Assembly: GCA_025055835.1 (NCBI GenBank)
Contig: JANWWR010000132.1
Location: 52,834 to 116,833, forward strand
Direction: 5' to 3'
Length of the DNA: 64,000 bases
Source: Gemmatales bacterium
GTDB lineage: Bacteria > Planctomycetota > Planctomycetia > Gemmatales > HRBIN36
Numbering within the stretch: position 1 is the stretch's first letter; each line of letters opens with the position of its first letter. Shown here one piece after another: positions 1 to 64,000 of this stretch. The notes beneath the pieces were generated by a model. The model had not been told where the DNA came from and made no database searches. It saw nothing but the letters and a program-made list of their open reading frames with translations. The position numbers and the translations under genes are program-made.

Positions 1-125
1 TTGGCGAAGCAGGCTCCGGTCCAGACGTCGCAGGTCCGGGCTTCGACGTACTGCCCACTCAGTTCCGCCGCCTGCAACGATGCCGCCAGGAAAACGCATG
101 CCACAGCGCTGATGATCGTTCGCAT
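1..125 (-). CDS. hypothetical secreted protein, N-terminal fragment (gene runs off the left edge)
   Basis: Too short to appear in the ORF track. Reverse-strand ATG at 125-123, with GGAGG (rc of 133-137) 7 nt upstream. Translates to MRTIISAVACVFLAASLQAAELSGQYVEARTCDVWTGACFA, a typical signal peptide with an AxA-like cleavage site. Confidence 0.5.
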   Translation of the reverse strand, partial: MRTIISAVACVFLAASLQAAELSGQYVEARTCDVWTGACFA

Positions 126-294
126 GGCCATTCCTCCAAGGAACCTACAAGGCGGGAAACGATCCACTCGTCATTGTGGACCAAGCAGGGATTTCAGTCA
201 AGACGCTATCTTTTGCCAGCGTCAGACGAATCGTGAGTGGATATGAGGCTTCGATGAGGTTCCTGCATTTGAGGGACTACTTCGATTCAGACTG

Positions 295-1344
295 ATGTCG
301 GCAACCGCTTTTCCCGTTGCCTTGCGGACGCGATCGGGTTCAATAATCCACATGAGCCAACCCCCGTATTTCGTCGGCATTGATGTCGGCGGGCAGACGA
401 TCAAGGGCGGCGTGGTGGACGACCTCGGCCATGCTCTCAGTTCCGTAAGTGTGCCAACTGAAGCGGCCAAGGGGCAGGAGCACGGCCTGGGCCAGATGTG
501 CGAGGCCGTTCGCCGAGCCGTTGCTACCAGCGGTCTGCGGCTCGACGACATCGCCGCCATCGGCGTCGCCACGCCGGGAACGATGGACATCCCTGCTGGC
601 ATCATCCTTGACCCCCCCAATCTGCGTCCGTGGAAAAACGTGCCGGTCCGCCAGCACATCGCGGACACTTTCGGCAAACCGACCGCCTTCCAGAACGACG
701 CCAATGCCGCCGCCTTCGGCGAATACTGGGTCGGGGCTGGACGAGAAGCCAAAAGCATGGTTCTGTTCACGCTCGGCACCGGCATCGGCTGTGGCATCAT
801 CATTCACGATCAGGTGCTCGAAGGGCAGCACAGCCACGGAGCGGAGGTCGGCCATATCATCGTCGAAGCGACCAACGGCCGGATGTGCGGCTGCGGTCAG
901 CCGGGACATCTCGAAGCCTACGCCAGCGCGACCGCCGTTGTGAAGCGGACTCGGGAGGCCCTGGAACAGCCCGGCCTGACGTCCTGCCTTTCGGAGGTAC
1001 TCAAGGTGCAGGGAGACCTGACGGCCCGAGACGTCTTCGATGCCGCTCGGGACGGTGACTCCCTGGCTCAGCGGATCGTCGAGGAAACTGCCTATTACCT
1101 GGCCGTCGGAGCCGTCTGCATGATGCACACCATTGACCCGGACATGGTCGTGTTCGGCGGCGGCATGATCGCGGCGGGGGAAGAGTTCCTCGACCGCATT
1201 CGACACCACATTCGCCGCATGGCCTTTCCGGTTCCTGCCGAGCGAACCGCCGTCTGCTACGCGAAACTCGGCACCGACGCCGGCTTCATCGGAGCAGCGG
1301 CCTGTGCCCGGCAACTCTATCAGCGCCTTGCGGCAGCCAAATAG
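295..1344 (+). CDS. ROK-family sugar kinase (glucokinase-like)
   Basis: 349-aa ORF. ATPase phosphate-1 motif FVGIDVGGQTIKGG and ROK zinc motif GRMCGCGQPGHLEAY. An alternative start at ATG 352 gives MSQPPYFVGIDVGG. Confidence 0.85.
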   Translation: MSATAFPVALRTRSGSIIHMSQPPYFVGIDVGGQTIKGGVVDDLGHALSSVSVPTEAAKGQEHGLGQMCEAVRRAVATSGLRLDDIAAIGVATPGTMDIPAGIILDPPNLRPWKNVPVRQHIADTFGKPTAFQNDANAAAFGEYWVGAGREAKSMVLFTLGTGIGCGIIIHDQVLEGQHSHGAEVGHIIVEATNGRMCGCGQPGHLEAYASATAVVKRTREALEQPGLTSCLSEVLKVQGDLTARDVFDAARDGDSLAQRIVEETAYYLAVGAVCMMHTIDPDMVVFGGGMIAAGEEFLDRIRHHIRRMAFPVPAERTAVCYAKLGTDAGFIGAAACARQLYQRLAAAK

Positions 1345-1474
1345 GCCAAAAAAATTTTGATCCGAGGCGAGACCTGGACGCTTCCCTGTCCGATGAAATA
1401 CTCAGATCCAATCGGCGACCCGGGCCACCTCGCCACGAATTGGCCGGACGTCGCCAGAAAGGTTGCGCCAGAAC

Positions 1475-2230
1475 ATGCGTTTCTACGAAATGACCTGGCC
1501 CGTTCTGCGGCAGGTTTCCCGAGAGGATGTCCTCATTCTTGTTCCCATTGCCGCTTGCGAGCAACACGGCCGCCACCTGCCGATATTCACCGACTCGATT
1601 CTTGTCACCGCGGTGGCGGAGGGGATCGAGAAGCACCTGTCCGACAAGGTCCTGCTGCTCCCTACCTTTTGGCTTGGAGCCAGTCATCATCATCTGCCCT
1701 TCGGGGCGACGCTCAGCCTTCAGGCAGATTTTCACGCTCAGGTTTTGGCGGAACTGTTGCGGCCCCTGCTGGATGACGGCTACCGGCGGATTCTGGTGCT
1801 CAATGGCCACGGCGGCAACATCGATACCATGCACGTCGCCCTGCGTCGGCTCCATCCCGAATATCGCCACTGCTTGCTGACGGGGGCGTCCTATTGGGAA
1901 CTGGCTCATGACGAACTGGCGGCATTGGCGGAAGGACCGCGGAAAATCATGGGCCATGCCTGCGAATTTGAGACCTCGATGATTCTGGCCTTGCGTCCCG
2001 ACCTGGTTCGCCAGGACGAAATCCGCGACGACGGCCTGCCCGAAGATCCCCGTCTTCGGGGTCTGTTCACCTCGGAAGACATGGCCCAGCGGACTCGCCG
2101 GGGCGTGTACGGCCATCCCGAACGGGCCTCCGCCGAGAAGGGTCGTCGCATGCTCGACGCCGTGATCGGTCGCTGCGTCGAAGTCGTCGAAGCCCTGCTC
2201 GCCAAGCCGCTGCCCACCTCCGGCTTGTGA
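1475..2230 (+). CDS. creatininase-family amidohydrolase
   Basis: Motifs LILVPIAACEQHGRHLP and RILVLNGHGGN are typical of the creatinine amidohydrolase family. ATG 1475 is preferred over TTG 1463, which abuts the GAAAGG RBS. Confidence 0.8.
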   Translation: MRFYEMTWPVLRQVSREDVLILVPIAACEQHGRHLPIFTDSILVTAVAEGIEKHLSDKVLLLPTFWLGASHHHLPFGATLSLQADFHAQVLAELLRPLLDDGYRRILVLNGHGGNIDTMHVALRRLHPEYRHCLLTGASYWELAHDELAALAEGPRKIMGHACEFETSMILALRPDLVRQDEIRDDGLPEDPRLRGLFTSEDMAQRTRRGVYGHPERASAEKGRRMLDAVIGRCVEVVEALLAKPLPTSGL

Positions 2231-2272
2231 GCCGACTCGGCATATCGCCGCCGTTGCCGTTTCTGTTTCGCG

Positions 2273-2278
2273 TATAAT
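2273..2278 (+). promoter_or_regulatory. candidate -10 box (TATAAT) upstream of der
   Basis: Perfect TATAAT in GC-rich intergenic DNA, 88 nt upstream of the der ATG. I found no convincing -35. Confidence 0.25.
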
Positions 2279-2365
2279 CTCCGTACCGCGAATCGTGCCC
2301 AAAGTACGCGGACTTGTGTTCCTGCCGTTGCGAGTCGCTGCTTTGTCGCCAGTTGGAGGTGTCCG

Positions 2366-3829
2366 ATGCCGGTTCCCAAGGTTGCCATCGTCGGTCGCCC
2401 CAACGTTGGGAAGTCGTCCATCTTTAACTGGCTGGCCGGCCGCACCATCGCCATCGTCGAGCCGACCGCCGGCGTGACCCGGGACCGGCTGAGCACGCTG
2501 ATTTCGCACCACGACCGCTACTTCGAGATCATCGACACCGGCGGCATGGGCATCGCCGACGTGGACAACCTCACCGCCGAGGTCGAAAGGCAGATCGAAG
2601 CCGCCCTCCGGGAAGCTGATGCGATTCTGTTCGTCGTCGATGCTCGGGAAGGCGTTGTGCCGCTCGATGATCACGTCGCCCAGCGCTTGCGGCCCTTCGG
2701 CAAGCCGATCCTCGTCGTGGCCAATAAAGCTGACGTGCCTGCGCTGGACATCTCGGCTCAGGAAGCATATCGGCTCGGTTTTAAGGACGTGCTGTGCGTC
2801 AGCGCGCATCAGAATCGGAACAAGCAGGAACTGCTCGATTGGATTGTCGCCCACCTGCCGCCCTCCGAGGTCGACACCGCTCCGCCCCAGACCGACCTGA
2901 AACTGGCCATCGTCGGCCGTCGCAACACCGGCAAGAGCACCTTCATCAACAGCCTCGCCCAGGCCGAGCGGGTCATCGTCAGCGAGGTACCCGGCACGAC
3001 GCGGGACAGCATTGACGTCCGCATCGAACGGGACGGCAAAACGATTTTGGCCATCGACACCGCCGGCGTCCGCAAGAAGTCGAGCATCGCCAATTCCATC
3101 GAGTTCTACAGTCTGGCTCGGGCCGAGCGGTCCATTCGCCGGGCCGATGTCGTCCTCCTGTTCTTCGACCCGACCCAGCCGGTCAGCCGGGTGGACAAGC
3201 AGTTGGCGGAATACATCATCGAGAACCACAAACCGGCCATTTTCGTGGTCAACAAATGGGACCTGATGAAACCGATGCCCACCGGCCAATGGGCGGAGTA
3301 TCTGCGCAAGACGTTTCCGAGTCTGGACTACGTTCCCATCGCGTTCATCACGGCCAAGCAGGGACGGAACGTGTTCCGGGTCGTCAATCTCGCTCAGAAT
3401 CTGCACAAGCAGGCTGGGGCACGGGTGCCGACGAGTCGGTTGAACCGCGTCGTCCAGGAAGCCGTGGAACGCCAGGCGCCGCCGGTCCGGCACAACCGCA
3501 CCCCACGCATCTATTTCGCCACACAGGTCGGCACCCACCCGCCGACGATCGTCTTGTTTACCAATGGTCCGGAACTGTTCGATAAGCCGTACCTCCGCTA
3601 CCTGCTGAAATGGTTCCGCGATCATCTGCCGTTTGCGGAAGTGCCGATCCGATTGCTCCTGCGGGACAAACACGCTCCGAGCAAGTCGGCCGTGGACATG
3701 GAACATCTCGAAGAGGCTGTTTCTGAACGTCGGGCCAAGATAGAGATGGAAGCCGAAGGGGCGTCTCTGGAACCCCGCAAGCGCAAGAAAAAGGCTGCGA
3801 CCCGGCCCGACGTGTGGCGGGACGTGTGA
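2366..3829 (+). CDS. der: ribosome-associated GTPase Der/EngA
   Basis: Two tandem GTPase domains (IVGRPNVGKSS and IVGRRNTGKST with DTAG/NKxD motifs) plus a KH-like C-terminus. GGAGG RBS upstream of the ATG. Confidence 0.95.
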   Translation: MPVPKVAIVGRPNVGKSSIFNWLAGRTIAIVEPTAGVTRDRLSTLISHHDRYFEIIDTGGMGIADVDNLTAEVERQIEAALREADAILFVVDAREGVVPLDDHVAQRLRPFGKPILVVANKADVPALDISAQEAYRLGFKDVLCVSAHQNRNKQELLDWIVAHLPPSEVDTAPPQTDLKLAIVGRRNTGKSTFINSLAQAERVIVSEVPGTTRDSIDVRIERDGKTILAIDTAGVRKKSSIANSIEFYSLARAERSIRRADVVLLFFDPTQPVSRVDKQLAEYIIENHKPAIFVVNKWDLMKPMPTGQWAEYLRKTFPSLDYVPIAFITAKQGRNVFRVVNLAQNLHKQAGARVPTSRLNRVVQEAVERQAPPVRHNRTPRIYFATQVGTHPPTIVLFTNGPELFDKPYLRYLLKWFRDHLPFAEVPIRLLLRDKHAPSKSAVDMEHLEEAVSERRAKIEMEAEGASLEPRKRKKKAATRPDVWRDV

Positions 3830-3851
3830 TTGCTGCCGGAGGGGGTTGGCG

Positions 3852-4337
3852 ATGGCGGTCGTCATCCGCGTACTATGGCTGATTCTGGCCGTAAGTTCAG
3901 GAGTGCTTGCGATTTTCGTTCCGCCGGCTTCTTCCCAGGACAGGCAACCGCCCCGACTGGAGACCTTCCGCGGCAAAATCATCTCGGTCAACGACCGGCT
4001 CAAAAAACTGGGAGTGGCCCTCGATCCCGATGCCGGTCTGCACCTCGCTTTGGAGACCGACAAAGGCGAAGTTCTTCCGCTCTTGCGGGATTCCGGAAGT
4101 CTCATGTTCTTCCGGGACAACCGCTTGCTTGACAGGCCGATCGAAGCCCGGGCTCGGCTTTTGCCAGGAACGGGACTGTTGCAGATCATTTCGTTTCACG
4201 CTCTGAAGGATGGCCAACGCTTCGAAGTTTTTTACTGGTGCGAAACTTGCGCCATTAAACGGCTTTACCTGGAAAAGACTGGCGTCTGCGAATGCTGCGG
4301 CGGGGTCATGGAATTGCGAGAGAGTCCGGTGCCGTAA
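3852..4337 (+). CDS. small secreted protein with C-terminal Cys-rich (zinc-ribbon-like) motif
   Basis: Signal-like N-terminus VVIRVLWLILAVSSGVLAIFVPPASSQ. The C-terminus is YWCETCAIKRLYLEKTGVCECCGG. ATG 3852 lies after a GGAGGGGG RBS. No family recognised. Confidence 0.6.
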   Translation: MAVVIRVLWLILAVSSGVLAIFVPPASSQDRQPPRLETFRGKIISVNDRLKKLGVALDPDAGLHLALETDKGEVLPLLRDSGSLMFFRDNRLLDRPIEARARLLPGTGLLQIISFHALKDGQRFEVFYWCETCAIKRLYLEKTGVCECCGGVMELRESPVP

Positions 4338-4348
4338 GGCGGGCGGAC

Positions 4349-4368
4349 CGGCCAGCTTACGCTGGCCG
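4349..4368 (+). terminator. hairpin after the 3852-4337 gene
   Basis: CGGCCAGC-ttac-GCTGGCCG: 8-bp perfect stem, 4-nt loop, starting 12 nt after the stop codon. No U-tract follows. Confidence 0.35.
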
Positions 4369-4417
4369 CTCGCAGGGGAAAGCCGCTCGCCGGGGAAAAG
4401 TCGCTCGCCGAGGGAAA
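4365..4417. repeat. 3 tandem copies of a 17-18 bp unit G(C/T)CGCTCGC(C)RGGGGAAA
   Basis: Copies are gccgctcgcaggggaaa (4365-4381), gccgctcgccggggaaaa (4382-4399) and gtcgctcgccgagggaaa (4400-4417). Confidence 0.85.
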
Positions 4418-4438
4418 TTGCCGCTTACTATAGGGCCG

Positions 4439-4600
4439 TTTCGCGCAACATTTTTTCGCATGTTTCGCCGAGGTTCCCCAGGCACCCGTCCCGATTGCGG
4501 GAAATACACAAATCCAATATTTATAAAGGCTTGCAACTTTCGTGTTCGTCTGCCCGGGAAATGCTGCGCCATCATTCTTCGGCCATTTTCGCGCAACATT
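4439..4600. repeat. two copies of the 14-bp exact motif TTTCGCGCAACATT, 148 bp apart
   Basis: Copies at 4439-4452 and 4587-4600. The flanks are also similar (ggcc..tttcgcgcaacatt..tcgc). They bracket an A/T-rich patch (aaatacacaaatccaatatttataaagg). Confidence 0.75.
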
Positions 4601-4856
4601 CTCGCTCGTTGATCCAATGTGCTGATTCCCAGCGGATTCTGAGTCCCAAAGTCCGCCCAGTTCTCTGCTTCCAAGCCACCAGACTGCCAGTGTAACGCAG
4701 CATGATTCAGCCGCTAAGGGAAGTCGGACAAGCCGTTGAGGCGATTCGTGCAATCGGCGTAAGTTGCAGCCAATTAGTCAAGTACGTCCGCACCTGGAAG
4801 GCTTGCGAGGGCACTGGGGCGGTGTACGGAAGGCCTCATCCCGCCGCAGGGTCGGC

Positions 4857-4885
4857 TTGACAGTCGATGGCACTTGCTCTATTCC
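4857..4885 (+). promoter_or_regulatory. candidate sigma70-type promoter for bamA
   Basis: Perfect TTGACA at 4857-4862, a 17-nt spacer, then a weak -10 TATTCC at 4880-4885. It lies about 80 nt upstream of ATG 4964. Confidence 0.25.
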
Positions 4886-4963
4886 GCCCGCTCTTCACGG
4901 TACCCGCACAGGCCTGAAAAGCTCCGACCGAGGAATGGGGCTTCGCCAGGATCGGGACCGAGA

Positions 4964-7333
4964 ATGCAACCTCATAGCAGGAAACTACTTATGGCAGGGA
5001 CTGCGGATGTTGCGCTGGGATTGCGGCGAATCGCCGTCCTGATCGGCCTGCTGGTGGTCGGCTGGACTGTCGCACCCGCTTCCGCTCAGGCCCCGGACGT
5101 GCTGGTCGCCTCGGTCCGCGTCGAAGGGGCCCGCCGCTATCCCGAAGCCCGCATCCTCAACGAAATCAAGACCCGCGCCGGTCAACCCTTCCGTCCCGAC
5201 GTGCTTCGAGAAGACATCCGCAAGCTGGACGCCACACAGCGGTACGTCTTGGTCAAAGCCGAGCAAAACCCGACGCCGGAGGGCATCGAAGTCATCATCC
5301 GCGTCGTCGAACGAGCCACGATCCAGGAAGTCGTTTATGAAGGGGCCAAGCATCTGACGCGAGAGGAACTGGAAACCATCACCGGGCTTCGCCGCGGCTC
5401 GCCGATGTCCGTCGCCCTGGTCCGTCGGGCCGCTCAGGCCATCGAAAAGAAGTACCACACTGAACTGGGCCGGCTCATGGCCAGCGTTGAGATCGTCGAA
5501 GGCGACAAGGAAGAGGACACCCGCGTCGTCTTCCGCATCACCGAAGGCCCGGTGGTCCGGGTGCGGGACATCCGCTTTGAGGGAAACAACTTCGTCAGCG
5601 CAGCCCGGCTCAAGACACAGATCGAGTCCAGCGAACGGTTCCTGGGCTTCGGCGGTCGCTACATCCCGCCCATGCTCGAACACGACATCAACAAGTTGAT
5701 CGAGTACTACAAGACCTTCGGCTTCTTCGATGTGAAGATCCATTACGAGAAACGCTGGAACCCGGGCTATGACAGTATCGACATCGTGATCGTCATTGAT
5801 GAAGGGGTTCGCTACCTCGTTCAGGATGTGCAGGTGGCGGGCAACGGCAAGCTCGATCCGGAAATTCTGCTGGCCAAGAACAAGCTGGAAAAAGGCAAGC
5901 CATTCGATGGCCGGGAGATGCAGGCCAGTCTGCGGCAGATTCAGGACGAGTACGGGCGGCGGGGCTACGTCTCGACCCGAGTCACGCCGGACCTGCGCTT
6001 CACCGAGGAACCCGGCAACGTCACCGTGGTCTATCAGGTGACGGAAGGTCCGCCGGCTCGTGTCGGCCAAATCTTCATCGTCGGCAACACGGTGACCAAG
6101 GACAACGTCATCCGCCGCCAATTGCAGGTGTATCCTGGCCAGATTCTGAGCACGCCGGACCTGCGGATCAGCGAGCGGAATCTGGCCCGGCTGAACATTT
6201 TCAAGGTCGATCCGGCCCAGGGCATCGCCCCGACCGTGACGGTGCTCGACCCGGACAGCGACTCGGAATTCAAGGACATTCTCGTCCAGGTCGAAGAGGA
6301 CCGCACGGGCAGTCTGCTGGTTGGCATGGGCATCAACTCGGATGCTGGTGCCACGGCCAGCATCGTGCTCAACGAGCGGAACTTCGACATTTTCGGCTTT
6401 CCACGCAGCTGGGAAGACATCTGGGCGAATCGGGCGTTCCGCGGGGCAGGGCAGGAGTTCCGGGCGGAGATCGTCCCCGGCACCCTGGTCAACCGCTTCG
6501 TCGTCAGTTTCCGCGAGCCGTTCCTGTTCGACACGCCGAACAGCTTCGGCACCAGCGGTTACTACTACACCCGCATTTTCAACGAGTACAACGAGCGCCG
6601 CGGCGGTGGTCGAGTCACCCTGGGACGTCGGCTCAACAACAAGTGGATGGCCAGCATCGCCTTCCGGGCCGAGGACGTGGAGGTGACCGACTTCCCGTTC
6701 TGGGCACCGGCGGTCTATCAGGAAGCCCGCGGACACAACACGGTGCTGGCACCTCGGGTCGCTGTGACCCGGGACACGCGCGATTCGTTCCTCCGACCGA
6801 CCGAGGGCAATTTCCTGGAAGTCGGCTTAGAGTACGGCTTTGGCGACTTCAACTTCCCCGTGTTCACCATCGAGGACAGCCAGTATTTCACGTTGTACCA
6901 GCGCCCCGACGGCAGTGGTCGGCACGTCCTGGCCTTCCGCGGCATGGTCGGCATCGCCGGTGACGACACGCCGGTGTTCGAACGCTTCTTCGCCGGTGGT
7001 TTCCGAACGCTGCGCGGCTTCGAGTTCCGCGGCGTCGGTCCGGAACAGTTCGGCTTCAAGACCGGCGGACGCTTTCAACTACTGGGCAGCGTCGAGTATC
7101 AGATACCCATTCTGGCCAATGATAATGTCTATGCCGTGGTCTTCAGTGACTTCGGCACGGTCGAGGAGAACATCGAGATCAACGACGTGCGCGTCAGCGT
7201 CGGCGGCGGCTTGCGGTTGATCGTCCCCATGTTCGGACCGGTTCCCATCGCCCTGGACTGGGCCTATCCGGTGGTCAAGACGGATTTCGACGACCGCCAA
7301 ATCTTCAGCTTCTGGGTTGGTTTCTTCCGCTGA
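4964..7333 (+). CDS. bamA: outer membrane protein assembly factor BamA
   Basis: Signal/TM segment IAVLIGLLVVGWTVAPASAQA, repeated POTRA-like modules, and a C-terminal Omp85 barrel with the conserved GGFRTLRGFEFRGVGP loop motif. The start is uncertain (ATG 4964 or 4991; the ORF opens at TTG 4874). Confidence 0.9.
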   Translation: MQPHSRKLLMAGTADVALGLRRIAVLIGLLVVGWTVAPASAQAPDVLVASVRVEGARRYPEARILNEIKTRAGQPFRPDVLREDIRKLDATQRYVLVKAEQNPTPEGIEVIIRVVERATIQEVVYEGAKHLTREELETITGLRRGSPMSVALVRRAAQAIEKKYHTELGRLMASVEIVEGDKEEDTRVVFRITEGPVVRVRDIRFEGNNFVSAARLKTQIESSERFLGFGGRYIPPMLEHDINKLIEYYKTFGFFDVKIHYEKRWNPGYDSIDIVIVIDEGVRYLVQDVQVAGNGKLDPEILLAKNKLEKGKPFDGREMQASLRQIQDEYGRRGYVSTRVTPDLRFTEEPGNVTVVYQVTEGPPARVGQIFIVGNTVTKDNVIRRQLQVYPGQILSTPDLRISERNLARLNIFKVDPAQGIAPTVTVLDPDSDSEFKDILVQVEEDRTGSLLVGMGINSDAGATASIVLNERNFDIFGFPRSWEDIWANRAFRGAGQEFRAEIVPGTLVNRFVVSFREPFLFDTPNSFGTSGYYYTRIFNEYNERRGGGRVTLGRRLNNKWMASIAFRAEDVEVTDFPFWAPAVYQEARGHNTVLAPRVAVTRDTRDSFLRPTEGNFLEVGLEYGFGDFNFPVFTIEDSQYFTLYQRPDGSGRHVLAFRGMVGIAGDDTPVFERFFAGGFRTLRGFEFRGVGPEQFGFKTGGRFQLLGSVEYQIPILANDNVYAVVFSDFGTVEENIEINDVRVSVGGGLRLIVPMFGPVPIALDWAYPVVKTDFDDRQIFSFWVGFFR

Positions 7334-7347
7334 TCGTCGGGAATCGC

Positions 7348-7881
7348 CTAAGGTTGCGGCGGCTTTCCGGACGGCTCGTCCTTCTTGTCGGAATCGGAGG
7401 CGGGCTTGTCTTCGGTCTTGGGCACCTGCCCCGGGGGCGGAGGCGGCAGCGGTGGTGCGCCGATGATGCTGAATCGGGGCCGACGTGGCTGGGAAGCCTC
7501 GGGAGATGGGCTGCCTCGTTCGCTGGAGCCTGCCTTGGATTCCTCAGAAGCCGAGGGCGGTTGGGCTGGGTTCCCTGGAGCGTCGTCGGGTTTCTTTTCG
7601 TCGGCTGCTTTGCTGTCGCCGCTTTGGGATGTGGAGCCGACATCCTCGGACGGTTTGGACGGGTCGGTGGTGGGTGGCTGGGGCAGCGTGAGCCTTCCCG
7701 GGGCTGCGGTGATGCCGACAGGTTGACCCGGGTAGAGCGTGGTGTCCCGGGGCGGACGCACGTCTTCCAGATCGGGCCGCAACAGCAACAGCAGGATTCC
7801 CAGGACGACCAGAATCGCCGCCATGCCGCTGCCGCCGACCCGCAACAGGGACCATCCGCCGCCGAATTCTTCCTGGGTCAT
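7348..7881 (-). CDS. membrane-anchored proline-rich protein
   Basis: One TM segment (MAAILVVLGILLLLL) followed by a low-complexity P/S/E/K-rich tail. GC-rich third codon positions favour this frame over the overlapping plus-strand ORFs. Confidence 0.6.
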   Translation of the reverse strand: MTQEEFGGGWSLLRVGGSGMAAILVVLGILLLLLRPDLEDVRPPRDTTLYPGQPVGITAAPGRLTLPQPPTTDPSKPSEDVGSTSQSGDSKAADEKKPDDAPGNPAQPPSASEESKAGSSERGSPSPEASQPRRPRFSIIGAPPLPPPPPGQVPKTEDKPASDSDKKDEPSGKPPQP

Positions 7882-8030
7882 CGCTGTTTCCTCACGGGAC
7901 CCTCTCGACTGGTCCGAAACTATCGTGCTTGGCGAACAGGAAATGCAGGCAATGGGCGTAAGCTAACCTTTCCGTAGCGAAGCTGCAAGAGGCCCAGCGC
8001 GCTTTCGTCCGGCTTTGGCAAGCGAGACGG

Positions 8031-8059
8031 TTTACGGTTCGTGTCCGGGTATTTATACT
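8031..8059 (+). promoter_or_regulatory. candidate sigma70-type promoter
   Basis: TTTACG (8031-8036), 17-nt spacer, TATACT (8054-8059). About 75 nt upstream of ATG 8135. Confidence 0.35.
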
Positions 8060-8134
8060 CCGGCGGTTGTCTGGCATCGCCGAGCCTAGGCGGGCGGAAG
8101 TTTACGCGGCGTGTCTCATTTCAAGGAGATTCCC

Positions 8135-8524
8135 ATGGCCGAAGCACATCGCAACGGGGTCGTGACTCGCCTCGACGAAGACCAGGCCCGACGCCTCATC
8201 AGCCGCGTCCTGGCCAGGCTCCTGGCCCGCGGTTCCTGCACGATCCGCGTCCGGCGGCTGGCGGACGAAGACCGGCTGACGTTTCTGGGCGGCAGCGGAA
8301 ATCACTGGCAGTTCGACGAGACGATGGAGTACCACGGGGCGGCAGCGCGGCAGATCGCCGAAACCCTGCGAGCCGTCGGTCCCAAACGCGGCAAGGACAT
8401 GCACATCCAGATGCACACCAACGGCAACCGCGAGGACATCACCATCGGCTTCCACAAAGAGGCCGTGACACAGCATCGTCACTGCCTCGCCGACTACGTC
8501 ATGGGTCAATTGTTCTGGGACTGA
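8135..8524 (+). CDS. hypothetical protein (129 aa)
   Basis: ATG 8135 lies 6 nt after AAGGAG (8123-8128). No recognisable motif and no TM or signal sequence. Confidence 0.6.
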   Translation: MAEAHRNGVVTRLDEDQARRLISRVLARLLARGSCTIRVRRLADEDRLTFLGGSGNHWQFDETMEYHGAAARQIAETLRAVGPKRGKDMHIQMHTNGNREDITIGFHKEAVTQHRHCLADYVMGQLFWD

Positions 8525-8645
8525 CCTGCTTCAACCCGCTGGCTGACCCGCGGACCTGGACCTAACATGAGGGCGGAGGACGTGGCGGTTGGCAGGCCGC
8601 CGTCCACGATTCTTACCCGTGCGTGGTGCGGTCCGAGGTGGGCTT

Positions 8646-9824
8646 ATGGTCCCAAGCGGCGACATCGTCATCATCGGCGGCGGCGTCATGGGGGCGAGCA
8701 TCGCCTGCCACCTGGCACGGCGCCGCGTCGGCCGAGTCATCCTTCTGGAGAAGTCGCACCTGGCGGCGGGGGCCAGCGGCAAGTCGGGAGCCATCATCCG
8801 CCAGCATTATTCCAACGTGCTGACAGCCACGCTGGCCCAGCGCAGCCTCCGCGTCTTCGAGCAGTTCGATGAAATTTACGGCGGACCCCCGGTCTTCACC
8901 CGCACCGGCCTGGCAATCATCGTCGCTGAGAAGGACCGTGCCGGGCTGGAAGCCAACCTCGCGATGCTTCAGGGCCTTGGCATCCCGACGCGGATGGTTT
9001 CCGTTCAGGAATTGGCCGAACTCGATCCCAACGTGCGTCTGAGCGAGGACGAAGTCGCTGCTTGGGAGGAGGACGCTGGCTACGTCGAAGCGGTGCAGGT
9101 GGTGGCGTCGTTTGCCGAGGCGGCCCGACGGGACGGGGCCGAGATTTGCGAAGGGGTCGAGGTTAAAAGCATTCAGGTCGAGGCCGGTCGCGTGGTCGGT
9201 GTCGTGACCAACGAGGGCCGTTACGCTGCCGGGTGCGTTGTTATCGCAGCCGGGCCGTGGGCAGCACGGGTTGCCCGGACGGTCGGCCTCGAACTGCCCG
9301 TCACCGCGTGCCGAACCCAGGTCGCCCTGTTCCGCAAGCCGCCGGAACTGGCGCGTCGGGGAGCGACCTATGGCGACTTCGTACAGGGAATTTACTTCAA
9401 GCCCACGCACGGCGACATGATCCACATGGGCAGCATCGCTGGTGAAGAGATTCACCATCCGGTGGACCCGGACGCCTACGACGAGTCAGCCGACGGCGAC
9501 TGGCTTCCGCTCATGCGGCAGCGACTGAGCCGACGCTACCCCGGCATGCACCGCGGCTACGGCCGAGGAGGTTACGGGGCCTTGTATGCCATCACTCCCG
9601 ACTGGCATCCGATTCTCGACCGCCTGCCCGGAGTGGAGGGGCTGTACGCCGCGGTCGGCTTCAGCGGCCACGGGTTCAAGATGTCGCCGATGATCGGGCA
9701 ATTGATGACGGAACTGATCGTGGACGGGAAAGCGTCCTCGTTGGACATCGCTCCGCTGCGTTTCAGTCGCTTTGCGGAAAACGATCTCGTAAGAACGGCG
9801 TACAGCTATGGCGTCATGGGCTAA
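8646..9824 (+). CDS. FAD-dependent oxidoreductase (DAO / sarcosine oxidase beta-like family)
   Basis: N-terminal Rossmann FAD motif DIVIIGGGVMGASIACHLA. The overall DAO-like layout ends in GFSGHGFKMSPMIG. ATG 8646 follows a GAGGTG RBS. Confidence 0.85.
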   Translation: MVPSGDIVIIGGGVMGASIACHLARRRVGRVILLEKSHLAAGASGKSGAIIRQHYSNVLTATLAQRSLRVFEQFDEIYGGPPVFTRTGLAIIVAEKDRAGLEANLAMLQGLGIPTRMVSVQELAELDPNVRLSEDEVAAWEEDAGYVEAVQVVASFAEAARRDGAEICEGVEVKSIQVEAGRVVGVVTNEGRYAAGCVVIAAGPWAARVARTVGLELPVTACRTQVALFRKPPELARRGATYGDFVQGIYFKPTHGDMIHMGSIAGEEIHHPVDPDAYDESADGDWLPLMRQRLSRRYPGMHRGYGRGGYGALYAITPDWHPILDRLPGVEGLYAAVGFSGHGFKMSPMIGQLMTELIVDGKASSLDIAPLRFSRFAENDLVRTAYSYGVMG

Positions 9825-9839
9825 GCACAACCTGGCGAG

Positions 9840-9859
9840 CGGGCAGCGTTAGCTGCCCG
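9840..9859. terminator. bidirectional hairpin between convergent genes
   Basis: CGGGCAGC-gtta-GCTGCCCG: 8-bp perfect stem. It sits between stop 9822-9824 (+) and stop 9867-9869 (-). Confidence 0.45.
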
Positions 9860-9866
9860 GTCCCCC

Positions 9867-10565
9867 TCACCGCGCCATTTCTTCCTCGCGGAAGCGGTAG
9901 CCCACGCCGCGAACGGTCTCAATCAGCTCTCCGGCATGTTTCAGCTTGCGCCGCAGCGATTTGATATGCACGTCAATGGTCCGTTCCAGAACGATCGCTC
10001 CGTCGCCGATGGCGCTTTCCATCAAGTCCTGGCGGGAAAAGGCCCGTCCCGGCTGCCGCATGAGCGTTTCCAGAAGCCGGAACTCGGTCGGCGTCAGGGG
10101 CAAGGGCTGGTTGTCGAGCAGGACGCGGTGGCTGCGCTTGTCGATCCGCAGGCTGCCCGACTCGATGATCTCGGAGGCCGGTTCCACGGCCGAGGCGCGA
10201 CGCAGCAGCACCTTGATCCGCTGAAGCAGCACCTTGACCGAGAAAGGCTTGGTCACGTAGTCGTCCGCGCCGACGGCGAAGCCGACGACCTGATCGGTTT
10301 CCTCCGTCTTGGCGGTCAGCATCAGCACCGGGATATGAGCCGTCGTCGGCGAGGCCCGCAGTTCCTTGCAGATTTCCAGTCCACCCAGGCTGGGCAGCAT
10401 GATGTCGAGAATGACGAGGTCGGGCAGGAGCATCTGGGCCTTGCGCAGCCCCTCCTTGCCGTCGTGAGCCACGATGACCTCGTAGCCTTCGCGGTTGAGG
10501 TTGTAAGCGAGCACGTCGGTCAAGGACGGCTCATCTTCGACGATCAGAATCTTCTCGCGTGCCAT
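9867..10565 (-). CDS. phoB: OmpR/PhoB-family response regulator
   Basis: Receiver motifs ILIVEDE, DLVILDIMLP and LTAK. Winged-helix C-terminus VRGVGYRF. Lies immediately downstream of phoU-pstB. True start is ATG 10565 (MAREKILIV). Confidence 0.88.
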   Translation of the reverse strand: MAREKILIVEDEPSLTDVLAYNLNREGYEVIVAHDGKEGLRKAQMLLPDLVILDIMLPSLGGLEICKELRASPTTAHIPVLMLTAKTEETDQVVGFAVGADDYVTKPFSVKVLLQRIKVLLRRASAVEPASEIIESGSLRIDKRSHRVLLDNQPLPLTPTEFRLLETLMRQPGRAFSRQDLMESAIGDGAIVLERTIDVHIKSLRRKLKHAGELIETVRGVGYRFREEEMAR

Positions 10566-10692
10566 AGTTGTTACTTCACGGTGCCCTGAAGAAACCCGAC
10601 ACGTTCCCCGAACCGCTCCCGAATTCGCCTTCGATCGCAGGGGTTCTGGCGAAAGCCGGTCCCACAACATCGAGGGCGAACGTCTTTGAGCG

Positions 10693-11373
10693 TTACTTCA
10701 CGTTCCCTGCTTCCAAAGCCTCGGGATGGTGTCGAATGATTTCCCCACTGATCAGATACACGACGTCCTCCGCGATGTTCGTGGCGTGATCGGCAATGCG
10801 TTCCAACTGCCGGGAAACCGAGAAAAGGTTCAGTCCCGGCTCCACGTTCTCCGCGGATTTCTTCATGTACTTGATGACCTGGGCGATGATCTCGCGATTG
10901 TGCCGATCCACTTCGTCGTCGAGGCGACAGACGCGTTTGGCCAGTTCCAGGTCGAGTTTGACAAAAGCGTCGAGACTGTCGCCGACCATGCTGTTGGTCA
11001 AATCGGCCATGACCTGGAAGCCGCTGGGAATGGGCACGGGCGGCCCCTGATTGAGTTCGCTGACCCGCTCGGCAATGTTGCTGGCGAGGTCGGCCATGCG
11101 TTCCAGGTCGGTGTTGATCTTCAGGATGGCGGCGACGCGGCGAAGATCTCCGGCCACGGGCTGATGCAGAGCGAGAATCTTGAGGCACTCCTCTTCGATC
11201 AGCGTCTCTTCGAGGTCGATGGCAGCCTCACCTTCCATGAGCGATCGGGCCAGTTCCGCATCGCGCTCGAACAGGGCACGGATGGCCCGGCCGACGGCTT
11301 GTTCCACCGAGGAGGCCAGGGCCAGTATCCGCCGTTGCAAATGTTCGAGATCCCTCTGCAAATGGATGTTCAT
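10693..11373 (-). CDS. phoU: phosphate signalling complex protein PhoU
   Basis: 226 aa, two-repeat helical PhoU layout with E/DxxxD-type motifs (DDEVDRHN, ERIADHATNIAEDV). Sits in pstB-phoU context. Confidence 0.9.
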   Translation of the reverse strand: MNIHLQRDLEHLQRRILALASSVEQAVGRAIRALFERDAELARSLMEGEAAIDLEETLIEEECLKILALHQPVAGDLRRVAAILKINTDLERMADLASNIAERVSELNQGPPVPIPSGFQVMADLTNSMVGDSLDAFVKLDLELAKRVCRLDDEVDRHNREIIAQVIKYMKKSAENVEPGLNLFSVSRQLERIADHATNIAEDVVYLISGEIIRHHPEALEAGNVK

Positions 11374-11380
11374 GCCCTGC

Positions 11381-12208
11381 TCATCCGAATCGGCCGGTGA
11401 TGTAGTCTTCCGTGTGCTTCTTTTCCGGCCGGGTGAACAGCTTATCGGTCGGCCCGACCTCGATCAGCTGCCCTTGGTAGAAGAACGCGGTCACATCCGA
11501 GACGCGGGCCGCCTGCTGCATGTTGTGCGTGACTATGACGATGGTATAGGACGCCTTGAGCTCGAAAATCAAGTCCTCGATGGCCTGGGTGGACTTGGGG
11601 TCGAGGGCCGAGGCCGGTTCATCCATGAGCAGCACTTCGGGATCAGTGGCCAAGGCCCGAGCGATGCACAAACGCTGCTGCTGGCCGCCGGACAGCCGCA
11701 TGGCCGAGTCCCACAGCCGATCCTTGACCTCATCCCACAACGCCGCCCGCTTGAGGCAGCGCTGAACGATCTCCTCCAGATCGGCCCGGCGGTTGACGCC
11801 GGCGACGCGAGGGCCATAGGCGACATTTTCGAAGATGCTCTTGGGAAACGGGTTCGACTTCTGGAACACCATGCCGACCCGCTTGCGGAGCGTGACTACG
11901 TCCATGCTCGGGTCGTAGATTTCCTGGCCGTCCAGCAGCACCGAGCCGGTGTGGCGAACGCCGTCAATCATGTCATTCATCCGGTTGAGCGTTCGCAGGA
12001 AGGTGGACTTGCCGCACCCGGACGGACCGATCAGGGCGGTGACGCAGCGTTCGGGGATCGCCATGGTGATGTTGAACAGGGCCTGCGTCTTGCCGTACCA
12101 CAGGCACAGATCCCGGGTTTCCATCTTGGCGGCTCGACCGTCGAGCATCGGCAGCGGACGGCCCGAGGCCTGCCTTTCCACCATGATGTTCGCGAAGCCA
12201 ACCGACAC
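11381..12208 (-). CDS. pstB: phosphate ABC transporter ATP-binding protein PstB
   Basis: Walker [10 protein letters not shown], signature [14 protein letters not shown], Walker B LLMDEP, and the PstB-typical C-terminus YITGRFG. The start is uncertain (GTG 12208 after GAGGTG, or an internal ATG). Confidence 0.92.
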
Positions 12209-12244
12209 GCCGCACCTCGTTCGATTGGTACCCCCCCTGACAAG

Positions 12245-12300
12245 ACGTAGATTATGCTAAAACCCCGATGTGTAGATTCCGTGAAGGTTGTGTGCAGATC
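12245..12300 (-). promoter_or_regulatory. candidate pstB promoter with direct repeats (possible response-regulator boxes)
   Basis: Read on the minus strand: ATCTGCACA (12291-12299) and ATCTACACA (12269-12277), 22 bp apart. The proximal repeat overlaps the -35 position. A CATAAT -10 sits at 12256-12251. A third ATCTACGT copy lies at 12252-12245. Confidence 0.35.
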
Positions 12301-12588
12301 GAATAGCATTTGCTGAGCCGTGTCTTGTGACGCACCCAGCTCGAAAGTCCCGGAGCCGTCAGCTCTTCAGCCGCCCTGATCCTGGTCCGAGTGTCGGAAA
12401 CAGAACGACGCGCGAAACCTTCAGCTGGCAGCTGAGGGTGCTGTCAATTGCCCTCTGGGAAGTCGCTTTCCAGCGGTTTTAAATGGCGCGGGTTGCCTGG
12501 ACCTGCGAAACGTCGTTGCTTGGACGGGGTTGAACGTCCACAATGGCAGAATCAAGAATCGCCCGCGATTCACGAGAGGTGCTCCGTC

Positions 12589-13836
12589 ATGCGTCGAGGA
12601 TTTGCAGTCCTTGTGCTTGCTGCTGTCGCTGTCAGCCTTGCTCTGGCAGCTCCTTGGCCTCGGTTTCGCGGACCCAATGGCAGCGGCATCTGCGAGGACA
12701 AAGACATCCCGATCCGCTTCGGCCCGAACGAGAATCTGCTCTGGAAGACGGCCCTGCCCGGATCGGGGAATGGTTCGCCGGTGGTATGGGAGGATCGGGT
12801 CTTCGTGCAGACGGCGGCAGCGGACGGCAGCGACCGACGGCTCATCTGCCTGAGCACGCAAACGGGCAAAGTGCTGTGGGAGCAGCGGGCCAAGGGCGGA
12901 CCGGCCCACACGCACCGCAAGAATACCCTCGCTTCCGGCACGCCGGCGGTGGATGGCAAGCGGGTCTGCGTCGTCTTCTGGGACGGCACGGGGCTGACCG
13001 TGCATGCCTACGACCTCGACGGCCGGGACTTGTGGAAGCATCCGCTGGGCACGTTCGTCAGCCAGCACGGAGCCGGCCACTCGCCGATCCTGCACGACGA
13101 CCGGGTGATCGTGGTCAACGACCAGGACGGTGCTGCCAGCGTCATCGTCCTGGACGCCCGCAACGGCGAGGTGCTTTGGCAGGCGGATCGGCCGGCGTTT
13201 CGGGCCTGCTACTCAACCCCGGTGGTCCTGGAAAAGCCCGGCGAGGATCCCGAACTGATCGTGGCCAGCACGGCCGGGTTGACGGGCTACAACCTCAAGA
13301 CCGGCTCGGAGAACTGGCGGTGGACGTGGACTTTCGCCCGCTCTCCGTTGCGGACGGTCGGCTCGCCGGTGCTGGGTCAGGGCATGGTCTTCGCCACCAG
13401 CGGGGACGGCGGCGGGGACCGCCATGCCGTGGCCTTGCGGTTGGGGGGCAAGGGCGACGTCACGTCCTCCGCGTTGGCCTGGGAGAGCCGCAAATTGTTC
13501 GCCTATGTGCCGACGGTGCTGGTCGTCGGCGAGCATCTCTACTTCGTCAACGACAACGGCATCGCGGCCTGTTTCGTGGCGGCGACCGGCGAGAATCGCT
13601 GGACGCAGCGGATCGGGGGCAATGTCTCGGCCTCTCCGATTCTCGTCCAAGGGCACATCTACGCCGCCACGGAGGAAGGCGACGTGGTGATCTTCGCCGC
13701 CGATCCGAATGGCTACCGGGAGATCGCTCGGAATGCTCTCGGTGAAGGCATCATCGCCACGCCGGCCGCCGCGGACAACCGGCTTTACATTCGGGGCCAG
13801 CGGCATCTTTACTGTTTCGGCAAACCGAGTCCGTGA
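12589..13836 (+). CDS. PQQ-like beta-propeller repeat protein (BamB-like fold), secreted
   Basis: Signal peptide MRRGFAVLVLAAVAVSLALAAPW. Repeated motifs of the type LLWKTALPG..SPVVWEDRVFV and VLWQADRP are typical of PQQ-like propellers. ATG 12589 follows GAGAGG. Confidence 0.8.
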   Translation: MRRGFAVLVLAAVAVSLALAAPWPRFRGPNGSGICEDKDIPIRFGPNENLLWKTALPGSGNGSPVVWEDRVFVQTAAADGSDRRLICLSTQTGKVLWEQRAKGGPAHTHRKNTLASGTPAVDGKRVCVVFWDGTGLTVHAYDLDGRDLWKHPLGTFVSQHGAGHSPILHDDRVIVVNDQDGAASVIVLDARNGEVLWQADRPAFRACYSTPVVLEKPGEDPELIVASTAGLTGYNLKTGSENWRWTWTFARSPLRTVGSPVLGQGMVFATSGDGGGDRHAVALRLGGKGDVTSSALAWESRKLFAYVPTVLVVGEHLYFVNDNGIAACFVAATGENRWTQRIGGNVSASPILVQGHIYAATEEGDVVIFAADPNGYREIARNALGEGIIATPAAADNRLYIRGQRHLYCFGKPSP

Positions 13837-13846
13837 CACCGCGATG

Positions 13847-15772
13847 TCACTGATACTCGTAGCCGATGTGGAAGGCGATGCGGCCGTCGGGCAATCGGCG
13901 AATCTCGGTGATGTACACCGGCAAACCGCCTCCGCGCACCGAGGCGCTGGAGGGCGTCGTCAATGGCGTGAAGCTCGTGTTGGCCGGGCTGGGATAGGGC
14001 ACATGCTCCAATTGCACCCGCGGCCCGGCCGGTCCCTCGATGCCGTGGCTCTCCTCAAGAATCGGCCGGTTGTTCACGACCCGCCAGATGAGCAGACCGG
14101 CACCCGGCAGATCGCTGTCGAAGCCCTTTTTCTGCCGATTCTCCAACAGGAAATACTCGCTGCCGTCAGCCCGGGCCAGCACTTTGAAACATTCCTTGGG
14201 GGAATCCTCGATGGGAGCGAGGATGAGCTTTTGCCGCACCGTGGGATCGAGCACGGTCGGCTGAATCCACCCCAGTTGTTCCTTGGCCCAGGCGGACAGA
14301 TGCTGGGGCCGACCCGTGGTGTTGACGTTGGACAACAGGCACCACGGCCCCAGTCCTTCGGAACCGGGATTCTCCGTGCGGGCGGCCAGGTTCGGCAAGC
14401 CGAGCAGCAGGGCGAATTCCTTGACGCAACCGTTCAGCGTCAGCATCCGCTCGCCGCCTTCGTAGGTGAGCAGGTAGTTCCATCGCCGGTTGCTGCCGCG
14501 ATGGAGCAAACTGCCGACGTGCGGGTAGTACACCGCTCCCGGATTCGTGCGGACGCGGTCTCCGGCGTAGATGAAAAACAGGGCCTCGAAATCGTTGACG
14601 GCATCCCGGCCCTCGCGATCCAGGAGCTTGTCCAGGGCCTCGCTGGGCAAGGCGGAGCGGTTGCTGGTGCCCGAGCCTTGCGAATAGTCACCCCGCTTCC
14701 TGGACACCTGGACCCAGGGGAAGACTTTACCTTCGACGCGGAAGGCCCCGTAGGACTGCTCGTGGAAGAAATCATTGAGACTGCCGAAAACGGGCTGTCC
14801 GGTGGCATTGTCCTTGTCCCGATACTCGCCTTTGCTGAACAGGAGTTTTTCCCACTCTGCCAGGGGAATCTTGTCGTTGTGCTTGATGTCGTCGAACTCG
14901 ACGAGGATGACGGCGAGGCGCATCACGTCCTTGCGCCAAAGCGGAATCATCGGCGCGCCGGCCTCGGGCCGACCCGCTCCGAATCCGAAACCGGGCCGTC
15001 CTCCGCCTGCCGTGCCGCGATCCGCTGCCAGCGTCACCTTGATTTCTTCCTCCTTATCGCCGCGGCGTAGAGTAAGCGTGAGCACGTCCCCGGGACGACG
15101 GGAGGCGACGACGTCGCTGAGTTCCGAGGCGCGGGTCAGGTTCTCGCCGTTGATCTTGAGCACGACGTCGCCGGGCCGAATACCGGCGTTGGCGGCGGGC
15201 GAATCCGGCACGACGCGGGCCACGGCGGCACCTTCGCCTTCCCCGCGGGATTCTTCCAGTTGCAAGCCGATGAAGGTGCGCTCGCTGCTGAGCCGCATCG
15301 GTCGGCTCAGTGCCGTCAGGCGGGCCTTAAGTTCCCGGGTTTCATCCCCCCGGCGAATTCGCAGGGCAATCTCTTCGCCCGGTGCGTGGGAGAGCAGCGT
15401 TTCCCGCAGCGATTCCGACGAGGTGATCGCTTTGCCAGCGACTTCGAGAAGCCAATCGCCCACCTTGAGTCCGGCTTTCGCCGCGGGGGAATCGGGCTGA
15501 ATGGCGGCGACACGCGGCTTACCCTCAGCATCTCGTTCGACGTGGACACCGAGGTAGCCGACCAGTCCAGCCGTCCCAGGCCCTGCCAGGCTCTGCCGCG
15601 TGGCAATGGCATTCTCCACGGTGCGATAGCCGGACAGCTCTCCGCTTGCGGGGGTCTTGGCTGCTTCCTGGGGCTGCCCCACGACAGGCAGCGTGGCGAG
15701 GAAGAGTCCAGCCAGCAGGCAGCCGATATTGAGGCTGAAGAAGGGCCGAAGCGATACGAGTCTGCGAATCAC
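13847..15772 (-). CDS. M6-like metalloprotease paralog with two PDZ domains and a degenerate active site (HExxH replaced by KEFAL)
   Basis: Colinear with the downstream paralog, including shared blocks ENPGSEGLGPWC, LLIWRVVNNRPILEESHGIEGPAGPRV and GGGLPVYIT. At 14408-14422 the codons read AAG GAA TTC GCC CTG (KEFAL), where the paralog has HEFGH. Confidence 0.8.
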   Translation of the reverse strand: MIRRLVSLRPFFSLNIGCLLAGLFLATLPVVGQPQEAAKTPASGELSGYRTVENAIATRQSLAGPGTAGLVGYLGVHVERDAEGKPRVAAIQPDSPAAKAGLKVGDWLLEVAGKAITSSESLRETLLSHAPGEEIALRIRRGDETRELKARLTALSRPMRLSSERTFIGLQLEESRGEGEGAAVARVVPDSPAANAGIRPGDVVLKINGENLTRASELSDVVASRRPGDVLTLTLRRGDKEEEIKVTLAADRGTAGGGRPGFGFGAGRPEAGAPMIPLWRKDVMRLAVILVEFDDIKHNDKIPLAEWEKLLFSKGEYRDKDNATGQPVFGSLNDFFHEQSYGAFRVEGKVFPWVQVSRKRGDYSQGSGTSNRSALPSEALDKLLDREGRDAVNDFEALFFIYAGDRVRTNPGAVYYPHVGSLLHRGSNRRWNYLLTYEGGERMLTLNGCVKEFALLLGLPNLAARTENPGSEGLGPWCLLSNVNTTGRPQHLSAWAKEQLGWIQPTVLDPTVRQKLILAPIEDSPKECFKVLARADGSEYFLLENRQKKGFDSDLPGAGLLIWRVVNNRPILEESHGIEGPAGPRVQLEHVPYPSPANTSFTPLTTPSSASVRGGGLPVYITEIRRLPDGRIAFHIGYEYQ

Positions 15773-15827
15773 GGCGAATTCTCCTCACGAGTCATGGCCG
15801 GGCAACGGCCACCGGCTGTCCTCGGGG

Positions 15828-17741
15828 TCAGTGATATTCATAGCCGATGTGGAAGGTGATTCGGCCGTCGGAAAGTTTGCGGATGTTCGTAATGTACACG
15901 GGCAGACCGCCGCCAAGTTGCGAGCGGCTCGACGGCGTGGTGTAGGGCGTAAAGGCGTCGTTGGACGGGCTGGGGAACGGCACGGCGTTCTGGAACACCC
16001 GTGGCCCGGCAGGTCCCTCGATGCCGTGCGACTCCTCCAGGATCGGCCGATTGCCCACCACCCGCCAGATCAACAGCCCCTCCGCCGGCAGACTGGCGTC
16101 GAAGCCTTTGCGACGCCGGTTTTCGAGCAGGAAATACTCGCTGCCATCCCTGCGCACCAACACCTTGAAGCACTCTTCCGGGGAATCATTGATCGGGGCG
16201 AGGATCAGCTTTTGTTTGACCGTCGGATCAATGACGGCGGGCTTGATCCACTCGAGCTTTTCCTTGGCCCAGGCACAGAAATGCTGGGGCCGTCCGTTGC
16301 CCGCTTGATTCGACATGGCGCACCAGACGCTCAGTCCCTCGCTGCCCGGGTTCTCCGGCCGGGCATAGAGATCGGGCAGACCTAGCAAATGGCCGAACTC
16401 ATGGGCGAACACGCTGATGTTCGCCATCCGTTCGCCGCCCTCGGGACAGATGAAGTACGGCCAACGCTTGCCCTGATGGGACACGGAGGAACGGTGCGGC
16501 CAGTACAGGCTGCCGCGCGGCACGTTCATCCGACCGCCGGCGTAGATGAAGATCAAACCGTCGGTGTCCTTGAGAGCGTCCTTGCCGTCCCGTTCGTAGA
16601 GCTTGTCCAAGGCCTCCGTCAACAGGGCGAAGCGGTTCCCACCTTCGCCATACTCTGCCCGTTTCTTGCTGACTTCGATCGGCTCAAAGACTTTGCCGAC
16701 GACCTTGAGTTTGCCGTAGGACTGCTCGTGGTAGTAATCCGCCAGGCTGCCAAAGGCGGGCTGTCCCGTGGCGGTCTGTTTGTAGCTGTCCCGGCTGAAA
16801 AAGGCGTCTTCCCACGCCTTGGCCGTGATCTTTTCACTGCATTTGACGTCGGGATACTGGATCAAAATCACCCCCAGACGATAGGTGTCCCGCCTCCAGT
16901 AGCCGGGCTGACGGAAGTCGAAGCCGACTGGTCCTCCGGAACCGAATCCGCGGCGGCCGTCGCTTGGCTCCTCGGCTCCGAGCGTGATGCGATATTCGAC
17001 GGGCTTTTCGGCCAGGAGCAAAGTGAGAACGACGGAGTCGTTCGGTTTCCGTTCGCCGATCAGTTCCCGCAAGCGGGCGGCACTGGTGATCGGGTTGCCG
17101 TCGAACTTCAGCAGTACCTCGCCGGGCTTGAGCTTGGCCCGATCCGCGGCGGAATTGGGCACGACCTCGCGAATGACCACCCCTTCCCCCTGTTCCACGG
17201 GCTCCACCTGCACACCCAGAGATGCCCGCAGCGGCGTGGTCCGCATGGGACGACTGGGGCTGTCGAGCACAGCTTCGATTTCCTGCGGTTTGCCGTCGCG
17301 GAGGATGGTGAGCTTGACGGCGTCGCCGGGCCGCCTGCCCCGCAAAAGTTCACGAGCCTGTTCGGTGCTCATGACCGACTGGCCGTTGAACTGGGTCAGC
17401 ACGTCGCCTGGCCGAAGCCCTGCCCGCTGGGCCGGCGAATCGCTGGCCACCTCGTCAATGACCAGTTTGCCGCCCTCCTCGACCGCCAGGTGGATGCCAA
17501 GAAAGCCGGGCTTTTCGACGGCCTCGGCGGCAGGAGCGGCCCGACTGATCTGCGTCGTGATGCAATCCCGGACGGTGCGATACTCCGACAGGTCCGGTAG
17601 GGCTTCCGAAGAGTCGGCGGGTTTGTTCTCGGGAGCTTGACCCACGGCTTCCCAGGATCCGACCACGGCAAGTAGAAACGCCATTGCCACGGCGACAAAC
17701 GCTGCCGTCCAAATCTCGTGCCCTTCTCGCAGTTTCGTCAT
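15828..17741 (-). CDS. M6-family (immune inhibitor A-like) zinc metalloprotease with two PDZ domains
   Basis: HEFGHLLGLPDLY zinc motif (CAT GAG TTC GGC CAT at 16403-16389). Two PDZ-like segments (PAQRAGLRPGDVL, AADRAKLKPGEVL). The real start is ATG 17741 (MTKLREGHEIW plus a TM segment). The longer track ORF to 18176 overlaps ribH. Confidence 0.85.
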   Translation of the reverse strand: MTKLREGHEIWTAAFVAVAMAFLLAVVGSWEAVGQAPENKPADSSEALPDLSEYRTVRDCITTQISRAAPAAEAVEKPGFLGIHLAVEEGGKLVIDEVASDSPAQRAGLRPGDVLTQFNGQSVMSTEQARELLRGRRPGDAVKLTILRDGKPQEIEAVLDSPSRPMRTTPLRASLGVQVEPVEQGEGVVIREVVPNSAADRAKLKPGEVLLKFDGNPITSAARLRELIGERKPNDSVVLTLLLAEKPVEYRITLGAEEPSDGRRGFGSGGPVGFDFRQPGYWRRDTYRLGVILIQYPDVKCSEKITAKAWEDAFFSRDSYKQTATGQPAFGSLADYYHEQSYGKLKVVGKVFEPIEVSKKRAEYGEGGNRFALLTEALDKLYERDGKDALKDTDGLIFIYAGGRMNVPRGSLYWPHRSSVSHQGKRWPYFICPEGGERMANISVFAHEFGHLLGLPDLYARPENPGSEGLSVWCAMSNQAGNGRPQHFCAWAKEKLEWIKPAVIDPTVKQKLILAPINDSPEECFKVLVRRDGSEYFLLENRRRKGFDASLPAEGLLIWRVVGNRPILEESHGIEGPAGPRVFQNAVPFPSPSNDAFTPYTTPSSRSQLGGGLPVYITNIRKLSDGRITFHIGYEYH

Positions 17742-17909
17742 GGTCACCCTCGCTTTCCGGGGCGGTGGCCCGGCAGAAGGTTGTTTGGCTGTTTCTCTAA
17801 CACCGAAATCGCGGCTCCGTCTCGGCTGAAACCATTTAAGCACCCTGAACGGATCGGCTCCAGTCGCTATCTTTCCTGCGATCCGTCGAGTCCACGAGGA
17901 GATGTCGCC

Positions 17910-18404
17910 ATGCCGCGAGTTTTTGAAGGCCGGTCCGTCAGCAGCGGCGGACGCTTTGCCGTGGTCGCTTCCAAGTTCAACCGCGAGGTCACCGACCGCC
18001 TGGTGGACGGAGCCTTGTCCGCGTTGCGAGAGGGCGGCGTGACCGAGGGTGATGTGGATCTCGTCTGGGTTCCCGGAGCATTCGAGATTCCTCTGACGGC
18101 CCAGCGCCTGGCGGAGAGCGGCGAATATGTGGCGGTGATCTGCGTCGGAGCGGTCATCCGCGGCGAAACAGACCACTACGCCTACATCTGCGAGGCAGCG
18201 ACACTAGGAATCCTCGACGCCGGCATGTCCACCGGCGTTCCCGTGCTGTTCGGCGTGCTGACCTGTCCCACCGAAGAACTGGCCCTGGAGCGTGCCGGCG
18301 GCAAAGAAGGCAACAAGGGCCGGGATGCCGCTCTCGCCGCCCTGGAAATGGTCCAGCTGTTGCGGAAACTCGACGAGACACTGCCCCGTTGTCCGCTTTC
18401 CTGA
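17910..18404 (+). CDS. ribH: 6,7-dimethyl-8-ribityllumazine synthase
   Basis: MPRVFEGRSVSSGGRFAVVASKFNREVTDRLV...VPGAFEIP...AVIRGETDHY..., canonical RibH motifs. Start is ATG 17910. Confidence 0.92.
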   Translation: MPRVFEGRSVSSGGRFAVVASKFNREVTDRLVDGALSALREGGVTEGDVDLVWVPGAFEIPLTAQRLAESGEYVAVICVGAVIRGETDHYAYICEAATLGILDAGMSTGVPVLFGVLTCPTEELALERAGGKEGNKGRDAALAALEMVQLLRKLDETLPRCPLS

Positions 18405-18422
18405 AGGGCATCGTCTCCGGGT

Positions 18423-21400
18423 TCACGGTCTGGCCCGGGTGCCGTGACCGTGCCGATCCTCGCCGTACACGGGGCTGTTCGGGTCTCCCTTGGCGATCAC
18501 ATACGCCAGCAGATCGAGAATCTCTTCCCGCGTCAGCTTGTCGAGCAGACCCTTGGGCATCAACGACGTCGGCGATTTCTTCCGCCCGGCAATGTCGCCT
18601 TTCTTGAGAATCAACGGCTGCGTCTTGAGCAGCGGGTTTTCGATGAGCTTGACCTCGTCCTTGGTTTCCTCCAGGATCAAGCCGGTCACGGTGCGTCCGT
18701 CCTCCGTCTCGAAGACATAGCTGGCGTACTTGTCGTCGATCTTCTCCGACGGTTCAAGAATGTGCTTGAGAACGTCGAGCGGCGTGTATTTGGGATCGAG
18801 CTTGGCGAGGTCCTGGCCGATCTCGACGCCGACGCCGCCCAGCTTGTGACAGGCCGAGCAACTGGCGACCGTGAACAGCTGCTTGCCGTTGCTGAAGGAT
18901 CGCCCCTGGGCGATCTGTTCGACAGCGGCGGCTAGTTCCTCCACCTTCCATTCCTTTCGCGGCCGAACGAATCTCAGCAACTCATCAGCCGGGGGAAGGG
19001 GATGCCGGGCGAGGTAAGCCTCGGCATCGAGCAGGTAGTCATCGAGGTCTTCCACGACGTACAGGGCACCGTACATCCGTCTCCAGTGGCCGGGATAGGT
19101 GCAGACGTAGGGGTACACTCCTGGCGCGCTCGGAGCCATGAAGCGAAGTCGTTCGACTTCGCGGGGCTGAAGCAATCGGCTGCTCAGGAGCACCTTGTCG
19201 GAGCGGGGCACGAAATGGCGAGCAAGGGCACCGGGTTCGGTGGCGGTGTTCTCGGCCAACGTGCCGACTTCCTCCAGAGAACCGGGCTTCAGAAGCACGA
19301 AGTTGTGCGGCATCAGGTCGTTGTTCTCGAAGACGATCTCGAACGGCTTGCCGGCCTGGACGGCGAGACGCTCCTTGTCGAAAAGCATCTGGTCGGGAAT
19401 GGTGCCCAGACGCAGCACGCGGACGCCGAGCTGGCCGATTTCCTTGCGGATGGAAAGAGCCTGTTCCCGCGGAAGCTGGGCGGAGAGAGCGTCAGCCAAT
19501 TGCAACGCATCGAGAACAGCCGGTTCGGTTCGTCGCTCGACCGGCACCGTGCGGACATAGGCGAGGAGAGAGTCGAGCAACGGTCGGACTTCCTCCTGCG
19601 GCCAATGGACGGAGGGGATGCGCAAGAGGGCCTGCATGGCGGCGTGACGGTCGAGATCGTCACGGACGCAGCGGGCCAGGGCCTTGAACGCGGCGGCTTC
19701 CTGTCCGCGGATGCTGGTCAGTGTCTGCATCGCCGCTTGCCGGACCTGGCTTTCGGAAGCTCCGCCAAGCTCCGGCGGCAGGCGATCCAGCAGCGCTTCG
19801 ATGCGCGGGTACAGGGCGATTCTGTGGGCGGGATCGCGGAACAGCGGCACAGCCAGAACGAAGTCCCGCAGCGCTGCGGGAGAGCGCAGGGCCAATTTCC
19901 AGGCAGGCTCGATGACACCGTCGGCAGCGGTCAGGGCGACGAAAGCAACCTGACGAGCCGTCGGCGTCGGGCCGGAGACAGCCAGGCGTTCTAAGTCTTC
20001 CCGGATGCCCGCAAGTTCGTTCATCGGCCTGGCGGTGAGGAGTCGGAGATAATCGAACAGCACGCTTTCCGAGGCTGGTTCATTCTTCTTTCCAACCGTC
20101 TGAAGCTGAATTGCTTCCAGGAGCAGTTGCAGTTCGGTCTTGCCTTCTGAACGGGACAGCACCCGCAGGGCTTCCTGGCGCACTTCGTCCCGGATGCCGG
20201 GCCGAAGCAGAATCTCGTGATAAACGCCGGGGGTACGTTTGAGCTTGAGCAAATCTTCCGTGCTGACGCTCTTGAGGAAATAGCGAGCGCCGGCAGGTGT
20301 CGTGAAGTGGATCGGACGGCCCTCCGCGATGGCTTTTTTGACGTAGGGATCCAAGGCCCGCATCGTCTCGCCGCGAACAAACTGGATGTACTTGTCGCTG
20401 GGCTGATCGTCGGCGATAAGCACGACTTCGAGAGCTTCGGGAACCTTGAAGAAGCTGGCGGCGCGGACCGCTTCGAGCCGGACGCGAGGATGCGGATCGG
20501 CGGCCAGACGCTTGAACAGTTCCAAACTGTCGGGCACCCGGTCCCGCCAGTAGCACAGCACCCGTGCCGCTGCCGCTCGGGCCCGGAAGTCCGGCGAGCT
20601 GAGCACTTGTTTGAGCAGACCGACGTTGCGGACGTTGTGGTTCTGATGCAGCCAGAGCGCTTCGAGAACGTGATGCTCGTAGTCCGGGTCGTTGCGGTCG
20701 AGATTGGCCAGCCACTTCTGACACGCGGCGATGACTTCCTCCGTGGGCCGGGAGCCGAGTTCGATCCGGGCACGATAGCGGACGCGGTCCTCCGGATGCT
20801 TCAGGAGGTCGAGCAGTTTCTCGATCGGTTCTCCGGCGATGGGCGGAGACTTGGACAGGGGTCGGCCTTCGTAGGTGATCCGATAAATGCGGCCATGTTC
20901 TCGATCCCGGCTCGGATCGCGGAGGTTGTGCTGCATGTGGCCAATGATCGGATTGTGCCAGTCGAGGAAGTAGATCGCTCCGTCTGGCCCGATCTTGATG
21001 TCCGACGGACGGAAGTTCGGATCGCTGGAATAAAGCAAGCGTTCCTCTTCTTTGCCAACGAAGCTGGCTCCGTCGTCCCGGATGCTGTACTGCAAGATGC
21101 CCTGGTAGCCGATCACGTTGGCGACGAGGAGATTGCCCTGCATTTCGTCGGGAAAGTGTCGGCTCGACAGAATCTCCATGCCGGGACAGGGCCGGGTCCA
21201 CTGCTGATACACCTGGGGCGGTCGGTTGTGCTTGTGCGGGAAGTCGAGGTGGCCTGAGAACAGGGCGGCATGGTAGGGCTGCGCCCCGGTGCCGTCCACG
21301 ACGATGTCCTGCCCCCAGCGGTCGAAGACGTGGCCATGCGGATTGGCAAAGGCGAAGGACACGTAGACCTCGAACTTGTGGGTCCGCGGCTCGTAGCGAA

Positions 21401-23039
21401 ACACGCCGGCGTCGGCACAGCGGACCGGCGGGCCGTAAGGCGTCTCGACCTGGGTACGGTGGAAGGTGCCTTCCTGGAAGTAGAGCGCTCCACCGGGATC
21501 GAAGACGAAACTGTTCGCGGTGTGGTGCGTGTCGGCGGAGTCGATCCCGTTCAAGACCCGGATGCGAACGTCGGCCTTGTCGTTGCCGTCGGTGTCCTTG
21601 AGAAACCACAGATCCGGGGCCTGAGCTACCAGAACGCCGCCGTTCCAGAACTCGAAGCCGGTCGGGTTATGCAGTCCGCCGGCGAAGGTCTTGCACACGT
21701 CGGCTTTGCCATCGCCATCGGTGTCTTCGAGGATGAGGAGCTTGTCATCCATGACGTCCTTCGGCTTCCAGTGCGGATAGCTGGGCCAGACGGCGACCCA
21801 GAGTCGGCCCTTGGTGTCGAAGGCCATCTGGACGGGATTGACGAGTTCTGGAAACTGCTTTTCGGAAGCGACGAGGTTCACCTTCAGCCCCTTGGCCACG
21901 GTCATGCGGCGGATCGCCTCTTCGCCGTCGAGGAAGAGATGCTTGCCGTTCGGTCCCGGCCCCGGCTTGTTGGTGATGACCGGAATGAACGGTGGGGTGT
22001 TGGAGTCGTCGGGGACGGGAGCGGGGGAGAGCGGCTTGGCAGGCTCTCCGGCGGCATGACGGGCCAGGGTCCAGACGATGCGGTCCCGATTGGCCGTCAT
22101 CACGTCAAGAATCTCCATCTCGCGCTGGGCCACTTCGCGGTTGGTCTGGCCATTGACGAACTTGAGGTCGGCCCGTCCGCCGTAGATCGAGTACCCGTCC
22201 GTGGTCCGGTAACGCTGAAACCAGTGAAAATTGCGGTCCTTGATGGCCGTCCGCAGCTGCTCGACGGCAGGGGCGGAGAAGTCCACCGACGGTGCGTCGG
22301 GGAACAAGGCCCGATCGATGATCCGGGCAACCTGGGCATTTCCATGTTCGTTGAGATGCACGCCGTTGATCGTCCACGGCTTGCCATCCTTGCCGTAGGC
22401 GGAGCGTGTCGGCGTGAAGAGATCGACGAAGATGATTCCCTTGGCCTTGGCGACCTCTGCCATGACCCGCGTGTAGAGTTCGAGGTTCTGATTGTTCTCG
22501 CTGCCGTCCGGCAGATTACGGTCCTTCAGGTCTTCATGGGCAATGGGCGAGAACAACACCAGCCGCGGTGGTGATTGGCCGTTGTATCGTTGCGATAACG
22601 TGTGATTGATGAATGCCTCCAAGTCCTTGCGAAACTTGTCGAGTCCCTCGGGACCGGCGAACGCCTCGTTGTATCCGAAGAAGGCCAGGATCACGTCCGT
22701 TCTGTTTTTGGTCAGCCATTGGTCCGGGCTGCCAAAGCCATCGCAGCGCAGCCGCATCGTCAATTCGTCGCCGGAAAAGCCGAGATGGCGGATGGTCAGA
22801 TCATGGTCCGGCAGTCGGAGGTGAAGCAACGTGTCGAGATAGCCGTCGTGCTGCATCCGGTCGGCCAGGGTGTTGCCGAGGATGCTGACGTGCCCGTTCT
22901 TGGGGAAGATCGCCCTGGCACTGTCCTCCGGCTGGCCTGCGGCTTGGGCAAGCAGGAACCAACCCGGCAGGACAAAAAACAGACTCCCCAACGGAAATAC
23001 TCCCTGACGAAGCGATCTGGCTGCGAACAGTTCGGTCAT
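18423..23039 (-). CDS. giant PVC-type heme-binding multidomain protein (SGNH-like hydrolase + beta-propeller dehydrogenase-like domain + HEAT repeats + azurin-like cupredoxin + cytochrome c)
   Basis: About 1538 aa. N-terminal signal/TM, then an SGNH-like region (ILGNTLADRM ... GVHLNEHGN). A propeller region follows (DGDGKADV, DTDGNDKADV). HEAT-like repeats come next (HPEDRVRYRARIELG, HPRVRLEAVRA). The azurin-type copper site is MPHNFVLL ... YVCTYPGHWRRMYGALYV. A C-terminal c-type heme motif CSACHKLGG closes the protein. ATG 23039 follows AAGAGG. Confidence 0.85.
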   Translation of the reverse strand: MTELFAARSLRQGVFPLGSLFFVLPGWFLLAQAAGQPEDSARAIFPKNGHVSILGNTLADRMQHDGYLDTLLHLRLPDHDLTIRHLGFSGDELTMRLRCDGFGSPDQWLTKNRTDVILAFFGYNEAFAGPEGLDKFRKDLEAFINHTLSQRYNGQSPPRLVLFSPIAHEDLKDRNLPDGSENNQNLELYTRVMAEVAKAKGIIFVDLFTPTRSAYGKDGKPWTINGVHLNEHGNAQVARIIDRALFPDAPSVDFSAPAVEQLRTAIKDRNFHWFQRYRTTDGYSIYGGRADLKFVNGQTNREVAQREMEILDVMTANRDRIVWTLARHAAGEPAKPLSPAPVPDDSNTPPFIPVITNKPGPGPNGKHLFLDGEEAIRRMTVAKGLKVNLVASEKQFPELVNPVQMAFDTKGRLWVAVWPSYPHWKPKDVMDDKLLILEDTDGDGKADVCKTFAGGLHNPTGFEFWNGGVLVAQAPDLWFLKDTDGNDKADVRIRVLNGIDSADTHHTANSFVFDPGGALYFQEGTFHRTQVETPYGPPVRCADAGVFRYEPRTHKFEVYVSFAFANPHGHVFDRWGQDIVVDGTGAQPYHAALFSGHLDFPHKHNRPPQVYQQWTRPCPGMEILSSRHFPDEMQGNLLVANVIGYQGILQYSIRDDGASFVGKEEERLLYSSDPNFRPSDIKIGPDGAIYFLDWHNPIIGHMQHNLRDPSRDREHGRIYRITYEGRPLSKSPPIAGEPIEKLLDLLKHPEDRVRYRARIELGSRPTEEVIAACQKWLANLDRNDPDYEHHVLEALWLHQNHNVRNVGLLKQVLSSPDFRARAAAARVLCYWRDRVPDSLELFKRLAADPHPRVRLEAVRAASFFKVPEALEVVLIADDQPSDKYIQFVRGETMRALDPYVKKAIAEGRPIHFTTPAGARYFLKSVSTEDLLKLKRTPGVYHEILLRPGIRDEVRQEALRVLSRSEGKTELQLLLEAIQLQTVGKKNEPASESVLFDYLRLLTARPMNELAGIREDLERLAVSGPTPTARQVAFVALTAADGVIEPAWKLALRSPAALRDFVLAVPLFRDPAHRIALYPRIEALLDRLPPELGGASESQVRQAAMQTLTSIRGQEAAAFKALARCVRDDLDRHAAMQALLRIPSVHWPQEEVRPLLDSLLAYVRTVPVERRTEPAVLDALQLADALSAQLPREQALSIRKEIGQLGVRVLRLGTIPDQMLFDKERLAVQAGKPFEIVFENNDLMPHNFVLLKPGSLEEVGTLAENTATEPGALARHFVPRSDKVLLSSRLLQPREVERLRFMAPSAPGVYPYVCTYPGHWRRMYGALYVVEDLDDYLLDAEAYLARHPLPPADELLRFVRPRKEWKVEELAAAVEQIAQGRSFSNGKQLFTVASCSACHKLGGVGVEIGQDLAKLDPKYTPLDVLKHILEPSEKIDDKYASYVFETEDGRTVTGLILEETKDEVKLIENPLLKTQPLILKKGDIAGRKKSPTSLMPKGLLDKLTREEILDLLAYVIAKGDPNSPVYGEDRHGHGTRARP

Positions 23040-23173
23040 ACGGTTCAACCTCTTGGAGGGCGGTCATTGCGGCGGAAGGACGAGGCCCCAGGTCGGCCCC
23101 GTTTTCGCGGATGTCATGCTGGTAGTATAGGGCCGGTCAGGGCCACGCTGAAAGGGCTTTCTGCGGGCAAAGT

Positions 23174-24208
23174 TTAGATGCTGTACTCGGGTGCCGGGAA
23201 GACGCGGACGTTGCGGGGAATGACCTGTACGAGGTCGTCCCGCTGAAGCTTCAGTTCCTGAAACCGCTCCTGGCTGATGTCCACGGTCAGGACAACGCCG
23301 AAATCCACGGCGAGAAGCCGAACGCGGAACACGGAGCCGGACGGGTAGAAGTGCAGCACCTTGGCCTTCAACCCGGGCTGGTCGCCGGATTCCCGACGCA
23401 CTTCAAGTTCATGAGGCCGAATGTAGCCCTTGGTCGGTTTGTTGTCGCCGTTGCCCAGGTGCGGATAAGCAGCCTCCAGCAGTTGGCCTTGAAGCACGTT
23501 GGTGTTGCCCAGGAAATCCATGACGAAGTCGTTGGCGGGATGATCGAAGACTTCCCGAGGCGAGCCGACTTGTTCGATGCGGCCCTTGTTCATGATGACG
23601 ACGCGGTCGGCGACCTCGAAGGCTTCTTCCTGGTCGTGGGTGACGAAGACGCTGGTCAGATGGACTTCGTCGTGCAGCTTGCGAAGCCATTGGCGGAGTT
23701 CCTGGCGGACCTTGGCGTCCAACGCGCCGAATGGTTCGTCGAGCAGCAGCACCTTCGGCTCCGCTGCCATGGCTCGGGCCAGGGCGACTCGCTGCCGCTG
23801 CCCACCGGAAAGCTGCCACGGATAACGGTACTTCAGCCCATCCAGGCGCACCAGGCGGATCAGATTGCGGACCCGTTCCTTGATGACCGAGTTCTTGGCC
23901 CCACGGACCCGGAGGCCAAAGGCGATGTTGTCGTAAACCGTCATGTGGCGGAACAGGGCGAAGTGCTGGAAGACGAAGCCGATGTTCCGGTCGCGGACGG
24001 GCTGATGGGTCACGTCTTCGCCGTGATAGTGGACCGTTCCCGAGTCGGGCAGTTCCAGCCCGGCGATGATCCGCAGCAGCGTCGTCTTACCGCTTCCCGA
24101 GGGACCAAGCAACGCCGTCAGCTCCCCACCGGGGATTTCCAGGGTGATGTTGTCCAGGGCCAGAAACTCGCCGAAGCGCTTGCTCACGCCGCTGATGCGG
24201 ATGCTCAT
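23174..24208 (-). CDS. cysA: sulfate/thiosulfate ABC transporter ATP-binding protein CysA
   Basis: [13 protein letters not shown]..., Walker [10 protein letters not shown], signature [14 protein letters not shown], Walker B LLLDEP, and a TOBE-like C-terminus. The true start is ATG 24208. The 655-aa track ORF is a frame artefact. Confidence 0.92.
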
Positions 24209-24210
24209 GG

Positions 24211-25116
24211 TCACGGTTCCTTGGCGGCTTTCTCGGCCTCCGCCAGTTCTTGTCGGGCCTTGCGTTCCAGGATCGTTTTCACGATCAGCGTCACCAGGGC
24301 CAACAGGGTCAGCAGCGAGGCCACGGCAAAGGCCCCGGGATTGTTGCCGTCCTGGAACAGCTTTTCGACCCGCAAGGGCATCGTATCCGTGCGTCCAGCG
24401 ATGTGTCCGCTGACGACGTACACCGCACCGAACTCGCCCATCGCCCGGGCGTTGCACAGGATGATGCCGTAGAGCAGACCCCACTTGATGTTCGGCAGCG
24501 TCACATGCCAGAACGTCTGCCAACCGTTGGCCCCGAGGCTGATGGCGGCCAGTTCCTCCTCCGGCCCCAGCGCTTCCATGACGGGGATGAGTTCCCGAGC
24601 GATGAACGGCACCGTGACGAAGATGGTGGCCAGGACCAGCCCGGGCAGGGCGAAGACGATGCGGATGCCATGCTCCCGCAGCCACGGTCCCAGATAGCCC
24701 TGCATGCCGAAGAGGAGAAGCAACGCCAACCCGGCGACCACGGGCGAGACCGCAAACGGCAGGTCGATGAGGGACACCAAGAGGGTCCGGCCGGGAAAGC
24801 GAAATCGGGCGATGGCCCAGGCAGCGGCGATGCCGAAGATGACGTTGGCCAGCACCGCCATCGGAGCGACCAGAAGTGTCAAAAGGATCGAGTGTCGCGT
24901 GTCCGGGTCGGCCACCAGGTTGTCCCAATAGACGCTGAACCCGCCGGACAACGCCTGCCAGAAGACATGGATCAGCGGTACCACGACCAGGAAGCCGACA
25001 ATCACTACCGCCAGGGTGATGAGCGTCACGCGAACCCACCACGGATCCTGCAAGGCCCGTCGGGTTCGATCCGGCGGCGTCAGCGGTTTCGTCGTAGGAC
25101 GTTGCATGGCCATCAC
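24211..25116 (-). CDS. cysW: sulfate ABC transporter permease CysW
   Basis: Six-TM BPD-type permease with the EAA loop ([23 protein letters not shown]). Its stop is 2 nt from the cysA start. Confidence 0.88.
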
Positions 25117-25150
25117 GGATTCCCGTGCTTCGCTGCTTCAAACCGGCTTC

Positions 25151-25996
25151 CTAACCCGCTGCCTGACGGTGTCGGCTCCACCATTGCAACAGGTTGATGA
25201 GGATCAACATCACGAACGACATTGCCAGCAGCACCGAGGCGATGGCACTGGCTTCTGCATAGGCAAATTCTTCCAGTCGGGCGACGATCAGTACCGGAGC
25301 GATCTCCGTTTGGTACTGGATGTTTCCGGAGACGAACACCACGGAGCCGTACTCCCCCAAGGCCCGGGCGAAGGCCAAGGCGAAGCCGGTCAACAGGGCC
25401 GGGGTCAAGGCCGGAAGGAGGATGTAGCGGAACGTCTGCCAGCGGGTCGCCCCCAGGGAAGCGGCAGCTTCTTCGATGTCCGCGTCCAGGCTTTCCAGGA
25501 CCGGCTGCACGGTGCGAGCCACGAACGGCAGGCCGGTGAACACCAGCACGAGTACGATGCCCAAGCGGCTGTAGGCCCCATGAATGCCCAGGGGAACCAG
25601 AAACTGGCCGTACCAACCATTCTCGACGTAAAGGCTGGAATAGACCAGACCGGCCACGGCGGTCGGCAGGGCGAAGGGCAGGTCGATGAGCGAATCGAGC
25701 AGTCGTTTGCCCGGGAACTCGTACCGCACCAGCACCCAGGCGAGCAGCAGGCCGATCAACATGTTGATGATGCCGGCAACCAGGGATGCCCCGAAGGTCA
25801 GCAGGTAAGCGGCCTGAGCGCGGGGCGAAGCGACGGCGGCCCAGTATTGCTGCGGCGAAAGGCCACAGGAACGGACCACGACCGCCGCCAGGGGCAATAG
25901 CACGATCAGGCTCAGGTACGTCACCGTGAAGCCCAGGCTCAGCCCGAACCCCGGCAAGACGCGGCGATCCGTGGAGGTCATGCCGTTGCTCCCCAT
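25151..25996 (-). CDS. cysT: sulfate ABC transporter permease CysT
   Basis: BPD-type permease with the EAA loop (EEAAASLGATRWQTFRYILLPAL). Paralogous to and directly upstream of cysW. An alternative start is ATG 25981. Confidence 0.88.
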   Translation of the reverse strand: MGSNGMTSTDRRVLPGFGLSLGFTVTYLSLIVLLPLAAVVVRSCGLSPQQYWAAVASPRAQAAYLLTFGASLVAGIINMLIGLLLAWVLVRYEFPGKRLLDSLIDLPFALPTAVAGLVYSSLYVENGWYGQFLVPLGIHGAYSRLGIVLVLVFTGLPFVARTVQPVLESLDADIEEAAASLGATRWQTFRYILLPALTPALLTGFALAFARALGEYGSVVFVSGNIQYQTEIAPVLIVARLEEFAYAEASAIASVLLAMSFVMLILINLLQWWSRHRQAAG

Positions 25997-26262
25997 CCGT
26001 GGGCAGATGCTCGAGTAGCGGTCGTGCTTTTCCCGGTTTGCTCAGAACGCATAGGCTGCAAAGATCCTCCCTCTTTCCTGGTGGGCGTGGGCTTGATGGT
26101 TCTTCCCAGCCCCCGTAGAATCAGGTGGCTGCGAGGATTCCTGCGAAGTCCGCAATGTCCTCCGAATCCGCGGAAAGCAGACGCCCCGCGGGGTTGCCCG
26201 TGGGGCAGCTGTTGCCTTTGCGGGGTCCTTTTCGCTCGCCTCGTCACGCTTTTTGCCAGAGC

Positions 26263-26268
26263 TATAAT
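26263..26268 (+). promoter_or_regulatory. candidate -10 box (TATAAT) upstream of clpC
   Basis: Perfect TATAAT 150 nt upstream of the clpC ATG. The only -35 candidate is weak (TCGTCA, 16-nt spacer). Confidence 0.25.
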
Positions 26269-26417
26269 TTAGGATGAACCACGGCGAGCGGGGAAGCCAT
26301 GCCGCCTCCTTTGGCGGGAGGCTGGTTCGTTCCTAACTGGGTAACAGCCAGGGCGGAAGACGCCGGGTCCTTGGGTTCTTCGGCAAGTCGATCTGCTCTT
26401 GCAATGGAGATGTCCGG

Positions 26418-28916
26418 ATGTATGAAAAATTCACCGACCGAGCTCGCAAGGTGATGCAGCTCGCCAACCAGGAGGCGCAGCGCTTCAACCACGAGTACAT
26501 CGGTACCGAGCACATCCTGCTCGGCCTGGTCAAAGAAGGCTCCGGGGTGGCCGCCAATGTTTTGAAAAACCTGGACATCGACCTCCGCAAGATTCGCTTG
26601 GAGGTCGAGAAGATCGTTCAGAGCGGCCCCGAGATGGTCACCATGGGGAAATTGCCCCAGACACCGCGAGCCAAGAAAGTCATCGAATACGCCATCGAAG
26701 AAGCACGCAACCTTAATCACAATTACGTCGGAACGGAACACCTGCTGCTCGGCCTGCTGCGCGAGCAGGAAGGCGTCGCCGCTCAGGTCCTGATGAACCT
26801 GGGCCTCAAGCTCGAAGATGTCCGGGAAGAGGTCCTCAATTTGCTAGGGCACAACAACATGGAACCAAGCGAAAGCAGCAGCGAGCGGGCAGGCAGCAGG
26901 ACCAGCAAGTCCAAGACCCCCGCCCTCGATAGCTTTGGCCGCGACCTGACCGAACTGGCCCGTCAGGGCAAGCTCGATCCGGTCATCGGTCGTCAGAACG
27001 AAATCGAACGCGTCATCCAAATCCTCAGCCGCCGCACCAAGAACAACCCGGTGCTGCTCGGCGAGGCCGGCGTCGGCAAGACCGCCATCGTCGAGGGACT
27101 AGCCCAGATGATCGTGGACGGCAACGTGCCCGATCTCTTGCGGGATCGCCGTATCGTCGTCCTTGACTTGGCCATGATGGTGGCCGGGACCAAGTACCGC
27201 GGCCAGTTCGAGGAGCGCATCAAGGCGGTCATGAACGAGGTGCGCCGGGCCAAGAACACCATCCTGTTCATTGACGAACTGCACACCCTGGTCGGGGCTG
27301 GCGGGGCGGAAGGTGCCATCGATGCTTCCAACGTCCTCAAACCGGCCCTGGCCCGCGGCGAGATCCAGTGCATCGGCGCGACCACCCTCGACGAGTACCG
27401 CAAGTACATCGAGAAGGATAGCGCTCTGGAACGCCGCTTCCAGCAGATCATCGTCAATCCCCCGTCGCGGGACGAAGCCATCGAGATCCTTCGCGGTCTG
27501 CGGGACCGTTATGAAGCCCATCATCGGGTGCAGATCACCGATCGGGCTTTGGTCTCGGCGGTGGAGTTGTCGGACCGCTACATCTCCGGCCGCTGCCTGC
27601 CGGACAAGGCCATTGACGTGATCGACGAGGCGGGCGCTCGGGTTCGGCTCAAGGCCATGACTCGGCCGCCGGACCTCAAGCAGCTCGACGAGGAGATCGA
27701 ACGGCTCAACCAGGAAAAGGAAGCGGCTGTGGCCGAGCAGGATTTCGAGAAGGCCGCCAATCTCCGCGACCAGGCTGACCAGTTGAAGAAACGCAAGGAG
27801 CAGATTCAGCGCGAGTGGCGGGAGAAGTCCAAGGAGATCGACGGCGTCGTGGATGAGGAGGTCATCAGCGAAGTCGTCAGCAAGATGACCGGCGTGCCGC
27901 TCAAGCGGATCAGCGACGAGGAGACGACCCGCCTGCTTCGCATGGAGGAGGAATTGCACCGGGCGGTGGTCAGCCAGGACCAGGCAATCTCGGCCATCGC
28001 GCGGGCGGTGCGGCGAAGCCGGTCCGGCATCAAGGATCCCAAGCGGCCCATTGGCACGTTCATCTTCGCCGGGCCGACCGGCGTCGGCAAGACGCTGCTG
28101 GCCAAGCGGCTGGCCGAGTTCATGTTCGGTGACGAGAACGCCCTGGTGCAGATCGACATGAGCGAGTACCAGGAGAAGCACAACGTCAGCCGCCTGATCG
28201 GTGCCCCGCCGGGCTACGTCGGCTACGAGGAAGGTGGCCAGCTGACCGAGAAGATCCGCCGTCGGCCTTACAGTGTCGTGCTGCTCGACGAGATCGAGAA
28301 GGCCCATCCAGACGTCTGGAATATCTTCCTCCAGATCATGGAGGAGGGTCGGCTCACGGACAGCTACGGCCGGACCGTGGACTTCCGCAACACCATCATC
28401 ATCATGACCACCAACATCGGGGCTGAGCAGATCACCAATCGGCGGACGTTCGGCCTCGGCAAGCGGGACGAGGAGACGACCTACGAGAAGATGAAGGAGA
28501 CGCTCAAGGGCGCTCTGGAGCAGAACTTCCGACCTGAGTTCCTTAACCGGCTCGACGACATCATCGTCTTCCGCGCCTTGACCCGCGAAGACCTCCAGAG
28601 GATCGTGGACATCGAGCTGGGCAAGGTCTTCAAGCGGCTCCAGGAGCGCGGCATGAAGCTGAAGCTGACGCCGGAAGCCCGCGAGCACCTGATCGACAAG
28701 GGCTACAGCCCCGAGTTCGGCGCTCGGCCGCTGCGTCGGGCCATCGAGCACCTGCTCGAAGACCCGCTGGCCGAGGAACTGCTCCGCGGGACCTTCGCTG
28801 GCAAGGACACGATCATCGTCCGGCTGTCGGAGGTGGACGGCGAGAAGAAGTTCGTCTTCGAGGGCGTCGTCGGCTCGGCCCAGCCGGAGGAGCTTGTTCC
28901 CGCTGAGACCTCCTGA
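26418..28916 (+). CDS. clpC: ATP-dependent Clp protease ATP-binding subunit ClpC
   Basis: [16 protein letters not shown] begins the double Clp_N repeat. Two AAA+ modules ([17 protein letters not shown]) and a short UVR-like middle motif ([13 protein letters not shown]). 832 aa, typical for ClpC. Confidence 0.93.
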
Positions 28917-28950
28917 GCCAGGTCGTTTTTTCCCTCACCCTGAAAAGCTT

Positions 28951-28981
28951 AACGAGGCGGTCCACCAGGGACCGCCTCGTT
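28951..28981. terminator. bidirectional rho-independent-type terminator between clpC and lpdA
   Basis: AACGAGGCGGTCC-accag-GGACCGCCTCGTT: 13-bp perfect stem, 5-nt loop. Flanked by gaaaagctt on one side and cgctatttc on the other. Confidence 0.7.
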
Positions 28982-29037
28982 CGCTATTTCGGGACTCGGA
29001 TTCGGCGAAGCTGTGCGTAGCGTGTCCGGGTACCCGC

Positions 29038-30471
29038 TCAGCGGGACCGAGGCGCACTTCGAGCGGCATGCAGGGCATGACCCCGAACCGCCTCCGCCGC
29101 CTCCTGCAAGGCTTCGCTCAAGGTCGGGTGGGCATGGATGGTTCCTACCAGGTCTTCGACCACCGCTCCCGTTTCGACCGCCAGGGTCGCCTCGCCGAGC
29201 AGTTCGGAAACCAACGGACCTACCATGCGGACGCCGAGAATGGTTTCTGTCCCTTCCTCGGCGATGACGTTGATGAGGCCGTCGGTTTGACCCAGAGTCC
29301 GCGCTCGGCCGTTGGCGGCAAAGCGAAAGCGGCCGACCTTGACGCGGTAGCCGGCCTTCTTGGCTTCCTCCTCGGAAAGCCCGCAGTAGGCGATCTCCGG
29401 GTCGCCGAAGATGACCGCCGGGACGGTGCGGTTGTCGAACTCCGCCGGTTTTCCAGCGATCACTTCAGCAGCCACGATGCCCTGTTGCTTGGCACGATGG
29501 GCCAGATACGGCTGGCCGGTGCAGTCGCCGATGGCGAAGACGTGCGGCAGGTTGGTCTGCAAGCGGCTGTTGACCCGAATATGTCCCGCCGGGTCTGTCT
29601 CGACGCCGATCTTGTCCAAGCCCAGATTCGCTGTGTTCGGCTTTCGTCCGACGGCCAGGAGAACCGTATCGAAGGTCCGCTTCCACGACGGGCCTTCGCG
29701 GGGCTGAACCTCCACTTCCACCCCGTCCGCCGTCTCCGTCGCTGCCACGACGCGGGATTCCAGATGAACCTCCACACCCCGCTGATCAAGTCGCTGGCGC
29801 AGCACCCGAACCAGATCGGCATCCGTCCCGGACAGCAATCGGTCCAGCAGTTCGACGATCACGACCTGACTACCGAACGCCGCATAGCAGCTGCCCAGTT
29901 CGACGCCGATGTAGCCACCGCCGACGACCAGCATCGTTCGGGGCACCCGATCCAGGAACAAGGCTTCGTCGGAAGTGACGACGCGGTCGGATTTGGGAAA
30001 CAGGGCCGGAAGCGATGTGCTGCTGCCTACCGCGATGACGATTTTCTCGAACGCCAGAACCCGGCTTCCCTCCGGACCGGAGATTTCCAGTTCGCGCGGA
30101 CTGCGAAAAACTCCACGGCCGACAACGCGGCGGATGCCCCGCTGTTTGCACAAGAGATCAAGCCCGCCCGCCAGGTCGGCGATGATCTTGTCGCGCCAGG
30201 CTCCGACCCGGGGCATGTCCAGGGAGACGCCTTGGACAACGATGCCCATCTGATCGGCATGACGAATCCGCTCGTAGAACTCGGCAGCGGTGATGAGGGC
30301 CTTCGACGGAATGCAGCCTCGCAGCAGACAGACGCCCCCCAGGCGCTTCTCCTGTTCGACCAGTACAGGCTTCAGTCCCAGATCGGCGGCGTGAAACGCT
30401 GCCGCATATCCGCCTGGTCCCCCACCCAGGACGACCAGTTCCGCCTTTTCCGTTGACGGTGTTTCAGCCAT
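29038..30471 (-). CDS. lpdA: dihydrolipoyl dehydrogenase
   Basis: FAD motif VVLGGGPGGYAAA, redox-active disulfide GGVCLLRGCIPSK, NAD motif VVGGGYIGVE, and C-terminal interface motif HAHPTLSE. Confidence 0.9.
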   Translation of the reverse strand: MAETPSTEKAELVVLGGGPGGYAAAFHAADLGLKPVLVEQEKRLGGVCLLRGCIPSKALITAAEFYERIRHADQMGIVVQGVSLDMPRVGAWRDKIIADLAGGLDLLCKQRGIRRVVGRGVFRSPRELEISGPEGSRVLAFEKIVIAVGSSTSLPALFPKSDRVVTSDEALFLDRVPRTMLVVGGGYIGVELGSCYAAFGSQVVIVELLDRLLSGTDADLVRVLRQRLDQRGVEVHLESRVVAATETADGVEVEVQPREGPSWKRTFDTVLLAVGRKPNTANLGLDKIGVETDPAGHIRVNSRLQTNLPHVFAIGDCTGQPYLAHRAKQQGIVAAEVIAGKPAEFDNRTVPAVIFGDPEIAYCGLSEEEAKKAGYRVKVGRFRFAANGRARTLGQTDGLINVIAEEGTETILGVRMVGPLVSELLGEATLAVETGAVVEDLVGTIHAHPTLSEALQEAAEAVRGHALHAARSAPRSR

Positions 30472-30616
30472 GTTTTGTCCCCATCGTGTCCGATGTCCGA
30501 GGGTCGCCGCCCAGCTTCCAGGGAACCTTTATAGGCACAGGATGTATGGAAAGGCCGGATCATCGGCGGTACATTGGCTTCACCGGAAGCGTCGAAACGA
30601 AGTGAGGAGATGCACG

Positions 30617-32551
30617 ATGCCCGGAGGATTTGCCGGAAAGATTCTGCGCGTGGACCTGACCGCAGCGACGACGCGGGTCGAGCCGTTAGAAGAGGCGACT
30701 CTGCGTCGCTATCTGGGCGGTGGTTTGCTGGGGGCCTATTTTCTGCTCCGCGAAACGCCGGCTGGTCAGGACCCTTTCGACCCCGCGGCTCCGCTGATGT
30801 TCATGACCAGCGCCATGAACGGCTCGGCCCTGTCCGGCACGAACCGCTACGCCGCCGTGGCCAAGAGTCCGCTCACCGGCGGCTTCGGCGAATCGGAAGC
30901 GGGAGGCTACTGGGGACCCGCCCTCAAACAAGCGGGCTTCGATGGCATCATCATCACTGGCAAAGCCAAACGACCGACCTATTTGGTCATTTGGGACGGC
31001 CAATGCGAGTTCCGGGACGCCAGCCGCTATTGGGGTCAGTTGTCCGGCGAGGTGGACGACGGCATCCACGACGAGCTTCAGGATCGCCGCGTGGTCGTGC
31101 TTCAGACCGGCGTTGCCGGCGAGAACCGCGTCCGCTACGCCGCTCTGGTCAACAATTGCCGTCATTTTCACGGCCGCTGCGGCCTCGGCGCGGTGATGGG
31201 TTCCAAGAACCTGAAGGCCATCGCCGTCGGCGGCAAGCACAAGGTCGCCCCAGACGACGCCGAGGTTACCCGCGACGTCCTCCGCTGGTTCAAGGAGAAC
31301 TACGACCGGACGCAGGATGCACTTCACCTGCACGGTACGGCTCGAAGTGTCAAGACGCTTCAGGGCCTCGGCATTTTGCCCACCCGGCATTTCAAGGACG
31401 GGGCTTTTGAGCATTTCCAAGACGTGACTGGCGAGCGGATGTCGGCGACCATCCTGACCCGTCGCGGCACCTGCTACGCTTGTGCCGTCGCCTGCAAGCG
31501 GGAAGTCACGGTACCCGAATTGGGCGTGACACCGAAGTACGGCGGGCCGGAGTATGAAACCATCGCTGCCATCGGCACGATGAACGGCATCCACGACCTC
31601 AAGCGCATCGCCCTGGCGAATCAGTTGTGCAGCCAGTATGTGCTCGACACGATCTCCACGGGTGTGACGATTTCCTTCGCCATCGAGTGCTTCAGCAAGG
31701 GCATTCTGACCCGCGAGGACGTGGGCTTCGATTTGAACTACGCCGATCCCGAGGTGCCGATCCGCCTGATCCCCCTGATCGCTCGGCGGGAAGGCATCGG
31801 CGATCTGCTGGCGGAAGGAGTGATGCGGGCGGCCCGAAAACTTGGTCGAGGGGCCGAGAAACTGGCCTTGCACGTCCGTGGCCAGGAAGTGCCAATGCAT
31901 GAGCCGCGGGGCAAAAAGAGCCTGGCTTTGGCCTACTCCACCAGTCCGACCGGGGCCGACCACATGGAAGCCCCGCACGATCCGATCTACGAGGGTTTCT
32001 TCCCCGGAAAGCATCCCCTGGCTCCGCTCGGACTGATCGAGCCGGTGGACATGCTCGACACGGGGCCGAAGAAGGTCCGGGCCTTCACCTACTGCCAGAA
32101 GCTGTGGAGCCTTTACAACATCCTGGGCATGTGCTGTTTCGTCGGCGTCCCTATCGGCAAGCTGGAAATGGGGCCGTTGGTGGAGTTCTTCAACGGCATG
32201 ACCGGCTGGAACGTCAGCCTGTGGGAACTGCTCAAAGCGGCGGAGCGGGAAAGCGCATTGTGTCGGCTCTACAATCACCGCGAAGGACTGGCGACCGAGG
32301 CCGACACCTTGCCCGACCGCTTCTTCGAGCCGTTGGAGGCCGGCGCTCTCCAGGGCGAGAAGCTGGATCGGGACGACTTCCGCCGTATGCTTCGCACCTA
32401 TTATCGCATGATGGGCTGGGATGCGGAAACGGGCTTGCCGACGCCGGAAACCTGTGCTGAACTGGAGATCGAGTGGGCGTTGGAGTCGGTTCAAAACGGC
32501 AATGGGACCGTCGGCCCGGCGGCGTCGGCCCCGCTGGTGGCAATCAAGTGA
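30617..32551 (+). CDS. aor: aldehyde:ferredoxin oxidoreductase (tungsten/pterin AOR family)
   Basis: N-terminal GFAGKILRVDLT, the SPLTGGFGESEAGGYWG motif, and the [4Fe-4S] Cys cluster GTCYACAVACKRE. ATG 30617 follows GAGGAG. The track ORF start at 30470 is an upstream extension. Confidence 0.9.
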   Translation: MPGGFAGKILRVDLTAATTRVEPLEEATLRRYLGGGLLGAYFLLRETPAGQDPFDPAAPLMFMTSAMNGSALSGTNRYAAVAKSPLTGGFGESEAGGYWGPALKQAGFDGIIITGKAKRPTYLVIWDGQCEFRDASRYWGQLSGEVDDGIHDELQDRRVVVLQTGVAGENRVRYAALVNNCRHFHGRCGLGAVMGSKNLKAIAVGGKHKVAPDDAEVTRDVLRWFKENYDRTQDALHLHGTARSVKTLQGLGILPTRHFKDGAFEHFQDVTGERMSATILTRRGTCYACAVACKREVTVPELGVTPKYGGPEYETIAAIGTMNGIHDLKRIALANQLCSQYVLDTISTGVTISFAIECFSKGILTREDVGFDLNYADPEVPIRLIPLIARREGIGDLLAEGVMRAARKLGRGAEKLALHVRGQEVPMHEPRGKKSLALAYSTSPTGADHMEAPHDPIYEGFFPGKHPLAPLGLIEPVDMLDTGPKKVRAFTYCQKLWSLYNILGMCCFVGVPIGKLEMGPLVEFFNGMTGWNVSLWELLKAAERESALCRLYNHREGLATEADTLPDRFFEPLEAGALQGEKLDRDDFRRMLRTYYRMMGWDAETGLPTPETCAELEIEWALESVQNGNGTVGPAASAPLVAIK

Positions 32552-32557
32552 GCAGCC

Positions 32558-33460
32558 ATGATTCGCATCAAATGTCCCAATCCAAAATGTCGCAAAGACC
32601 TGGGGATTGACGAGTCCAAGGCGGGCAGTACAGCCTCCTGTCCTAACTGCGGACAGAAGTTCCGCCTTCCCGCCCCGGAAAAAGTGGCTGCGAAGGCCAA
32701 TAAACAGTCAGCCAATAAGCCAAATACGCCGGCGAAATCGCCCGCTGACTCTGGCAAGAAGCCCTGGCAGATGGAGGACGATTTCAATCCGTACAAGGTC
32801 AAGATCGAAGAGGACAAGCCGCCGCCGGAAGACGACCGCGTGGACCAGATGGTCCGCGACGATTTTCGTCAGCGCAAGCGGGAGAAGGCCTGGAAGGAGG
32901 TCGGCTTTCCGGCCAAGTTGATCAAGATTCTCGGGTTGATTGGCCTGATTGTGGAAATCATCGTCTTCGTCCTCGTGACCATGGACGTGGTGCTTTACAA
33001 CTTCAAGATGGAACAGATCAGCGGGAACACCCCGACCGGCGAAAAGCCGGACCTGCCGACGTTGTTCATCGCGGAATCCATGGTGCCGTTCTTCGGGCCT
33101 TCAGCCCCCGGTGAGGCTCCCACCGGCTGGATTTGGTTGACTGCCTTTGGTCTGTTCGTCGTCCGCCTGGTTTACATCGTCGTTGTGCTGGCCGGTGCCG
33201 AGAGCATGAAGAAGCTGGAGAATTACTACCTCTCCATGACCGCATGCATTCTCGCAATCCCGTGGTTTTTCATCGGCCTGATCGGCCTTATGAGTCTCCT
33301 CAAGGAAGATGTCAAACTGGAGTTCCCGGAGTTTCGCAAGCAGCGCGAGGAGAAGGAAGAGGAAGAATGGGCCGAGATCGAACGCCGCAAACGCCGCGAG
33401 CGGGAGGGACTGCCTCCCGACGAGGATGATGAGGAGTATGAAGACGACGAGGAGGAGTAA
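32558..33460 (+). CDS. membrane protein with N-terminal zinc ribbon and acidic C-terminal tail
   Basis: MIRIKCPNPKCRKDLGIDESKAGSTASCPNCGQKFRLP is an MJ0042-style CxxC..CxxC ribbon. About 3-4 TM segments follow. The tail is EEKEEEEW...DEDDEEYEDDEEE. The gene starts 6 nt after the aor stop. Confidence 0.65.
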   Translation: MIRIKCPNPKCRKDLGIDESKAGSTASCPNCGQKFRLPAPEKVAAKANKQSANKPNTPAKSPADSGKKPWQMEDDFNPYKVKIEEDKPPPEDDRVDQMVRDDFRQRKREKAWKEVGFPAKLIKILGLIGLIVEIIVFVLVTMDVVLYNFKMEQISGNTPTGEKPDLPTLFIAESMVPFFGPSAPGEAPTGWIWLTAFGLFVVRLVYIVVVLAGAESMKKLENYYLSMTACILAIPWFFIGLIGLMSLLKEDVKLEFPEFRKQREEKEEEEWAEIERRKRREREGLPPDEDDEEYEDDEEE

Positions 33461-33493
33461 CCGCCGCCCGGGAGGGGGTTTCGTCGTCGGGAG

Positions 33494-34897
33494 ATGGCGA
33501 TGTTTCGCTCACGCATCCTCTGGCGCTTGCTAGTCAGTCATGTCCTGGTCGCGCTCGCTGTCCTTACGGCATGTGGCGTGATTCTCTTCGGAGCCGGATC
33601 GGAGTCGCTTGGTTACGTTTTCCTCGTGGCGGGGTTGGCGGGTCTGGGTGCCGCTGCTCTGGCTGCTCTATGGTCCGCGTGTCGGCTGTGCGGTCCCATG
33701 GCTCGGCTGACGGAGGCCATCCGCGCCCTGGGGCAGTCGCCGACCAATCACCCCCTGCCGGTCCAGTCTCAGGATGAATTGGGGGTTCTGACGGCGGCTT
33801 TCAACGACATGGGCCAGTCCATCGCTGAGGCGATCGCTCGCATGCATCAGGAACTCGAACAGTTGCGGGCGGTCTTCCGCAGCATGGCCGAGGGTGTCGT
33901 CGTCATCGACGGCGAACAACGCATCCTTTTCCTCAACGAAGCCGGCAGCCGGATGCTCAATATCGACCTGGAAGGCTCCAGTGGCAAGCGGCTCTGGGAA
34001 GTGGTCCGCCATCGGCAGCTGCTGGAGGCCGTAGAGCAGGTTTTTCAGGAGGGCATCCACCGCTGTGAATTGGATTGGACGGGTGCCGAACCGAAGGTCT
34101 TTTCTCTGCACGGCACACGCTTACCCGGCGAACCGCTTCAGGGGGCTGTGCTTGTGCTCCACGACATCACCCACGTCCGGCGTCTGGAACGGGTTCGGCA
34201 GGACTTCGTCGCCAATGTTTCCCACGAATTGAAGACGCCGTTAGCAGCAATCAAGGCGACCGTGGAAACGCTCTTGGACGGGGCGATCGATGATCCCCAG
34301 CACAATGTCCGGTTCCTCGAACGGGTCCACGAAAACGCGAACCGGCTGCATTTCCTCGTTCAGGATCTGCTGACGCTCAGCCGTATCGAGTCCGGCGAGG
34401 AACGCCTTGAGGCCGTCCCCTTGGCGGTGGCCGGGGTGATCGAATCGTGCGTGTCCCGGCAAATCGACCGCGCCAAGGCCAAGCAACTGACGCTCCGACA
34501 GGAGCCGCCCCAGGAACCGATTCTCGCCAACGCCGACGAAGAAGCCCTGGCCCAGATTCTCGACAACCTCGTGGACAATGCCATCAAGTACACGCCGTCC
34601 GGCGGGACGATCACGCTCCGCTGGTATGCTCAGGATGGCTGGGCGGTCATCGAGGTAGCCGATACTGGCGTCGGCATCCCGGAAAAAGACCTGGGCCGCA
34701 TCTTCGAACGCTTCTACCGCGTGGACAAGGCCCGCAGCCGGGAACTCGGCGGCACCGGCTTGGGACTCAGCATCGTCAAGCACCTCGTCCAGGCCCTCGG
34801 CGGCTCGGTTCATGCGGCCAGCCAACTCGGTGTCGGAAGCACGTTCACAGTACGCCTGCCTCTGGCGGAAGCGAGCAGCCTTGTGGTGGCCATCTGA
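33494..34897 (+). CDS. PhoR-like sensor histidine kinase (TM-HAMP-PAS-HisKA-HATPase)
   Basis: Two N-terminal TM segments and HAMP-like LTEAIRALG. The H-box is FVANVSHELKTPLAAI, the N box LDNLVDNAIKYT, and the G boxes DTGVGIP and GGTGLGLSIVKH. Confidence 0.85.
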   Translation: MAMFRSRILWRLLVSHVLVALAVLTACGVILFGAGSESLGYVFLVAGLAGLGAAALAALWSACRLCGPMARLTEAIRALGQSPTNHPLPVQSQDELGVLTAAFNDMGQSIAEAIARMHQELEQLRAVFRSMAEGVVVIDGEQRILFLNEAGSRMLNIDLEGSSGKRLWEVVRHRQLLEAVEQVFQEGIHRCELDWTGAEPKVFSLHGTRLPGEPLQGAVLVLHDITHVRRLERVRQDFVANVSHELKTPLAAIKATVETLLDGAIDDPQHNVRFLERVHENANRLHFLVQDLLTLSRIESGEERLEAVPLAVAGVIESCVSRQIDRAKAKQLTLRQEPPQEPILANADEEALAQILDNLVDNAIKYTPSGGTITLRWYAQDGWAVIEVADTGVGIPEKDLGRIFERFYRVDKARSRELGGTGLGLSIVKHLVQALGGSVHAASQLGVGSTFTVRLPLAEASSLVVAI

Positions 34898-34941
34898 AGG
34901 CAGGTCGCGCCTCGGACACCTGGGGCGGGATAATGCTCTTG

Positions 34942-35067
34942 CCCTCGCTGACGCTTCGGGTTCTCAGGAGCTGGCTATAGGTCGGTAGCTCCCTCACTGA
35001 CGCTTCGGGGTTCCTTGTCCCTCGCTCACGCTTCGGGCTCTCGTGTCCCTCGCTGACGCTTCGGGTT
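34942..35067. repeat. 4 copies of a ~21-bp motif CCCTCGCTGACGCTTCGGGTT (last three in 28-bp tandem register)
   Basis: Copies at 34942-34962, 34991-35012, 35019-35039 and 35047-35067, each with 1-2 mismatches. They fill the gap between the convergent histidine kinase (+) and VIT-vWA (-) genes. Confidence 0.85.
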
Positions 35068-35074
35068 TCCGGTG

Positions 35075-37477
35075 TCATTTCTTTGCGAACAGCTTGGAGA
35101 TCTCTTCGTCGCTGAGCTGCTCCTTGCCGTCGTTCAGGTCGATGATCAGGGCGGTTCCGCTCGGCGTCACATAGATGAGGTAATTGCCGAGCTGAAAGAC
35201 TTCCTTGAGTTCGGGTCGCTTGTCCAACAGGCGGAAGTAGCCGTCGCTGAGGGCCTTGACGACCAGTTGCGGCATCTTCGGGTCGAAGCCCTCGTCAATC
35301 CAGACGCCGCCGACCTCGACCATTTGACGCTGAGCGGCCTGTCGAGCGGCGGCCCGTCGGCTCTGGGCCTCGCCTTTGAGTTGGCTGATCTGGAGCGACA
35401 GGTCCACGCCGAGCCGATTTTCCTGAGCGCGACGCAGGTCCCGACCGGAAAAGGCAGCACGGGCTTCGTCGAGAGCGGCTTTCTGACGAAGAGCATCCGC
35501 CTGGGCCTGGGCACCGGCGGCCCCGGGAGCTTGAGCTGCCCCGGCCAGCTTCTGCTGCTCGAAGGCCTCGCGCGCCCCGGACAGGTTGCTGCGATCCTTC
35601 AGTTCCTTGGCCAGATCAGCGACCTTCCGGAAGCCCTCGGCGGCCCCTATCGGCGACTTCGGACCACCTTGCAGGGCAACAGGCACATCGGGGCCGGGGA
35701 AGGGCGGGACACCGGGCGGCCTGGGTCGCGGCATCGGGATCGGCACCGGCTCATCGGGCACGACCAGATAGCTCGTGTACGGCGTAGCGATGCCGTACTT
35801 CTTGGCCAAGGCCGTCACCTCGTCCACCAGTTCCTTTTTCTCGCCGTTCAGCCGAATCTGCTCCAGCAGATAGCCGACCTTCCGCCGCGCCCACAAATCC
35901 TCGACGAACCGCTTGTCGTCAGTCTTGCTTGGGAAATCCAGCGTGTACACATACTCCCGCTTCTGCGTGCCGATGGAGCCGCTGAGCGTAAGCTGGGTCG
36001 TGCCGGAACCGTGATAACGGGCCAGGACCACCAGCTGTCCGCCGTGGAACAGGTCGGGCAGCGTGGGCGGATACATCTCGGACAGCGTCACCGCTCCGCT
36101 GACCGTCAGGCGCAGGTCGGCCAGAACCGGCTTGCTGATCTTGGCGAAAAATGACGAAACTTTGGCTTCCATGTCTTCGCCGGGTCGGACGTAGGTTCCG
36201 GCGGCGCGGGTGTTCTCGGCCAACTGATCAAGGAAGGCGGCGTTGAGGTCGTGGCCGACGCCAAAGGTGAAGATGCGAACCTGGCCGACGTTGTGACGGG
36301 CGACGTTGGCGAGAATCCTGTCCGGGTTCGTCTCGCCGACGGTCGGCTTGCCGTCGGTGAGGAACACGATGGTAAAGGCCCGCCCGCTGTCGCCGGGCCG
36401 CAGAGCCAGGGCCTGCTGGAGTGCGTCGTCGATGGCCGTTCCGCCACTGGGTTCCAGCCGGTCGATCCATTTCTTGGCCGCGTCAATCTGTTCCGGCGTC
36501 ACGGCGGTCAAGCCGTCTCGCCAGCGGTTGACCGTCGTGGCGAAGTTGAGGACCGCGAAGCGGTCGATGTCCCGCAAACCGTCCAGACAATGTTTCAGGG
36601 CCTTTTTCGCCTGATCCATCTTGCCGTCTTCGCGCATGCTGCCGGAGGTGTCGAGGACGAAGACGAGGTCGCGGGGCACCTGCTGGGACTCGGCCAGTTC
36701 CGGTCGGGGTGACAACAGGAGCAGAACGTAGCCGTCCTCGGTTGTGGTCGGCTTGTGGGGCAGAATGGTCACGCCGACGTCCTGGCCGCCCGTGGTCCAA
36801 AAGAGTTGAAAATCCCGGTCCAGGGCGGCTCGCCCCTTCTCGAAGCCGACGACGGCGGCATGGTCGCTTGTCCGGTTGATGGAGATCGGATGCGACGGGC
36901 TGTAAATGTTGGCGATGGGCTGCTGGGACTTGAGCGTCAGTTGGAGCACGAAGTCTTCCAGCGTCGTCGTGCTGCGGGCATCCATCCGAAGGGGATAAAT
37001 GTACTCGGCGGTATCGTGATCTTTCTTGGCGATGGATGTGTAGCTCAGTTCGATCTTCTGTTCGCCGTTGGGCGGCACGGGGAAGACGCGAAGCTGAAGC
37101 ACGTCCTGGCCGATGTACTCCAGCAAGCCGGGATCATAGGTCCGCCGCACGATGTCCGTGTAGATCTGGCGGGCCTTGGCGGCTTCCACGAGTTCGCCAG
37201 GCACCCGCTTGCCGTCCACCCACATGGCGAACTCGCGGACACTGGCACCTCGCGGCACGGGAAAGACGTAAGTCGCTTCCAGCGGCCGCGGGGCTGGATT
37301 GCGGAAAGTCTGCTCGACCTTGGTGACGGCGACCTGATCTTCAATGGCGACTTCGACGCGATGCTTGAGCAGCGTCAGGGGCGGCATCGTCCTGTCGGTC
37401 GGGATCAGGACGCCTCGCGCCTCCACGACGCTGAAGCCGACGAGCAACACCGCCAACGCCGAAATGAGCCGCGTCAT
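35075..37477 (-). CDS. secreted VIT + von Willebrand factor A domain protein
   Basis: Signal peptide MTRLISALAVLLVGFSVVEA. VIT-like N-terminus (HRVEVAIEDQVAVTKVEQTFRNP). The vWA MIDAS motif is VFVLDTSGSM with downstream ..GGT..LTDG. The C-terminus is Pro-rich and coiled-coil. Confidence 0.85.
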   Translation of the reverse strand: MTRLISALAVLLVGFSVVEARGVLIPTDRTMPPLTLLKHRVEVAIEDQVAVTKVEQTFRNPAPRPLEATYVFPVPRGASVREFAMWVDGKRVPGELVEAAKARQIYTDIVRRTYDPGLLEYIGQDVLQLRVFPVPPNGEQKIELSYTSIAKKDHDTAEYIYPLRMDARSTTTLEDFVLQLTLKSQQPIANIYSPSHPISINRTSDHAAVVGFEKGRAALDRDFQLFWTTGGQDVGVTILPHKPTTTEDGYVLLLLSPRPELAESQQVPRDLVFVLDTSGSMREDGKMDQAKKALKHCLDGLRDIDRFAVLNFATTVNRWRDGLTAVTPEQIDAAKKWIDRLEPSGGTAIDDALQQALALRPGDSGRAFTIVFLTDGKPTVGETNPDRILANVARHNVGQVRIFTFGVGHDLNAAFLDQLAENTRAAGTYVRPGEDMEAKVSSFFAKISKPVLADLRLTVSGAVTLSEMYPPTLPDLFHGGQLVVLARYHGSGTTQLTLSGSIGTQKREYVYTLDFPSKTDDKRFVEDLWARRKVGYLLEQIRLNGEKKELVDEVTALAKKYGIATPYTSYLVVPDEPVPIPMPRPRPPGVPPFPGPDVPVALQGGPKSPIGAAEGFRKVADLAKELKDRSNLSGAREAFEQQKLAGAAQAPGAAGAQAQADALRQKAALDEARAAFSGRDLRRAQENRLGVDLSLQISQLKGEAQSRRAAARQAAQRQMVEVGGVWIDEGFDPKMPQLVVKALSDGYFRLLDKRPELKEVFQLGNYLIYVTPSGTALIIDLNDGKEQLSDEEISKLFAKK

Positions 37478-37587
37478 GGCAGCCTCCGTTGTGCAAGCCG
37501 CATCGGGCCTCGGCCCGAAACTTGGCCGACGTCTTCACCCAAAGGAATAGACGAGGCTCGGTCTCGGCTGGATTGTTGGTTCACCGA

Positions 37588-38808
37588 TCAGAACGGTTCC
37601 AGCTTGACCTGGACGGTGACGATCTTCCCGCTACGGAGGACTTGCACGGTCAGCACATCGCCGTATTTGTGTTGCCGCAGGATGCGTCGCAGGTCTTCCA
37701 GCGTCCTCACCTTCTGCGAGTTGATGGCGATGATGATGTCGCCAAGTTCGTAGCGGCCGGTTTCTTCGTCGTACTGCAACGGCCGCAGCCCGGCTTTGTC
37801 CGCTGGGCTACCCGGCTGAATGTCGCTGATGATGACCCCTTCGATCCCCGCCCGGCGGGCCGTCTGGTCCGGGACGCCGACGATGCCCAGCCGCGGGGGC
37901 AATTCCCGTCCTGTCGGCTGCTGGGCGATCTCGCCCCGGGACCGGGCGATGATCTGCGGCACGACCTCGTTGACCGTATCCACGGGAATGGCGAAACCGA
38001 TGCCGGCGTAGGCTCCGCTGGGGCTGTAGATCGCTGTGTTGACGCCGATCAGCCGGCCCGCGCTGTCAAGCAGCGGCCCGCCGGAGTTGCCCGGATTGAT
38101 AGCGGCGTCGGTCTGGATCATGCCGCGGATCGGCTCGCCAGAAACGGAGCGGATTTCCCGGTTCAAGGCACTGATGACGCCGGTGGTCAGCGTCTGGTCG
38201 AGACCGAACGGGTTGCCGATGGCGAACACCTTCTGGCCGACTTTCAGATCGCTGGAAGTTCCCAGGGGAATCGGCCGTAAGCGGCTCTTGGGAGCGTCGA
38301 TGCGCAGCACGGCGAGGTCCTTGTCCGGCCGGCCACCGACCAACGCGGCCCGGTAGGTCGTCTGGCCATGCTGGTCGGTAAGCGTCACTTCAGCCCCGTT
38401 CGCTTTCTGGATGACATGGAAATTCGTAACGATGTGCCCATATTCATCCCAGACAAAGCCGGAGCCGGTACCTTGCTCGATTTCCTGAGTGAACAGGGTG
38501 AACGGATTGCTGCGTCGGGTCAGCGTGGTGATATGCACCACGGAAGGCGCAGCCTGCTCGTACAGGGCGATGGTAGCCGACTCGTCCTCGGCCAGCGATC
38601 CCCGCGGCGTAATAGCCCGGGGAACCGCAGCCGCTTCCGGAATCTCCCCGGTTCCTGTAGGGCCAGTCCGTTTCCACAACACCCAAAGCGCGTAGGGACC
38701 AAAGAAAATGGCGAAGAGAATCACTGCCAGAATCAGGCCCACGAGGATCGCTGGCGGTTGGGCGGGCCGCCTGGGTGGGACATTGCCCGGGACCGAGTAA
38801 TAGGCCAT
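37588..38808 (-). CDS. HtrA/DegP-family serine protease with PDZ domain
   Basis: N-terminal TM anchor and an S1C catalytic triad context (HIVTNFHV, DLAVLRI, GNSGGPLLD). The C-terminal PDZ carries PGSPADKAGLRP. Confidence 0.9.
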   Translation of the reverse strand: MAYYSVPGNVPPRRPAQPPAILVGLILAVILFAIFFGPYALWVLWKRTGPTGTGEIPEAAAVPRAITPRGSLAEDESATIALYEQAAPSVVHITTLTRRSNPFTLFTQEIEQGTGSGFVWDEYGHIVTNFHVIQKANGAEVTLTDQHGQTTYRAALVGGRPDKDLAVLRIDAPKSRLRPIPLGTSSDLKVGQKVFAIGNPFGLDQTLTTGVISALNREIRSVSGEPIRGMIQTDAAINPGNSGGPLLDSAGRLIGVNTAIYSPSGAYAGIGFAIPVDTVNEVVPQIIARSRGEIAQQPTGRELPPRLGIVGVPDQTARRAGIEGVIISDIQPGSPADKAGLRPLQYDEETGRYELGDIIIAINSQKVRTLEDLRRILRQHKYGDVLTVQVLRSGKIVTVQVKLEPF

Positions 38809-38876
38809 GAATCACCTCGCAGCTTCCTCGAATGCTCTTGCCTCTTCAGCATGGGCAGCATGCCGAGGCCGAAGGA

Positions 38877-41477
38877 TCATTGGAACGTCAATGCTCCCTT
38901 CTTGGCATCGAAATCCACAACTACCCGCTGACCGTCGCGGATTTTGCCTTCGAGAATCAGCCGCCCCAGCACGGTTTCCAGCTCCCGTTGAATCGTCCGT
39001 TTCAGCGGCCGGGCACCGTAGGAAGGGTCGTAGCCGACCTGGACAAGATGCCGCTTCGCCGCGTCCGTCACCTCCAGCTTGATTTGCCGATCCTCCAGCC
39101 GCTTCCGCAGCCGATTCAGCTGGATGTCCACGATCTTCGTCAGTTGCTCCTCGGTCAGCGAGTGGAAGACGACGATCTCGTCAACGCGGTTGAGGAACTC
39201 CGGTCGGAAGTGATGCCGCAGTTCTTGCAAGACGGCTTCCTTCATCCGTTCGTAATTGGGACCATCGAACGCACCCCGGTATTCGAGGATGCGATGGCTG
39301 CCGATGTTGGATGTCATGATCACGATCGTGTTCTGGAAGTTGACGACGTGGCCCTGTCCATCTGTAAGCCGTCCGTCGTCGAGAATTTGCAGGAAAACGT
39401 TGAACACGTCGTGATGGGCCTTTTCGATCTCGTCGAAAAGGATCACGCAATACGGTTTGCGGCGGACGGCTTCGGTCAGTTGTCCGCCTTCCTCGTAGCC
39501 GACGTAGCCCGGCGGCGCGCCCAAAAGCCGGGAGACGTTGTGCTTTTCCTGGTACTCTGACATGTCGATGCGAACCAGGGCTTTTTCGTCGTCGAACAGC
39601 ACCTCGGCCAAGGCTCGGGCCAGTTCGGTCTTTCCCACGCCGGTCGGACCCAGGAAGATGAACGAGCCAATGGGGCGATTCGGGTCTTTCAGTCCCGATC
39701 GGGCACGGATGACAGCCTCGGCGACCGCTTTGACCGCCTCATCCTGACCGACGACCCGCTGGTGCAACTGCTCTTCCAGATGCAGCAGCTTCTGCACCTC
39801 GCCTTCGAGCAATTTCGAGACGGGGATGCCGGTCCAGCGGCTCACCACGTCGGCGATGTCGTGCTCGTCCACTTCTTCCTTGATGAGCCGACGGCCCTTC
39901 TCGGTGCTGAGCAATGCTTCCTCGACCTTCAGTTGCTTCTCCAGTTCGAGGAGCTTGCCATACTTCAACTCGGCGACCCGATTGAGGTCGTACTGCCGCT
40001 CTGCACGCTCGATTTCGAGCTTGGTCTGCTCGATCTGCTCCCGAAGCTTGCGGAGGTTTTCAACCGCCTTCTTCTCGTTCTGCCACTGGGCTTTGATGGC
40101 GTCGGTCTGTGCCCGCAGATCGGCCAGTTCCTTTTCCAACTTGGCCAGGCGTTCCTGGGAGGCGGGGTCTTTTTCCTTCTTGAGGGCCTCGCGTTCGATC
40201 TCCAGCTGCATGACTCGGCGAAGCTTTTCGTCGAGTTCCGCGGGCATGGAGTCGATCTCCGTGCGGAGCTTGGCAGCGGCTTCGTCCACGAGGTCGATGG
40301 CCTTGTCCGGCAGGAAGCGGTCGGAGATGTAGCGGTTGGACAGGACCGCAGCGGCGACGAGGGCCGAGTCCTTGATCCGCACCCCGTGATGGACTTCGTA
40401 CCGTTCCCGCAGACCGCGAAGGATCGAAATCGTGTCCTCGACGCTGGGCTGGTCCACCAGAACGGGCTGAAAACGGCGTTCCAAGGCGGCGTCCTTCTCG
40501 ATGTACTTGCGGTATTCGTCGAGGGTGGTTGCGCCGATGCAGTGTAGTTCGCCGCGGGCCAGCATCGGCTTGAGCAGGTTGCTGGCATCCATCGCCCCTT
40601 CGGCCTTGCCCGCACCGACGACGGTGTGCAGTTCGTCGATGAACAGGATGATCTCGCCCTGGGATTCCTGGATTTCCTTGAGCACGGCCTTGAGGCGTTC
40701 CTCGAACTCGCCGCGGTACTTGGCCCCGGCGATGAGCGCACCCATGTCGAGGGCGACAATGCGCTTGTTTTTAAGCCCCTCCGGCACATCGCCGCGGACG
40801 ATCCGCTGGGCCAGCCCCTCGACGATGGCGGTCTTGCCCACGCCGGGTTCGCCGATCAGCACCGGGTTGTTCTTGGTGCGGCGAGAAAGCACCTGGATGA
40901 CCCGGCGAATTTCATCGTCCCGGCCGATGACCGGGTCGAGCTTGCCGAGCCGAGCCAGTTGCGTCAGGTCCCGCCCGTACTTCTCCAGGGCCTGATACGT
41001 CGCCTCGGGATTCTGCGACGTGACCCGCTGGTGCCCGCGGACCTCCTGCAAGGCAGAAAGCAGCTTGTCGCGGGTGATCCCGAACTCTTTCAAAATGCGG
41101 CCGGTGGCTCCGCCGTCGTCGGTCATCGCCAGAAGCAGATGTTCGACACTGACGTAGTCATCCCGCAGCCGCTTGGCCTCATCCTCCGCCTGAAGGAACA
41201 GGCGATTGAGCCGACCCGTGACGTAAATCTGCCCGGGTTCGCCGGACGGCCCGCTGACCCGAGGCAATTTCTCCAGCTCCTGCTCGACCCGCCGCCGCAG
41301 CCGCTCAGCCGGGACGTTCAGCTTTTTCAGGACCGCTTCGGTCAAGCCGCCCTCTTGAGTCAGCAGGGCATACAGCAGATGCTCGACGTCCATCTGCTGC
41401 TGGCTTCTTCGCAACGCCAGCTTCTGGGCTTCAATGACTGCTTCCTGAGCTTTTTCCGTGAAACGATTAATGTCCAT
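38877..41477 (-). CDS. clpB: ATP-dependent disaggregase ClpB
   Basis: [13 protein letters not shown] starts the Clp_N domain. Two AAA+ modules ([18 protein letters not shown]) flank a long coiled-coil middle domain. ATG 41477 lies 10 nt after GGAGG. Confidence 0.95.
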
Positions 41478-41554
41478 GATAAGAGAGGAACCTCCGTCCT
41501 CGATCCGAAAGTTCAAATCTGCTTCGCAGCCGCGGTCTGCTGAAGCGATGCGTT

Positions 41555-41585
41555 ATTCTATCCGAAGTTTTTGCGATTTTGTCAG
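41555..41585 (-). promoter_or_regulatory. candidate sigma70-type promoter for clpB
   Basis: Minus strand: CTGACA (rc of 41580-41585), 19-nt spacer, TAGAAT (rc of 41555-41560). The spacer is longer than optimal. Confidence 0.2.
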
Positions 41586-41725
41586 AAGATCAGAGGGCCG
41601 ATTACCTGCCGAGGAAATGTCCGGTTTCACGAAGATTTCATGGCCCTCGCCCTGGTTCCAGCACCCGGGAGGCATTACCATACGGCTTCACGAATTTCGC
41701 GATTTCCGCCCTTGGAGGGCAGGCC

Positions 41726-44173
41726 ATGAAGCGATCCACCCTTGCGATCGGTTTGGCAGTTCTCGGCTTCGTTTTGACGGCGTGGAGCCAGGAAGGACGG
41801 GTTTTGCCCGGACCTCGGCCCGATGGTCGGATCCAGCTGCCTAATCAATGGTCGCTACGTCCCGCGGGGAGGCAGATCGAAGTCGGCGATTTCCCCGTCA
41901 ACATGGCCCTCCATCCGCAGGGCAAGTTCCTGGCCGTTCTTCATGCGGGGTATGGCGAACACGAGGTCATGATTATCGACCTGACCAAGCAGCGAATTGC
42001 CAGCCGAGTACCCGTCGAGCAGACGTTCTACGGCCTGTGCTTCAGTCCGGACGGCAAGCACGTCTACGCCAGCGGGGCGGAGTTTGAGATCGTGCATCAA
42101 TTCGAGTTTGAGGACGGCCTGCTCGGCAGGCGTCGAACCATCCGCATTGCCGAGGAGAAAAGCAAGTTTATCCCGGGCGGTATCGCGGTCAGCAGCGATG
42201 GAAAGACGCTGTTCGTCTGCGGCACCTGGGGAAGCGGCGTGTGCGTGGTACCCTTGGACAAGCCCGAAGATCGGTGGACGGTGCAATTGGAGGCCGAGTC
42301 GTATCCGTACACCTGCCTGCCGGACAAGGAAGGCAAGCGGCTCTTCATCAGCCTGTGGAGCAAGGCTTCGGTCGCAGTGCTGGATCTGACCGAACGGAAA
42401 GTTACCGCTCAGTGGCCGACAGAACGGCACCCCACGGAGATGGCCCTGACGCCGGACGGCAAGACGCTTTATGTCGCCTGTGCCAATTCCACGAAGGTCA
42501 GCGTCCTGGATGCCGGGGACGGCAAGGCTCTTCAGACCATCGCCTGTTCGCTTTACCCTGCCGCTCCCACGGGCAACACACCCAACAGCCTGAGCCTGAC
42601 CCCGGACGGCCAGATTCTTCTGGTTGCCAACGCCGACGCGAACAACCTTTCATTGTTCGATGTGCAGGACCGCCTGCGGGCCAAGCCGCTCGGCTTCATT
42701 CCCGTGGGATGGTATCCGACCTCGGTTCGCTACCACGCCGCCGACAAGCGAATCTACGTCGCCAACGGGAAAGGCACGCTGCCCAAGGCTAACCGCCAGG
42801 GTCCCGACCCGACCGCCACGGTTCGCACCTTGCGGGAGTACATCGGCACGCTGTACCGCGGCACGGTCAGCGTGATCGACATGCCGACGCCGGAACAGAT
42901 GGTCAAATACAGCCAGCAGGCGTTCGAGTGCAGCCCGCTGCGGGCCGACCTTGCTCCAGTTGGCACCCGTTCGCCGGACAATCCGATCCCCGCCAAGGTC
43001 GGCGAACCCTGCCCAATCAAGTATTGCATCTACATCATCAAGGAAAACCGGACCTACGATCAGGTCTTCGGCGACCTGCCCGAGGGCAACGGCGATCCGA
43101 GCCTGTGCATCTTCCCGGAACGGGTGACACCGAACCATCACAAGCTGGCCCGCGAGTTCGTGCTCCTGGACAACTTCTACGTCGAGAGCGAGGTGTCAGC
43201 CGACGGGCATGAGTGGTCCATGGGGGCCTATTGCACCGACTTCGTCGAAAAGGTCTGGCCGCTGAATTATCGGGGCAGCCCGCTTCGGAAACTGACGCAG
43301 TATCCCGCCGAGGGAGAAAAGGATGCCGTGGCCCGTCCCGCGGGAGGGTACATCTGGGACCGCTGCGCCGAGGCCGGGGTGAGTTACTTCAGCTTCGGCG
43401 AGTGGATCGCCAACGGGCCGACACCCAACGATCCGGGCCGGGCACGGGTGAAAGCCCTGGAGGGTCATTTCGATCCGTGGTTCCGCGGCTATGACCTCGA
43501 CTACCCCGACGTCAAACGCGCCGAGCGGTTCATCACCGTGCTGAAGCAGTGGGAAAAGGAAGGCAAGATGCCGCAGCTGGTCATCCTGCGCCTGCCCAAC
43601 GATCACACCGCCGGGACGCGGGTCGGCAAACCGACGCCGACGGCGATGGTGGCGGACAACGACCTCGCCCTCGGCATGGTCGTCGAAGCCATCAGCAAAA
43701 GCAAGTTTTGGAAGGAGTCAGCGATCTTTGTGGTCGAGGACGACGCCCAGAATGGGCCGGATCATGTGGACGCTCATCGCACCGTGGCCTTCGTCATCAG
43801 TCCCTACGTCAAGCGGAAGTCCGTGGATTCGACCATGTATTCCACGGCAAGCATGTTGCGAACGATGGAACTGATTCTCGGCCTTAAGCCGATGAGCCAG
43901 TTCGACGCCGCGGCCCGGCCGATGTACAACTCGTTCACGGCCAAGCCGGACTTTACGCCCTACGAACATCTGCCGGCCAACGTGGACCTGACCGAAACCA
44001 ACAAGGCGACAGCCTGGGGAGCGAAGCTCTCGGAGCAATTGGACCTGAGCAAGGAAGACGCCGCGGACGATCTCCTTTTCAACGAGATCATCTGGCGGTC
44101 CGTGCGTGGCCCCCATTCACCGATGCCGCCGCCGGTCCGGGCCGCCTTCGTCTTTCCGCACCTGGACGATTGA
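41726..44173 (+). CDS. secreted fusion: YVTN/lactonase-type beta-propeller + phosphoesterase (PLC/AcpA-like) domain
   Basis: Signal peptide MKRSTLAIGLAVLGFVLTAWSQ. Repeated motifs SPDGKHVYA, SSDGKTLFV, TPDGKTLYVA and TPDGQILLVAN mark the propeller. The C-terminal phosphoesterase motifs are IKENRTYDQVFGD and EDDAQNGPDHVDAHRT. Start is ATG 41726. Confidence 0.85.
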   Translation: MKRSTLAIGLAVLGFVLTAWSQEGRVLPGPRPDGRIQLPNQWSLRPAGRQIEVGDFPVNMALHPQGKFLAVLHAGYGEHEVMIIDLTKQRIASRVPVEQTFYGLCFSPDGKHVYASGAEFEIVHQFEFEDGLLGRRRTIRIAEEKSKFIPGGIAVSSDGKTLFVCGTWGSGVCVVPLDKPEDRWTVQLEAESYPYTCLPDKEGKRLFISLWSKASVAVLDLTERKVTAQWPTERHPTEMALTPDGKTLYVACANSTKVSVLDAGDGKALQTIACSLYPAAPTGNTPNSLSLTPDGQILLVANADANNLSLFDVQDRLRAKPLGFIPVGWYPTSVRYHAADKRIYVANGKGTLPKANRQGPDPTATVRTLREYIGTLYRGTVSVIDMPTPEQMVKYSQQAFECSPLRADLAPVGTRSPDNPIPAKVGEPCPIKYCIYIIKENRTYDQVFGDLPEGNGDPSLCIFPERVTPNHHKLAREFVLLDNFYVESEVSADGHEWSMGAYCTDFVEKVWPLNYRGSPLRKLTQYPAEGEKDAVARPAGGYIWDRCAEAGVSYFSFGEWIANGPTPNDPGRARVKALEGHFDPWFRGYDLDYPDVKRAERFITVLKQWEKEGKMPQLVILRLPNDHTAGTRVGKPTPTAMVADNDLALGMVVEAISKSKFWKESAIFVVEDDAQNGPDHVDAHRTVAFVISPYVKRKSVDSTMYSTASMLRTMELILGLKPMSQFDAAARPMYNSFTAKPDFTPYEHLPANVDLTETNKATAWGAKLSEQLDLSKEDAADDLLFNEIIWRSVRGPHSPMPPPVRAAFVFPHLDD

Positions 44174-44213
44174 TCGCACTTCATCGGGCTGCAAACAACC
44201 GATCGGAAGCCGC

Positions 44214-46103
44214 TTACGTCTGTGGACGTTCGCGGACGTTGAATTCAAGCTTCCACTGCTGTTTGCCATCCCGGCTGCGGCACCACAGTTCCAGCGTGCC
44301 AACGGGTGTAACCTTGGAATGAAGCACGACGGGGACGGTCATGCCGGTCGTCACCTTGCGGCCTTCGACAGACTGGCCCGGATCAAGCGTGATTTCCAAG
44401 GGATTGAGTTCCTCGATCTGGTCCTGCCAGTCCTCGACAACCGTGCCGACCGTGTCCTGCCGCCGCTGGGTTGAACCAAGAAAGCGGAACTGCACGGGTT
44501 CCCCGACGATCAGGCCGAACTCCTGACCGGGGATGTCCGCTTCCGTCCCCTCCTCCATGCCGAAGGGAACGACGCAGACGGCCTTGATCGGCGGCGGCAT
44601 GCCGGGCACGGCCGGCAGGCTGCTCTCGACGCCGACGTAGTAGGCCCGCGCTGTTCCACCACGGATACGCACTCCTTTGCCGCGACGGACCAGGCCGTAG
44701 TACGCCGCTCCTCGGGCCACGGCCAGGTCGAGGTCGTTGCCCGGAAGCACTCGAACCTTCTCGCCGCTCAGGTCAGCAGCCCATTCGTTGAGGATCGCTT
44801 CGAGACGCTCTTGCAGCACCTGGGCTTTGAACACGCCGCCGTTGAACAGGACCGCGGTCGGCATTCCCCCGGACTGGCTTTTTCCTTTGCGTCCAGCTTT
44901 CGCGCCGCCCGACCGTCTTTCGGCCAGGGTCTTGGCGATGACCTCGGCATGAGTGCGTAGAAAGGCGGCGAGGTGCTTGGTTATGGCGGGATCGGCAGCG
45001 TAGGGGAGGCCCAATTCCTGAAGGCCGACCGCCCGTTGTCGTTTCGGCTCGGCATCCGACGGGCACTTGGGGAGGAAGCCTTCGATCAGAACGTGTTCCA
45101 GGTCTTGCCGGGTCAGTTCGGTGCGTAGCGCTCCGCCGATGACGCGGCTACCACGGCCCAGCACCGTGACCGGAGCCGAGGTCAGCGACGAATCGCCAAA
45201 GAGCTGCTCCTTGGCCAGGCGGGCTGCATGACCCAGTTGCAGAAACTGACCGGTATCGAGCTTGACGTTTTGCCGGGCGAACTGCTGTTGCAGATGGTGG
45301 GCGAGGGCCAGGTCCATGTTGTCGCCGCCCAGCAGAATGTGGTCGCCGACGGCGATCCGCTGAAGGACGAGTTGCCCCTCTTCCTCGGCCACGGCGATCA
45401 ACGTCAAATCCGTGGTGCCGCCGCCAACGTCGCAGACCAAGATCACGTCGCCAACTTCGACCTTCTCCCGCCAGGCATCCCCAGAACCTTGAATCCAGGC
45501 ATAAAAGGCGGCCTGAGGCTCCTCCAGAAGCGTGACGTGTTCCAGCCCGGCAGCCCGGGCAGCCTCAACCGTCAAATCCCGAGCGGCAGCATCGAAGGAC
45601 GCCGGGACCGTCAGCACGACCTCCTGGTGTTCGAGCCGATGTTCGGCGACGTCCTTGGCGACCACATGATTCCAGGTTTCGCGGAGGTGTTGGAGATAGC
45701 GGGTCGAGGCCTCCAGCGGCGAAACCTTGCGAACATCTTCTGGGGCCTTCCACGGCAGAATCGGCGAACGGCGATCCACCCCGGGATGACACAACCAGGA
45801 CTTGGCCGAGGAAACCAACCGGGTCGGCACTTGAACCCCGAAGTTACGCGCGAATTCCCCGACGGCATAATCTCGAGCGGCATCCCAGGGCAGGGCCAGA
45901 CTGCCGACCGGCTGCTCACCGGGCTTGGGCAGATAGAGAAAGGACGGAAGCAGGGGGCGTTCAGCCACGTCCCCGGCCCGCACCAGTTGCAAGATCGGCA
46001 AAACGCGGATGCTGGGCGAATCCCCGGCCCCTGTGTCGGCATAAGCTAGGGCACTGTTCGTGGTTCCCAGGTCGATCCCGACGACAAAGCGCGAACCAAC
46101 CAT
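44214..46103 (-). CDS. Hsp70-family ATPase with non-DnaK C-terminal domain
   Basis: Actin-fold/Hsp70 NBD motifs VGIDLGTTNSALA, VLTVPASFD and VCDVGGGTTDLTLI. The C-terminal ~250 aa do not resemble the DnaK substrate-binding or lid region. There is no dnaJ or grpE nearby. Confidence 0.85.
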   Translation of the reverse strand: MVGSRFVVGIDLGTTNSALAYADTGAGDSPSIRVLPILQLVRAGDVAERPLLPSFLYLPKPGEQPVGSLALPWDAARDYAVGEFARNFGVQVPTRLVSSAKSWLCHPGVDRRSPILPWKAPEDVRKVSPLEASTRYLQHLRETWNHVVAKDVAEHRLEHQEVVLTVPASFDAAARDLTVEAARAAGLEHVTLLEEPQAAFYAWIQGSGDAWREKVEVGDVILVCDVGGGTTDLTLIAVAEEEGQLVLQRIAVGDHILLGGDNMDLALAHHLQQQFARQNVKLDTGQFLQLGHAARLAKEQLFGDSSLTSAPVTVLGRGSRVIGGALRTELTRQDLEHVLIEGFLPKCPSDAEPKRQRAVGLQELGLPYAADPAITKHLAAFLRTHAEVIAKTLAERRSGGAKAGRKGKSQSGGMPTAVLFNGGVFKAQVLQERLEAILNEWAADLSGEKVRVLPGNDLDLAVARGAAYYGLVRRGKGVRIRGGTARAYYVGVESSLPAVPGMPPPIKAVCVVPFGMEEGTEADIPGQEFGLIVGEPVQFRFLGSTQRRQDTVGTVVEDWQDQIEELNPLEITLDPGQSVEGRKVTTGMTVPVVLHSKVTPVGTLELWCRSRDGKQQWKLEFNVRERPQT

Positions 46104-46189
46104 TTCGCTTTCCGATCACCAGAACCCTGCTGAGTTCCGCTCCCTGGTCGGCCAAAAAACCGCTGGAAGCAGCCCCGACGGTTGATTTC

Positions 46190-46217
46190 AATATAGAAGT
46201 CCTGTGCAAGCTCCCAA
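46190..46217 (-). promoter_or_regulatory. candidate sigma70-type promoter for the Hsp70-family gene
   Basis: Minus strand: TTGGGA (rc of 46212-46217), 16-nt spacer, TATATT (rc of 46190-46195). About 85 nt upstream of ATG 46103. Confidence 0.3.
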
Positions 46218-46230
46218 GGGCGGCGGGGCT

Positions 46231-46247
46231 TGTCATTTGCATGTCAA
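46231..46247. promoter_or_regulatory. Pho-box-like direct repeat TTGTCAT-N4-ATGTCAA (11-bp period)
   Basis: cTTGTCATttgcATGTCAAc compares with the enterobacterial Pho box CTGTCAT-N4-CTGTCAY. It lies in the divergent region between the Hsp70-like gene and the sigma54 activator. Confidence 0.25.
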
Positions 46248-46267
46248 CGTCTCCGGAAGGAAAGGTC

Positions 46268-48088
46268 ATGGACGCATATGTGTTAGTCGTCAGCGACGGC
46301 GAAACCGACCGTCCCATCGGCCTGACCCGGGGCAGGGCTTACGGCATCGGGCGTTATCGGGACAATGACATCATCCTCCGGGGACGCCATGTCTCCCGGC
46401 ATCATGCGGTCATTTTCAGCGACGAGCAAGGCTGGAAGATCCGTGATAACGGCAGTGCTAACGGCACCCTGGTCAACGGCACTCGGATCACGGAGCCGGT
46501 CCTGTTGGCGGACAAGGCTCGGATCGTCGTCGGCGACGTCGAATTGCACTTCGGTCTGGGTCGGCCTCCTGAAAACTTACTCGAGGACAAGCAGTTGATG
46601 CAGGCCGACTCCTGCGAAGTTCTGCAAACGGTGGCTTTTCGCCCCGACGCGCTGGACGCCCTGTACCGCTTCATGTCCGGCGTCATGAACGCCTTACAGC
46701 CCCAGGACGCTATCACCGTGGCCCTGGACACCATTCACCGGCTTACCCGTGCCGATGTGGTTGGCTTCCTGGGCGTGGGTCTGGAAGATGAGTTGTTGCC
46801 CCGAGTTGTTCTGCCCCAAAGTGCCCGCCGTGAATACCGCTTGAGCAAACGGCTGACCGCCCAGGTTAAGGAGAGCCGACGGTCCATCTGGCTCCAGTCC
46901 GACCGTACCACTTTAGAACTGGACCACATGGAAAGCCTGGTCGGCTTCGAGGACGCCATCTGCGTGCCGCTCCTTCACGGGGAATTGTTGATCGGGGCAT
47001 TGCATGTCTATCAACAGGGTCGCAGTTTCCAGGCATTGGATGTGCGGCTGTGCGAGATTGTGGCGACGCATCTGGCCAGCGCTTTGCGTTTGCGGCGACT
47101 GCTGGCCCAGTACGAGGAAGAAAATCTTCGTTTGCGGACTCGGGCCACGCCGGTTTCTCAGCAGTTGGTCGGCAGCAGCCGGGCCATGCAGCAGCTTCGG
47201 GATCGCATCGCCAAGGCCGCTGCGAATCTCAGCACGGTACTCATCGTGGGCGAGACCGGCGTAGGCAAGGAACTGGTGGCCACGGAGATCCACCGCCTCA
47301 GTCCGCGACGGGACGGTCCGCTGGTCACGATGAATTGCGGCGGGTTGACGCCGGAGCTGGTTCAAAGCGCCTTGTGCGGACATCGTCGCGGAGCTTTCAC
47401 GGGAGCGGAATCCGACAAGAAGGGCTATCTGCTGCGGGCGGATGGCGGCATCCTGTTTCTTGACGAGATCGGTGAGTTGCCCGAGGTTGGCCAGACGCAT
47501 TTCCTCCGCGTTTTGGAAGGCAAACCGTTCACGCCCGTCGGCGCAGATGAGGAAATCACGGCGGATGTCCGTTTCATCGCCGCCACGAATCGTGACCTGG
47601 AGAAGGCGGTCCGCGAAGGCCGGTTCCGGCACGATCTCTACTACCGACTCAATCGCGTGCAGATTCGCGTGCCGCCGCTGCGGGAACGCCGGGAAGACAT
47701 TCCCGAACTGGTTTCCTACTTTCTCAGCCGGCTCCAGGAAGCGGACGGAAGGAGTTTCCGCGTCACCCCCCAGGCCCTGGCTCGGTTGCAGGAATACGAC
47801 TGGCCGGGCAATGTACGGCAACTTTTCGGCGTCCTGGAATCGGCCTGCTGTTTTCTCGAAGGCGACACGATTGACCTGGAACATCTATGCCTGGAACGCG
47901 AACGCAAAACGACCTCCGGCACATCCGGACAGCTGCCTACCTGCAATCTCGAAGAACTGCGTCGCCTGGCCGTCGCTCAGGCCATGTGCGAAGCCAAGGG
48001 CAATACCACTCGGGCCGCCGAACTGCTCGGTGTCTCCCGTTCCACGCTGCTGTCGTGGCGAAATAAGACTCCCGACGAGCAGCCATGA
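46268..48088 (+). CDS. sigma-54-dependent transcriptional activator with N-terminal FHA and GAF domains
   Basis: FHA region is GRYRDNDIILRGRHVSRHHAVI...SANGTLVNG, followed by a GAF-like middle. The AAA+ sigma54 module carries GETGVGKE, GAFTGA and the ELPEVGQTHFLRVLE region. C-terminal Fis-type HTH is GNTTRAAELLGVSRSTL. ATG 46268 follows GGAAGGAAAGG. Confidence 0.9.
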   Translation: MDAYVLVVSDGETDRPIGLTRGRAYGIGRYRDNDIILRGRHVSRHHAVIFSDEQGWKIRDNGSANGTLVNGTRITEPVLLADKARIVVGDVELHFGLGRPPENLLEDKQLMQADSCEVLQTVAFRPDALDALYRFMSGVMNALQPQDAITVALDTIHRLTRADVVGFLGVGLEDELLPRVVLPQSARREYRLSKRLTAQVKESRRSIWLQSDRTTLELDHMESLVGFEDAICVPLLHGELLIGALHVYQQGRSFQALDVRLCEIVATHLASALRLRRLLAQYEEENLRLRTRATPVSQQLVGSSRAMQQLRDRIAKAAANLSTVLIVGETGVGKELVATEIHRLSPRRDGPLVTMNCGGLTPELVQSALCGHRRGAFTGAESDKKGYLLRADGGILFLDEIGELPEVGQTHFLRVLEGKPFTPVGADEEITADVRFIAATNRDLEKAVREGRFRHDLYYRLNRVQIRVPPLRERREDIPELVSYFLSRLQEADGRSFRVTPQALARLQEYDWPGNVRQLFGVLESACCFLEGDTIDLEHLCLERERKTTSGTSGQLPTCNLEELRRLAVAQAMCEAKGNTTRAAELLGVSRSTLLSWRNKTPDEQP

Positions 48089-48846
48089 GCGATTCCATGT
48101 CCTCCCTTTTGCCGGTGGTTTGTTTCGACGCCGTGGGAACGCTCATCCATCCCGTTGAGCCGGTCGCCGACACCTATGCCCGCGCTGGCCGACGCCACGG
48201 CTTCGAGCTGTCCCTGGAGATCGTTTCTCGCCGATTCCGCGAAGCCTTTGAATGGGAGGAACGACGGGATCGGCAAGGCGATCTGCGGACCGACGAGGAG
48301 CGGGAGAAGGCCCGGTGGCGGACGATCATCGGGCATGTCTTCCACGATCAACCCGATCCCTTGGCTCCGTTCGAAGAGCTATGGAACCACTACGCACGGC
48401 CGGAAGCTTGGACATGCTATCCCGACGCCGTCCGCTTCCTGGACTGGCTGCGAACCACTGGCGGACGATACGCCATCGCCTCGAACTTCGACCGCCGCTT
48501 GCAAGGGATTGTGCGGGGGCTTCCGCCGCTTGCCGACGCCTGGCAGGTCGTGATCAGTTCAGAAGTTGGCTGGCGGAAACCGGCCCGGAAGTTTTTTGAG
48601 CTTCTTGCCGACCGCATGGGATGCCGATCTGCCGAGATGGTTTACATCGGAGACAGCTACGAAAACGATTTCCAGCCGGCCTCCGCCCTGGGCATGCAGG
48701 CGTTCCTCCTGAACCGCGGTTCGTCTCCGTCCGCTCCGCCGTTTTTGGCCTCGCTGGACGAACTGAGCGAGAGACTGAAAATGATGGGGAAATGCCGACA
48801 CGAGGGTGAAGCACTCCGCAGCCATGCCCACGACCCCTCCTGCTGA
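48085..48846 (+). CDS. HAD-superfamily hydrolase (REG-2-like/IA)
   Basis: Motif I is VCFDAVGTLI, motif II IASNFD, and motif III/IV YIGDSYENDF. Its ATG overlaps the upstream stop (ATGA at 48085-48088). Confidence 0.8.
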   Translation: MSDSMSSLLPVVCFDAVGTLIHPVEPVADTYARAGRRHGFELSLEIVSRRFREAFEWEERRDRQGDLRTDEEREKARWRTIIGHVFHDQPDPLAPFEELWNHYARPEAWTCYPDAVRFLDWLRTTGGRYAIASNFDRRLQGIVRGLPPLADAWQVVISSEVGWRKPARKFFELLADRMGCRSAEMVYIGDSYENDFQPASALGMQAFLLNRGSSPSAPPFLASLDELSERLKMMGKCRHEGEALRSHAHDPSC

Positions 48847-49660
48847 TCTGGAACTCATTCGCGGCGACATTCCTCGGGGCCGCTTTCGGGCCGTCCTTTT
48901 CGATTTCGACGGCACGCTATCTTTGATCCGCGAAGGTTGGCCGCAGGTCATGATTCCGATGATGGTCGAAATCTTGCGGCAGACGCCGACCCGGGAGACC
49001 GCCGAGGAGCTGCACGCCAAGGTCGAGGAGTTCGTCATGCGGCTCAATGGCCGACAAACGATCTACCAAATGATCCAGTTGGCCGAGGAGGTCCAGCGGC
49101 GCGGAGGCCAGCCGCGTGACCCGTTGGAATACAAGCACGAATACCATGCTCGGCTCATGCGGCGGATCGAGCATCGGATCGAGGCCTTGTCCAAAGGGCA
49201 GGCTGTGCCCAGTGACTGGACGGTCCCCGGCAGCCATGAACTGCTGGAGCAGCTGTGCCGACGGGGAGCGGTGCTGTATCTCGCCAGCGGCACGGACCTG
49301 AAATTTGTCCGCCATGAGGCGGAGCTACTCGGCCTGACCCGTTTTTTCGAGGAACGCATCTACGGGGCCTTGGATGACTATTGGAACTTTTCCAAGAAAC
49401 TTGTCATCGAGCGGATGATCCGGGAGGCTGGCGTCAGCGGGCCGGAACTGCTCGGCTTCGGCGACGGCTTCGTGGAGATCGAGGAGATCAAGCGGGTCGG
49501 CGGAGTGGCCATCGCCGTCGCTTCCGATGAAGCACGACGGCAAGGCGTCAATGAGTGGAAGCGACGACGGCTCATCCAGGCCGGCGCGGACGCCGTCATC
49601 CCCGACTACCGCCATGCCGCCGAACTGGTCTCGTGGCTTTGGGCCGAGTCGCCGAACTGA
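48824..49660 (+). CDS. HAD-superfamily hydrolase
   Basis: Motif I is VLFDFDGTLS, with later LASGTD and GFGDGFVE. The start is uncertain (ATG 48824 or GTG 48806). Either choice overlaps the upstream gene's end. Confidence 0.75.
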   Translation: MPTTPPADLELIRGDIPRGRFRAVLFDFDGTLSLIREGWPQVMIPMMVEILRQTPTRETAEELHAKVEEFVMRLNGRQTIYQMIQLAEEVQRRGGQPRDPLEYKHEYHARLMRRIEHRIEALSKGQAVPSDWTVPGSHELLEQLCRRGAVLYLASGTDLKFVRHEAELLGLTRFFEERIYGALDDYWNFSKKLVIERMIREAGVSGPELLGFGDGFVEIEEIKRVGGVAIAVASDEARRQGVNEWKRRRLIQAGADAVIPDYRHAAELVSWLWAESPN

Positions 49661-49672
49661 CTCCGAGGGTGC

Positions 49673-51115
49673 ATGTCCATCGAGACTTACCAACAAGCTC
49701 TGGACTTCTGGCATAAGCGCGTCAACTACGAACAGCGGGGCATGCCGAGCGACCTGCGGGAACTGAAACTCGACCGCATGCGGTCACTGCTGCGTCGGCT
49801 GGGAAACCCGGAGCGGGGCCTGCCCATCGTTCACATCGCCGGGAGCAAGGGCAAAGGCTCGGTGGCCGCCATGCTGTCCGCCGTGCTTCAAGCCGCCGGG
49901 ATGCGCACGGGACTGTTCACTTCTCCGCATCTGATCCGCGTCGAGGAACGGGTCCAGATCGACGGTCAACCCATCGACCCGGATGACCTGACACGATTGA
50001 TGCGGATCATTGCCGACGTGGTTCCGGACATCGAAGACGAGCAAGGCTCCCAGCCGACGTTTTTCGAGATCGTGACTGCCCTGGGCTTTCTCTACTTCGC
50101 CCAGAAGAAGGCAGACTTGGCCGTCATCGAGGTCGGACTGGGAGGCCGCTTCGATTCGACTAATGTTTGCGATCCTCTGGTGTCGGTGATCACCAGCATC
50201 AGCTTCGATCACACGCAGCAGCTTGGGAATACGCTGGTTGCCATCGCCGGGGAAAAAGCCGGGATCATCAAGCCGGGTCGGCCGGTCGTCAGCGGCGAAA
50301 CGAAACCGGAACCGGCGGAGGTCATCGCCACTCATGCTGCCATGCAAGGCTCGCCGCTGCGGGTGCTGAAGCGTGACTTCGATGTGGAGTATCGGCCCGG
50401 CTCGGTGAGCGGTTCGGATCCGCAGCTTCCGGGCATGCGATTTCAGTCAGCCCATCGCCATTGGCCCTGGATGGAGCTTGGACTGCTAGGCCGACATCAG
50501 GCGGCCAATGCAGCCGTCGTCGTGGCGGTCGTGGAGGAGCTGGTTCGGCACGGTTATGCCATTTCCGATGATGCAGTCGCTCATGGCTTGCGAAATGTCC
50601 GCTGGCCGGCTCGGGTCGAGGTTGTGAGCCAACGGCCCTGGGTGATCGTGGATTGTGCCCACAATGTCGCTTCCTGCGAGGCGCTCGTTAGCACGTTGGC
50701 CGAATCGTTGCCGCCTTTGCCCTGGACCTTGCTTTTCGCTGCTTCCCGGGACAAGGATTTGCCCGGCATGATGCGAGTGCTGGCACCTCACTTCCAGACG
50801 GCCATCTTCACCCGCTATCGCAGCAGCCAGCGCGGAGCGGACCCGGAACTGCTTTTGTCCCTTTGGCGAGATGCCGGAGGCCGAAACGGACAAATCGTCG
50901 AATCTCCGACCGAGGCATATCACCGAATCCGAGGCGACTTGAGGAACGACGAATTGCTGTGTGTCACGGGTTCGGTCTTCCTGGCCGGGGAAATTCTGGC
51001 GGAGATCAGAGCGGAACCTGGAGGCGGCGACACAGTTCCCGAAAATCCGCGCGGTCCCGCAGCACCTCCAACTCCGGAACCAGGAGTCGGTGCTTCGGAT
51101 GAAGTCCGGCAGTGA
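49673..51115 (+). CDS. folC: bifunctional folylpolyglutamate synthase / dihydrofolate synthase
   Basis: Mur-ligase P-loop HIAGSKGKGS, plus EVGLGGRFDSTN and ITSISFDHTQQLG. The low-complexity C-terminal tail overlaps the convergent kinase gene. Confidence 0.9.
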   Translation: MSIETYQQALDFWHKRVNYEQRGMPSDLRELKLDRMRSLLRRLGNPERGLPIVHIAGSKGKGSVAAMLSAVLQAAGMRTGLFTSPHLIRVEERVQIDGQPIDPDDLTRLMRIIADVVPDIEDEQGSQPTFFEIVTALGFLYFAQKKADLAVIEVGLGGRFDSTNVCDPLVSVITSISFDHTQQLGNTLVAIAGEKAGIIKPGRPVVSGETKPEPAEVIATHAAMQGSPLRVLKRDFDVEYRPGSVSGSDPQLPGMRFQSAHRHWPWMELGLLGRHQAANAAVVVAVVEELVRHGYAISDDAVAHGLRNVRWPARVEVVSQRPWVIVDCAHNVASCEALVSTLAESLPPLPWTLLFAASRDKDLPGMMRVLAPHFQTAIFTRYRSSQRGADPELLLSLWRDAGGRNGQIVESPTEAYHRIRGDLRNDELLCVTGSVFLAGEILAEIRAEPGGGDTVPENPRGPAAPPTPEPGVGASDEVRQ

Positions 51116-53957
51116 AGTAGCCCATCTCGGCTGCCTCCATGAGAAGCTGCACGGCACGACGAGACAGGGCCTCCCGATACAGTCCGGACGTCTCGGCGTC
51201 ACTGCGAGGGCAAGAGGTGGCAGCCAAGGCGAAGACCAAAGCGGCTTGATAGAGATTGTGGGGGTTCAGTCCGGCGGAGGACGCCAAGACACTTTCGGTG
51301 TCGCGCAGAGCGGCGTCGCACCGGTGGAGATGCACGAGGACGAGGGCCCGTTCCAGAACAAGTTCGTTGGGAATCCCCTGGCCTTCCGCAGCATTGACCG
51401 CCATCGCCCAATCATAGTCCTTCAGGGCCTCGGACCATCGTCGCTGCTTGGCGTGCAAATTGGCGCGGTTCCAATGGACATTCCGAAGGAAAACGCGCGC
51501 TGGCTTATGTTGAGGACGCTGCTGAAGCACCGGAACCAGCAGCTTTTCTGCTTGTCCGAACATATCCAGGGAGGCCGAATACTCCCCTTTGTCGATTAGT
51601 ACGCCAGCTTGATTGCAATAGGTGCCGGCCAAGTTAACGCAATGATCCACAGAGTCATGATGGCGGCGAATCACCTCCAGGTAAAGCGCGCTCGACTTTT
51701 GCAGGCAGGTTAGGGCGGCCTCGGTTTCTTTGCGGTGCCAAAAGGTCAAGCCCAGTTCGCTAAGAACGTTGGCCTGGGTCGTCAGGATGACTGGCGAGGG
51801 ATGCGCCCGCTCCGACAAGCGTTCCAGAATGTCCAGGGCCTCGCGAAGCTCTGCTTCGGCCAAGGCCAGGTATCCCAGTTGGCGGTGCAGGGAACCCAAA
51901 GCGCTGATGCTTTGAGCGAGCCGCAGGGCATAGAATTGTGAATTCGGATGCTTGGCGGCTAATTCGTGGTCAAGCAGCAGGCTTTCTTGGAAGGCTGCTT
52001 CTGCTTCGGCAAATCGCCCATTTTGCCAAGCATGCTTCCCAAGCAGGTTCAGGTCGTGGCTGAGTTGCAAGGGAAACCGCTCATCGTCAGGCTTTCGAAG
52101 GGCCAAGGCTCGGTCGATGCCCAAAGCACGCAGCAGCGCTTCTTCCGCTTCCCGTCGCTGACCCAGTAACGAGCGGACCCGTCCCAGATTAGCGAAGGCT
52201 TTAGCAAGCACATGCAGGTATTCGATGTTGTCTGGCTCAGTGGCCAGGAGACTCCGAAGAACCTGTTCAGCCCGTTCCCAAAGCGGAATCGCCTCCTTGA
52301 ATTGACCCATGACGGAGTGGACGTAGCCCAGGCTAATCGTGGTTTGAGCAGCCAGGAAACGATACTCGGGCTGATCCGGATGTTTCTGGGCCAAATCGGT
52401 GAAAAGCCTGGTAGCTCGCTCATAGTACTGAATGGACTCGGCCCGGTCGCCGACATCGTCGAGGCAATCCGCGACCCGCCAGCAGGCCCTGGCCTCCTCC
52501 TCGCGCAGATGGGGATCCTGGGCGGCCTGAGCGATGAGGCTGCGGTAAAAAGTCAAGGCCTTCTGAGTCAGAGCCTTACGAAGCGCTTCGTTCTCCGGGT
52601 TCTGTAAATCCGGGTTCTCTCGAACCGTGCTCAGAATTTCCTCGACCCCTTGCCGGGCGAGTTTGTAATTAGCTTCGGCCAGCTTCTGGAGGAACTGAGC
52701 TTCTGCCCGTTTACGGTCGGCCTCAGCTTTCTGCTCCTGAGCAAATCGGGCCTCGGCGAGAGCAAGCTGATGGTTTTCCTCGGCCCGTTGCCGCTCCTGT
52801 TCGACGGAGCGGACGTGGTAGGTGCCCAGTCCCAGCAGGCTGACGAGGGCGAGGAAAAGAGTGGCCAGCAAGGCGGCGACGGCGGGCCGACGCTGCGACC
52901 ATTTCCACGCTCGTTCCAACATCGTGCTGGGACGAGCCAGGATCGGTTCCCCGGCCTGGAATCGGCGTAAATCCTCGGCCAACGCTGCGGCTGTCGGGTA
53001 GCGGCGTGACGGCGACTTCTCCAGGCACTTCAGACAGATCGTCTCCAGGTCCTTGGGAATCCCCGGCTGCATGCGGCGAGGCGGAACCGGATCCTGAAAA
53101 CGCACCAGCAGCACGGTTTCGAGCACGTTGGAACCGAGAAAGGGCGGCCGGCCTGTCAGCATCTCATAGAGGATCGCACCCAGGGAATAAATGTCCGCCG
53201 CTGGCCCCACGTTGCGATTTTCGCTGGCGGTCTGTTCCGGCGACATATAGCTGGGTGTGCCCATGACCTCGCCGGTTTTGGTCGTACCCGCCTGTTCCAG
53301 TTGCTTGGCCAGACCGAAGTCGCTGATCTTCGGCACGCCATCTCGGCTAAGGAGGATATTGCTGGGTTTCAGGTCCCGATGGACGATTCCGCGAAGATGG
53401 GCGTGATGAGCCGCCAGGGCCAGGATTTCGACCATGCGGGCAGCGGCCTTGGGTGGCTGCGGACGCCGTTGCAGATGCCCGTCCAGGCTGCCGCCTTCCA
53501 TGTATTCCATGCAGAAATACGGCAAATCGTTCCACAGGCCGACGTCGTAAATCTGCACGATGTTGGGATGATGCAGCCGGGCGGCGGCCTCGACCTCGGT
53601 GCGGAACCGCTGAGCGGCTTCGTCCTGGGCGGCCACGTGGGCGTGAATCATCTTCAAGGCGACGGGTCGGCCCAACCCGCAATGGCGTGCCAGATACACC
53701 ACCCCCATGCCGCCGCGACCCAGCTCGGCAAGGATTTCATAGCCTGCGATCTTTGGCCACTGGTAAACCGAGGGTTCCGACGTGGTATCAGCGCGCCAAT
53801 GAGCCGGGACAGCGGTATTCTGCAAAGCGTCGGGGTGTTTCTCGGAGTCCGCCTGAGGTTTTTCCGTGGCGTCTTTTGATTCCGTTGCCTCGAAACGGAC
53901 CGTCACCTTGGCGGTGGCTCCAAGGAGCTTCATCAGCCAGGATTCGCTCATCAGCAA
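51006..53957 (-). CDS. Ser/Thr protein kinase with TM segment and long TPR-repeat C-terminal region
   Basis: Hanks kinase motifs GRGGMGVVYLA, HRDLKPSNILL, DFGLAK and GTPSYMSPE. A TM segment AVAALLATLFLALVSLLGL follows, then about 600 aa of TPR-like repeats. Confidence 0.9.
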   Translation of the reverse strand: MLMSESWLMKLLGATAKVTVRFEATESKDATEKPQADSEKHPDALQNTAVPAHWRADTTSEPSVYQWPKIAGYEILAELGRGGMGVVYLARHCGLGRPVALKMIHAHVAAQDEAAQRFRTEVEAAARLHHPNIVQIYDVGLWNDLPYFCMEYMEGGSLDGHLQRRPQPPKAAARMVEILALAAHHAHLRGIVHRDLKPSNILLSRDGVPKISDFGLAKQLEQAGTTKTGEVMGTPSYMSPEQTASENRNVGPAADIYSLGAILYEMLTGRPPFLGSNVLETVLLVRFQDPVPPRRMQPGIPKDLETICLKCLEKSPSRRYPTAAALAEDLRRFQAGEPILARPSTMLERAWKWSQRRPAVAALLATLFLALVSLLGLGTYHVRSVEQERQRAEENHQLALAEARFAQEQKAEADRKRAEAQFLQKLAEANYKLARQGVEEILSTVRENPDLQNPENEALRKALTQKALTFYRSLIAQAAQDPHLREEEARACWRVADCLDDVGDRAESIQYYERATRLFTDLAQKHPDQPEYRFLAAQTTISLGYVHSVMGQFKEAIPLWERAEQVLRSLLATEPDNIEYLHVLAKAFANLGRVRSLLGQRREAEEALLRALGIDRALALRKPDDERFPLQLSHDLNLLGKHAWQNGRFAEAEAAFQESLLLDHELAAKHPNSQFYALRLAQSISALGSLHRQLGYLALAEAELREALDILERLSERAHPSPVILTTQANVLSELGLTFWHRKETEAALTCLQKSSALYLEVIRRHHDSVDHCVNLAGTYCNQAGVLIDKGEYSASLDMFGQAEKLLVPVLQQRPQHKPARVFLRNVHWNRANLHAKQRRWSEALKDYDWAMAVNAAEGQGIPNELVLERALVLVHLHRCDAALRDTESVLASSAGLNPHNLYQAALVFALAATSCPRSDAETSGLYREALSRRAVQLLMEAAEMGYFTAGLHPKHRLLVPELEVLRDRADFRELCRRLQVPL

Positions 53958-54195
53958 CCCTTCCCCGGGTCCGCCAAGGGGCGGACGGCGGCAAGGTGGA
54001 CCGACTCGTCGGCATCTGGGAAGGTCTTCCAGGTGGGCGTCATCCGCCGATCGGCCGCAAGCACATTATCCCTGGGAGAAGCATAACATATGGAAGAGTG
54101 AGGAATCGGTATTTCCCCAACAATCCGCTTGGCTTATAGAACAGTCACCGGTTCGATGGCATGCGGAATGTGGGGCCGGAGCAGAATCAGGTGCG

Positions 54196-56001
54196 ATGAC
54201 CGTTTCCATTGATCGCATTCGCAACTTTTGCATCATTGCCCATATTGACCACGGGAAAAGTACGCTCGCCGACCAGTTCCTTCTGAAGACGGGAGCGATT
54301 TCGCCCCGGGAGTTTCGCAGTCAGGCCTTGGACGCGATGGATCTGGAGCGGGAACGCGGCATCACCATCCGCATGCATCCCGTGACCATCTACTACACCC
54401 CGCCGGGTTCCGCGGAGCCTTTTGAACTCAACCTGATCGACACCCCGGGCCATGTGGACTTCAACTATGAGGTGTCCCGGAGCCTGGCAGCCTGCGAGGG
54501 AGCCATCCTCCTGGTGGACGCGGTTCAGGGAGTGCAGGCCCAAACCGTTCACAACGCCTTGCTGGCCTTGGAAGCAAATCTGACCATCGTTCCTGTGGTC
54601 AACAAGATCGACCTGCCCAACGCCCGCACCGACGAGGTGATCCTGGAGATGGAACACGTTCTGGGTATCCGGCCCGAGGAAGTGCTGCGATGCAGTGCCA
54701 AGACCGGGCAGGGCGTGGACGAGGTGCTTCAGGCGGTCATCGAGCGGATTCCGCCGCCTGGGGGCGCGCCGACCGACCCACTGCGGGCCTTGGTGTACAA
54801 CAGCCACTTCGACACCTACCGCGGGGTGGTGGTCTATGTCCGCGTCAAGGAAGGCGAGCTTCGCAAGGGCCAGCGGGTGCGCTTCATGCGGGCCGGGCGA
54901 GAATACGAAGTCAGCGAGCTGGGCCGCTTCCGACCCGCCCCGACGCCGGCGGACTGCCTGACGACCGGACAAGTCGGCTATTTCACGGCCCAGATCCGCG
55001 ATCTGCACGACATCCACATCGGCGACACCGTGACCGACGCCCTTCGTCCCGCCGCCGAGGCTCTGCCTGGTTATGCAGAGCCGAAGCCGATGGTCTTCAG
55101 CGGGTTGTACCCGGTGGACAGCAAGGACTTCGAAGCGCTCCGCGAAGCCCTGGCCCGGCTCAGCCTCAACGACTCCAGCTTCACCTACACGCCGGAGACC
55201 AGCGAGGGATTGGGTTTCGGCTTCCGTTGCGGGTTTCTGGGCATGTTGCACCGGGAGATCATTCAGCAGCGGATCGAGCGGGAGAGCGGCCTGGAACTCG
55301 TCCACACCGCGCCCAACACCACTTACGAAATCCTGACCCGCAAAGGCGAGGTTCTGCAAATCAACAATCCGCAGCAGGTTCCCGACGCCGGACAGATCGC
55401 CGAGTTCCGCGAGCCGATGGTCCGCATCTCCTTCGTCGTCCCGGCTGAGAACATTGGTGACATCATGCAGATCTGTACCGAACGTCGCGGCACTTACATC
55501 CGTACCGACTATCTCAGTCCCAGCCGCGTGCAACTGGTCTTCGAGATGCCCTTGGCGGAGATCATTTACGACCTGTACGACAAGCTGAAGTCTGTCACGC
55601 ACGGCTACGGAACGATGGATTACGAGTTTATCGGTTTCCGTCCGGCCGACCTGGTGCGGCTCGATGTGCTTGTTCACGGCAAGCGGGTGGATGCCCTTTC
55701 GACGATTGTGCATCGCTCCCAGGCGGAACGCCGTGGGCGGAAGCTGGTCAAGAAATTGCGGGGCGAGATCGACCGGCATCAGTTCGAGATCGCCATCCAG
55801 GCTGCTATCGGCAGCCGGGTCATCGCCCGGGAGACCATCGCTCCGTTGCGGAAGAACGTGACCGCCAAGTGCTACGGCGGCGACATCACCCGCAAGCGGA
55901 AACTGCTTGCCAAGCAGGCCGAGGGCAAGAAACGCATGAAACAGGTAGGTCAGGTTTCCATTCCGCAGGAAGCGTTTCTTTCGGTCCTGGAAGCGGAATG
56001 A
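54196..56001 (+). CDS. lepA: translation elongation factor 4 (LepA)
   Basis: IRNFCIIAHIDHGKSTLAD, DTPGHVDF, NKIDL and the LepA-specific C-terminus (KCYGGDITRKRKLL). The true start is ATG 54196. Confidence 0.95.
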   Translation: MTVSIDRIRNFCIIAHIDHGKSTLADQFLLKTGAISPREFRSQALDAMDLERERGITIRMHPVTIYYTPPGSAEPFELNLIDTPGHVDFNYEVSRSLAACEGAILLVDAVQGVQAQTVHNALLALEANLTIVPVVNKIDLPNARTDEVILEMEHVLGIRPEEVLRCSAKTGQGVDEVLQAVIERIPPPGGAPTDPLRALVYNSHFDTYRGVVVYVRVKEGELRKGQRVRFMRAGREYEVSELGRFRPAPTPADCLTTGQVGYFTAQIRDLHDIHIGDTVTDALRPAAEALPGYAEPKPMVFSGLYPVDSKDFEALREALARLSLNDSSFTYTPETSEGLGFGFRCGFLGMLHREIIQQRIERESGLELVHTAPNTTYEILTRKGEVLQINNPQQVPDAGQIAEFREPMVRISFVVPAENIGDIMQICTERRGTYIRTDYLSPSRVQLVFEMPLAEIIYDLYDKLKSVTHGYGTMDYEFIGFRPADLVRLDVLVHGKRVDALSTIVHRSQAERRGRKLVKKLRGEIDRHQFEIAIQAAIGSRVIARETIAPLRKNVTAKCYGGDITRKRKLLAKQAEGKKRMKQVGQVSIPQEAFLSVLEAE

Positions 56002-56097
56002 TCGACTGCGCCAGGCCCAAGCCCCCTGCGAATTCCGGGGGGAACTGAACCCGGGACAAACCCGTGAAAGGGCTAGGTCTTGCGGAGAAGCCGTCCT

Positions 56098-58341
56098 ATG
56101 ATAAGCGACGGCCTTTTACCAACCGAGGATCGCATGACCGAAAGTGCCGCTGAGAAACCCTCGTATCCGTCGTCGGGGTCCTCCCCTGCCAGCGCGGAAC
56201 CGTCCTTTGTCCAGCGTGTCAAAGCGGAACTTTTTCGGCCCCGCTCACGGCGTCCCAAGGAAGATGGCAAAGACACTCCCCGCGGCGACTCGCTGCGGGA
56301 ATCGGTCGAGACCGTGGTTTTCGTGATCGTTCTGGTCCTCATGCTCAAGGCCTTCGTGGCCGAGGCGTTCGTTATACCCACCGGCTCGATGGCCACCAGC
56401 CTGCTCGGCTATCACCGTCACGCTCATTGCCAGCAGTGCGGTCATGAGTTTCCCGTCAATGCCAGCGACGACGCCGAGGGTTCCCGCCGGGGCCAGGGCC
56501 AACTGGCATCCCTGGCGGTCTGTCCCAATTGCCGGAACATCCAGCCGCTCCAGCCCGGCATCGACGGCGGCGACAAGGTGCTTGTGCTCAAGCCGCACTA
56601 CGATCTTCACAGCCCTCAGCGGCTGGATGTGTTCGTGTTCAAATACCCTGGCAAGCAGGAAAGCGACGGAAGACGGATCGGTGGTCCGCAGGAGAACTTT
56701 ACTGCCAAGAACTACATCAAGCGTCTGTGGGGCTTGCCTGGGGAGAAACTCAGCATCTGGCACGGGGACGTCTACTTGATCGAGGGCGGCAAGGACGGAC
56801 AACCGCTGCGGCGGGAGATCATTCGCAAACCCCCCGTGAAAATGCTGGAGATGCGAAGGTCGGTGAGTGACGCGGATCAAGTCGCTGCGGACCTCAAGGA
56901 TTTCCTGCCGCCCTTGTGGGCCGATGAACAACCCGGTCAAGGTTGGCAGACCACGGACGCCTCGGGGACATTTCAGGTGCAGGCGGGTGCCGAGGAACGT
57001 CGGCTGCGCTACCGGCATTTCCTGCGGCCGCCGCCTTTGCCGGCCCAGACGATCCAGCGTGTCGCGTCATCCATCCGTATGATCGGCAATGCGGTGTCCG
57101 ACGCCCAGCGGGAACGGCTGGTCGGCACCGATGCCCTGGCCAACCTAGTTCGCTCCCTGGAGGCTGAACTGCCCGCGCTGGACGAAGTGACGCTGCTTCC
57201 GACCGCTTCGCGCAACGCGCAATTCCGCGAAATCCTCACCCGCCTGGAGAAGCGCTTCACGGATGTTGAAGAAGGGTTGGCGGTGTTGCGTCGGGCCGAC
57301 GGCCGACCTGTCGAGGACGCCGAATTCGGACCCAACTTCAAGGAGCGGATTCGGTTGGAGGTCCAATCCGGCAAACAGGCCCTGAGCGAGTTGCGGGACA
57401 CCTGGGAGGCCGCTCTGCAATGTGCCAACCGACCACAACTGATCACCGACTTTCTCGGTTACAACGCCCTGGTCTCCGCGTACCGCCAGTCGAATTTCTT
57501 TTATCCCCGAGAATGGGCCGGGGAACATGAACCGCATTGGGTCCGGGATCTCATGGTTGAATGCACCGTCGAAGTGCTTCAGCCCGGCGGAACTTTCGGG
57601 CTGGAGATTCAAGCAGGGTGTGATCTGCACCGGGCCACCTTCGACCTGAGCAGCGGCGAATGCGTGCTGCGGGTCTTGCGGTTTAACAACGGGCCGGAGC
57701 CGAAGGAGATAGCCGTTCAAAAGGCTGTCACGAGGCTTGGCAAACCGGGCAAGTATCGCCTCCGTTTCAGCAATTTCGATGAGCGCTTGACGTTATGGGT
57801 CGATGGCAGCCTGCCATTTGGCGACGGCTTGGCCTTCCCCAGTCCGTCGGCGGAAGACCGAGCGCCACGGGTCGGGGATACCAAGCCGGTCGCTCTCGTG
57901 GCCAAAGAAGCGGCTGTTCGGGTCAGCCAGCTTCGGCTCTTCCGGGACATCTACTACACCCGCTCGGCCGGTCGGCTGCCGACGGAATATGAGGACCTGC
58001 GTTTGCTCGATCTCAGCGCCCTGGGGGTGACAAGTTTTCTGAGCCTGTCGGCCCAGGAAACGCAATTGCCTGCTCATGCCAAAATCGAACGCTGGGAACC
58101 CATCGGACGGCAGAGGCCGTGGTACTATCCGATGGGCATGCGCCAGGAGTTCGGCCACGGATTCCCCGATCCGGAACTGAGCAACGGGCCGGTCTTCGGA
58201 CCTGATGAGTTCTTCGCCCTGGGCGACAATAGCACCCGCAGCTCCGACAGCCGCGAGTGGGGACAAGTGCCACGCCGCCTGTTTCTGGGTAAGGCCGTCA
58301 TCGTCTATTGGCCCTACACCCGCTTCGGAATCATTTGGTGA
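56098..58341 (+). CDS. lepB: signal peptidase I, unusually large (~750 aa) with zinc-ribbon and a large insertion
   Basis: SPase I boxes present. Box B is IPTGSMATSL (Ser codon 56386-56388). Box C is GGDKVLVLK. Box D is NYIKRLWGLPGEKL (Lys 56719-56721). Box E is GDNSTRSSDSREWG (from 58222). A CxxC..CxxC motif (HCQQCGHEF...CPNCRN) spans 56428-56532. Alternative starts are ATG 56134 or the ORF opening at 56080. Confidence 0.85.
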   Translation: MISDGLLPTEDRMTESAAEKPSYPSSGSSPASAEPSFVQRVKAELFRPRSRRPKEDGKDTPRGDSLRESVETVVFVIVLVLMLKAFVAEAFVIPTGSMATSLLGYHRHAHCQQCGHEFPVNASDDAEGSRRGQGQLASLAVCPNCRNIQPLQPGIDGGDKVLVLKPHYDLHSPQRLDVFVFKYPGKQESDGRRIGGPQENFTAKNYIKRLWGLPGEKLSIWHGDVYLIEGGKDGQPLRREIIRKPPVKMLEMRRSVSDADQVAADLKDFLPPLWADEQPGQGWQTTDASGTFQVQAGAEERRLRYRHFLRPPPLPAQTIQRVASSIRMIGNAVSDAQRERLVGTDALANLVRSLEAELPALDEVTLLPTASRNAQFREILTRLEKRFTDVEEGLAVLRRADGRPVEDAEFGPNFKERIRLEVQSGKQALSELRDTWEAALQCANRPQLITDFLGYNALVSAYRQSNFFYPREWAGEHEPHWVRDLMVECTVEVLQPGGTFGLEIQAGCDLHRATFDLSSGECVLRVLRFNNGPEPKEIAVQKAVTRLGKPGKYRLRFSNFDERLTLWVDGSLPFGDGLAFPSPSAEDRAPRVGDTKPVALVAKEAAVRVSQLRLFRDIYYTRSAGRLPTEYEDLRLLDLSALGVTSFLSLSAQETQLPAHAKIERWEPIGRQRPWYYPMGMRQEFGHGFPDPELSNGPVFGPDEFFALGDNSTRSSDSREWGQVPRRLFLGKAVIVYWPYTRFGIIW

Positions 58342-58355
58342 CCGAGCCGAAGATC

Positions 58356-58751
58356 ATGGCCGAAGGCTTACCCTTCTGCGACACCTGGATCCGCGTCCGT
58401 TACGCCGAAACCGACCGCATGGGCTACCTGCACCATGCCATGTATCCCGTCTATTTCGAGCAGGGCCGCACCGAACTGCTGCGGCAGCAGGGCGTGTCTT
58501 ATCGTCGCATGGAGGACGAGGGCTTCTTCCTGGCGGTGGTAAAACTCGAGGTGCGGTTCCGACGACCCGCCTACTTCGACGACCTGCTTCGGCTCCGGAC
58601 GACGTTGACCCGTGTCACCGCAGTGCGGGTGGAACATCGCTACGAACTGTTCCGCGACGACGAACTGATTTGCGAAGCAACGACGACGCTTGCCTGCGTA
58701 GATCGCGACGGCAGGCTCCAAGCCCTCCCGGAAGAACTGCGTAAAGGCTGA
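58356..58751 (+). CDS. 4HBT/YbgC-type acyl-CoA thioesterase
   Basis: WIRVRYAETDRMGYLHHAMYPVYFEQGR is a hot-dog fold with the YbgC-like catalytic Asp context. 131 aa. ATG 58356 lies 14 nt after the lepB stop. Confidence 0.85.
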   Translation: MAEGLPFCDTWIRVRYAETDRMGYLHHAMYPVYFEQGRTELLRQQGVSYRRMEDEGFFLAVVKLEVRFRRPAYFDDLLRLRTTLTRVTAVRVEHRYELFRDDELICEATTTLACVDRDGRLQALPEELRKG

Positions 58752-58836
58752 AAGCCATCTGCCGGCCTTTGAGACACCGAACCGCTAAACCCGGTCGGAC
58801 TTTCCATCTTTCCCGCTGTATGGTACATCTGCGCCT

Positions 58837-59355
58837 ATGCGCAGGTTCGTCATTCGTCGCCTCCTGCCGACGCTTTTTTGCCTGGTTCCCCTGGCCGGGG
58901 CCGTGCTCGTCGTGGTCGCCGTTCCGACCCAGGCGCTTCAGTTTTATCTTGCCAGCATCCGCACTTCCTACCTGGACTGGATCATCCTGGCTTTGGGCGG
59001 TTTCTTCTTCTTGTTCCAGATGGCCCTGGCCTGGCGGGCATTGCGGTGGAAGGAGCGCAGCTTCGACGAACGAAGCGATGCTCTTCTCCAGGGCATGTAT
59101 CAGGCGGCGGAGTGGTTTCCACTATTGGGCCTGTTCGGCACGGTGGCGGGCATCTTGCAGACGTTCGCGGCCATCGGGGTGCAGGAGTCGGTGCCGCAGC
59201 GGGAGATCATCCGCCTGTACGCCCCGGCCCTGACGACGACCGGCAGCGGTCTGCTGATGACGCTGCTGAACATCGTTCCGCTGTGGCTGGTGATCGTCGG
59301 CCGCCGCGTGATTCTGACGCTGGCCGTGACTCCCCCGGCCGTCGAGGAGCCGTGA
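58837..59355 (+). CDS. MotA/TolQ/ExbB-family proton-channel protein (short, 172 aa)
   Basis: About 4 TM segments. Family signature WFPLLGLFGTVAGILQTFAAI ... YAPALTTTGSGLLMTLLNIVP. Confidence 0.7.
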   Translation: MRRFVIRRLLPTLFCLVPLAGAVLVVVAVPTQALQFYLASIRTSYLDWIILALGGFFFLFQMALAWRALRWKERSFDERSDALLQGMYQAAEWFPLLGLFGTVAGILQTFAAIGVQESVPQREIIRLYAPALTTTGSGLLMTLLNIVPLWLVIVGRRVILTLAVTPPAVEEP

Positions 59356-59358
59356 CCG

Positions 59359-59877
59359 ATGACTCCGCCCAAGGGAAGCCGCAGCATCGTCCGGTTCCTG
59401 CTGCCGATGGCCGACATCATGGCGCTGCTCTTCTCGTTCTTTCTCCTTTTGCCCCATCTGGAGCACGATCCGGACAAGGCCCCGGCGGAGTCGCCGACGG
59501 GAAGTCTGTGGGCCTGGCAAGAGCAGGAGCAGTTGCGCGAGGAATTGCAGCGGCTGAGGCGACGCAGCCGGTTGCCCGTGGACGAACGACTCATGATCGT
59601 CGTGCTGGACATCGACGGCGATACCGGAGACCTTCTGCTGACCCAGAGTGGAAAAGTTCAGCGGCTCAATGCGGCCAGCATCGACAACGTCATTCAGGGA
59701 CATCTGGCTCGGGCCAGGGCGGAGGACCGCGAGTTGTTTTACCTCCTGAGAGTGCCACGACCGGATGAAAAGGGCAGCCGACCGCATCCGACCGTTGCCG
59801 ATGAGATGCTCTACCGCCGCGTGTTCGGGCGGCGTAAGGTGGATTTCCGCATCGACTACCCTCGTTTGGCGGAGTGA
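59359..59877 (+). CDS. TolR/ExbD-like protein
   Basis: N-terminal TM RFLLPMADIMALLFSFFLLL carries the conserved membrane Asp (GAC 59413-59415). The periplasmic part LMIVVLDIDGDTGDLLLTQSGKVQRL resembles the ExbD fold pattern. Starts 3 nt after the upstream stop. Confidence 0.65.
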   Translation: MTPPKGSRSIVRFLLPMADIMALLFSFFLLLPHLEHDPDKAPAESPTGSLWAWQEQEQLREELQRLRRRSRLPVDERLMIVVLDIDGDTGDLLLTQSGKVQRLNAASIDNVIQGHLARARAEDRELFYLLRVPRPDEKGSRPHPTVADEMLYRRVFGRRKVDFRIDYPRLAE

Positions 59878-59882
59878 CAGTC

Positions 59883-60557
59883 ATGGGTTTTACGGCACAA
59901 TCCCGCCTTTCCGACTGGTTTGCCGGTTCCGATCCGATCAGCGTTTTGCTGTGGACCGCCTACGTTTTCGTGGTCGTCTCCTCGGCGTTGATCGGCGGGT
60001 TCGTGACTGGCTTCGCGTTTCAGCACGTGGCCAGATTGATTGTTCGTGACCTGTCGGTTCGGGCTGTGAGCCGGGCGAGAATGATCGGCGGCGTCGTGGC
60101 GGCCATCCTGGCGGTGATGCTGCTCAATCCCGGCTGGCTGGGGCTGGGCGGAGGCGGTGCATCGGGACCCGAGGAGCAAGGCTCCGCCAAAGTTCAGCCG
60201 ACCAGCGATCCCAAGCCGTCGGAGGAGCCGCCTCCTCAACCCCAGCCTCCAACGTTGGCCGAGAAGGCGTCCGGCAACGGCATCGTGCGCATCCTCATCC
60301 TCGGCCCCGAAACGCAGCCCCCCTGGCAAGAGAAGAACCGCTATTTTGCCTTCCTCGACGATCCCATGCCCGAGGCGTTGGATGTGGGTGAAGTAATGAA
60401 GCGGATCGAGTCCCTTCGGCAGCAAAAGCCGGTGCGCGAAGTGGAACTCGTGGTCGTTCCGCAAAGCACTTCACCCAGGAATATCCCGGTGCAGAGCTTG
60501 CGATCGGAGCTGCAAGCCAAAGGCTTGCGGGTGTACGTGCCGCCGGAATTGCCCTGA
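59883..60557 (+). CDS. membrane protein with Gly/Pro-rich spacer and C-terminal ExbD/TolA-III-sized domain (TolA/TonB-like architecture)
   Basis: Two TM segments (ISVLLWTAYVFVVVSSALIGGFVTGFAF, MIGGVVAAILAVMLL). GLGGGGASGP precedes the Pro-rich PKPSEEPPPQPQPP. The C-terminal region is VRILILGPE...VREVELVVVPQSTS...GLRVYV. ATG 59883 lies 8 nt after GGAG. An alternative GTG at 59874 overlaps the upstream stop. Confidence 0.55.
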   Translation: MGFTAQSRLSDWFAGSDPISVLLWTAYVFVVVSSALIGGFVTGFAFQHVARLIVRDLSVRAVSRARMIGGVVAAILAVMLLNPGWLGLGGGGASGPEEQGSAKVQPTSDPKPSEEPPPQPQPPTLAEKASGNGIVRILILGPETQPPWQEKNRYFAFLDDPMPEALDVGEVMKRIESLRQQKPVREVELVVVPQSTSPRNIPVQSLRSELQAKGLRVYVPPELP

Positions 60558-60575
60558 TTGCCGGAGGTCCGCTCG

Positions 60576-62498
60576 ATGACGTCGGCATGTCGGGTCGAGA
60601 TCGTGGGTCCGCCCGATTCCGGCAAGGAGGAACTTCTCCGCCATCTGCGACAGGTTCAAGACGCTGCCGTGAATCTGGATTGGATTGCCGCGGAGGAACC
60701 GACCCCCGCCGCCGACGCGGTTCTGTTCGCGTGTCCGGCCCAGGAAACAGGAACACCTCTTCGCCAGCACCTGGCCGAGCTTTCCCGCCAGATGCGTGAA
60801 CTGTCCACCCTCCGCGGCGGGGCCTGCCAGGCAGCAGGATTTCCCGTCTTCATCGTCCTGACCCGAGCCGAACTTCTCGCGGAGCCGAAGCAGTCCTTCC
60901 AGGACTGGTTGGAGCTTCTGGAAACGCGCAAACAGCAACTCAGCCGCTTGTTTCTGTCCTTGATGGGACCGGGAGGAACCCACGGCTTTGGGGCCGCTCG
61001 GGTGTTCGTCTGGGCGACGGCGGGTCGTCGGCCGGGGCTGACTCCCGATAAGACCAGAAGTGAACAGCCGTTCGGCGTGCAAGAACTGGCTCGGCAGGTG
61101 CAATCGGCCGTCGCCGACCATCGCCAACGACAACGGAGACAAGAGCGGCGATTGCGATGGCTTTTGATTCTGTCCTTGGCTTCGTTGGCGGTGTTAGCGC
61201 TGACGGCACTCGGCTTTTTCCTGGCGGGGTCGGCTCGCTCGGAACTCTGGCCCGAAAAACCCGAACCGATCTGGGAACCCGGCGAACTCTTGGTCCAAGG
61301 CGAGCGACTGCTGGATTCCTCACGACGGCTGATTTCCTTCGAAGGCTATGTCCAGCCGTCGGAGACTGAACCACGGCTTTCTTCATCGGCATCAACGCAT
61401 TTTGTGGTGGACTGGCACCGATGGAGCAGGGATGCGCGGCAAGTCCTCGGGGAGATTCCGCTGTTGAGGTCCCAACTGGCCGCGGAGCGGATCGGGGAAA
61501 CGCTCAGCGCTCGCTTGCATGCCGCCGAGGACGATCTCGCCGCCCTGTTGGCTCGCGCCGGGGCCCTCGGTCTGGCTCCCGACAACGAGGCCAAATCCGC
61601 GTGGCTGCGCTTCCCGGCACGGACAGACGAGGATTGGCCGAAATATCGAGCCGATCTTAAAACCCGCCTGGAAGCTGTGGACAAATCGCAGGCAGCCGCG
61701 ATTTTCCGTCCGTTCCCTTGGGAGGTGCCAACCGGCGTCGTCGAACTCTATCGACAAGCCGCTCGGAGCAGTCTGGAGAATCTGCTCGAACCCGTCCGCC
61801 AGGAAATCCGCCGGCGTGTGATGGATTTGGGTCAGCAGCAGGAGACGGTTGAAGCGTGGCGAGCTTTGGCCGAAGGCTGGCTATCGAATCAAGCCGAGGC
61901 GGAACTGTACGAATGGCGGCAATTTGCCTTGCTCTTGGCGAAGCTGAGCGGTGAGGCTGAGCCGAGCGATCCGCTGGTCGAACTGGTTTCCTTTCTCCGC
62001 CAGTCCGAGTTCAAGTTGCCGCTGGACCGTGTGATGCTTCAGCTACCCGCCCGAATCGTCTCCGGCGAGCAGATCATCATCGGACTTAGACCGATCCCAG
62101 CACCGCTGACCATTCAAATAACAGGCACTTCGGGAGCCGTGACCGTGCTTGAGTTGTTGCCCCTCACGGAAACGGCCCGGCCGTCGGCCGTGGCAGGAGA
62201 ATATGTGTTCGCAGCAGCGCGGAACAGTCCGCTTTCGGAGGGCTTCCTGCGGGTCAAGCCCGGAGAGCGAATTTCAGCCCGGGCACTCCTCGAGGATGCG
62301 GATGGGCTCAAATGGGAACTGATTTGGTCCCCCGCCGACAGCCCTTCTCAGATTTACATGCACACGCTGCTGGCCCAGGTCCCAAGGTTGCGCCCGGTGC
62401 AAGGGGCACCGTCAGCTACCGCGCCCATTGCGTTCGGAGCGCGGCTGCGTTTTTTGGATCCCAGAGCGTTCGACCTGCCGAGACTGTTTCCCCGCTGA
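60576..62498 (+). CDS. membrane-anchored P-loop (GTPase-like) protein with large extracytoplasmic C-terminal region
   Basis: RVEIVGPPDSGKEELL is a Walker-A-like motif at 60606-60629 with Glu in place of Ser/Thr. FPVFIVLTRAEL sits at the G4-like position. A TM segment LRWLLILSLASLAVLALTALGFFLAG spans ~61155-61226, followed by ~420 aa without recognisable motifs. ATG 60576 lies 8 nt after GGAGG (60563-60567). Confidence 0.6.
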   Translation: MTSACRVEIVGPPDSGKEELLRHLRQVQDAAVNLDWIAAEEPTPAADAVLFACPAQETGTPLRQHLAELSRQMRELSTLRGGACQAAGFPVFIVLTRAELLAEPKQSFQDWLELLETRKQQLSRLFLSLMGPGGTHGFGAARVFVWATAGRRPGLTPDKTRSEQPFGVQELARQVQSAVADHRQRQRRQERRLRWLLILSLASLAVLALTALGFFLAGSARSELWPEKPEPIWEPGELLVQGERLLDSSRRLISFEGYVQPSETEPRLSSSASTHFVVDWHRWSRDARQVLGEIPLLRSQLAAERIGETLSARLHAAEDDLAALLARAGALGLAPDNEAKSAWLRFPARTDEDWPKYRADLKTRLEAVDKSQAAAIFRPFPWEVPTGVVELYRQAARSSLENLLEPVRQEIRRRVMDLGQQQETVEAWRALAEGWLSNQAEAELYEWRQFALLLAKLSGEAEPSDPLVELVSFLRQSEFKLPLDRVMLQLPARIVSGEQIIIGLRPIPAPLTIQITGTSGAVTVLELLPLTETARPSAVAGEYVFAAARNSPLSEGFLRVKPGERISARALLEDADGLKWELIWSPADSPSQIYMHTLLAQVPRLRPVQGAPSATAPIAFGARLRFLDPRAFDLPRLFPR

Positions 62499-62523
62499 GA
62501 TGCCCGGAGCGGCCTGTCCCCAA

Positions 62524-64000
62524 TCAGTTCCTGTCAGGAACATCCACAGACCAGGCCGCCGAGACAGCCACGGCATCTTTCTCCGGTCCCTCGGGATAGG
62601 TTAGTTCCATCACGGCGTCGAGATAGGCTCGGGCTTCAACGACCAACCGGGTCGCGGGATCGATCCACATGATGCCGTGGAGTGCCCCTTGAGTCATTGT
62701 CTTGCCGGGAACGGCATCGCCGCTGAAGCGAATGCACACCAGCTTCTTCCCGGCCCGTTCTGCGAGGCCGTCGGGGGTGTAGGAGACATTGAACTGCATC
62801 GGTTCCTGGACGCTGAGCGGGTCGCCGGCAAGCGACACCGTGGCATTCCAGGAGCGGCCAGGCCGCAATTCGTTTTCCTTCTCCGGCACCTGGAAGATGC
62901 TGAAGATCTGGTCAACAACGCGATGCAATCCGGCCAGTTCGCCGCGAAATTCCCCAGCGGCGGCAAAGCGAGGTTCGTTCCCCTGGGCTTGCACGTTTCC
63001 TTGTGCATTCTGCTGATTGAGAATCGCCTGAACGAGCGGGCGAGGCAGCGGACGTTCGCCGACACGCACGCCGAGGTCGAACCCGAGATAGCGTTCCGGG
63101 GTCCCTTTTGCGTCTAGCTCGGTTCGGCAACCCAGGTTGACCGTCAAGGGCGTGGGGGACCCGGCTTCTCCGCCCCGTTGAACTACCCGATAACGTGCCA
63201 AGAGCCTCCGTGCTTGACTGTCTGCGTCCGCGGGAGATTTCAGTGCCGCCTGGGCAGTTTGGACAGCCAGGGCGGGGCGATAGGTGACGCCGTTACTGAC
63301 GCGGTAGGTGCCATCCTTCTCGGCGACATAAGCCCGCAAGTGATAAACCTGATTGTCCGGCAATGGAGGCAGCTTCAGTACACCTCTCCGCCAGATCGCC
63401 CGGTCCGCGGGAAGAGCAAGCCGATTCTCCGCGGGTAAATCCGTGACCCAACCGGCCGATTGCTTCGCCTCAGCGTCGCCGATGCTCCAGGCCACCCCAA
63501 GCTCCGTGAATCGGTGCAGGGGATCCGACACTTCCAGACTGACCGGCAGCAGGATGCCGCCGTTTTGCTGCTGAGGCATGCCAAGGATCAGGTCGCCGAA
63601 GCGTCCGTGGTACAATTGCCAGACATGCTCGGCGGGGACAGCGAAGCTGATGCCCGTATTCCGCAGAAAGTTGACGTAGATCGAAACCGCGACTCCGACG
63701 ACCCGTCCCTGGGCGTCCACGACTGGCCCACCGGAATTTCCGGGATTAAGTTCGCCATTCATCTGAATGCGGTACATGTCCTTGCCATCTCGAACGAAGC
63801 TGGCCACCGAAACCTTGCTCGTGGACATGCGGGTGTTCAGGTTCTCGCCGTAGGGGAATCCAAAGGCCACCAGCAGCTGTGTGCGAAACAGCGTGGAAGC
63901 AGAGACGACCTTGAGCGGCTCGGGCAGTTCGACGCCTTTGGCATCCACCTGAAGCAAGGCCAGATCGAGATGGCCATCAGCGTGGAGCACCTTGGCCTGA
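62524..64000 (-). CDS. trypsin-like (S1C) serine protease with long C-terminal extension, 5' end outside the window
   Basis: The reading frame stays open to the window edge (..QAKVLHADGHLDLALLQV). Catalytic Asp context is DLALLQV and the Ser motif is LNPGNSGGPVVD. The ~330-aa C-terminal region has no recognised motifs. The track's M at 63990 is an internal GTG (Val). Confidence 0.8.
   Translation of the reverse strand, partial: QAKVLHADGHLDLALLQVDAKGVELPEPLKVVSASTLFRTQLLVAFGFPYGENLNTRMSTSKVSVASFVRDGKDMYRIQMNGELNPGNSGGPVVDAQGRVVGVAVSIYVNFLRNTGISFAVPAEHVWQLYHGRFGDLILGMPQQQNGGILLPVSLEVSDPLHRFTELGVAWSIGDAEAKQSAGWVTDLPAENRLALPADRAIWRRGVLKLPPLPDNQVYHLRAYVAEKDGTYRVSNGVTYRPALAVQTAQAALKSPADADSQARRLLARYRVVQRGGEAGSPTPLTVNLGCRTELDAKGTPERYLGFDLGVRVGERPLPRPLVQAILNQQNAQGNVQAQGNEPRFAAAGEFRGELAGLHRVVDQIFSIFQVPEKENELRPGRSWNATVSLAGDPLSVQEPMQFNVSYTPDGLAERAGKKLVCIRFSGDAVPGKTMTQGALHGIMWIDPATRLVVEARAYLDAVMELTYPEGPEKDAVAVSAAWSVDVPDRN

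Follow-up and report, generated by a model that had tools for sequence, protein, structure and literature searches.

A conserved M6-like paralogue, predicted to be catalytically dead, adjoins the gene of an active-type PDZ-M6 metalloprotease in a Gemmatales bacterium

In a 64,000-nucleotide stretch of DNA from a Gemmatales bacterium (contig JANWWR010000132.1, here called the window) two adjoining genes encode paralogous proteins of the PDZ-PDZ-M6 type. The product of the upstream gene B carries an intact zinc site, while that of the downstream gene A has lost all three zinc ligands. Gene A is almost certainly dead as a zincin and at the same time maintained by selection. On balance we regard it as probable that gene A encodes a conserved pseudopeptidase which is functionally coupled to gene B.

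Results

Two adjoining same-strand genes of 641 and 637 amino acids had been described in an earlier note, and both open reading frames were found. Gene A, the catalytically dead paralogue, is the downstream member of the pair (13847-15772, minus strand, 641 amino acids) and gene B, the active-type PDZ-PDZ-M6 metalloprotease, the upstream one (15828-17741, minus strand, 637 amino acids). The mechanically delimited reading frame of gene B extends to 18176, and this extension overlaps ribH (17910-18404, plus strand). The ATG at 17741 is the plausible start, since it is preceded by GAGGG and yields a signal-peptide-like N-terminus and a homologue-like length. The genes are separated by a spacer of 55 nt (15773-15827, minus strand), in which GAGGAG (15781-15786) sits 8 nt ahead of the GTG start of gene A and no terminator-like site was found; promoter and terminator scans of the window were uninformative. 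Judging from the spacing alone, genes A and B are probably co-transcribed. The GC3 of gene A is 0.78, the same value as for gene B, and its codon-position GC resembles that of the neighbouring genes. Within the window there is no third copy of a PDZ-M6 gene, and PADLOC gave no matches that would link it to anti-phage defence.

The two proteins are 51% identical across 617 amino acids, with 35% identity in PDZ1, 39% in PDZ2 and 63% in the M6 domain. The pairwise alignment reproduces the blocks ENPGSEGL, LLIWRVV.NRPILEESHGIEGPAGPRV and GGGLPVYIT that had been reported as common to both. The proposed layout of a signal-like N-terminus, two PDZ domains and an M6 domain is likewise borne out by profile matches, which place two PDZ domains and one M6 domain in each protein, and by hydropathy. 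Both N-termini are basic and then hydrophobic with no second membrane-like segment in either protein, and both products are predicted to be exported. A lipoprotein signal at the N-terminal cysteine of gene A was considered and rejected, as this residue is embedded in the hydrophobic core and shows no conservation.

Gene B begins with a signal-peptide-like segment (approximately residues 1-34; 17640-17741, minus strand) suggestive of export, where basic residues precede a 15-residue window whose mean hydropathy is 2.85. In the tandem PDZ region (16980-17513, minus strand; PDZ1 17262-17513, PDZ2 16980-17234) PF13180, PF17820 and PF00595 each match two stretches, and the sequences match the PDZ domains of DegQ, DegP and RseP. 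The M6 (thuringilysin-type) catalytic domain (15831-16901, minus strand) scores 154.1 bits with TIGR03296 over residues 291-560 (cutoff 110.8) and 52.8 with PF05547 (cutoff 22), and phmmer detects InhA (4yu5) at an E-value of 1e-4 and snapalysin across the zinc motif. HEFGH, which the upstream-transcribed copy was said to keep, is located at 16389-16403. It forms part of the intact zinc motif HEFGHLLGLPDLYAR (16359-16403, minus strand; His447, Glu448, His451, Asp457 and Tyr459). Gene B has HEFGHLLGLPDLY (HExxHxxGxxD plus the downstream Tyr) together with the Met-turn WCAMS, and the motif aligns with those of InhA and snapalysin. By curated models and motif, gene B is a member of the M6 family, and its product is a predicted zinc endopeptidase.

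In gene A the corresponding motif is degenerate (KEFALLLGLPNLAAR, 14378-14422, minus strand), with the first His replaced by Lys, the Glu kept, the second His replaced by Leu, Asp by Asn and Tyr by Ala. KEFAL, with which both zinc-ligand histidines are gone in this copy, lies exactly at 14408-14422, where it had been placed before. The Asp provides the third zinc ligand of M6 and M7 enzymes, in which the Tyr located two positions further on acts as 'tyrosine switch' (PMC12237041); in gene A this Asp is Asn (14390-14392) and that Tyr is Ala. The zinc region reads KEFALLLGLPNLA and the Met-turn WCLLS, of which residues 477-479 (W-C-L) map to 14336-14344 (minus strand) and residue 480 is Leu where the active clade has an invariant Met (WCAMS in gene B). 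With His, His, Asp, Tyr and Met all substituted, the site has lost more than the earlier note stated, namely the Tyr and the Met in addition to all three ligands.

The M6-like pseudo-catalytic domain of gene A (13850-14941, minus strand) scores 105.8 with TIGR03296 (cutoff 110.8), spanning the full length 1-286, and 26.7 with PF05547 (cutoff 22), covering the N-terminal part only. The AlphaFold model of this domain has a pLDDT of 94 and a pTM of 0.92. Its only significant matches in the PDB are the InhA2 structures 4YU6 and 4YU5 (TM 0.67-0.71, E 5e-11), at a sequence identity of about 13%. The modelled catalytic domain of gene A has thus retained an InhA-like fold. The tandem PDZ domains (15023-15565, minus strand; PDZ1 15308-15565, PDZ2 15023-15280) keep the peptide-binding loops GYLGV and LG. 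In the AlphaFold model their pLDDT is above 90 and their structural matches are PDZ domains from DegP, DegQ and RseP.

The 121 homologues compared, 72 degenerate and 49 active, separate into two clean clades. A single protein, P0096 (AEFGK...ELFAR), is equidistant from both, and its placement is ambiguous. The zinc motif of gene B is invariant in the active clade (49/49). The degenerate clade follows the pattern [KR][EPQ]xx[variable]xxGLP[DNSE]LAAR: the first His is Lys in 52, Arg in 19 and Ala in one of the 72 sequences, the second is never His and is hypervariable (Leu, Gln, Arg, Tyr, Phe and others), and the Tyr is Ala in 69. Asp is kept in 53/72 and Glu in 59/72, with Pro or Gln replacing Glu in the other 13. 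At the Met-turn, Met is found in 49/49 active sequences, and Met (43) or Leu (29) in the degenerate ones. The earlier note had asked whether orthologues retain HExxH. None does, both histidines being absent in 72/72, among them relatives with 89%, 85% and 72% identity (L001, L084 and L085).

Of the columns with at least 90% conservation in the active clade, only nine show a systematic difference in the degenerate one, and five of these nine lie in or beside the zinc motif, so the substitutions at the zinc site are not due to chance. Residues conserved solely in the degenerate clade are limited to Tyr416 and Ala463. Members of the PDZ-PDZ-M6 family occur widely in Planctomycetota, Verrucomicrobiota and Armatimonadota. 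One old duplication within Planctomycetota, in the Gemmatales/Isosphaeraceae lineage, was followed by loss of the zinc site from one copy. In this copy the first His changed to Lys or Arg, the second His to nearly any residue and the Tyr to Ala, and Asp, Glu and Met were often lost. It retained both PDZ domains, an export signal and, apart from the zinc site, the InhA2-like fold, and under purifying selection it has since remained immediately downstream of the active gene. Repeated independent inactivation was also considered and is mostly rejected, since the degenerate sequences form one clade.

The reading frame of gene A is intact in 14 of the 14 related loci with DNA, and the whole-gene dN/dS amounts to 0.11-0.19. 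Neutral evolution of the KEFAL copy, raised earlier as a sign of decay, therefore does not apply. For the dead domain, four comparisons give dN/dS values of 0.057, 0.078, 0.125 and 0.138 with bootstrap upper limits of at most 0.19. Across one and the same set of 11 genomes this domain evolves at 1.39 times the rate of the active domain and at half the rate of the PDZ domains in its own protein. It is the most conserved part of the gene A protein, which indicates that this domain itself is what selection keeps. The suggestion that gene A acts through its retained PDZ domains gains no specific support, as these are the fastest-evolving part and their rate is equal in both paralogues (ratio 0.95). 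The broader proposal of a duplicated protease, one copy of which is a conserved dead pseudo-protease, holds at the level of sequence.

In each of the 16 other loci with upstream information, the degenerate gene is directly preceded on its own strand by an intact HExxH copy, and the intergenic gaps in 12 related loci range from -4 to about 85 nt, some genes overlapping. Beyond the pair the flanking genes differ between loci; close relatives keep ribH upstream, and L084, the one with downstream sequence, keeps a beta-propeller gene downstream. The trees of the active and of the dead partners mirror each other, with correlations of r = 0.54 for the catalytic domain and 0.77 for the PDZ region, as expected from shared ancestry alone. 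A single active gene lacking a second copy is found at 59 loci with at least 2.5 kb of downstream sequence, and this is the state of most lineages. When partnered (n = 14) and single-copy (n = 57) active proteins are compared, one column differs systematically, a conservative Asp to Glu exchange in PDZ2. With this one conservative column there is no sign that the active enzyme has adapted to or depends on its partner, and an unchanged active copy speaks against obligate heteromer formation as in M16B. Functional coupling of gene A to gene B is nevertheless likely; a stable physical complex of the two proteins can be put forward only tentatively.

Discussion

The strict adjacency of the genes points to a partner or regulatory role of gene A. 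In the mechanism we propose, the dead protein would work alongside the active one as a non-catalytic accessory. It would most likely bind the same kind of polypeptide via its PDZ domains and a cleft that is intact yet inert, and thereby may recruit substrates to the active enzyme, hold them for it or gate their access. The Lys or Arg, which is near-invariant, probably occupies the empty metal site, paired with the retained Glu and Asp.

Rather unlikely, at roughly one chance in four, is a stand-alone non-catalytic binder, i.e. a substrate trap, a holdase or a competitor that shields targets from gene B, which shares pathway and operon with gene B and forms no complex with it. Such a role would agree with cleft-forming residues and PDZ loops that are kept where the catalytic residues are gone, with active partners that are essentially the same as single-copy active proteins, and with PDZ domains that are only 35-39% identical between A and B, so that their ligands may differ. 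However, adjacency without exception, with gaps that are very short or overlapping even between deeply diverged lineages, is more typical of stoichiometric partners, although the measurements are compatible with either reading.

We consider it improbable that the two proteins together form a genuine heteromeric protease of the metzincin type, confined to a single lineage of planctomycetes. In such a heteromer the conserved Lys or Arg would plug the metal site of the dead subunit. With its intact cleft and its divergent PDZ domains this subunit would catch substrates or detect unfolded C-termini, and in doing so would gate the active one allosterically. If true, the pair would represent the first M6 enzyme built as a heteromer, and with it a new kind of machine for quality control or processing in the envelope of bacteria belonging to the Planctomycetota-Verrucomicrobiota group.

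It is highly improbable that gene A still encodes an enzyme with another metal site or chemistry, for example one involving the EESHG block or the retained Glu. Glu448 is kept in most of the degenerate clade, Lys or Arg is near-invariant at the first His and His576 of the EESHG block is invariant. However, EESHG is equally invariant in the active clade and thus a shared structural feature rather than a new active site, Glu gives way to Pro or Gln in 13/72 sequences, the second His position is hypervariable, and no residues besides Tyr416 and Ala463 are conserved in the degenerate clade only. That gene A is a pseudogene in decay, or the product of a strain-specific mutation or of an assembly error, has a negligible probability: the TIGR03296 score is slightly under its cutoff, but the same type of degenerate motif recurs in 72 independent sequences from many metagenomes, the related reading frames are intact (14/14) with dN/dS of at most 0.19, codon-position GC is normal and the structure model is of high confidence.

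The reading of gene A as a functionally coupled pseudopeptidase can be compared with known systems. Gene B shares the motif HExxHxxGLPDxY with InhA/thuringilysin (MEROPS M6; B. anthracis InhA2, 4YU5/4YU6). InhA has a propeptide and C-terminal domains, whereas A and B have a signal peptide and two DegP-like PDZ domains, and gene A, without any of the three zinc ligands, is a homologue of InhA and almost certainly not a peptidase. Bacterial M16B peptidases are encoded by two-gene operons for an active and an inactive subunit, the latter aiding substrate binding (PMC11266112). As in M16B and the alpha/beta pair of mitochondrial processing peptidase, the genes of an active and a zinc-less paralogue adjoin in A/B. 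In contrast to M16B, a clamshell with an inverted HxxEH motif, A and B have a metzincin-like HExxHxxGxxD and belong to an unrelated clan and fold; M16 models or structures were absent from the profile, phmmer and PDB matches of A and B. The heterodimer is proven for M16B and hypothetical for A/B. Also unlike M16B, the active PDZ-M6 copy is solitary in most lineages and unchanged when partnered, which makes an obligate dependence on the dead copy unlikely.

The PDZ domains of A and B are nearest to those of HtrA-type proteases (DegP/DegQ) and RseP in sequence and modelled structure, which suggests recognition of peptide C-termini and an exported quality-control or processing role. The protease domain, however, has the zinc M6 fold, and is neither an S1 serine protease as in HtrA nor an S2P intramembrane protease as in RseP. 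An M6-like domain with an inactivated site is catalogued as NCBIfam NF052323 ('T9SS-dependent M6-like inactivated metalloprotease'), so inactivated M6 homologues are not new per se. Unlike gene A, that family spans about 1043 positions, is T9SS-dependent, lacks PDZ domains and belongs to another host phylum, and its matches are weak and local (gene A 29.1 bits, gene B 23.3 bits; cutoff 600).

Our literature searches for PDZ-M6 proteases, M6 proteins in Planctomycetes and inactivated M6 proteins found none, and a 2024 review of pseudo-metallopeptidases has no M6 entry. Gene A is an undescribed, unsurprising case of a pseudo-protease that is probably kept as a non-catalytic partner. With it the M6 (thuringilysin) family joins the metallopeptidase families that have a selected, paired pseudo-enzyme, and related lineages in which the same active enzyme occurs either alone or beside a dead partner provide a clean natural experiment. 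There is also a consequence for annotation. Homologues are currently named 'PDZ domain-containing protein' or 'M6 family metalloprotease-like protein', neither of which tells the reader that an entire clade is predicted to lack protease activity; the NCBI name for gene A itself is only 'PDZ domain-containing protein [Gemmatales bacterium]'.

Two adjacent PDZ-M6 genes, one without the zinc motif

The window carries two neighbouring genes on the reverse strand, gene B (15828..17741, 637 aa) and, downstream of it, gene A (13847..15772, 641 aa), each encoding two PDZ domains and an M6 domain. The earlier note had described open reading frames of these lengths and this layout and had placed the motifs HEFGH of gene B at 16389-16403 and KEFAL of gene A at 14408-14422; both frames were found at their coordinates and the motif positions are exact. 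The two proteins are 51% identical over 617 aa, with the identity unevenly distributed over PDZ1 (35%), PDZ2 (39%) and the M6 domain (63%). In the database gene A, which lies on a 118-kb MAG contig, is named 'PDZ domain-containing protein [Gemmatales bacterium]'. Its GTG start codon (15772) is preceded by GAGGAG at 8 nt and by the gene B stop codon at 55 nt, and a search of these 55 nt for a terminator-like site found none. The mechanically called gene B frame reaches 18176, but the added part runs antisense to ribH (17910-18404, +; PF00885) and was rejected as an artefact rather than real coding. A start of gene B at ATG 17741 appears credible, because it is preceded by GAGGG and gives a basic-then-hydrophobic N-terminus and a homologue-like length of 600-640 aa.

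The zinc-motif region is HEFGHLLGLPDLYAR in gene B and KEFALLLGLPNLAAR in gene A. Gene B has the motif HExxHxxGLPDxY in common with InhA (4YU5) and snapalysin, in whose families the third zinc ligand is the Asp, and the Tyr two residues further on stabilises reaction intermediates as a 'tyrosine switch' (PMC12237041). Based on these roles gene A has lost His, His, Asp and Tyr, and the methionine of the Met-turn is gone as well (WCAMS in gene B vs WCLLS in gene A), so that Glu is the only zinc-site residue kept. The loss of both histidines had been recognized before; its extent, with Asp, Tyr and the Met-turn Met gone too, had been understated. The replacements show that gene A, as predicted from its motif, is unable to bind zinc in the manner of M6. 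By model scores and motif gene B is an ordinary M6 member and a predicted protease. Fold and sequence make gene A an M6 homologue, but it lacks the defining zinc motif and therefore should not be filed as a peptidase.

A clade of degenerate homologues

At E <= 1e-20, 290 homologous proteins were found. We aligned the best 120 of these 290 matches, gene A among them, together with gene B. The full active motif is present in 49/121 aligned sequences and a degenerate motif in 72/121, and a neighbour-joining tree resolves the two groups as cleanly separate clades. Among the 72 degenerate sequences the first His is replaced by Lys (52), Arg (19) or Ala (1), the Glu position holds Glu (59), Pro (12) or Gln (1), and the Asp position Asp (53), Glu (8), Asn (6) or Ser (5). 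Ala occupies the Tyr position in 69, and the Met-turn position is Met in 43 and Leu in 29. The second His is retained in none of the 72 (Leu 19, Gln 19, Arg 12, Tyr 7, Phe 6, others), which removes the concern raised in the earlier note that orthologues might keep HExxH. The conserved Lys or Arg probably sits in the former zinc site, beside the Glu and Asp that are kept.

Of the columns with at least 90% conservation among active sequences, only nine are systematically changed in the degenerate clade, including Trp414 to Tyr and Arg417 to Ala in the YWPHR strand. Beyond these nine, the active and degenerate consensus are almost alike, and this extends to the peptide-binding loops of the PDZ domains. 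Among representatives of clusters at 50% identity, 1125 match at E <= 1e-30; this search also turned up active and degenerate proteins with a single PDZ domain, and the active/dead split is therefore present in the shorter architecture too. These forms have about 530 aa (active P0128, HEFGH; degenerate P0122, KPACL..., and P0129, NLLGR...).

The metagenome protein P0096, encoded at the edge of a 4.3-kb contig, has the motif AEFGKLLGLPELFAR, is equally far from the active and degenerate clades and retains the active-type Arg417, Ser443, Pro462 and Met476. This protein could be a basal member, or it could have been inactivated separately and more recently. P0193 (753 aa, from the representative library) is a much more distant M6-domain protein with 30% identity and REIVRGLGATDH at the zinc-motif position. 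Together with NF052323, in which inactivated M6-like proteins of another architecture are already catalogued, it suggests that inactivation arose repeatedly across the wider M6 superfamily. Gene A itself was rejected as a member of NF052323 (29 bits vs a cutoff of 600).

Linkage and origin of the pair

A scan of species-representative genomes gave 498 relatives, the best 80 of which were examined. Here 8 loci have an active gene with a degenerate gene downstream in the same orientation and 70 have a single active gene, and one degenerate gene lies on a 1.8-kb contig too short for judging its neighbour. No second copy was found downstream in the 59 of the 70 single-gene loci with at least 2.5 kb of sequence. 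Further degenerate proteins on metagenome contigs have a PDZ-M6 gene immediately upstream in 8/8 cases, and wherever its DNA could be read the upstream copy carries the full HEFGH...GLPDLY motif. Overall, the active-dead pair is seen in the window and in 16/16 other informative loci, with gaps of -4 to about 85 nt between the genes. The flanking genes are unrelated between loci except in the closest relatives, which keep ribH upstream of the pair; L084, the one among them with downstream sequence, has a BamB-like beta-propeller gene after it.

In two long-read metagenome loci the upstream active gene is called short (L082, 2558-3931, 457 aa; L083, 2892-3984, 233 aa) and its tblastn pieces fall in different frames, probably reflecting assembly frameshifts and not real truncations. 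The record titles of some contigs, among them L020, L046, L050 and L037, name Alcaligenaceae, Klebsiella, Akkermansia muciniphila and Bifidobacteriaceae, which is implausible for a gene of Planctomycetota/Verrucomicrobiota type, and the MAGs have probably been mislabelled.

When rooted with an outgroup, the tree places the degenerate sequences in one monophyletic clade nested within active sequences of Planctomycetota. Active copies with a dead partner form a separate clade inside Gemmatales, the branching of which mirrors the tree of their degenerate partners, and the active-dead distance inside one genome exceeds the distance between genomes within either type. The simplest reading is that the gene was duplicated once and that both copies have since been inherited together, without gene conversion. 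The pair was found in MAGs of Gemmataceae, Gemmatales and Isosphaeraceae. At the loci inspected, only the single active gene was seen in Verrucomicrobiota, Armatimonadota, Phycisphaerae and Pirellulales, as well as in the cultured Zavarzinella, Gemmata sp. and Chthoniobacter.

Selection and predicted structure

We determined dN/dS (Nei-Gojobori) against three close relatives with both genes (L001, L084 and L085). The values are 0.11-0.19 for the whole of gene A, 0.057-0.138 for its dead M6 domain (bootstrap upper limits <=0.19) and 0.015-0.085 for the catalytic domain of gene B; as dS is 0.5-1.2, the closest pairs give the most reliable estimates. The codon-position GC of gene A is like that of gene B and the adjoining genes. 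Neutral evolution of the KEFAL copy, considered at the outset, is contradicted by the purifying dN/dS of the dead domain, and a decaying pseudogene is excluded by dN/dS and the normal codon-position GC.

Compared over one set of 11 genomes, divergence of the dead domain is 1.39x that of the active domain, and PDZ-region divergence is equal in the two paralogues (ratio 0.95). Within the dead protein the mean distance is 0.49 for the M6-like domain vs 0.95 for the PDZ region, i.e. the domain is about twofold more conserved. Judged from sequence divergence, selection most strongly preserves the dead domain and not the PDZ domains. The reading in the earlier note, a duplicated protease with one catalytically dead copy, is supported, with the dead domain instead of the PDZ domains as the conserved part.

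In the full-length model of gene A (pLDDT 86.9, pTM 0.78) the PDZ tandem matches DegP, DegQ and RseP and the remainder B. anthracis InhA2. The M6-like domain modelled by itself (pLDDT 94, pTM 0.92) has significant PDB matches only to InhA2 (4YU6 and 4YU5; E 5e-11, TM 0.67-0.71), Fragilysin being a far weaker match.

Possible role of gene A

These data show that gene A is kept by selection, directly behind its active paralogue, and encodes a PDZ-bearing protein that is predicted to be folded and exported. Gene B and gene A are probably co-transcribed and their products may share a compartment, in which gene A would be a non-catalytic accessory, its inert cleft and its PDZ domains both binding polypeptides. 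Such binding would recruit, hold or gate substrates for gene B.

Partnered (n=14) and single (n=57) active copies are separated by just one column, gene B residue 208 in PDZ2 (window about 17118-17120), where Asp is conservatively replaced by Glu (Glu in 13/14 partnered vs Asp in 56/57 single copies). Dead partners have Asp in 12/14, and the difference may mark the lineage or reflect a slight co-adaptation. As partnered active copies are nearly unchanged and most lineages have the active gene alone, an obligate heteromer is disfavoured. We therefore consider functional coupling of gene A to gene B fairly probable and a stable complex of the two somewhat less likely than not. The main rival explanation, with gene A as a stand-alone binder or competitor, seems less likely.

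The nearest precedents are the M16B peptidase that bacteria encode by two genes and MPP alpha/beta, in which substrate binding is supplied by a zinc-less subunit (PMC11266112). A 2024 review of pseudo-metallopeptidases has no M6 entry, and literature searches on PDZ-M6 proteins found nothing. The system is of a known sort, a selected pseudo-peptidase beside an active paralogue, and not a new kind. The pseudo-enzyme is widespread and unannotated, and it offers a natural contrast between an active enzyme with and without a dead partner.

Surrounding genes

The lumazine synthase gene ribH is divergent from gene B across a 168-bp spacer (17742-17909). L084 and L085, both close relatives, share this arrangement of ribH and the pair, and distant relatives lack it. 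Beyond ribH, a multidomain protein of 1541 aa (18423-23048, -) combines GDSL lipase-like, DUF7133, HEAT-repeat and cupredoxin-like regions with a C-terminal cytochrome c; we take it to be one of the large heme/copper 'dehydrogenase-like' proteins that are common in Planctomycetota. On the other side a BamB-like PQQ beta-propeller gene (12448/12589-13836, +) is convergent with gene A, the stops lying 10 nt apart (13836 vs 13847), and the same neighbour occurs in L084. At 10693-12208 (-) lie pstB, encoding an ABC ATPase, and after it phoU, both belonging to a phosphate-uptake operon. Over the whole window (1-64000) neither tRNA genes nor Rfam families at gathering score were found. Many long 'shadow' ORFs lie opposite real genes, as expected from the GC content of 62%.

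What the first reader, a model, noticed from the sequence alone, without database searches (positions are those of the whole stretch)
58356..62498. Divergent Tol-like cluster (ybgC-tolQ-tolR-tolA-like) with a membrane-anchored P-loop protein in the TolB/Pal position
Seen in sequence:
- Five co-directional genes directly downstream of lepA-lepB, with gaps of 14, 85, 3, 5 and 18 nt. The junctions are stop 59353-59355 / ATG 59359, stop 59875-59877 / ATG 59883 (or overlapping GTG 59874), and stop 60555-60557 / GGAGG 60563-60567 / ATG 60576.
- Gene 1 is a 4HBT thioesterase (YAETDRMGYLHH).
- Gene 2 (172 aa) carries the MotA/TolQ/ExbB channel signature LLGLFGTVAGILQTF...ALTTTGSGLLMTLLN.
- Gene 3 (172 aa) has a TolR/ExbD-type single TM with the invariant Asp (LLPMADIMALLF).
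- Gene 4 has two TM segments, a Gly run, a Pro-rich spacer (PKPSEEPPPQPQPP) and a small C-terminal domain. This is a TolA/TonB-like architecture.
- Gene 5 is a 640-aa protein with an N-terminal P-loop domain, one TM and a ~420-aa outer region with no motif I recognise.

Established knowledge:
- The E. coli Tol-Pal cluster is ordered ybgC-tolQ-tolR-tolA-tolB-pal-cpoB.
- TolQR, ExbBD and MotAB are PMF-driven motors.
- Class Planctomycetia lacks FtsZ, and its division and outer-membrane constriction machinery is unresolved.

Inference: this looks like a Tol-type motor whose periplasmic and outer-membrane partners (TolB, Pal, CpoB) are absent. They appear to be replaced by a nucleotide-binding membrane protein. 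That would make it a candidate undescribed trans-envelope energising, division or remodelling system.
Basis: partly seen in the sequence, partly recalled or inferred. Interest (0 to 1): 0.8.

Follow-up and report, generated by a model that had tools for sequence, protein, structure and literature searches.

The report
Gemmatales TolQR-like motor with GTPase partner
This is a real five-gene operon, kept across the planctomycete order Gemmatales, that joins a stripped-down Tol-type proton motor to two uncharacterised membrane proteins; one of these belongs to a new membrane GTPase family but has lost its GTP-binding motifs in this organism.

Summary
The five genes exist exactly where reported.

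- **g1** is a YbgC/FadM thioesterase.
- **g2** is a 172-aa MotA/TolQ/ExbB protein. Its closest solved relative is TolQ, and both pore threonines are kept.
- **g3** is a TolR/ExbD/MotB-type protein with an invariant membrane Asp.
- **g4** is not TolA/TonB. It has two TM helices, no conserved His/SHLS motif and no TonB/TolA domain. Its C-terminal domain looks paralogous to that of g3.
- **g5** belongs to an unannotated family of 373 cluster representatives. The build is a cytoplasmic TRAFAC GTPase, one TM helix, a periplasmic helical bundle and a beta-sandwich. Typical members carry G1, G3 and G4 motifs. The window's copy has lost all three, so it is a pseudo-GTPase, not a working P-loop protein.

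**Conservation.**
- The lepB/thioesterase/g2/g3/g4 order is conserved in Gemmatales.
- g5 follows g4 in about 55% of genomes, and g5 is preceded by g3 and g4 in 23 of 26 loci.

**What was not found.**
- No defence-system, TonB, TolB or Pal signature.
- No paper describing the cluster in the searched library.

**Verdict.**
- It is a new variant of the 5:2 proton-motor theme and is vertically inherited.
- Its cellular role is unknown.
- "Replaces TolB/Pal" and a role in division are untested.

The parts
54196..56001 (+). lepA (elongation factor 4). Upstream neighbour on the same strand.
   Evidence: ORF. The orthologous locus L001 has a 601-aa product with GTP_EFTU and LepA_C domains. The start was placed at 'MTVSIDRIRNF' by comparing lengths with that orthologue.
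56080..58341 (+). lepB. An unusually long signal peptidase I of 753 aa, with its S26 domain split by a large insert. It ends 14 nt before g1.
   Evidence: PF10502 E 5e-24 and TIGR02227 at 87 bits, matched in three separate stretches. A lepB homologue lies upstream of the cassette in 44 of 59 GTDB loci.
58356..58751 (+). g1: YbgC/FadM-family 4HBT acyl-CoA thioesterase (131 aa).
   Evidence: PF13279 E 1.2e-18. TIGR00051 scores 85 bits against a cutoff of 68.7. The best single model is TIGR02799 thio_ybgC at 91 bits, below its cutoff of 141. It lies directly upstream of g2 in 63 of 70 loci.
58837..59355 (+). g2: minimal TolQ/ExbB-like stator subunit (172 aa). It has four hydrophobic segments and a very short cytoplasmic loop.
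   Evidence: PF01618 at 37 bits against a cutoff of 22.9. The profile's best match in the PDB is TolQ 8odt_A at E 8.4e-5. g2 T102 aligns with TolQ T145 and g2 T135 with TolQ T178, and both are invariant in alignment A2. There are 1227 homologues at E<=0.001; the 120 best are 55-91% identical.
59359..59877 (+). g3: TolR/ExbD/MotB-type subunit (172 aa). It has an N-terminal TM helix with an invariant Asp (D19), then a coiled-coil segment, then a C-terminal alpha/beta domain.
   Evidence: Alignment A4 shows F13, P16, D19, L23, L24 and F25 invariant. The profile hits C. jejuni MotB 6ykp at E 5.6e-4. hhalign of the TM helix against an ExbD/TolR profile gives E 2e-4. PF02472 is not reached (12.6 bits).
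59883..60557 (+). g4: two-TM hairpin protein (224 aa). After the hairpin come a nearly invariant Gly-rich segment, a low-complexity Pro-rich linker, and a periplasmic alpha/beta domain of about 90 aa that looks paralogous to the C-terminal domain of g3.
   Evidence: Alignment A5. No Pfam, NCBIfam or PDB sequence match. hhalign of the g3 against the g4 C-terminal domain gives E 4.8e-5. A repeat with more sequences gives E 3e-5, probability 73%, over 86 columns, with a reversed-column control at E 0.18.
60576..62498 (+). g5: bitopic protein (640 aa). Residues 1-150 form a cytoplasmic degenerate GTPase-like domain. A long helix spans about 168-223 and contains the TM segment. Residues about 237-475 form a periplasmic helical bundle, and about 479-630 a beta-sandwich.
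   Evidence: AF2 model md06964796d26 has pLDDT 92. Foldseek matches the N-terminal domain to GTPases: SsGBP, Sar1, G-alpha, Rag, IRGQ and CENP-M. The family has 373 representatives at E<=1e-3. The family consensus carries G1 GxPxAGK[ST], G3 DCDG and G4 TKCD, whereas the window has GPPDSGKE, a deletion, and TRAE.

Best explanation
The region encodes a lineage-specific, vertically inherited envelope machine of the order Gemmatales. It is built around a minimal Tol-type 5:2 proton motor.

Proposed working:
- g2 (TolQ-like) is inferred to form the pentameric ring. g3 (TolR-like, invariant TM Asp) forms the dimeric axle. Proton flow through the Asp/Thr site would drive rotation or conformational cycling, as in TolQR, ExbBD and MotAB.
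- g4 is a two-TM protein whose periplasmic domain is a paralogue of the g3 domain. It is inferred to dock on the motor and pair with g3 in the periplasm.
- g5 is inferred to be the output or regulatory partner. It has a large periplasmic helical-bundle and beta-sandwich module, joined through a single TM helix to a cytoplasmic GTPase domain. In most Gemmataceae that domain would act as a GTP switch gating assembly or activity.
- In the clade that holds this window, the switch has decayed into a pseudo-GTPase scaffold.
- The YbgC-like thioesterase and LepB are conserved operon companions, as YbgC is for tolQRA.

Shown here:
- The family assignments of g1, g2 and g3.
- The g3/g4 domain relationship.
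- The fold and motif state of g5.
- The synteny.

Inferred:
- The 5:2 stoichiometry.
- Physical coupling of g4 and g5 to the motor.
- Any role in the outer membrane, cell wall or budding.
For: Motor core:
- g2 passes PF01618 and matches TolQ best, with both pore Thr residues invariant.
- g3 has an invariant Asp and matches MotB and ExbD TM helices.

Coupling of g4 and g5:
- Gaps of 3, 5 and 18 nt separate the genes.
- g4 follows g3 in 46 of 68 GTDB loci.
- g5 is preceded by g3 and g4 in 23 of 26 metagenome loci found by searching with g5 alone.
- The same lepA/lepB/4HBT/MotA_ExbB/163/239/672-aa order occurs around the divergent g5 member P0197.
- The g3 and g4 C-terminal domains are homologous: E 3e-5, control 0.18.

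g5:
- Confident model with an N-in, C-out layout.
- GTPase fold.
- The family consensus carries G1, G3 and G4 motifs.
- PF19993 DO-GTPase2 and MMR_HSR1 hits on long members.

Housekeeping character:
- Found in 206 GTDB species loci.
- Syntenic with lepB in 44 of 59 loci.
- No PADLOC hit.
Against: - No experiment and no multimer model supports contact between g4 or g5 and the motor.
- g5 is not adjacent in 23 of 52 GTDB loci with enough sequence, where unrelated genes follow g3 or g4. g5 also stands alone in at least four metagenome loci: L088, L093, L121 and L124.
- g2 lacks most of the cytoplasmic domain of TolQ/ExbB, and the position matching TolQ E173 is an invariant Pro. Motor function is therefore assumed, not shown.
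- g3 does not reach the ExbD Pfam threshold.
- The periplasmic part of g5 has no structural match that could point to a target.
- Loss of the GTPase motifs in this lineage shows that GTP switching is dispensable, at least here.
Confidence: 0.55

Rival explanations
1. An ordinary ExbB-ExbD-TonB energiser for TonB-dependent uptake, with g4 as a divergent TonB and g5 as an unrelated neighbour.
For: - g2 also matches ExbB (E 2e-3; exbB2 at 24 bits).
- g4 has a TM anchor, a Pro-rich linker and a small C-terminal domain.
- g5 is not always adjacent.
Against: - No TonB_C, TolA or TonB_2 hit at E<=1 in 40 g4 orthologues, and no PDB hit.
- g4 has two TM helices and no conserved His or Ser. The nearly invariant residues in A5 are only M1 and Gly positions. 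TolA and TonB are defined by a single TM helix with an SHLS/His motif (PMC12204202).
- The g4 C-terminal domain aligns with that of g3 instead.
- The conserved ybgC-like gene upstream is a Tol trait, not a Ton trait.
- A Gemmataceae locus also carries canonical PF02472 ExbD genes elsewhere (L020).
Confidence: 0.07
2. An anti-phage or conflict system: Zorya-like (MotAB homologues plus effectors), or a membrane variant of the DO-GTPase conflict systems.
For: - Zorya uses MotA/MotB homologues (background knowledge).
- Long g5 homologues touch PF19993 DO-GTPase2 (29.9 and 32.2 bits against a cutoff of 27). That family is described from conflict systems (PMC7159879).
Against: - No PADLOC hit for g1-g4, and only a chance-level Csx3 hit for g5 (E 0.022).
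- No GAP1 or effector-like Pfam domain in the cassette.
- The cassette sits in a stable housekeeping context, with lepB upstream in 44 of 59 loci and lepA beyond it in the loci examined.
- It was found in 206 GTDB species loci, with identity ranging smoothly from 91% down to 48% among the 80 best loci. This is the pattern of vertical descent, not of a mobile defence island.
Confidence: 0.05
3. g1-g4 form the functional unit, a Tol-like motor with a paired TolR-like partner. g5 is a separate membrane (pseudo)GTPase that is merely often co-located and has its own function.
For: - g5 is missing from the cassette in 23 of 52 loci.
- It stands alone in L088, L093, L121 and L124.
- The edge member P0242 is in an unrelated context.
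Against: - When g5 is present, it follows g4 in 23 of 26 loci sampled through g5 alone.
- The gap is 18 nt with its own Shine-Dalgarno sequence.
- The link is kept across both the GTPase-intact and the GTPase-dead clades.
Confidence: 0.2

Closest known systems
Tol-Pal system (ybgC-tolQ-tolR-tolA-tolB-pal-cpoB)
   Same: - A YbgC-family thioesterase sits directly upstream of a TolQ-like and a TolR-like gene.
- g2's best solved relative is TolQ, and the equivalents of T145 and T178 are kept.
- g3 has the TM Asp.
- The genes are tightly packed and co-directional.
   Different: - g2 is 172 aa rather than about 230, with a vestigial cytoplasmic domain and an extra N-terminal hydrophobic segment. The TolQ equivalog model scores 25 bits against a cutoff of 221.
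- There is no TolA: no single SHLS TM helix and no TolA/TonB C-terminal domain.
- No TolB, Pal or CpoB lies in the cluster or among the large ORFs of the window.
- Two extra proteins, g4 and g5, have no Tol counterpart.
ExbB-ExbD-TonB
   Same: A PF01618 subunit plus an Asp-bearing single-TM partner. g4 has an anchor, linker and small-domain layout.
   Different: No TonB C-terminal domain, no His motif, two TM helices in g4, and conserved linkage to a ybgC-like gene. g3 does not reach PF02472.
[quoted passage not shown] 2025, PMC12204202)
   Same: An atypical Tol/Ton-type motor in the PVC group, accompanied by two proteins that share a periplasmic domain and by a non-TolA, non-TonB membrane-tethered periplasmic protein.
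   Different: No TPR gene, no vWA domain, and no SHLS TM helix. The second 'TolR-like' protein (g4) has no TM Asp and has two TM helices. The output protein carries a cytoplasmic GTPase domain.
Myxococcus Agl-Glt gliding machinery with MglA (PMC11135422)
   Same: A TolQR-type motor whose assembly is governed by a GTPase acting on the cytoplasmic side of a membrane partner.
   Different: There, the GTPase MglA is a separate soluble Ras-like protein that binds GltJ. Here, the GTPase domain is fused to the transmembrane partner. No Glt homologues were seen.
DO-GTPase conflict systems (Kaur et al. 2020, PMC7159879; Pfam PF19993)
   Same: The GTPase domain of long g5 homologues is a TRAFAC GTPase, and the nearest Pfam model is DO-GTPase2.
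   Different: Matches are at or below threshold. There is no GAP1 partner, no effector domains and no paired GTPases. The context is housekeeping. The window's copy does not match the model at all.

Membership tests
Tol-Pal system | TolQ: a PF01618 protein at TolQ equivalog level | tested here: inconclusive
   PF01618 is passed (37 bits against 22.9) and TolQ is the best PDB match (E 8.4e-5). However, TIGR02796 tolQ scores 25 bits against a cutoff of 221, and the protein is 172 aa.
Tol-Pal system | TolR: a single TM helix with the essential Asp, plus a PF02472 periplasmic domain | tested here: inconclusive
   The Asp is invariant, and the TM helix aligns to ExbD/TolR (E 2e-4). PF02472 scores only 12.6 bits against a cutoff of 25.4. 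The C-terminal domain is not detectably ExbD-like.
Tol-Pal system | TolA: one TM helix with an SHLS/His motif, a linker, and a TolA/TonB C-terminal domain | tested here: not met
   g4 has two TM helices and no conserved His or Ser. There are no TolA, TonB_C or TonB_2 hits in 40 orthologues and no PDB hit.
Tol-Pal system | TolB, Pal and CpoB encoded downstream | tested here: not met
   g5 is followed by a convergent trypsin-like protease gene. No TolB, OmpA-like or CpoB domains were found among the large ORFs of the window or in related loci. The rest of the genome could not be searched.
Tol-Pal system | ybgC thioesterase at the head of the cluster | tested here: met
   TIGR00051 YbgC/FadM scores 85 bits against a cutoff of 68.7. 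The thio_ybgC equivalog model is the top hit but falls below its cutoff. The gene is adjacent in 63 of 70 loci.
ExbBD-TonB | TonB C-terminal domain (PF03544) on a single-TM, His-bearing protein | tested here: not met
MotAB stator | OmpA-like peptidoglycan-binding domain on the B subunit | tested here: not met
   No PF00691 hit for g3 or g4. The MotB match is limited to the TM and plug region.
Functional TRAFAC GTPase | G1 GxxxxGK[ST], G3 DxxG and G4 [NT]KxD motifs | tested here: not met
   The window's g5 has GPPDSGKE, has lost the DCDG segment, and has TRAE. The long family members meet all three motifs.
DO-GTPase conflict system | PF19993 or its partner model above threshold, plus a GAP1 partner and variable effectors | tested here: not met
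   The window's g5 has no PF19993 hit. Only 2 of 10 homologues just pass. Neighbouring genes have no GAP1 or effector domain hits.
Zorya or other catalogued defence systems | A match to PADLOC models | tested here: not met

The most novel reading that the evidence does not exclude
This cassette is the Gemmatales substitute for Tol-Pal. It would be a PMF-driven TolQR-like motor whose periplasmic output (g4 and g5) is gated from the cytoplasm by a fused GTPase. It would drive outer-membrane or cell-wall remodelling during FtsZ-independent budding. That would make it a new class of nucleotide-gated trans-envelope force transducer.
Probability: 0.15. Interest if true: 0.85.

Novelty: new variant of a known kind. 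Interest (0 to 1): 0.6.

Why it matters
Proton-driven 5:2 motors (MotAB, ExbBD, TolQR, GldLM, ZorAB) are emerging as general power units that are plugged into very different output modules.

This cassette offers three things:
- An unusually small TolQ-like ring.
- A partner pair that share one periplasmic domain.
- An output protein that joins a cytoplasmic GTPase switch to a large periplasmic module. I found no description of that combination.

It is conserved across an order of budding, FtsZ-less bacteria whose envelope dynamics are poorly understood. It is present in cultured strains, including Gemmata, Telmatocola and Zavarzinella. That gives a concrete, genetically testable candidate.

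The natural series from intact GTPase to pseudo-GTPase is also a ready-made evolutionary experiment on whether nucleotide switching is needed.

Tried and rejected
- **Direct family searches.** Pfam, NCBIfam, PADLOC and PDB-sequence searches of g4 and g5 found nothing usable.
- **First g5 model.** The AF2 model built from 4 sequences was poor (pLDDT 54). It was replaced by a model from a 90-sequence alignment (pLDDT 92).
- **ExbD-like fold for the g3 and g4 C-terminal domains.** hhalign against a shallow ExbD/TolR profile gave an in-register but non-significant match for g4 (E 0.016-0.058, probability below 3%) and nothing for g3. My last homologue search returned only near-identical enterobacterial ExbD sequences, so it did not deepen the profile. 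The idea remains open.
- **ORFs after g4 where g5 is missing.** The ORFs in L029 and L020 are antisense artefacts. The others are unrelated genes.
- **The 85-nt g1-g2 spacer.** It shows no conserved element. There were no Rfam hits in the window. The promoter and terminator scans were at background level.
- **ORF-calling artefact.** My longest-ORF calling extended some g3 starts into the alternative frame of g2. This polluted one iterated HMM. Trimmed sets were used afterwards.
- **Organism names for divergent g5 members.** None were informative.

Full report
**1. Observation**

Direct reading of 60541-60600 confirms TGA at 60555-60557, GGAGG at 60563-60567 and ATG at 60576.

- Upstream lie lepA (54196-56001) and a long lepB (56080-58341).
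- Downstream lies a convergent trypsin-like protease gene.
- Base composition is uniform across the region, at about 61-63% GC, so there is no sign of an inserted island.
- g5 is identical to a protein deposited from a 'Gemmatales bacterium' MAG.

**2. The individual proteins**

*g1* is a YbgC/FadM-family 4HBT thioesterase.
- PF13279 gives E 1e-18, and TIGR00051 scores 85 bits against a cutoff of 68.7.
- The Tol-associated equivalog model is the top hit but falls below its cutoff.

*g2* passes PF01618 MotA_ExbB.
- A profile of 14 orthologues matches solved TolQ best (8odt_A, E 8.4e-5), then ExbB (2e-3), then MotA (0.097).
- The alignment puts the invariant g2 T102 and T135 on TolQ T145 and T178.
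- TolQ E173 corresponds to an invariant Pro in g2.
- At 172 aa, g2 has only about 25 residues where TolQ and ExbB have their large cytoplasmic domain. It also has an extra N-terminal hydrophobic segment. This is read from the sequence.

*g3* shows only weak single-sequence hits.
- In 40 orthologues the TM motif 'RFFIPLIDVLILLF' is almost invariant, including the Asp.
- The profile hits C. jejuni MotB (E 5.6e-4).
- The TM helix aligns to an ExbD/TolR profile (E 2e-4).
- It is therefore a B/D/R-type axle subunit, but not a recognisable PF02472 member.

*g4* matches no family.
- Its orthologues share this layout: a two-TM hairpin, a nearly invariant Gly-rich stretch, a low-complexity linker, and an alpha/beta domain of about 90 aa.
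- TolA and TonB force transducers are defined by a single TM helix with an SHLS/His motif, a linker and a TolA/TonB C-terminal domain (PMC12204202). g4 meets only the linker criterion.
- Profile-profile comparison instead aligns the g4 C-terminal domain with that of g3 over the whole domain. This gave E 4.8e-5, then E 3e-5 at 73% probability over 86 columns with a reversed control at E 0.18.
- Whether this shared domain is ExbD-like remains unresolved.

*g5* has only three close relatives in the word-indexed search.
- An exhaustive profile search found 373 cluster representatives. All those with a name are labelled 'hypothetical'.
- Typical members are 820-850 aa. They carry 'LRIVLFGMPDAGKSSLLGAL' near residue 25 and a TM segment near residue 285.
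- The 90-sequence alignment shows G1 GxPxAGK[ST], G3 DCDG and G4 LTKCD.
- Some long members just pass PF19993 DO-GTPase2 or approach MMR_HSR1.
- The window's clade is 600-680 aa long. It has a deletion of about 80 residues that removes the DCDG segment. Its P-loop is degenerate: GPPDSGKE here, GPPxSDK[AS] in the closest orthologues, and unrecognisable in others. Its G4 reads TRAE or TQAD.
- With the deep alignment, AF2 gives a confident model (pLDDT 92):
  - a Rossmann/GTPase-like domain at residues 1-150;
  - a long helix at 168-223 that contains the TM segment and is preceded by an Arg-rich stretch, so the N-terminus is cytoplasmic;
  - a periplasmic helical bundle at about 237-475;
  - a beta-sandwich at about 479-630.
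- Foldseek matches the N-terminal domain to GTPases, including the pseudo-GTPase CENP-M. It finds nothing credible for the periplasmic part. The profile search against PDB sequences agrees.

**3. Conservation**

The g2 subfamily is large, with 1227 homologues.
- A scan of one genome per GTDB species found 206 loci.
- The 80 best all appear to be Gemmatales or Gemmataceae. They include Telmatocola, Zavarzinella, Gemmata and Limnoglobus, and a few bins carry implausible labels.

HMM scans of these loci gave the following counts:

| Gene | Position | Loci with the gene / loci with enough sequence |
|---|---|---|
| g1 | directly upstream of g2 | 63 / 70 |
| lepB | upstream | 44 / 59 |
| g3 | after g2 | essentially all (a g3-family ORF in every locus listed whose sequence extends past g2; my position-filtered count of 39/78 is an artefact of extended ORF starts) |
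| g4 | after g3 | 46 / 68 |
| g5 | after g4 | 28-29 / 52 |

- Where g4 or g5 is missing, unrelated genes follow.
- I then searched metagenomes with g5 alone. Of 26 loci with at least 2.2 kb upstream, 23 have g3 and g4 immediately upstream, 21 have g2 and 19 have g1. Four loci have g5 standing alone.
- A divergent short-form g5 without any P-loop (P0197) sits in the same lepA/lepB/4HBT/MotA_ExbB/163/239/672-aa arrangement.
- One Gemmataceae locus also carries a canonical tandem ExbD pair about 9 kb away (PF02472, 65.9 bits). The cassette is therefore additional to ordinary ExbD-type motors.

**4. Interpretation**

The evidence fits a vertically inherited envelope machine specific to Gemmatales.
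- Its core is Tol-like: ybgC-like, tolQ-like and tolR-like genes.
- Two lineage-specific partners accompany the core.
- By analogy with solved TolQR, ExbBD and MotAB complexes, I infer a 5:2 g2:g3 proton motor.
- g4 probably pairs with g3 through the shared periplasmic domain.
- g5 is the best candidate for the output or regulatory arm. It would link a cytoplasmic GTP switch to a large periplasmic module.
- In the window's lineage the switch is dead, so any regulation by GTP is dispensable there.
- None of these couplings has been shown physically.

**5. Alternatives**

- *An ordinary Ton set* is unlikely. There is no TonB domain or His motif, and the ybgC linkage is Tol-like.
- *A defence system* is unlikely. 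There is no PADLOC hit, the housekeeping synteny is stable, and the cassette is present order-wide.
- *g5 is functionally independent of g1-g4* remains a real possibility, at about 0.2.

**6. Literature**

Full-text searches found no description of this cassette. The closest published ideas are:
- atypical PVC motor clusters with paired tolR-like genes and vWA transducers (PMC12204202);
- GTPase control of the Myxococcus Agl-Glt motor through GltJ (PMC11135422);
- the DO-GTPase family (PMC7159879).

**7. Verdict**

- The 'Tol-like motor with novel partners' reading is partly supported.
- The 'TolA-like' label for g4 and the 'P-loop/nucleotide-binding' label for g5 need correction.
- The claims that the cassette replaces TolB/Pal or acts in division remain hypotheses.
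- I class it as a new variant of a known kind of system, of moderate to high interest.

Noticed in passing
window 56080-58341: LepB is 753 aa, more than twice the usual size. Its S26 catalytic boxes are split by an insert of about 450 aa with no family match. Relatives have similarly long versions of 737-790 aa.
   Followed up: partly
L020:19306-20297 (minus strand): A Gemmataceae MAG carries a tandem pair of canonical ExbD/TolR genes (PF02472, 65.9 and 22.3 bits), followed by a 239-aa protein with no family. This resembles the paired-tolR motor clusters described for the PVC group (PMC12204202).
   Followed up: partly
window 58837-59355 (g2 residue P130): The position that aligns with TolQ E173 is an invariant Pro in the whole g2 subfamily. 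Together with the near-absent cytoplasmic domain, this suggests an altered ion path or gating.
   Followed up: no
window 62470-62498 (g5 C-terminus): The extreme C-terminus of the g5 family is conserved: P635, L637 and P639 in 'LPRLFPR', and 'VPDLxPVVRL' in long forms. It could be a docking motif.
   Followed up: no
L019, L026, L027, L047, L054, L060, L062, L074, L079; P0018: Contigs labelled 'uncultured Alcaligenaceae', 'Bacteroidales' or 'Acidobacteria' carry the Gemmatales-type cassette at 49-71% identity. These are probably mislabelled or contaminated bins.
   Followed up: no
window 4874-7333: A BamA homologue with five POTRA domains plus Omp85. A BamB-like PQQ propeller lies at 12448-13836. 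This confirms a diderm envelope with beta-barrel assembly machinery.
   Followed up: no
window 62524-63990 (minus strand): A trypsin/HtrA-like protease gene converges on g5 with a gap of only 25 nt. Orthologues are 699-847 aa, so the 488-aa ORF listed here may be an under-called start or may extend towards the window end.
   Followed up: no
L167:207-2018 (P0242): A member at the edge of the g5 family has an N-terminal zinc ribbon and a DO-GTPase2 match (32 bits). It sits in a different context, with Ser/Thr kinases nearby. It may bridge g5 to the DO-GTPase conflict systems.
   Followed up: partly
window 26418-28916 and 38877-41516: Two ClpA/ClpB-type double-AAA+ chaperone genes lie 10 kb apart on opposite strands.
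   Followed up: no

Follow-up and report, generated by a model that had tools for sequence, protein, structure and literature searches.

A short-form G-domain membrane protein of Gemmatales with decayed nucleotide-binding motifs, encoded next to TolQ- and TolR-like genes

The gene at positions 60576..62498 (+ strand) of the window, by which we mean the whole 64,000-nucleotide stretch of Gemmatales bacterium DNA analysed here, encodes a 640-aa bitopic inner-membrane protein in which a TM helix joins a degenerate G-domain to an orphan periplasmic domain. We propose, with a probability of about 0.65, that this protein is a short-form pseudo-GTPase that works with the adjacent proton-driven motor as an envelope-facing component. 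It represents the short form within a family of bitopic inner-membrane proteins, so far uncharacterised, that occurs in Gemmatales planctomycetes. Members of this family have a TRAFAC-type G-domain in the cytoplasm, cross the membrane with one TM helix, and place a large domain in the periplasm, built of a helical bundle and a beta domain. The identical 640-aa NCBI entry is titled 'hypothetical protein NZM31_10095 [Gemmatales bacterium]'. The family is unnamed and without a Pfam model, its periplasmic domain has no solved relative, and a search of the literature on Gemmata or Planctomycetes TolQ, Tol-Pal, ExbB or GTPases found no paper on it.

In the list of open reading frames the target frame spans 60558-62498 when opened at a TTG. 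We preferred the ATG at 60576 to this TTG at 60558, because a GGAGG at 60563-60567 lies 8 nt upstream of the ATG and because all three close orthologs have a matching start, with M-R-[S/P]-A-C-R-V-E-I-V-G-P-P as their N-terminus. The ORF is real, and the P-loop-like motif on which the original prediction turned lies within the frame translated from ATG 60576. Pfam, NCBIfam, PADLOC and PDB sequence searches with the target gave nothing usable and no curated model at cutoff; the lone PADLOC match was a marginal one to Csx3 (E 0.022, 12 bits). The AF2 model of the whole protein had a pLDDT of 86.9. Hydropathy placed a single TM helix at aa 193-217 (61152..61226, + strand), in agreement with the one helix expected from the first reading of the sequence at ~61155-61226; in the model it forms part of one helix spanning aa 168-219, being continuous with a long juxtamembrane helix that starts at aa 168. 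The Arg-rich flank RRQERRLRW lies on the N side of the TM helix and an acidic stretch on the far side; therefore, by the positive-inside rule, we place the N-terminus in the cytoplasm.

Beyond the TM helix the protein had been described as a ~420-aa helical and beta-rich region, and the models reproduced this description. A helical bundle occupies aa 235-476 (61278..62003, + strand) in models of both the whole protein and the domain alone, and it is followed by a beta-rich C-terminal domain at aa 477-640 (62004..62495, + strand), in which W584, P603, P635 and L637 are invariant and which ends in a conserved LP.LFPR. When the 410-aa periplasmic part was modelled alone, the compact helical bundle was again obtained (pLDDT 89, pTM 0.84). 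Neither Pfam, PDB sequence and profile searches, nor Foldseek (best E 0.016, probability < 0.25) matched the periplasmic part to a known family. Cry toxins, PirB and MexA/AcrA were rejected as relatives of this domain, with Foldseek probabilities <= 0.23 and TM scores < 0.2.

The cytoplasmic G-like domain, aa 1-165 (60576..61070, + strand), was modelled as a five-stranded sheet without switch regions, with pLDDT mostly 83-94 across aa 11-150. Its best Foldseek matches in the PDB were GTPases (E 2.6e-4 to 1e-2), and matches at probability 1.00 included SsGBP, mini-G alpha, Rag, SR-beta, and the pseudo-GTPases IRGQ and CENP-M. The target, as judged from the AF2 model and Foldseek, shares the G-domain fold of TRAFAC GTPases. 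Translation also confirmed the two motifs first noticed, G-P-P-D-S-G-K-E at aa 11-18 (60606..60629, + strand) and F-I-V-L-T-R-A-E at aa 92-99 (nt 60849-60872), the last four residues of which, T-R-A-E (60861..60872, + strand), are the relic of G4. A bare GxxxxGK is weak evidence by itself, with ~0.04 occurrences expected from the composition of the target and a background of 0.21 per 640 aa in six-frame ORFs of the window. We regard GPPDSGKE as a true P-loop relic because it stands after strand beta-1 of the modelled G-domain, because the Foldseek matches of that domain are GTPases, and because it aligns column for column with the GxxGAGK[ST] of relatives.

Measured against canonical GTPases, the target lacks the G1 or Walker A motif GxxxxGK[S/T], and the canonical G4 [N/T]KxD is replaced by TRAE. 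Switch I, with the G2 Thr, and the G3 DxxG with switch II are absent from the target and from every short form aligned to long forms. In contrast, G11, G16, K17 and the acidic G4 residue E99 are retained. Thr at the 'N' position of G4 is normal for the family, the consensus of which is [T/S/A]-K-C-D, so that the local changes in TRAE are only K to R and D to E.

Comparison with the wider family showed how these motifs had changed. An exhaustive profile search found 373 cluster representatives; a word-indexed homolog search returned only three close orthologs, from the single sequence and from a 20-sequence profile alike. All 39 family loci in genomes came from Gemmatales or other Planctomycetota. 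The long form, found in Gemmataceae, is ~830 aa in length and carries Walker A GxxxxGK[ST] in 94 of 95 sequences and [T/S/A]KCD in 83 of 95; hhDCDG is also present. At E <= 0.01, 25 of 55 long forms matched Pfam MMR_HSR1, and a profile search of the PDB with the family matched MnmE, Der, Arl3 and FlhF. Aligned with the long forms, the short forms are missing about 55 aa and about 30 aa, which correspond to the switch I/beta-2 and switch II segments. In the tree the short forms make up one clade with motif losses scattered inside it: Walker A remains canonical in only 3 of about 19 complete short forms, and several clade members, for example P0016, have lost the P-loop outright while still standing in the operon context. 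Within this switch-deleted clade, separate branches show independent drift of the P-loop and of G4. The target family thus resembles TRAFAC GTPases (MMR_HSR1, DO-GTPase2; MnmE, Der, Arl, FlhF) in its G-domain fold and, in long forms, in G1 GxxxxGK[ST], G3 DxxG and G4 TKxD; it differs from them in having its own TM/periplasmic architecture and operon context, and the target in addition lacks the Walker A Ser/Thr, both switches, G3, and a canonical G4.

The three closest orthologs, at 58-60% identity, read GPPxSDK[S/A]-E, with Asp in place of the Gly before Lys and with A or S at the position of E18. The K-E pair, whose conservation the original prediction had singled out for checking, is thus not kept (S-D-K-[S/A]-E), and distant relatives carry the canonical GxxxxGK[ST], which makes the K-E copy the local variant that the same prediction had named as its possible undoing. 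Nor did TRAE stand as a new specificity, being a local variant of the family [T/S/A]KCD. On the evidence of these alignments, the odd G1 and G4 motifs have arisen by decay and do not represent a conserved new chemistry. The N-domain shares 59% identity with close orthologs versus 53-60% for the remaining protein; it is as conserved as the rest and, by this comparison, appears to be still under constraint and purifying selection.

We consider the target best read as a pseudo-GTPase because it belongs to a switch-deleted clade in which canonical Walker A survives in 3 of about 19 members and because K-E is not kept in its orthologs; such a protein would still have the fold and the conserved surfaces specific to the family, yet would no longer act as a GTP-hydrolysing switch. 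The original prediction had offered either a pseudo-NTPase scaffold or an unusual NTPase, and the deleted switches and decayed motifs favour the former, whereas the lack of K-E conservation and the canonical motifs of relatives speak against the latter. An active NTPase, with Glu replacing the Walker A Ser/Thr in metal coordination and TRAE altering base specificity, is very unlikely: it could accommodate the retention of G11, G16 and K17, the acidic residue at the G4 Asp position, and purifying selection on the N-domain, but not readily the A or S at E18 and the Asp at G16 in the three closest orthologs, the deletion of switch I, beta-2, DxxG and switch II across the whole clade, or the loss of the P-loop in members, such as P0016, with operon context intact. 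Rather less improbable, though still unlikely, is that the domain would be a non-hydrolysing nucleotide-binding module, constitutively loaded with GTP or GDP like Rnd/RhoH and using the nucleotide as a structural cofactor. The fold is intact (AF2, Foldseek), and the P-loop Gly-Gly-Lys, T96, E99 and a G5-like W-A-T-A are kept, as such a module would have them; however, neither the Mg-ligand Ser/Thr nor the switch I Thr is present, the Asp directly before the P-loop Lys in close orthologs should disfavour phosphate binding, and the motifs are free to vary over the clade. The pseudo-GTPase that we prefer would resemble CENP-M and IRGQ, in which the nucleotide motifs are degenerate and the G-domain fold persists as a structural module, although those proteins are eukaryotic, unrelated in sequence, and neither membrane-anchored nor motor-associated.

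The genes upstream of the target include those for a TolQ/TolR-like motor. First in the conserved cluster is a YbgC/FadM-type acyl-CoA thioesterase (58356..58751, + strand; Pfam 4HBT_2, 1.7e-18), the likely start of which is the ATG at 58356, which gives the 131-aa length seen in orthologs. It scored 85 bits against NCBIfam TIGR00051 YbgC/FadM (cutoff 68.7), and its best NCBIfam match, thio_ybgC at 91 bits, was under the equivalog cutoff. Next is a 172-aa TolQ/ExbB/MotA-like proton-channel subunit (58837..59355, + strand), which matched Pfam MotA_ExbB above cutoff (3.3e-09), is named 'MotA/TolQ/ExbB proton channel family protein' by NCBI, and has the conserved signatures AAEWFPLLGLxGTVAGI and APAxTxTGSGL. 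The TolR/ExbD/MotB-like subunit, also 172 aa (59359..59877, + strand), has one TM helix with an invariant Asp (LLPMADIMALLF); P16, D19 and F25 are invariant among 13 orthologs. Its Pfam matches to MotB_plug and ExbD (aa 12-36) were weak, and a profile search of the PDB found the MotB TM/plug region at E 0.07. The fourth gene, lying between the TolR-like and GTPase genes, encodes an orphan 227-aa membrane protein that we call p227 (59874..60557, + strand), in which two TM helices are combined with a linker rich in Gly and Pro and a C-terminal alpha/beta domain of ~90 aa. Searches of Pfam, NCBIfam, PADLOC and the PDB, profile search included, gave no match for p227. As hhalign matched it in register, but weakly (P 0.004, probability 8%), with the TolR-like protein's periplasmic part and the PDB profile search was empty, we do not claim it as a second TolR/ExbD. 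The genes are closely packed, with 3 nt between the TolQ-like and TolR-like genes, a 4-nt overlap between the TolR-like gene and p227, and 18 nt between p227 and the GTPase gene. Within the cluster, no gene matched a TolA, TolB or Pal model of Pfam or NCBIfam.

The target gene closes a compact, conserved module in the order TolQ-like, TolR-like, p227, GTPase, usually preceded by the YbgC-like thioesterase gene, which lies 5' of the TolQ-like gene in most loci. This four-gene order was found in 31 of 37 genome loci, located with patterns that were derived from alignment A3 (A2 being too diverse for patterns) and are biased towards FLVLTKCD-bearing long forms, and in 25 of 32 metagenome loci fetched through the TolQ-like gene; both counts support the link to the upstream TolQR-like genes that had been suggested from position. 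In all 31 complete genome loci p227 lay between the TolR-like and GTPase genes, and among the TolQ-anchored loci it was present with the GTPase gene in 25 of 25 and without it in 0 of 7. The module is kept both where the P-loop is canonical (P0006) and where it is gone (P0016). Six genome loci had a lone GTPase-family gene without TolQ, TolR or p227, seven TolQ-anchored loci had neither p227 nor the GTPase, and the short-form gene P0072 stands alone; therefore, adjacency is frequent but not obligatory.

This context also bears on two readings in which the family would have nothing to do with a motor. In one, it would be a conflict or defence system of the DO-GTPase type (Kaur et al. 2020), without an envelope role. 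At E <= 0.01, 36 of 55 long forms match Pfam DO-GTPase2, N-terminal TM segments occur in about 13% of DO-GTPases (PMC7159879), and P0047 exceeds the gathering score (29.9 bits versus 27), but it is the sole long form to do so and the target has no Pfam match to PF19993 or PF19975. Moreover, the Walker B of long forms has Asp (hhDCDG) and not the defining Glu, the context (lepA, lepB, ybgC, tolQ, tolR) is fixed and housekeeping-like across the order, PADLOC was empty save for the marginal Csx3 match, and the neighbouring genes, as judged by their listing, included none recognisable as GAP1-like or as a variable effector. We ruled this reading out on Walker B, context and score, and consider it extremely improbable. 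A faint IcmF-related_N match was seen in 2 of 55 long forms (best E 0.0029); the target gave no IcmF-related match that would connect it to IcmF/TssM.

The second reading takes the family as an atlastin/Sey1/dynamin-like remodelling GTPase that gives the cytoplasmic membrane of Gemmatales its invaginated shape, the TolQR adjacency being incidental. Dynamins have a G4 of the TKxD type, which the family's own TKxD-type G4 resembles; the long forms have long G1-G3 and G3-G4 spacings; the order of large N-terminal G-domain, long helix and TM helix is similar; and Sey1p is among the Foldseek matches. The Sey1p alignment is poor, however (TM 0.19, rmsd 34 A), and the protein, unlike fusion dynamins, is mostly periplasmic. 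The short form lacks what a mechanochemical GTPase needs, yet is conserved and syntenic, and the association with TolQ, TolR and p227 holds both ways. We judge this reading to be very unlikely.

Comparison with known motor partners places the target near them in outline. Like TolA, TonB and GltJ it spans the inner membrane once, with an N-in TM helix, and extends a large part into the periplasm, and its gene follows tolQ-like and tolR-like gene(s), with a ybgC-like gene ahead as in tol-pal operons; it thus has the N-terminal, N-in single TM helix encoded with tolQR/exbBD that is characteristic of TolA and TonB. Those proteins carry an SHLS motif with an essential His in the TM helix, whereas the target TM helix, LRWLLILSLASLAVLALTALGFFLAG, has neither the motif nor a His, and no His is conserved in relatives. 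The target also lacks an extended or Pro-rich domain II and TonB_C or TolA_C, having a helical bundle and beta domain instead. We therefore rejected membership in TolA/TonB, for want of the SHLS/His motif and a TonB_C domain; p227, with its TM segment, Pro-rich linker and small C-terminal domain, fits the template of a force transducer better than the target does. GltJ, the partner of the TolQR-like Agl motor, reads MglA-GTP through a cytosolic domain and also has one TM helix and a periplasmic domain (PMC11135422), and the target is like it in having a sizeable cytoplasmic domain, tied in GltJ to the small GTPase MglA (PMC11135422). The difference from TolA, TonB and GltJ is that in the target the G-domain is fused rather than recruited. 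In PVC bacteria new non-TonB transducers have been described beside tolQ and paired tolR-like genes (PMC12204202). These share with the target family its superphylum and the order tolQ-like gene, tolR-like gene(s), then a TM-anchored periplasmic protein, both being known from genes alone; the target family differs in lacking a vWA domain and SHLS and in adding a cytoplasmic G-domain.

We propose that the target acts together with the adjacent proton-driven motor, which would be of the 5:2 type, and that it probably associates with this motor and displays its own periplasmic domain to the envelope, in broad resemblance to the single-pass partners TolA, TonB and GltJ. In species with the long form, the nucleotide state of the cytoplasmic G-domain would serve to gate or localise motor activity; in the target lineage this nucleotide control may have been lost or replaced by constitutive docking. 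The target would most likely serve as a component that associates with the motor and faces the envelope, its cytoplasmic switch being a vestige. As a more tentative idea, possible but well short of even odds, the four-gene module may be an unrecognised Gemmatales-specific proton-driven envelope machine, gated by a GTPase fused to a TM protein and perhaps substituting for Tol-Pal in remodelling the outer or cytoplasmic membrane of these FtsZ-less budding bacteria, with the target lineage as its natural 'switch-deleted' version.

The non-canonical G1 and G4 motifs are ordinary in themselves, reflecting decay and not new chemistry. With this family, the partners of motors in the TolQR/ExbBD/MotAB superfamily would gain a new type, in which a single-pass protein carries a G-domain fused to it on the cytoplasmic side. 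The family occurs in planctomycetes, a group in which cell division and envelope remodelling are poorly understood; in the cluster examined here TolA, TolB and Pal were unrecognisable. The pair of long and short forms is a natural experiment on the contribution of a GTPase switch and, if the four-gene module is such an envelope machine, the switch-deleted target lineage would show that it can run without nucleotide control.

The reading frame listed for the target gene runs from a TTG at 60558 to 62498 (+), and its true start is most likely the ATG at 60576, because this codon has a GGAGG 8 nt upstream and agrees with ortholog N-termini, which in the three closest read M-R-[S/P]-A-C-R-V-E-I-V-G-P-P. 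The resulting 640-aa product is identical to the NCBI entry 'hypothetical protein NZM31_10095 [Gemmatales bacterium]'. The original prediction had named a P-loop-like GPPDSGKE, a G4-like FIVLTRAE and one transmembrane (TM) helix in this protein, and each was borne out: GPPDSGKE lies at 60606–60629 (aa 11–18), FIVLTRAE at 60849–60872 (aa 92–99), and the sole hydrophobic helix spans aa 193–217 (61152–61226). Since an Arg-rich stretch, RRQERRLRW, precedes this helix, the N-terminal ~190 aa are predicted to lie in the cytoplasm and the C-terminal ~420 aa in the periplasm. AlphaFold2, run on the full-length protein with 20 homologs (mean pLDDT 86.9), gave a model in three parts: a five-stranded α/β N-domain in the first 165 aa, a single helix (aa 168–219) leading from it through the membrane and, in the region described beforehand as helical and beta-rich, a periplasmic helical bundle (aa 235–476) followed by a beta-rich domain (aa 477–640).

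A bare GxxxxGK is not rare in the window, occurring 0.21 times per 640 aa of six-frame ORFs, and therefore the meaning of the target's motif rests on fold and homology. The structure search that had been proposed as a check placed the N-domain among GTPases (Foldseek against PDB, probability 1.00), with matches to Sulfolobus SsGBP (E 2.6e-4), mini-Gα, Rag, SR-β, Arf and MnmE, and also to the pseudo-GTPases IRGQ and CENP-M. A word-indexed search returned three orthologs only, at 58–60% identity, with the P-loop G-P-P-x-S-D-K-[S/A]-E and the G4 sequence T-Q-A-D; even at this identity the residues on both sides of the Lys, a preceding Gly and a following Glu in the window protein, are not conserved. 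In G4 the initial Thr is the family norm, and only the K-to-R and D-to-E changes are local to the window protein. The prediction had left a choice between a pseudo-NTPase and an NTPase with unusual chemistry. An active enzyme employing Lys-Glu chemistry is disfavored, as the motif is not conserved and the switch regions are deleted; G1 and G4 of the target proved to be those of a locally degenerate copy, an outcome named beforehand as one that would count against unusual chemistry, and these degenerate motifs and deleted switches match the pseudo-NTPase alternative. The N-domain may still bind nucleotide without hydrolyzing it, G11, G16, K17 and E99 being present, but binding is probably not conserved across the family, because in the close orthologs the Lys is preceded by Asp. 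Identity to these orthologs is 59% in the N-domain versus 53–60% in the rest of the protein; being as well conserved as the remainder, the N-domain appears to be retained for a purpose other than catalysis.

An exhaustive profile search yielded 373 cluster representatives of the target's family, which fall into two forms. The long form (~830 aa) has a canonical GxxxxGK[ST] in 94 of 95 members, an hhDCDG Walker B/G3 motif, and [T/S/A]KCD in 83 of 95. Among 55 long forms scanned against Pfam (E ≤ 0.01), 36 matched DO-GTPase2 and 25 MMR_HSR1, and the long-form profile matched MnmE, Der, Arl3 and FlhF in PDB; from these motifs and matches we conclude that the long forms are, by sequence, real TRAFAC-class GTPases. 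Assignment of the target to a DO-GTPase conflict system was rejected, since the window protein does not match the model, the Walker B residue is Asp rather than Glu, a GAP1 partner was not recognized among neighboring genes, and the gene context is fixed and housekeeping-like. In alignments the short form (~640 aa), to which the window protein belongs, lacks ~55 aa with switch I and β2 and ~30 aa with switch II. A dynamin- or atlastin-like membrane remodeler would likewise have a G-domain at its N-terminus, then a helix and a TM helix, but the fit ends there, as most of the target's mass is periplasmic and the switchless form survives. Only 3 of ~19 complete short forms (P0006, P0011, P0030) have a canonical Walker A; three others have GAGK followed by A or R, and in the remainder it is lost (e.g., GASDPSTL, GPLPAGGA, RADEPDAP). 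In a neighbor-joining tree of the shared region, 20 short forms and P0119 grouped in one clade, separate from 66 long forms, with canonical P-loops dispersed inside it. These sequences are most simply read as the result of a single deletion, after which the nucleotide site decayed repeatedly and independently. P0119, a profile-search representative of 612 aa, has long-type G1–G4 spacing yet groups beside P0030 and is a candidate intermediate.

The genes in the window are ordered LepA, a long signal peptidase I, a YbgC/FadM-type thioesterase (TIGR00051, 85 bits versus a cutoff of 68.7), a TolQ/ExbB-like protein (Pfam MotA_ExbB, 3.3e-09), a TolR/ExbD/MotB-like protein with the invariant TM Asp, p227 and the target; the junctions of the last four measure 3 nt, a 4-nt overlap and 18 nt. 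The p227 gene (59874–60557, +) encodes an orphan 227-aa membrane protein without a database match. It combines two TM helices with a linker rich in Gly and Pro (PSEEPPPQPQPP) and an α/β C-terminal domain of ~90 aa, and weakly resembles the periplasmic domain of the TolR-like protein. By architecture it looks a better candidate than the target for a transducer of the TonB/TolA type, or for a second TolR. The target was rejected as a TolA/TonB homolog (no SHLS/His motif, extended linker, or TonB_C or TolA_C domain), and p227 fits that template better. The known operon layout ybgC-tolQ-tolR-tolA-tolB-pal is a precedent for the cluster. The target's family is tightly linked to a TolQR-type motor, and no TolA, TolB or Pal was recognizable in the motor's cluster.

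Several features of the flanking genes were also seen. LepA is listed as a 711-aa ORF from a GTG (53866–56001, +), with a ~110-aa N-terminal extension that overlaps the end of a 983-aa minus-strand ORF; as orthologs have 601 aa, its real start probably lies near 54.2 kb (MTVSIDRIRNF...). Signal peptidase I (56080–58341, +) is unusually long at 753 aa; a large insertion interrupts its S26 catalytic core, and ahead of the core lies a CxxC...CxxC segment with faint IBR and FYVE zinc-finger matches. Upstream of the thioesterase gene, several Gemmataceae loci (e.g., L003, L011) have two to four signal peptidase I paralogs in tandem. Convergent with the target, a trypsin/HtrA-like serine protease gene (62524–63990, −) runs past the window end, the two stop codons being 25 nt apart. 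This arrangement recurs at short-form loci L001/L002 and L042; with the window query only, no homolog was found at long-form Gemmataceae loci.

The target's gene order recurs on ortholog contigs. A genome scan through the GTPase-family gene gave 39 loci, all from Gemmataceae, Gemmatales or other Planctomycetota except three with odd MAG labels; these (L005, L032, L040) carry the planctomycete-type operon under the name 'uncultured Alcaligenaceae bacterium', probably through mis-binning or mislabelled assemblies. Where upstream DNA sufficed (37 loci), TolQ-like, TolR-like, p227 and GTPase-family genes occurred in order in 31, and the GTPase-family gene alone in 6. In the reverse test, with metagenome loci fetched through the TolQ-like gene, 25 of the 32 having at least 2.3 kb downstream contained a GTPase-family ORF ~1.1–1.3 kb downstream; p227 was detected in all 25 of these versus 0 of the other 7. 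The module adjoins short forms with a canonical P-loop (P0006) and without one (P0016), whereas P0072, also short, stands alone. From these counts and cases we conclude that the association of the family with the motor genes is strong in both directions but not absolute, and that it holds whether or not the nucleotide site is preserved; the link to the upstream TolQR-like genes first suggested by position is supported. The lone genome loci (L014, L020, L021, L023, L028, L036; L036 comes from the same MAG as L015) have a canonical long-form gene without TolQ, TolR or p227 nearby, and the lone TolQ-like loci (L069, L071, L080, L090, L099, L100, L119) lack p227 and GTPase, five of the seven having a TolR-like gene. 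Either kind may represent paralogs in genomes with the full module, or split systems.

We propose that the target acts together with the proton-driven TolQ-like/TolR-like motor and that its orphan periplasmic domain is displayed to the envelope. In species with the long form, the cytoplasmic G-domain would link this activity to the nucleotide state; in the lineage of the window protein, what survives would be a docking or scaffold module without switches. Comparable systems include Myxococcus GltJ (PMC11135422), which spans the membrane once, senses MglA-GTP through its cytosolic domain and operates with the TolQR-like Agl motor, and the non-TonB transducers newly proposed in PVC bacteria beside tolQ and two tolR-like genes (PMC12204202). 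As marks of a locally degenerate copy, the unusual G1 and G4 of the target are an ordinary outcome, and the family behind it is the more interesting: it is unnamed, with loci in Gemmatales or other Planctomycetota and an orphan periplasmic domain. As a motor-associated single-pass envelope protein the target would be of a known kind; what is new is the fused G-domain, vestigial in the window's lineage.
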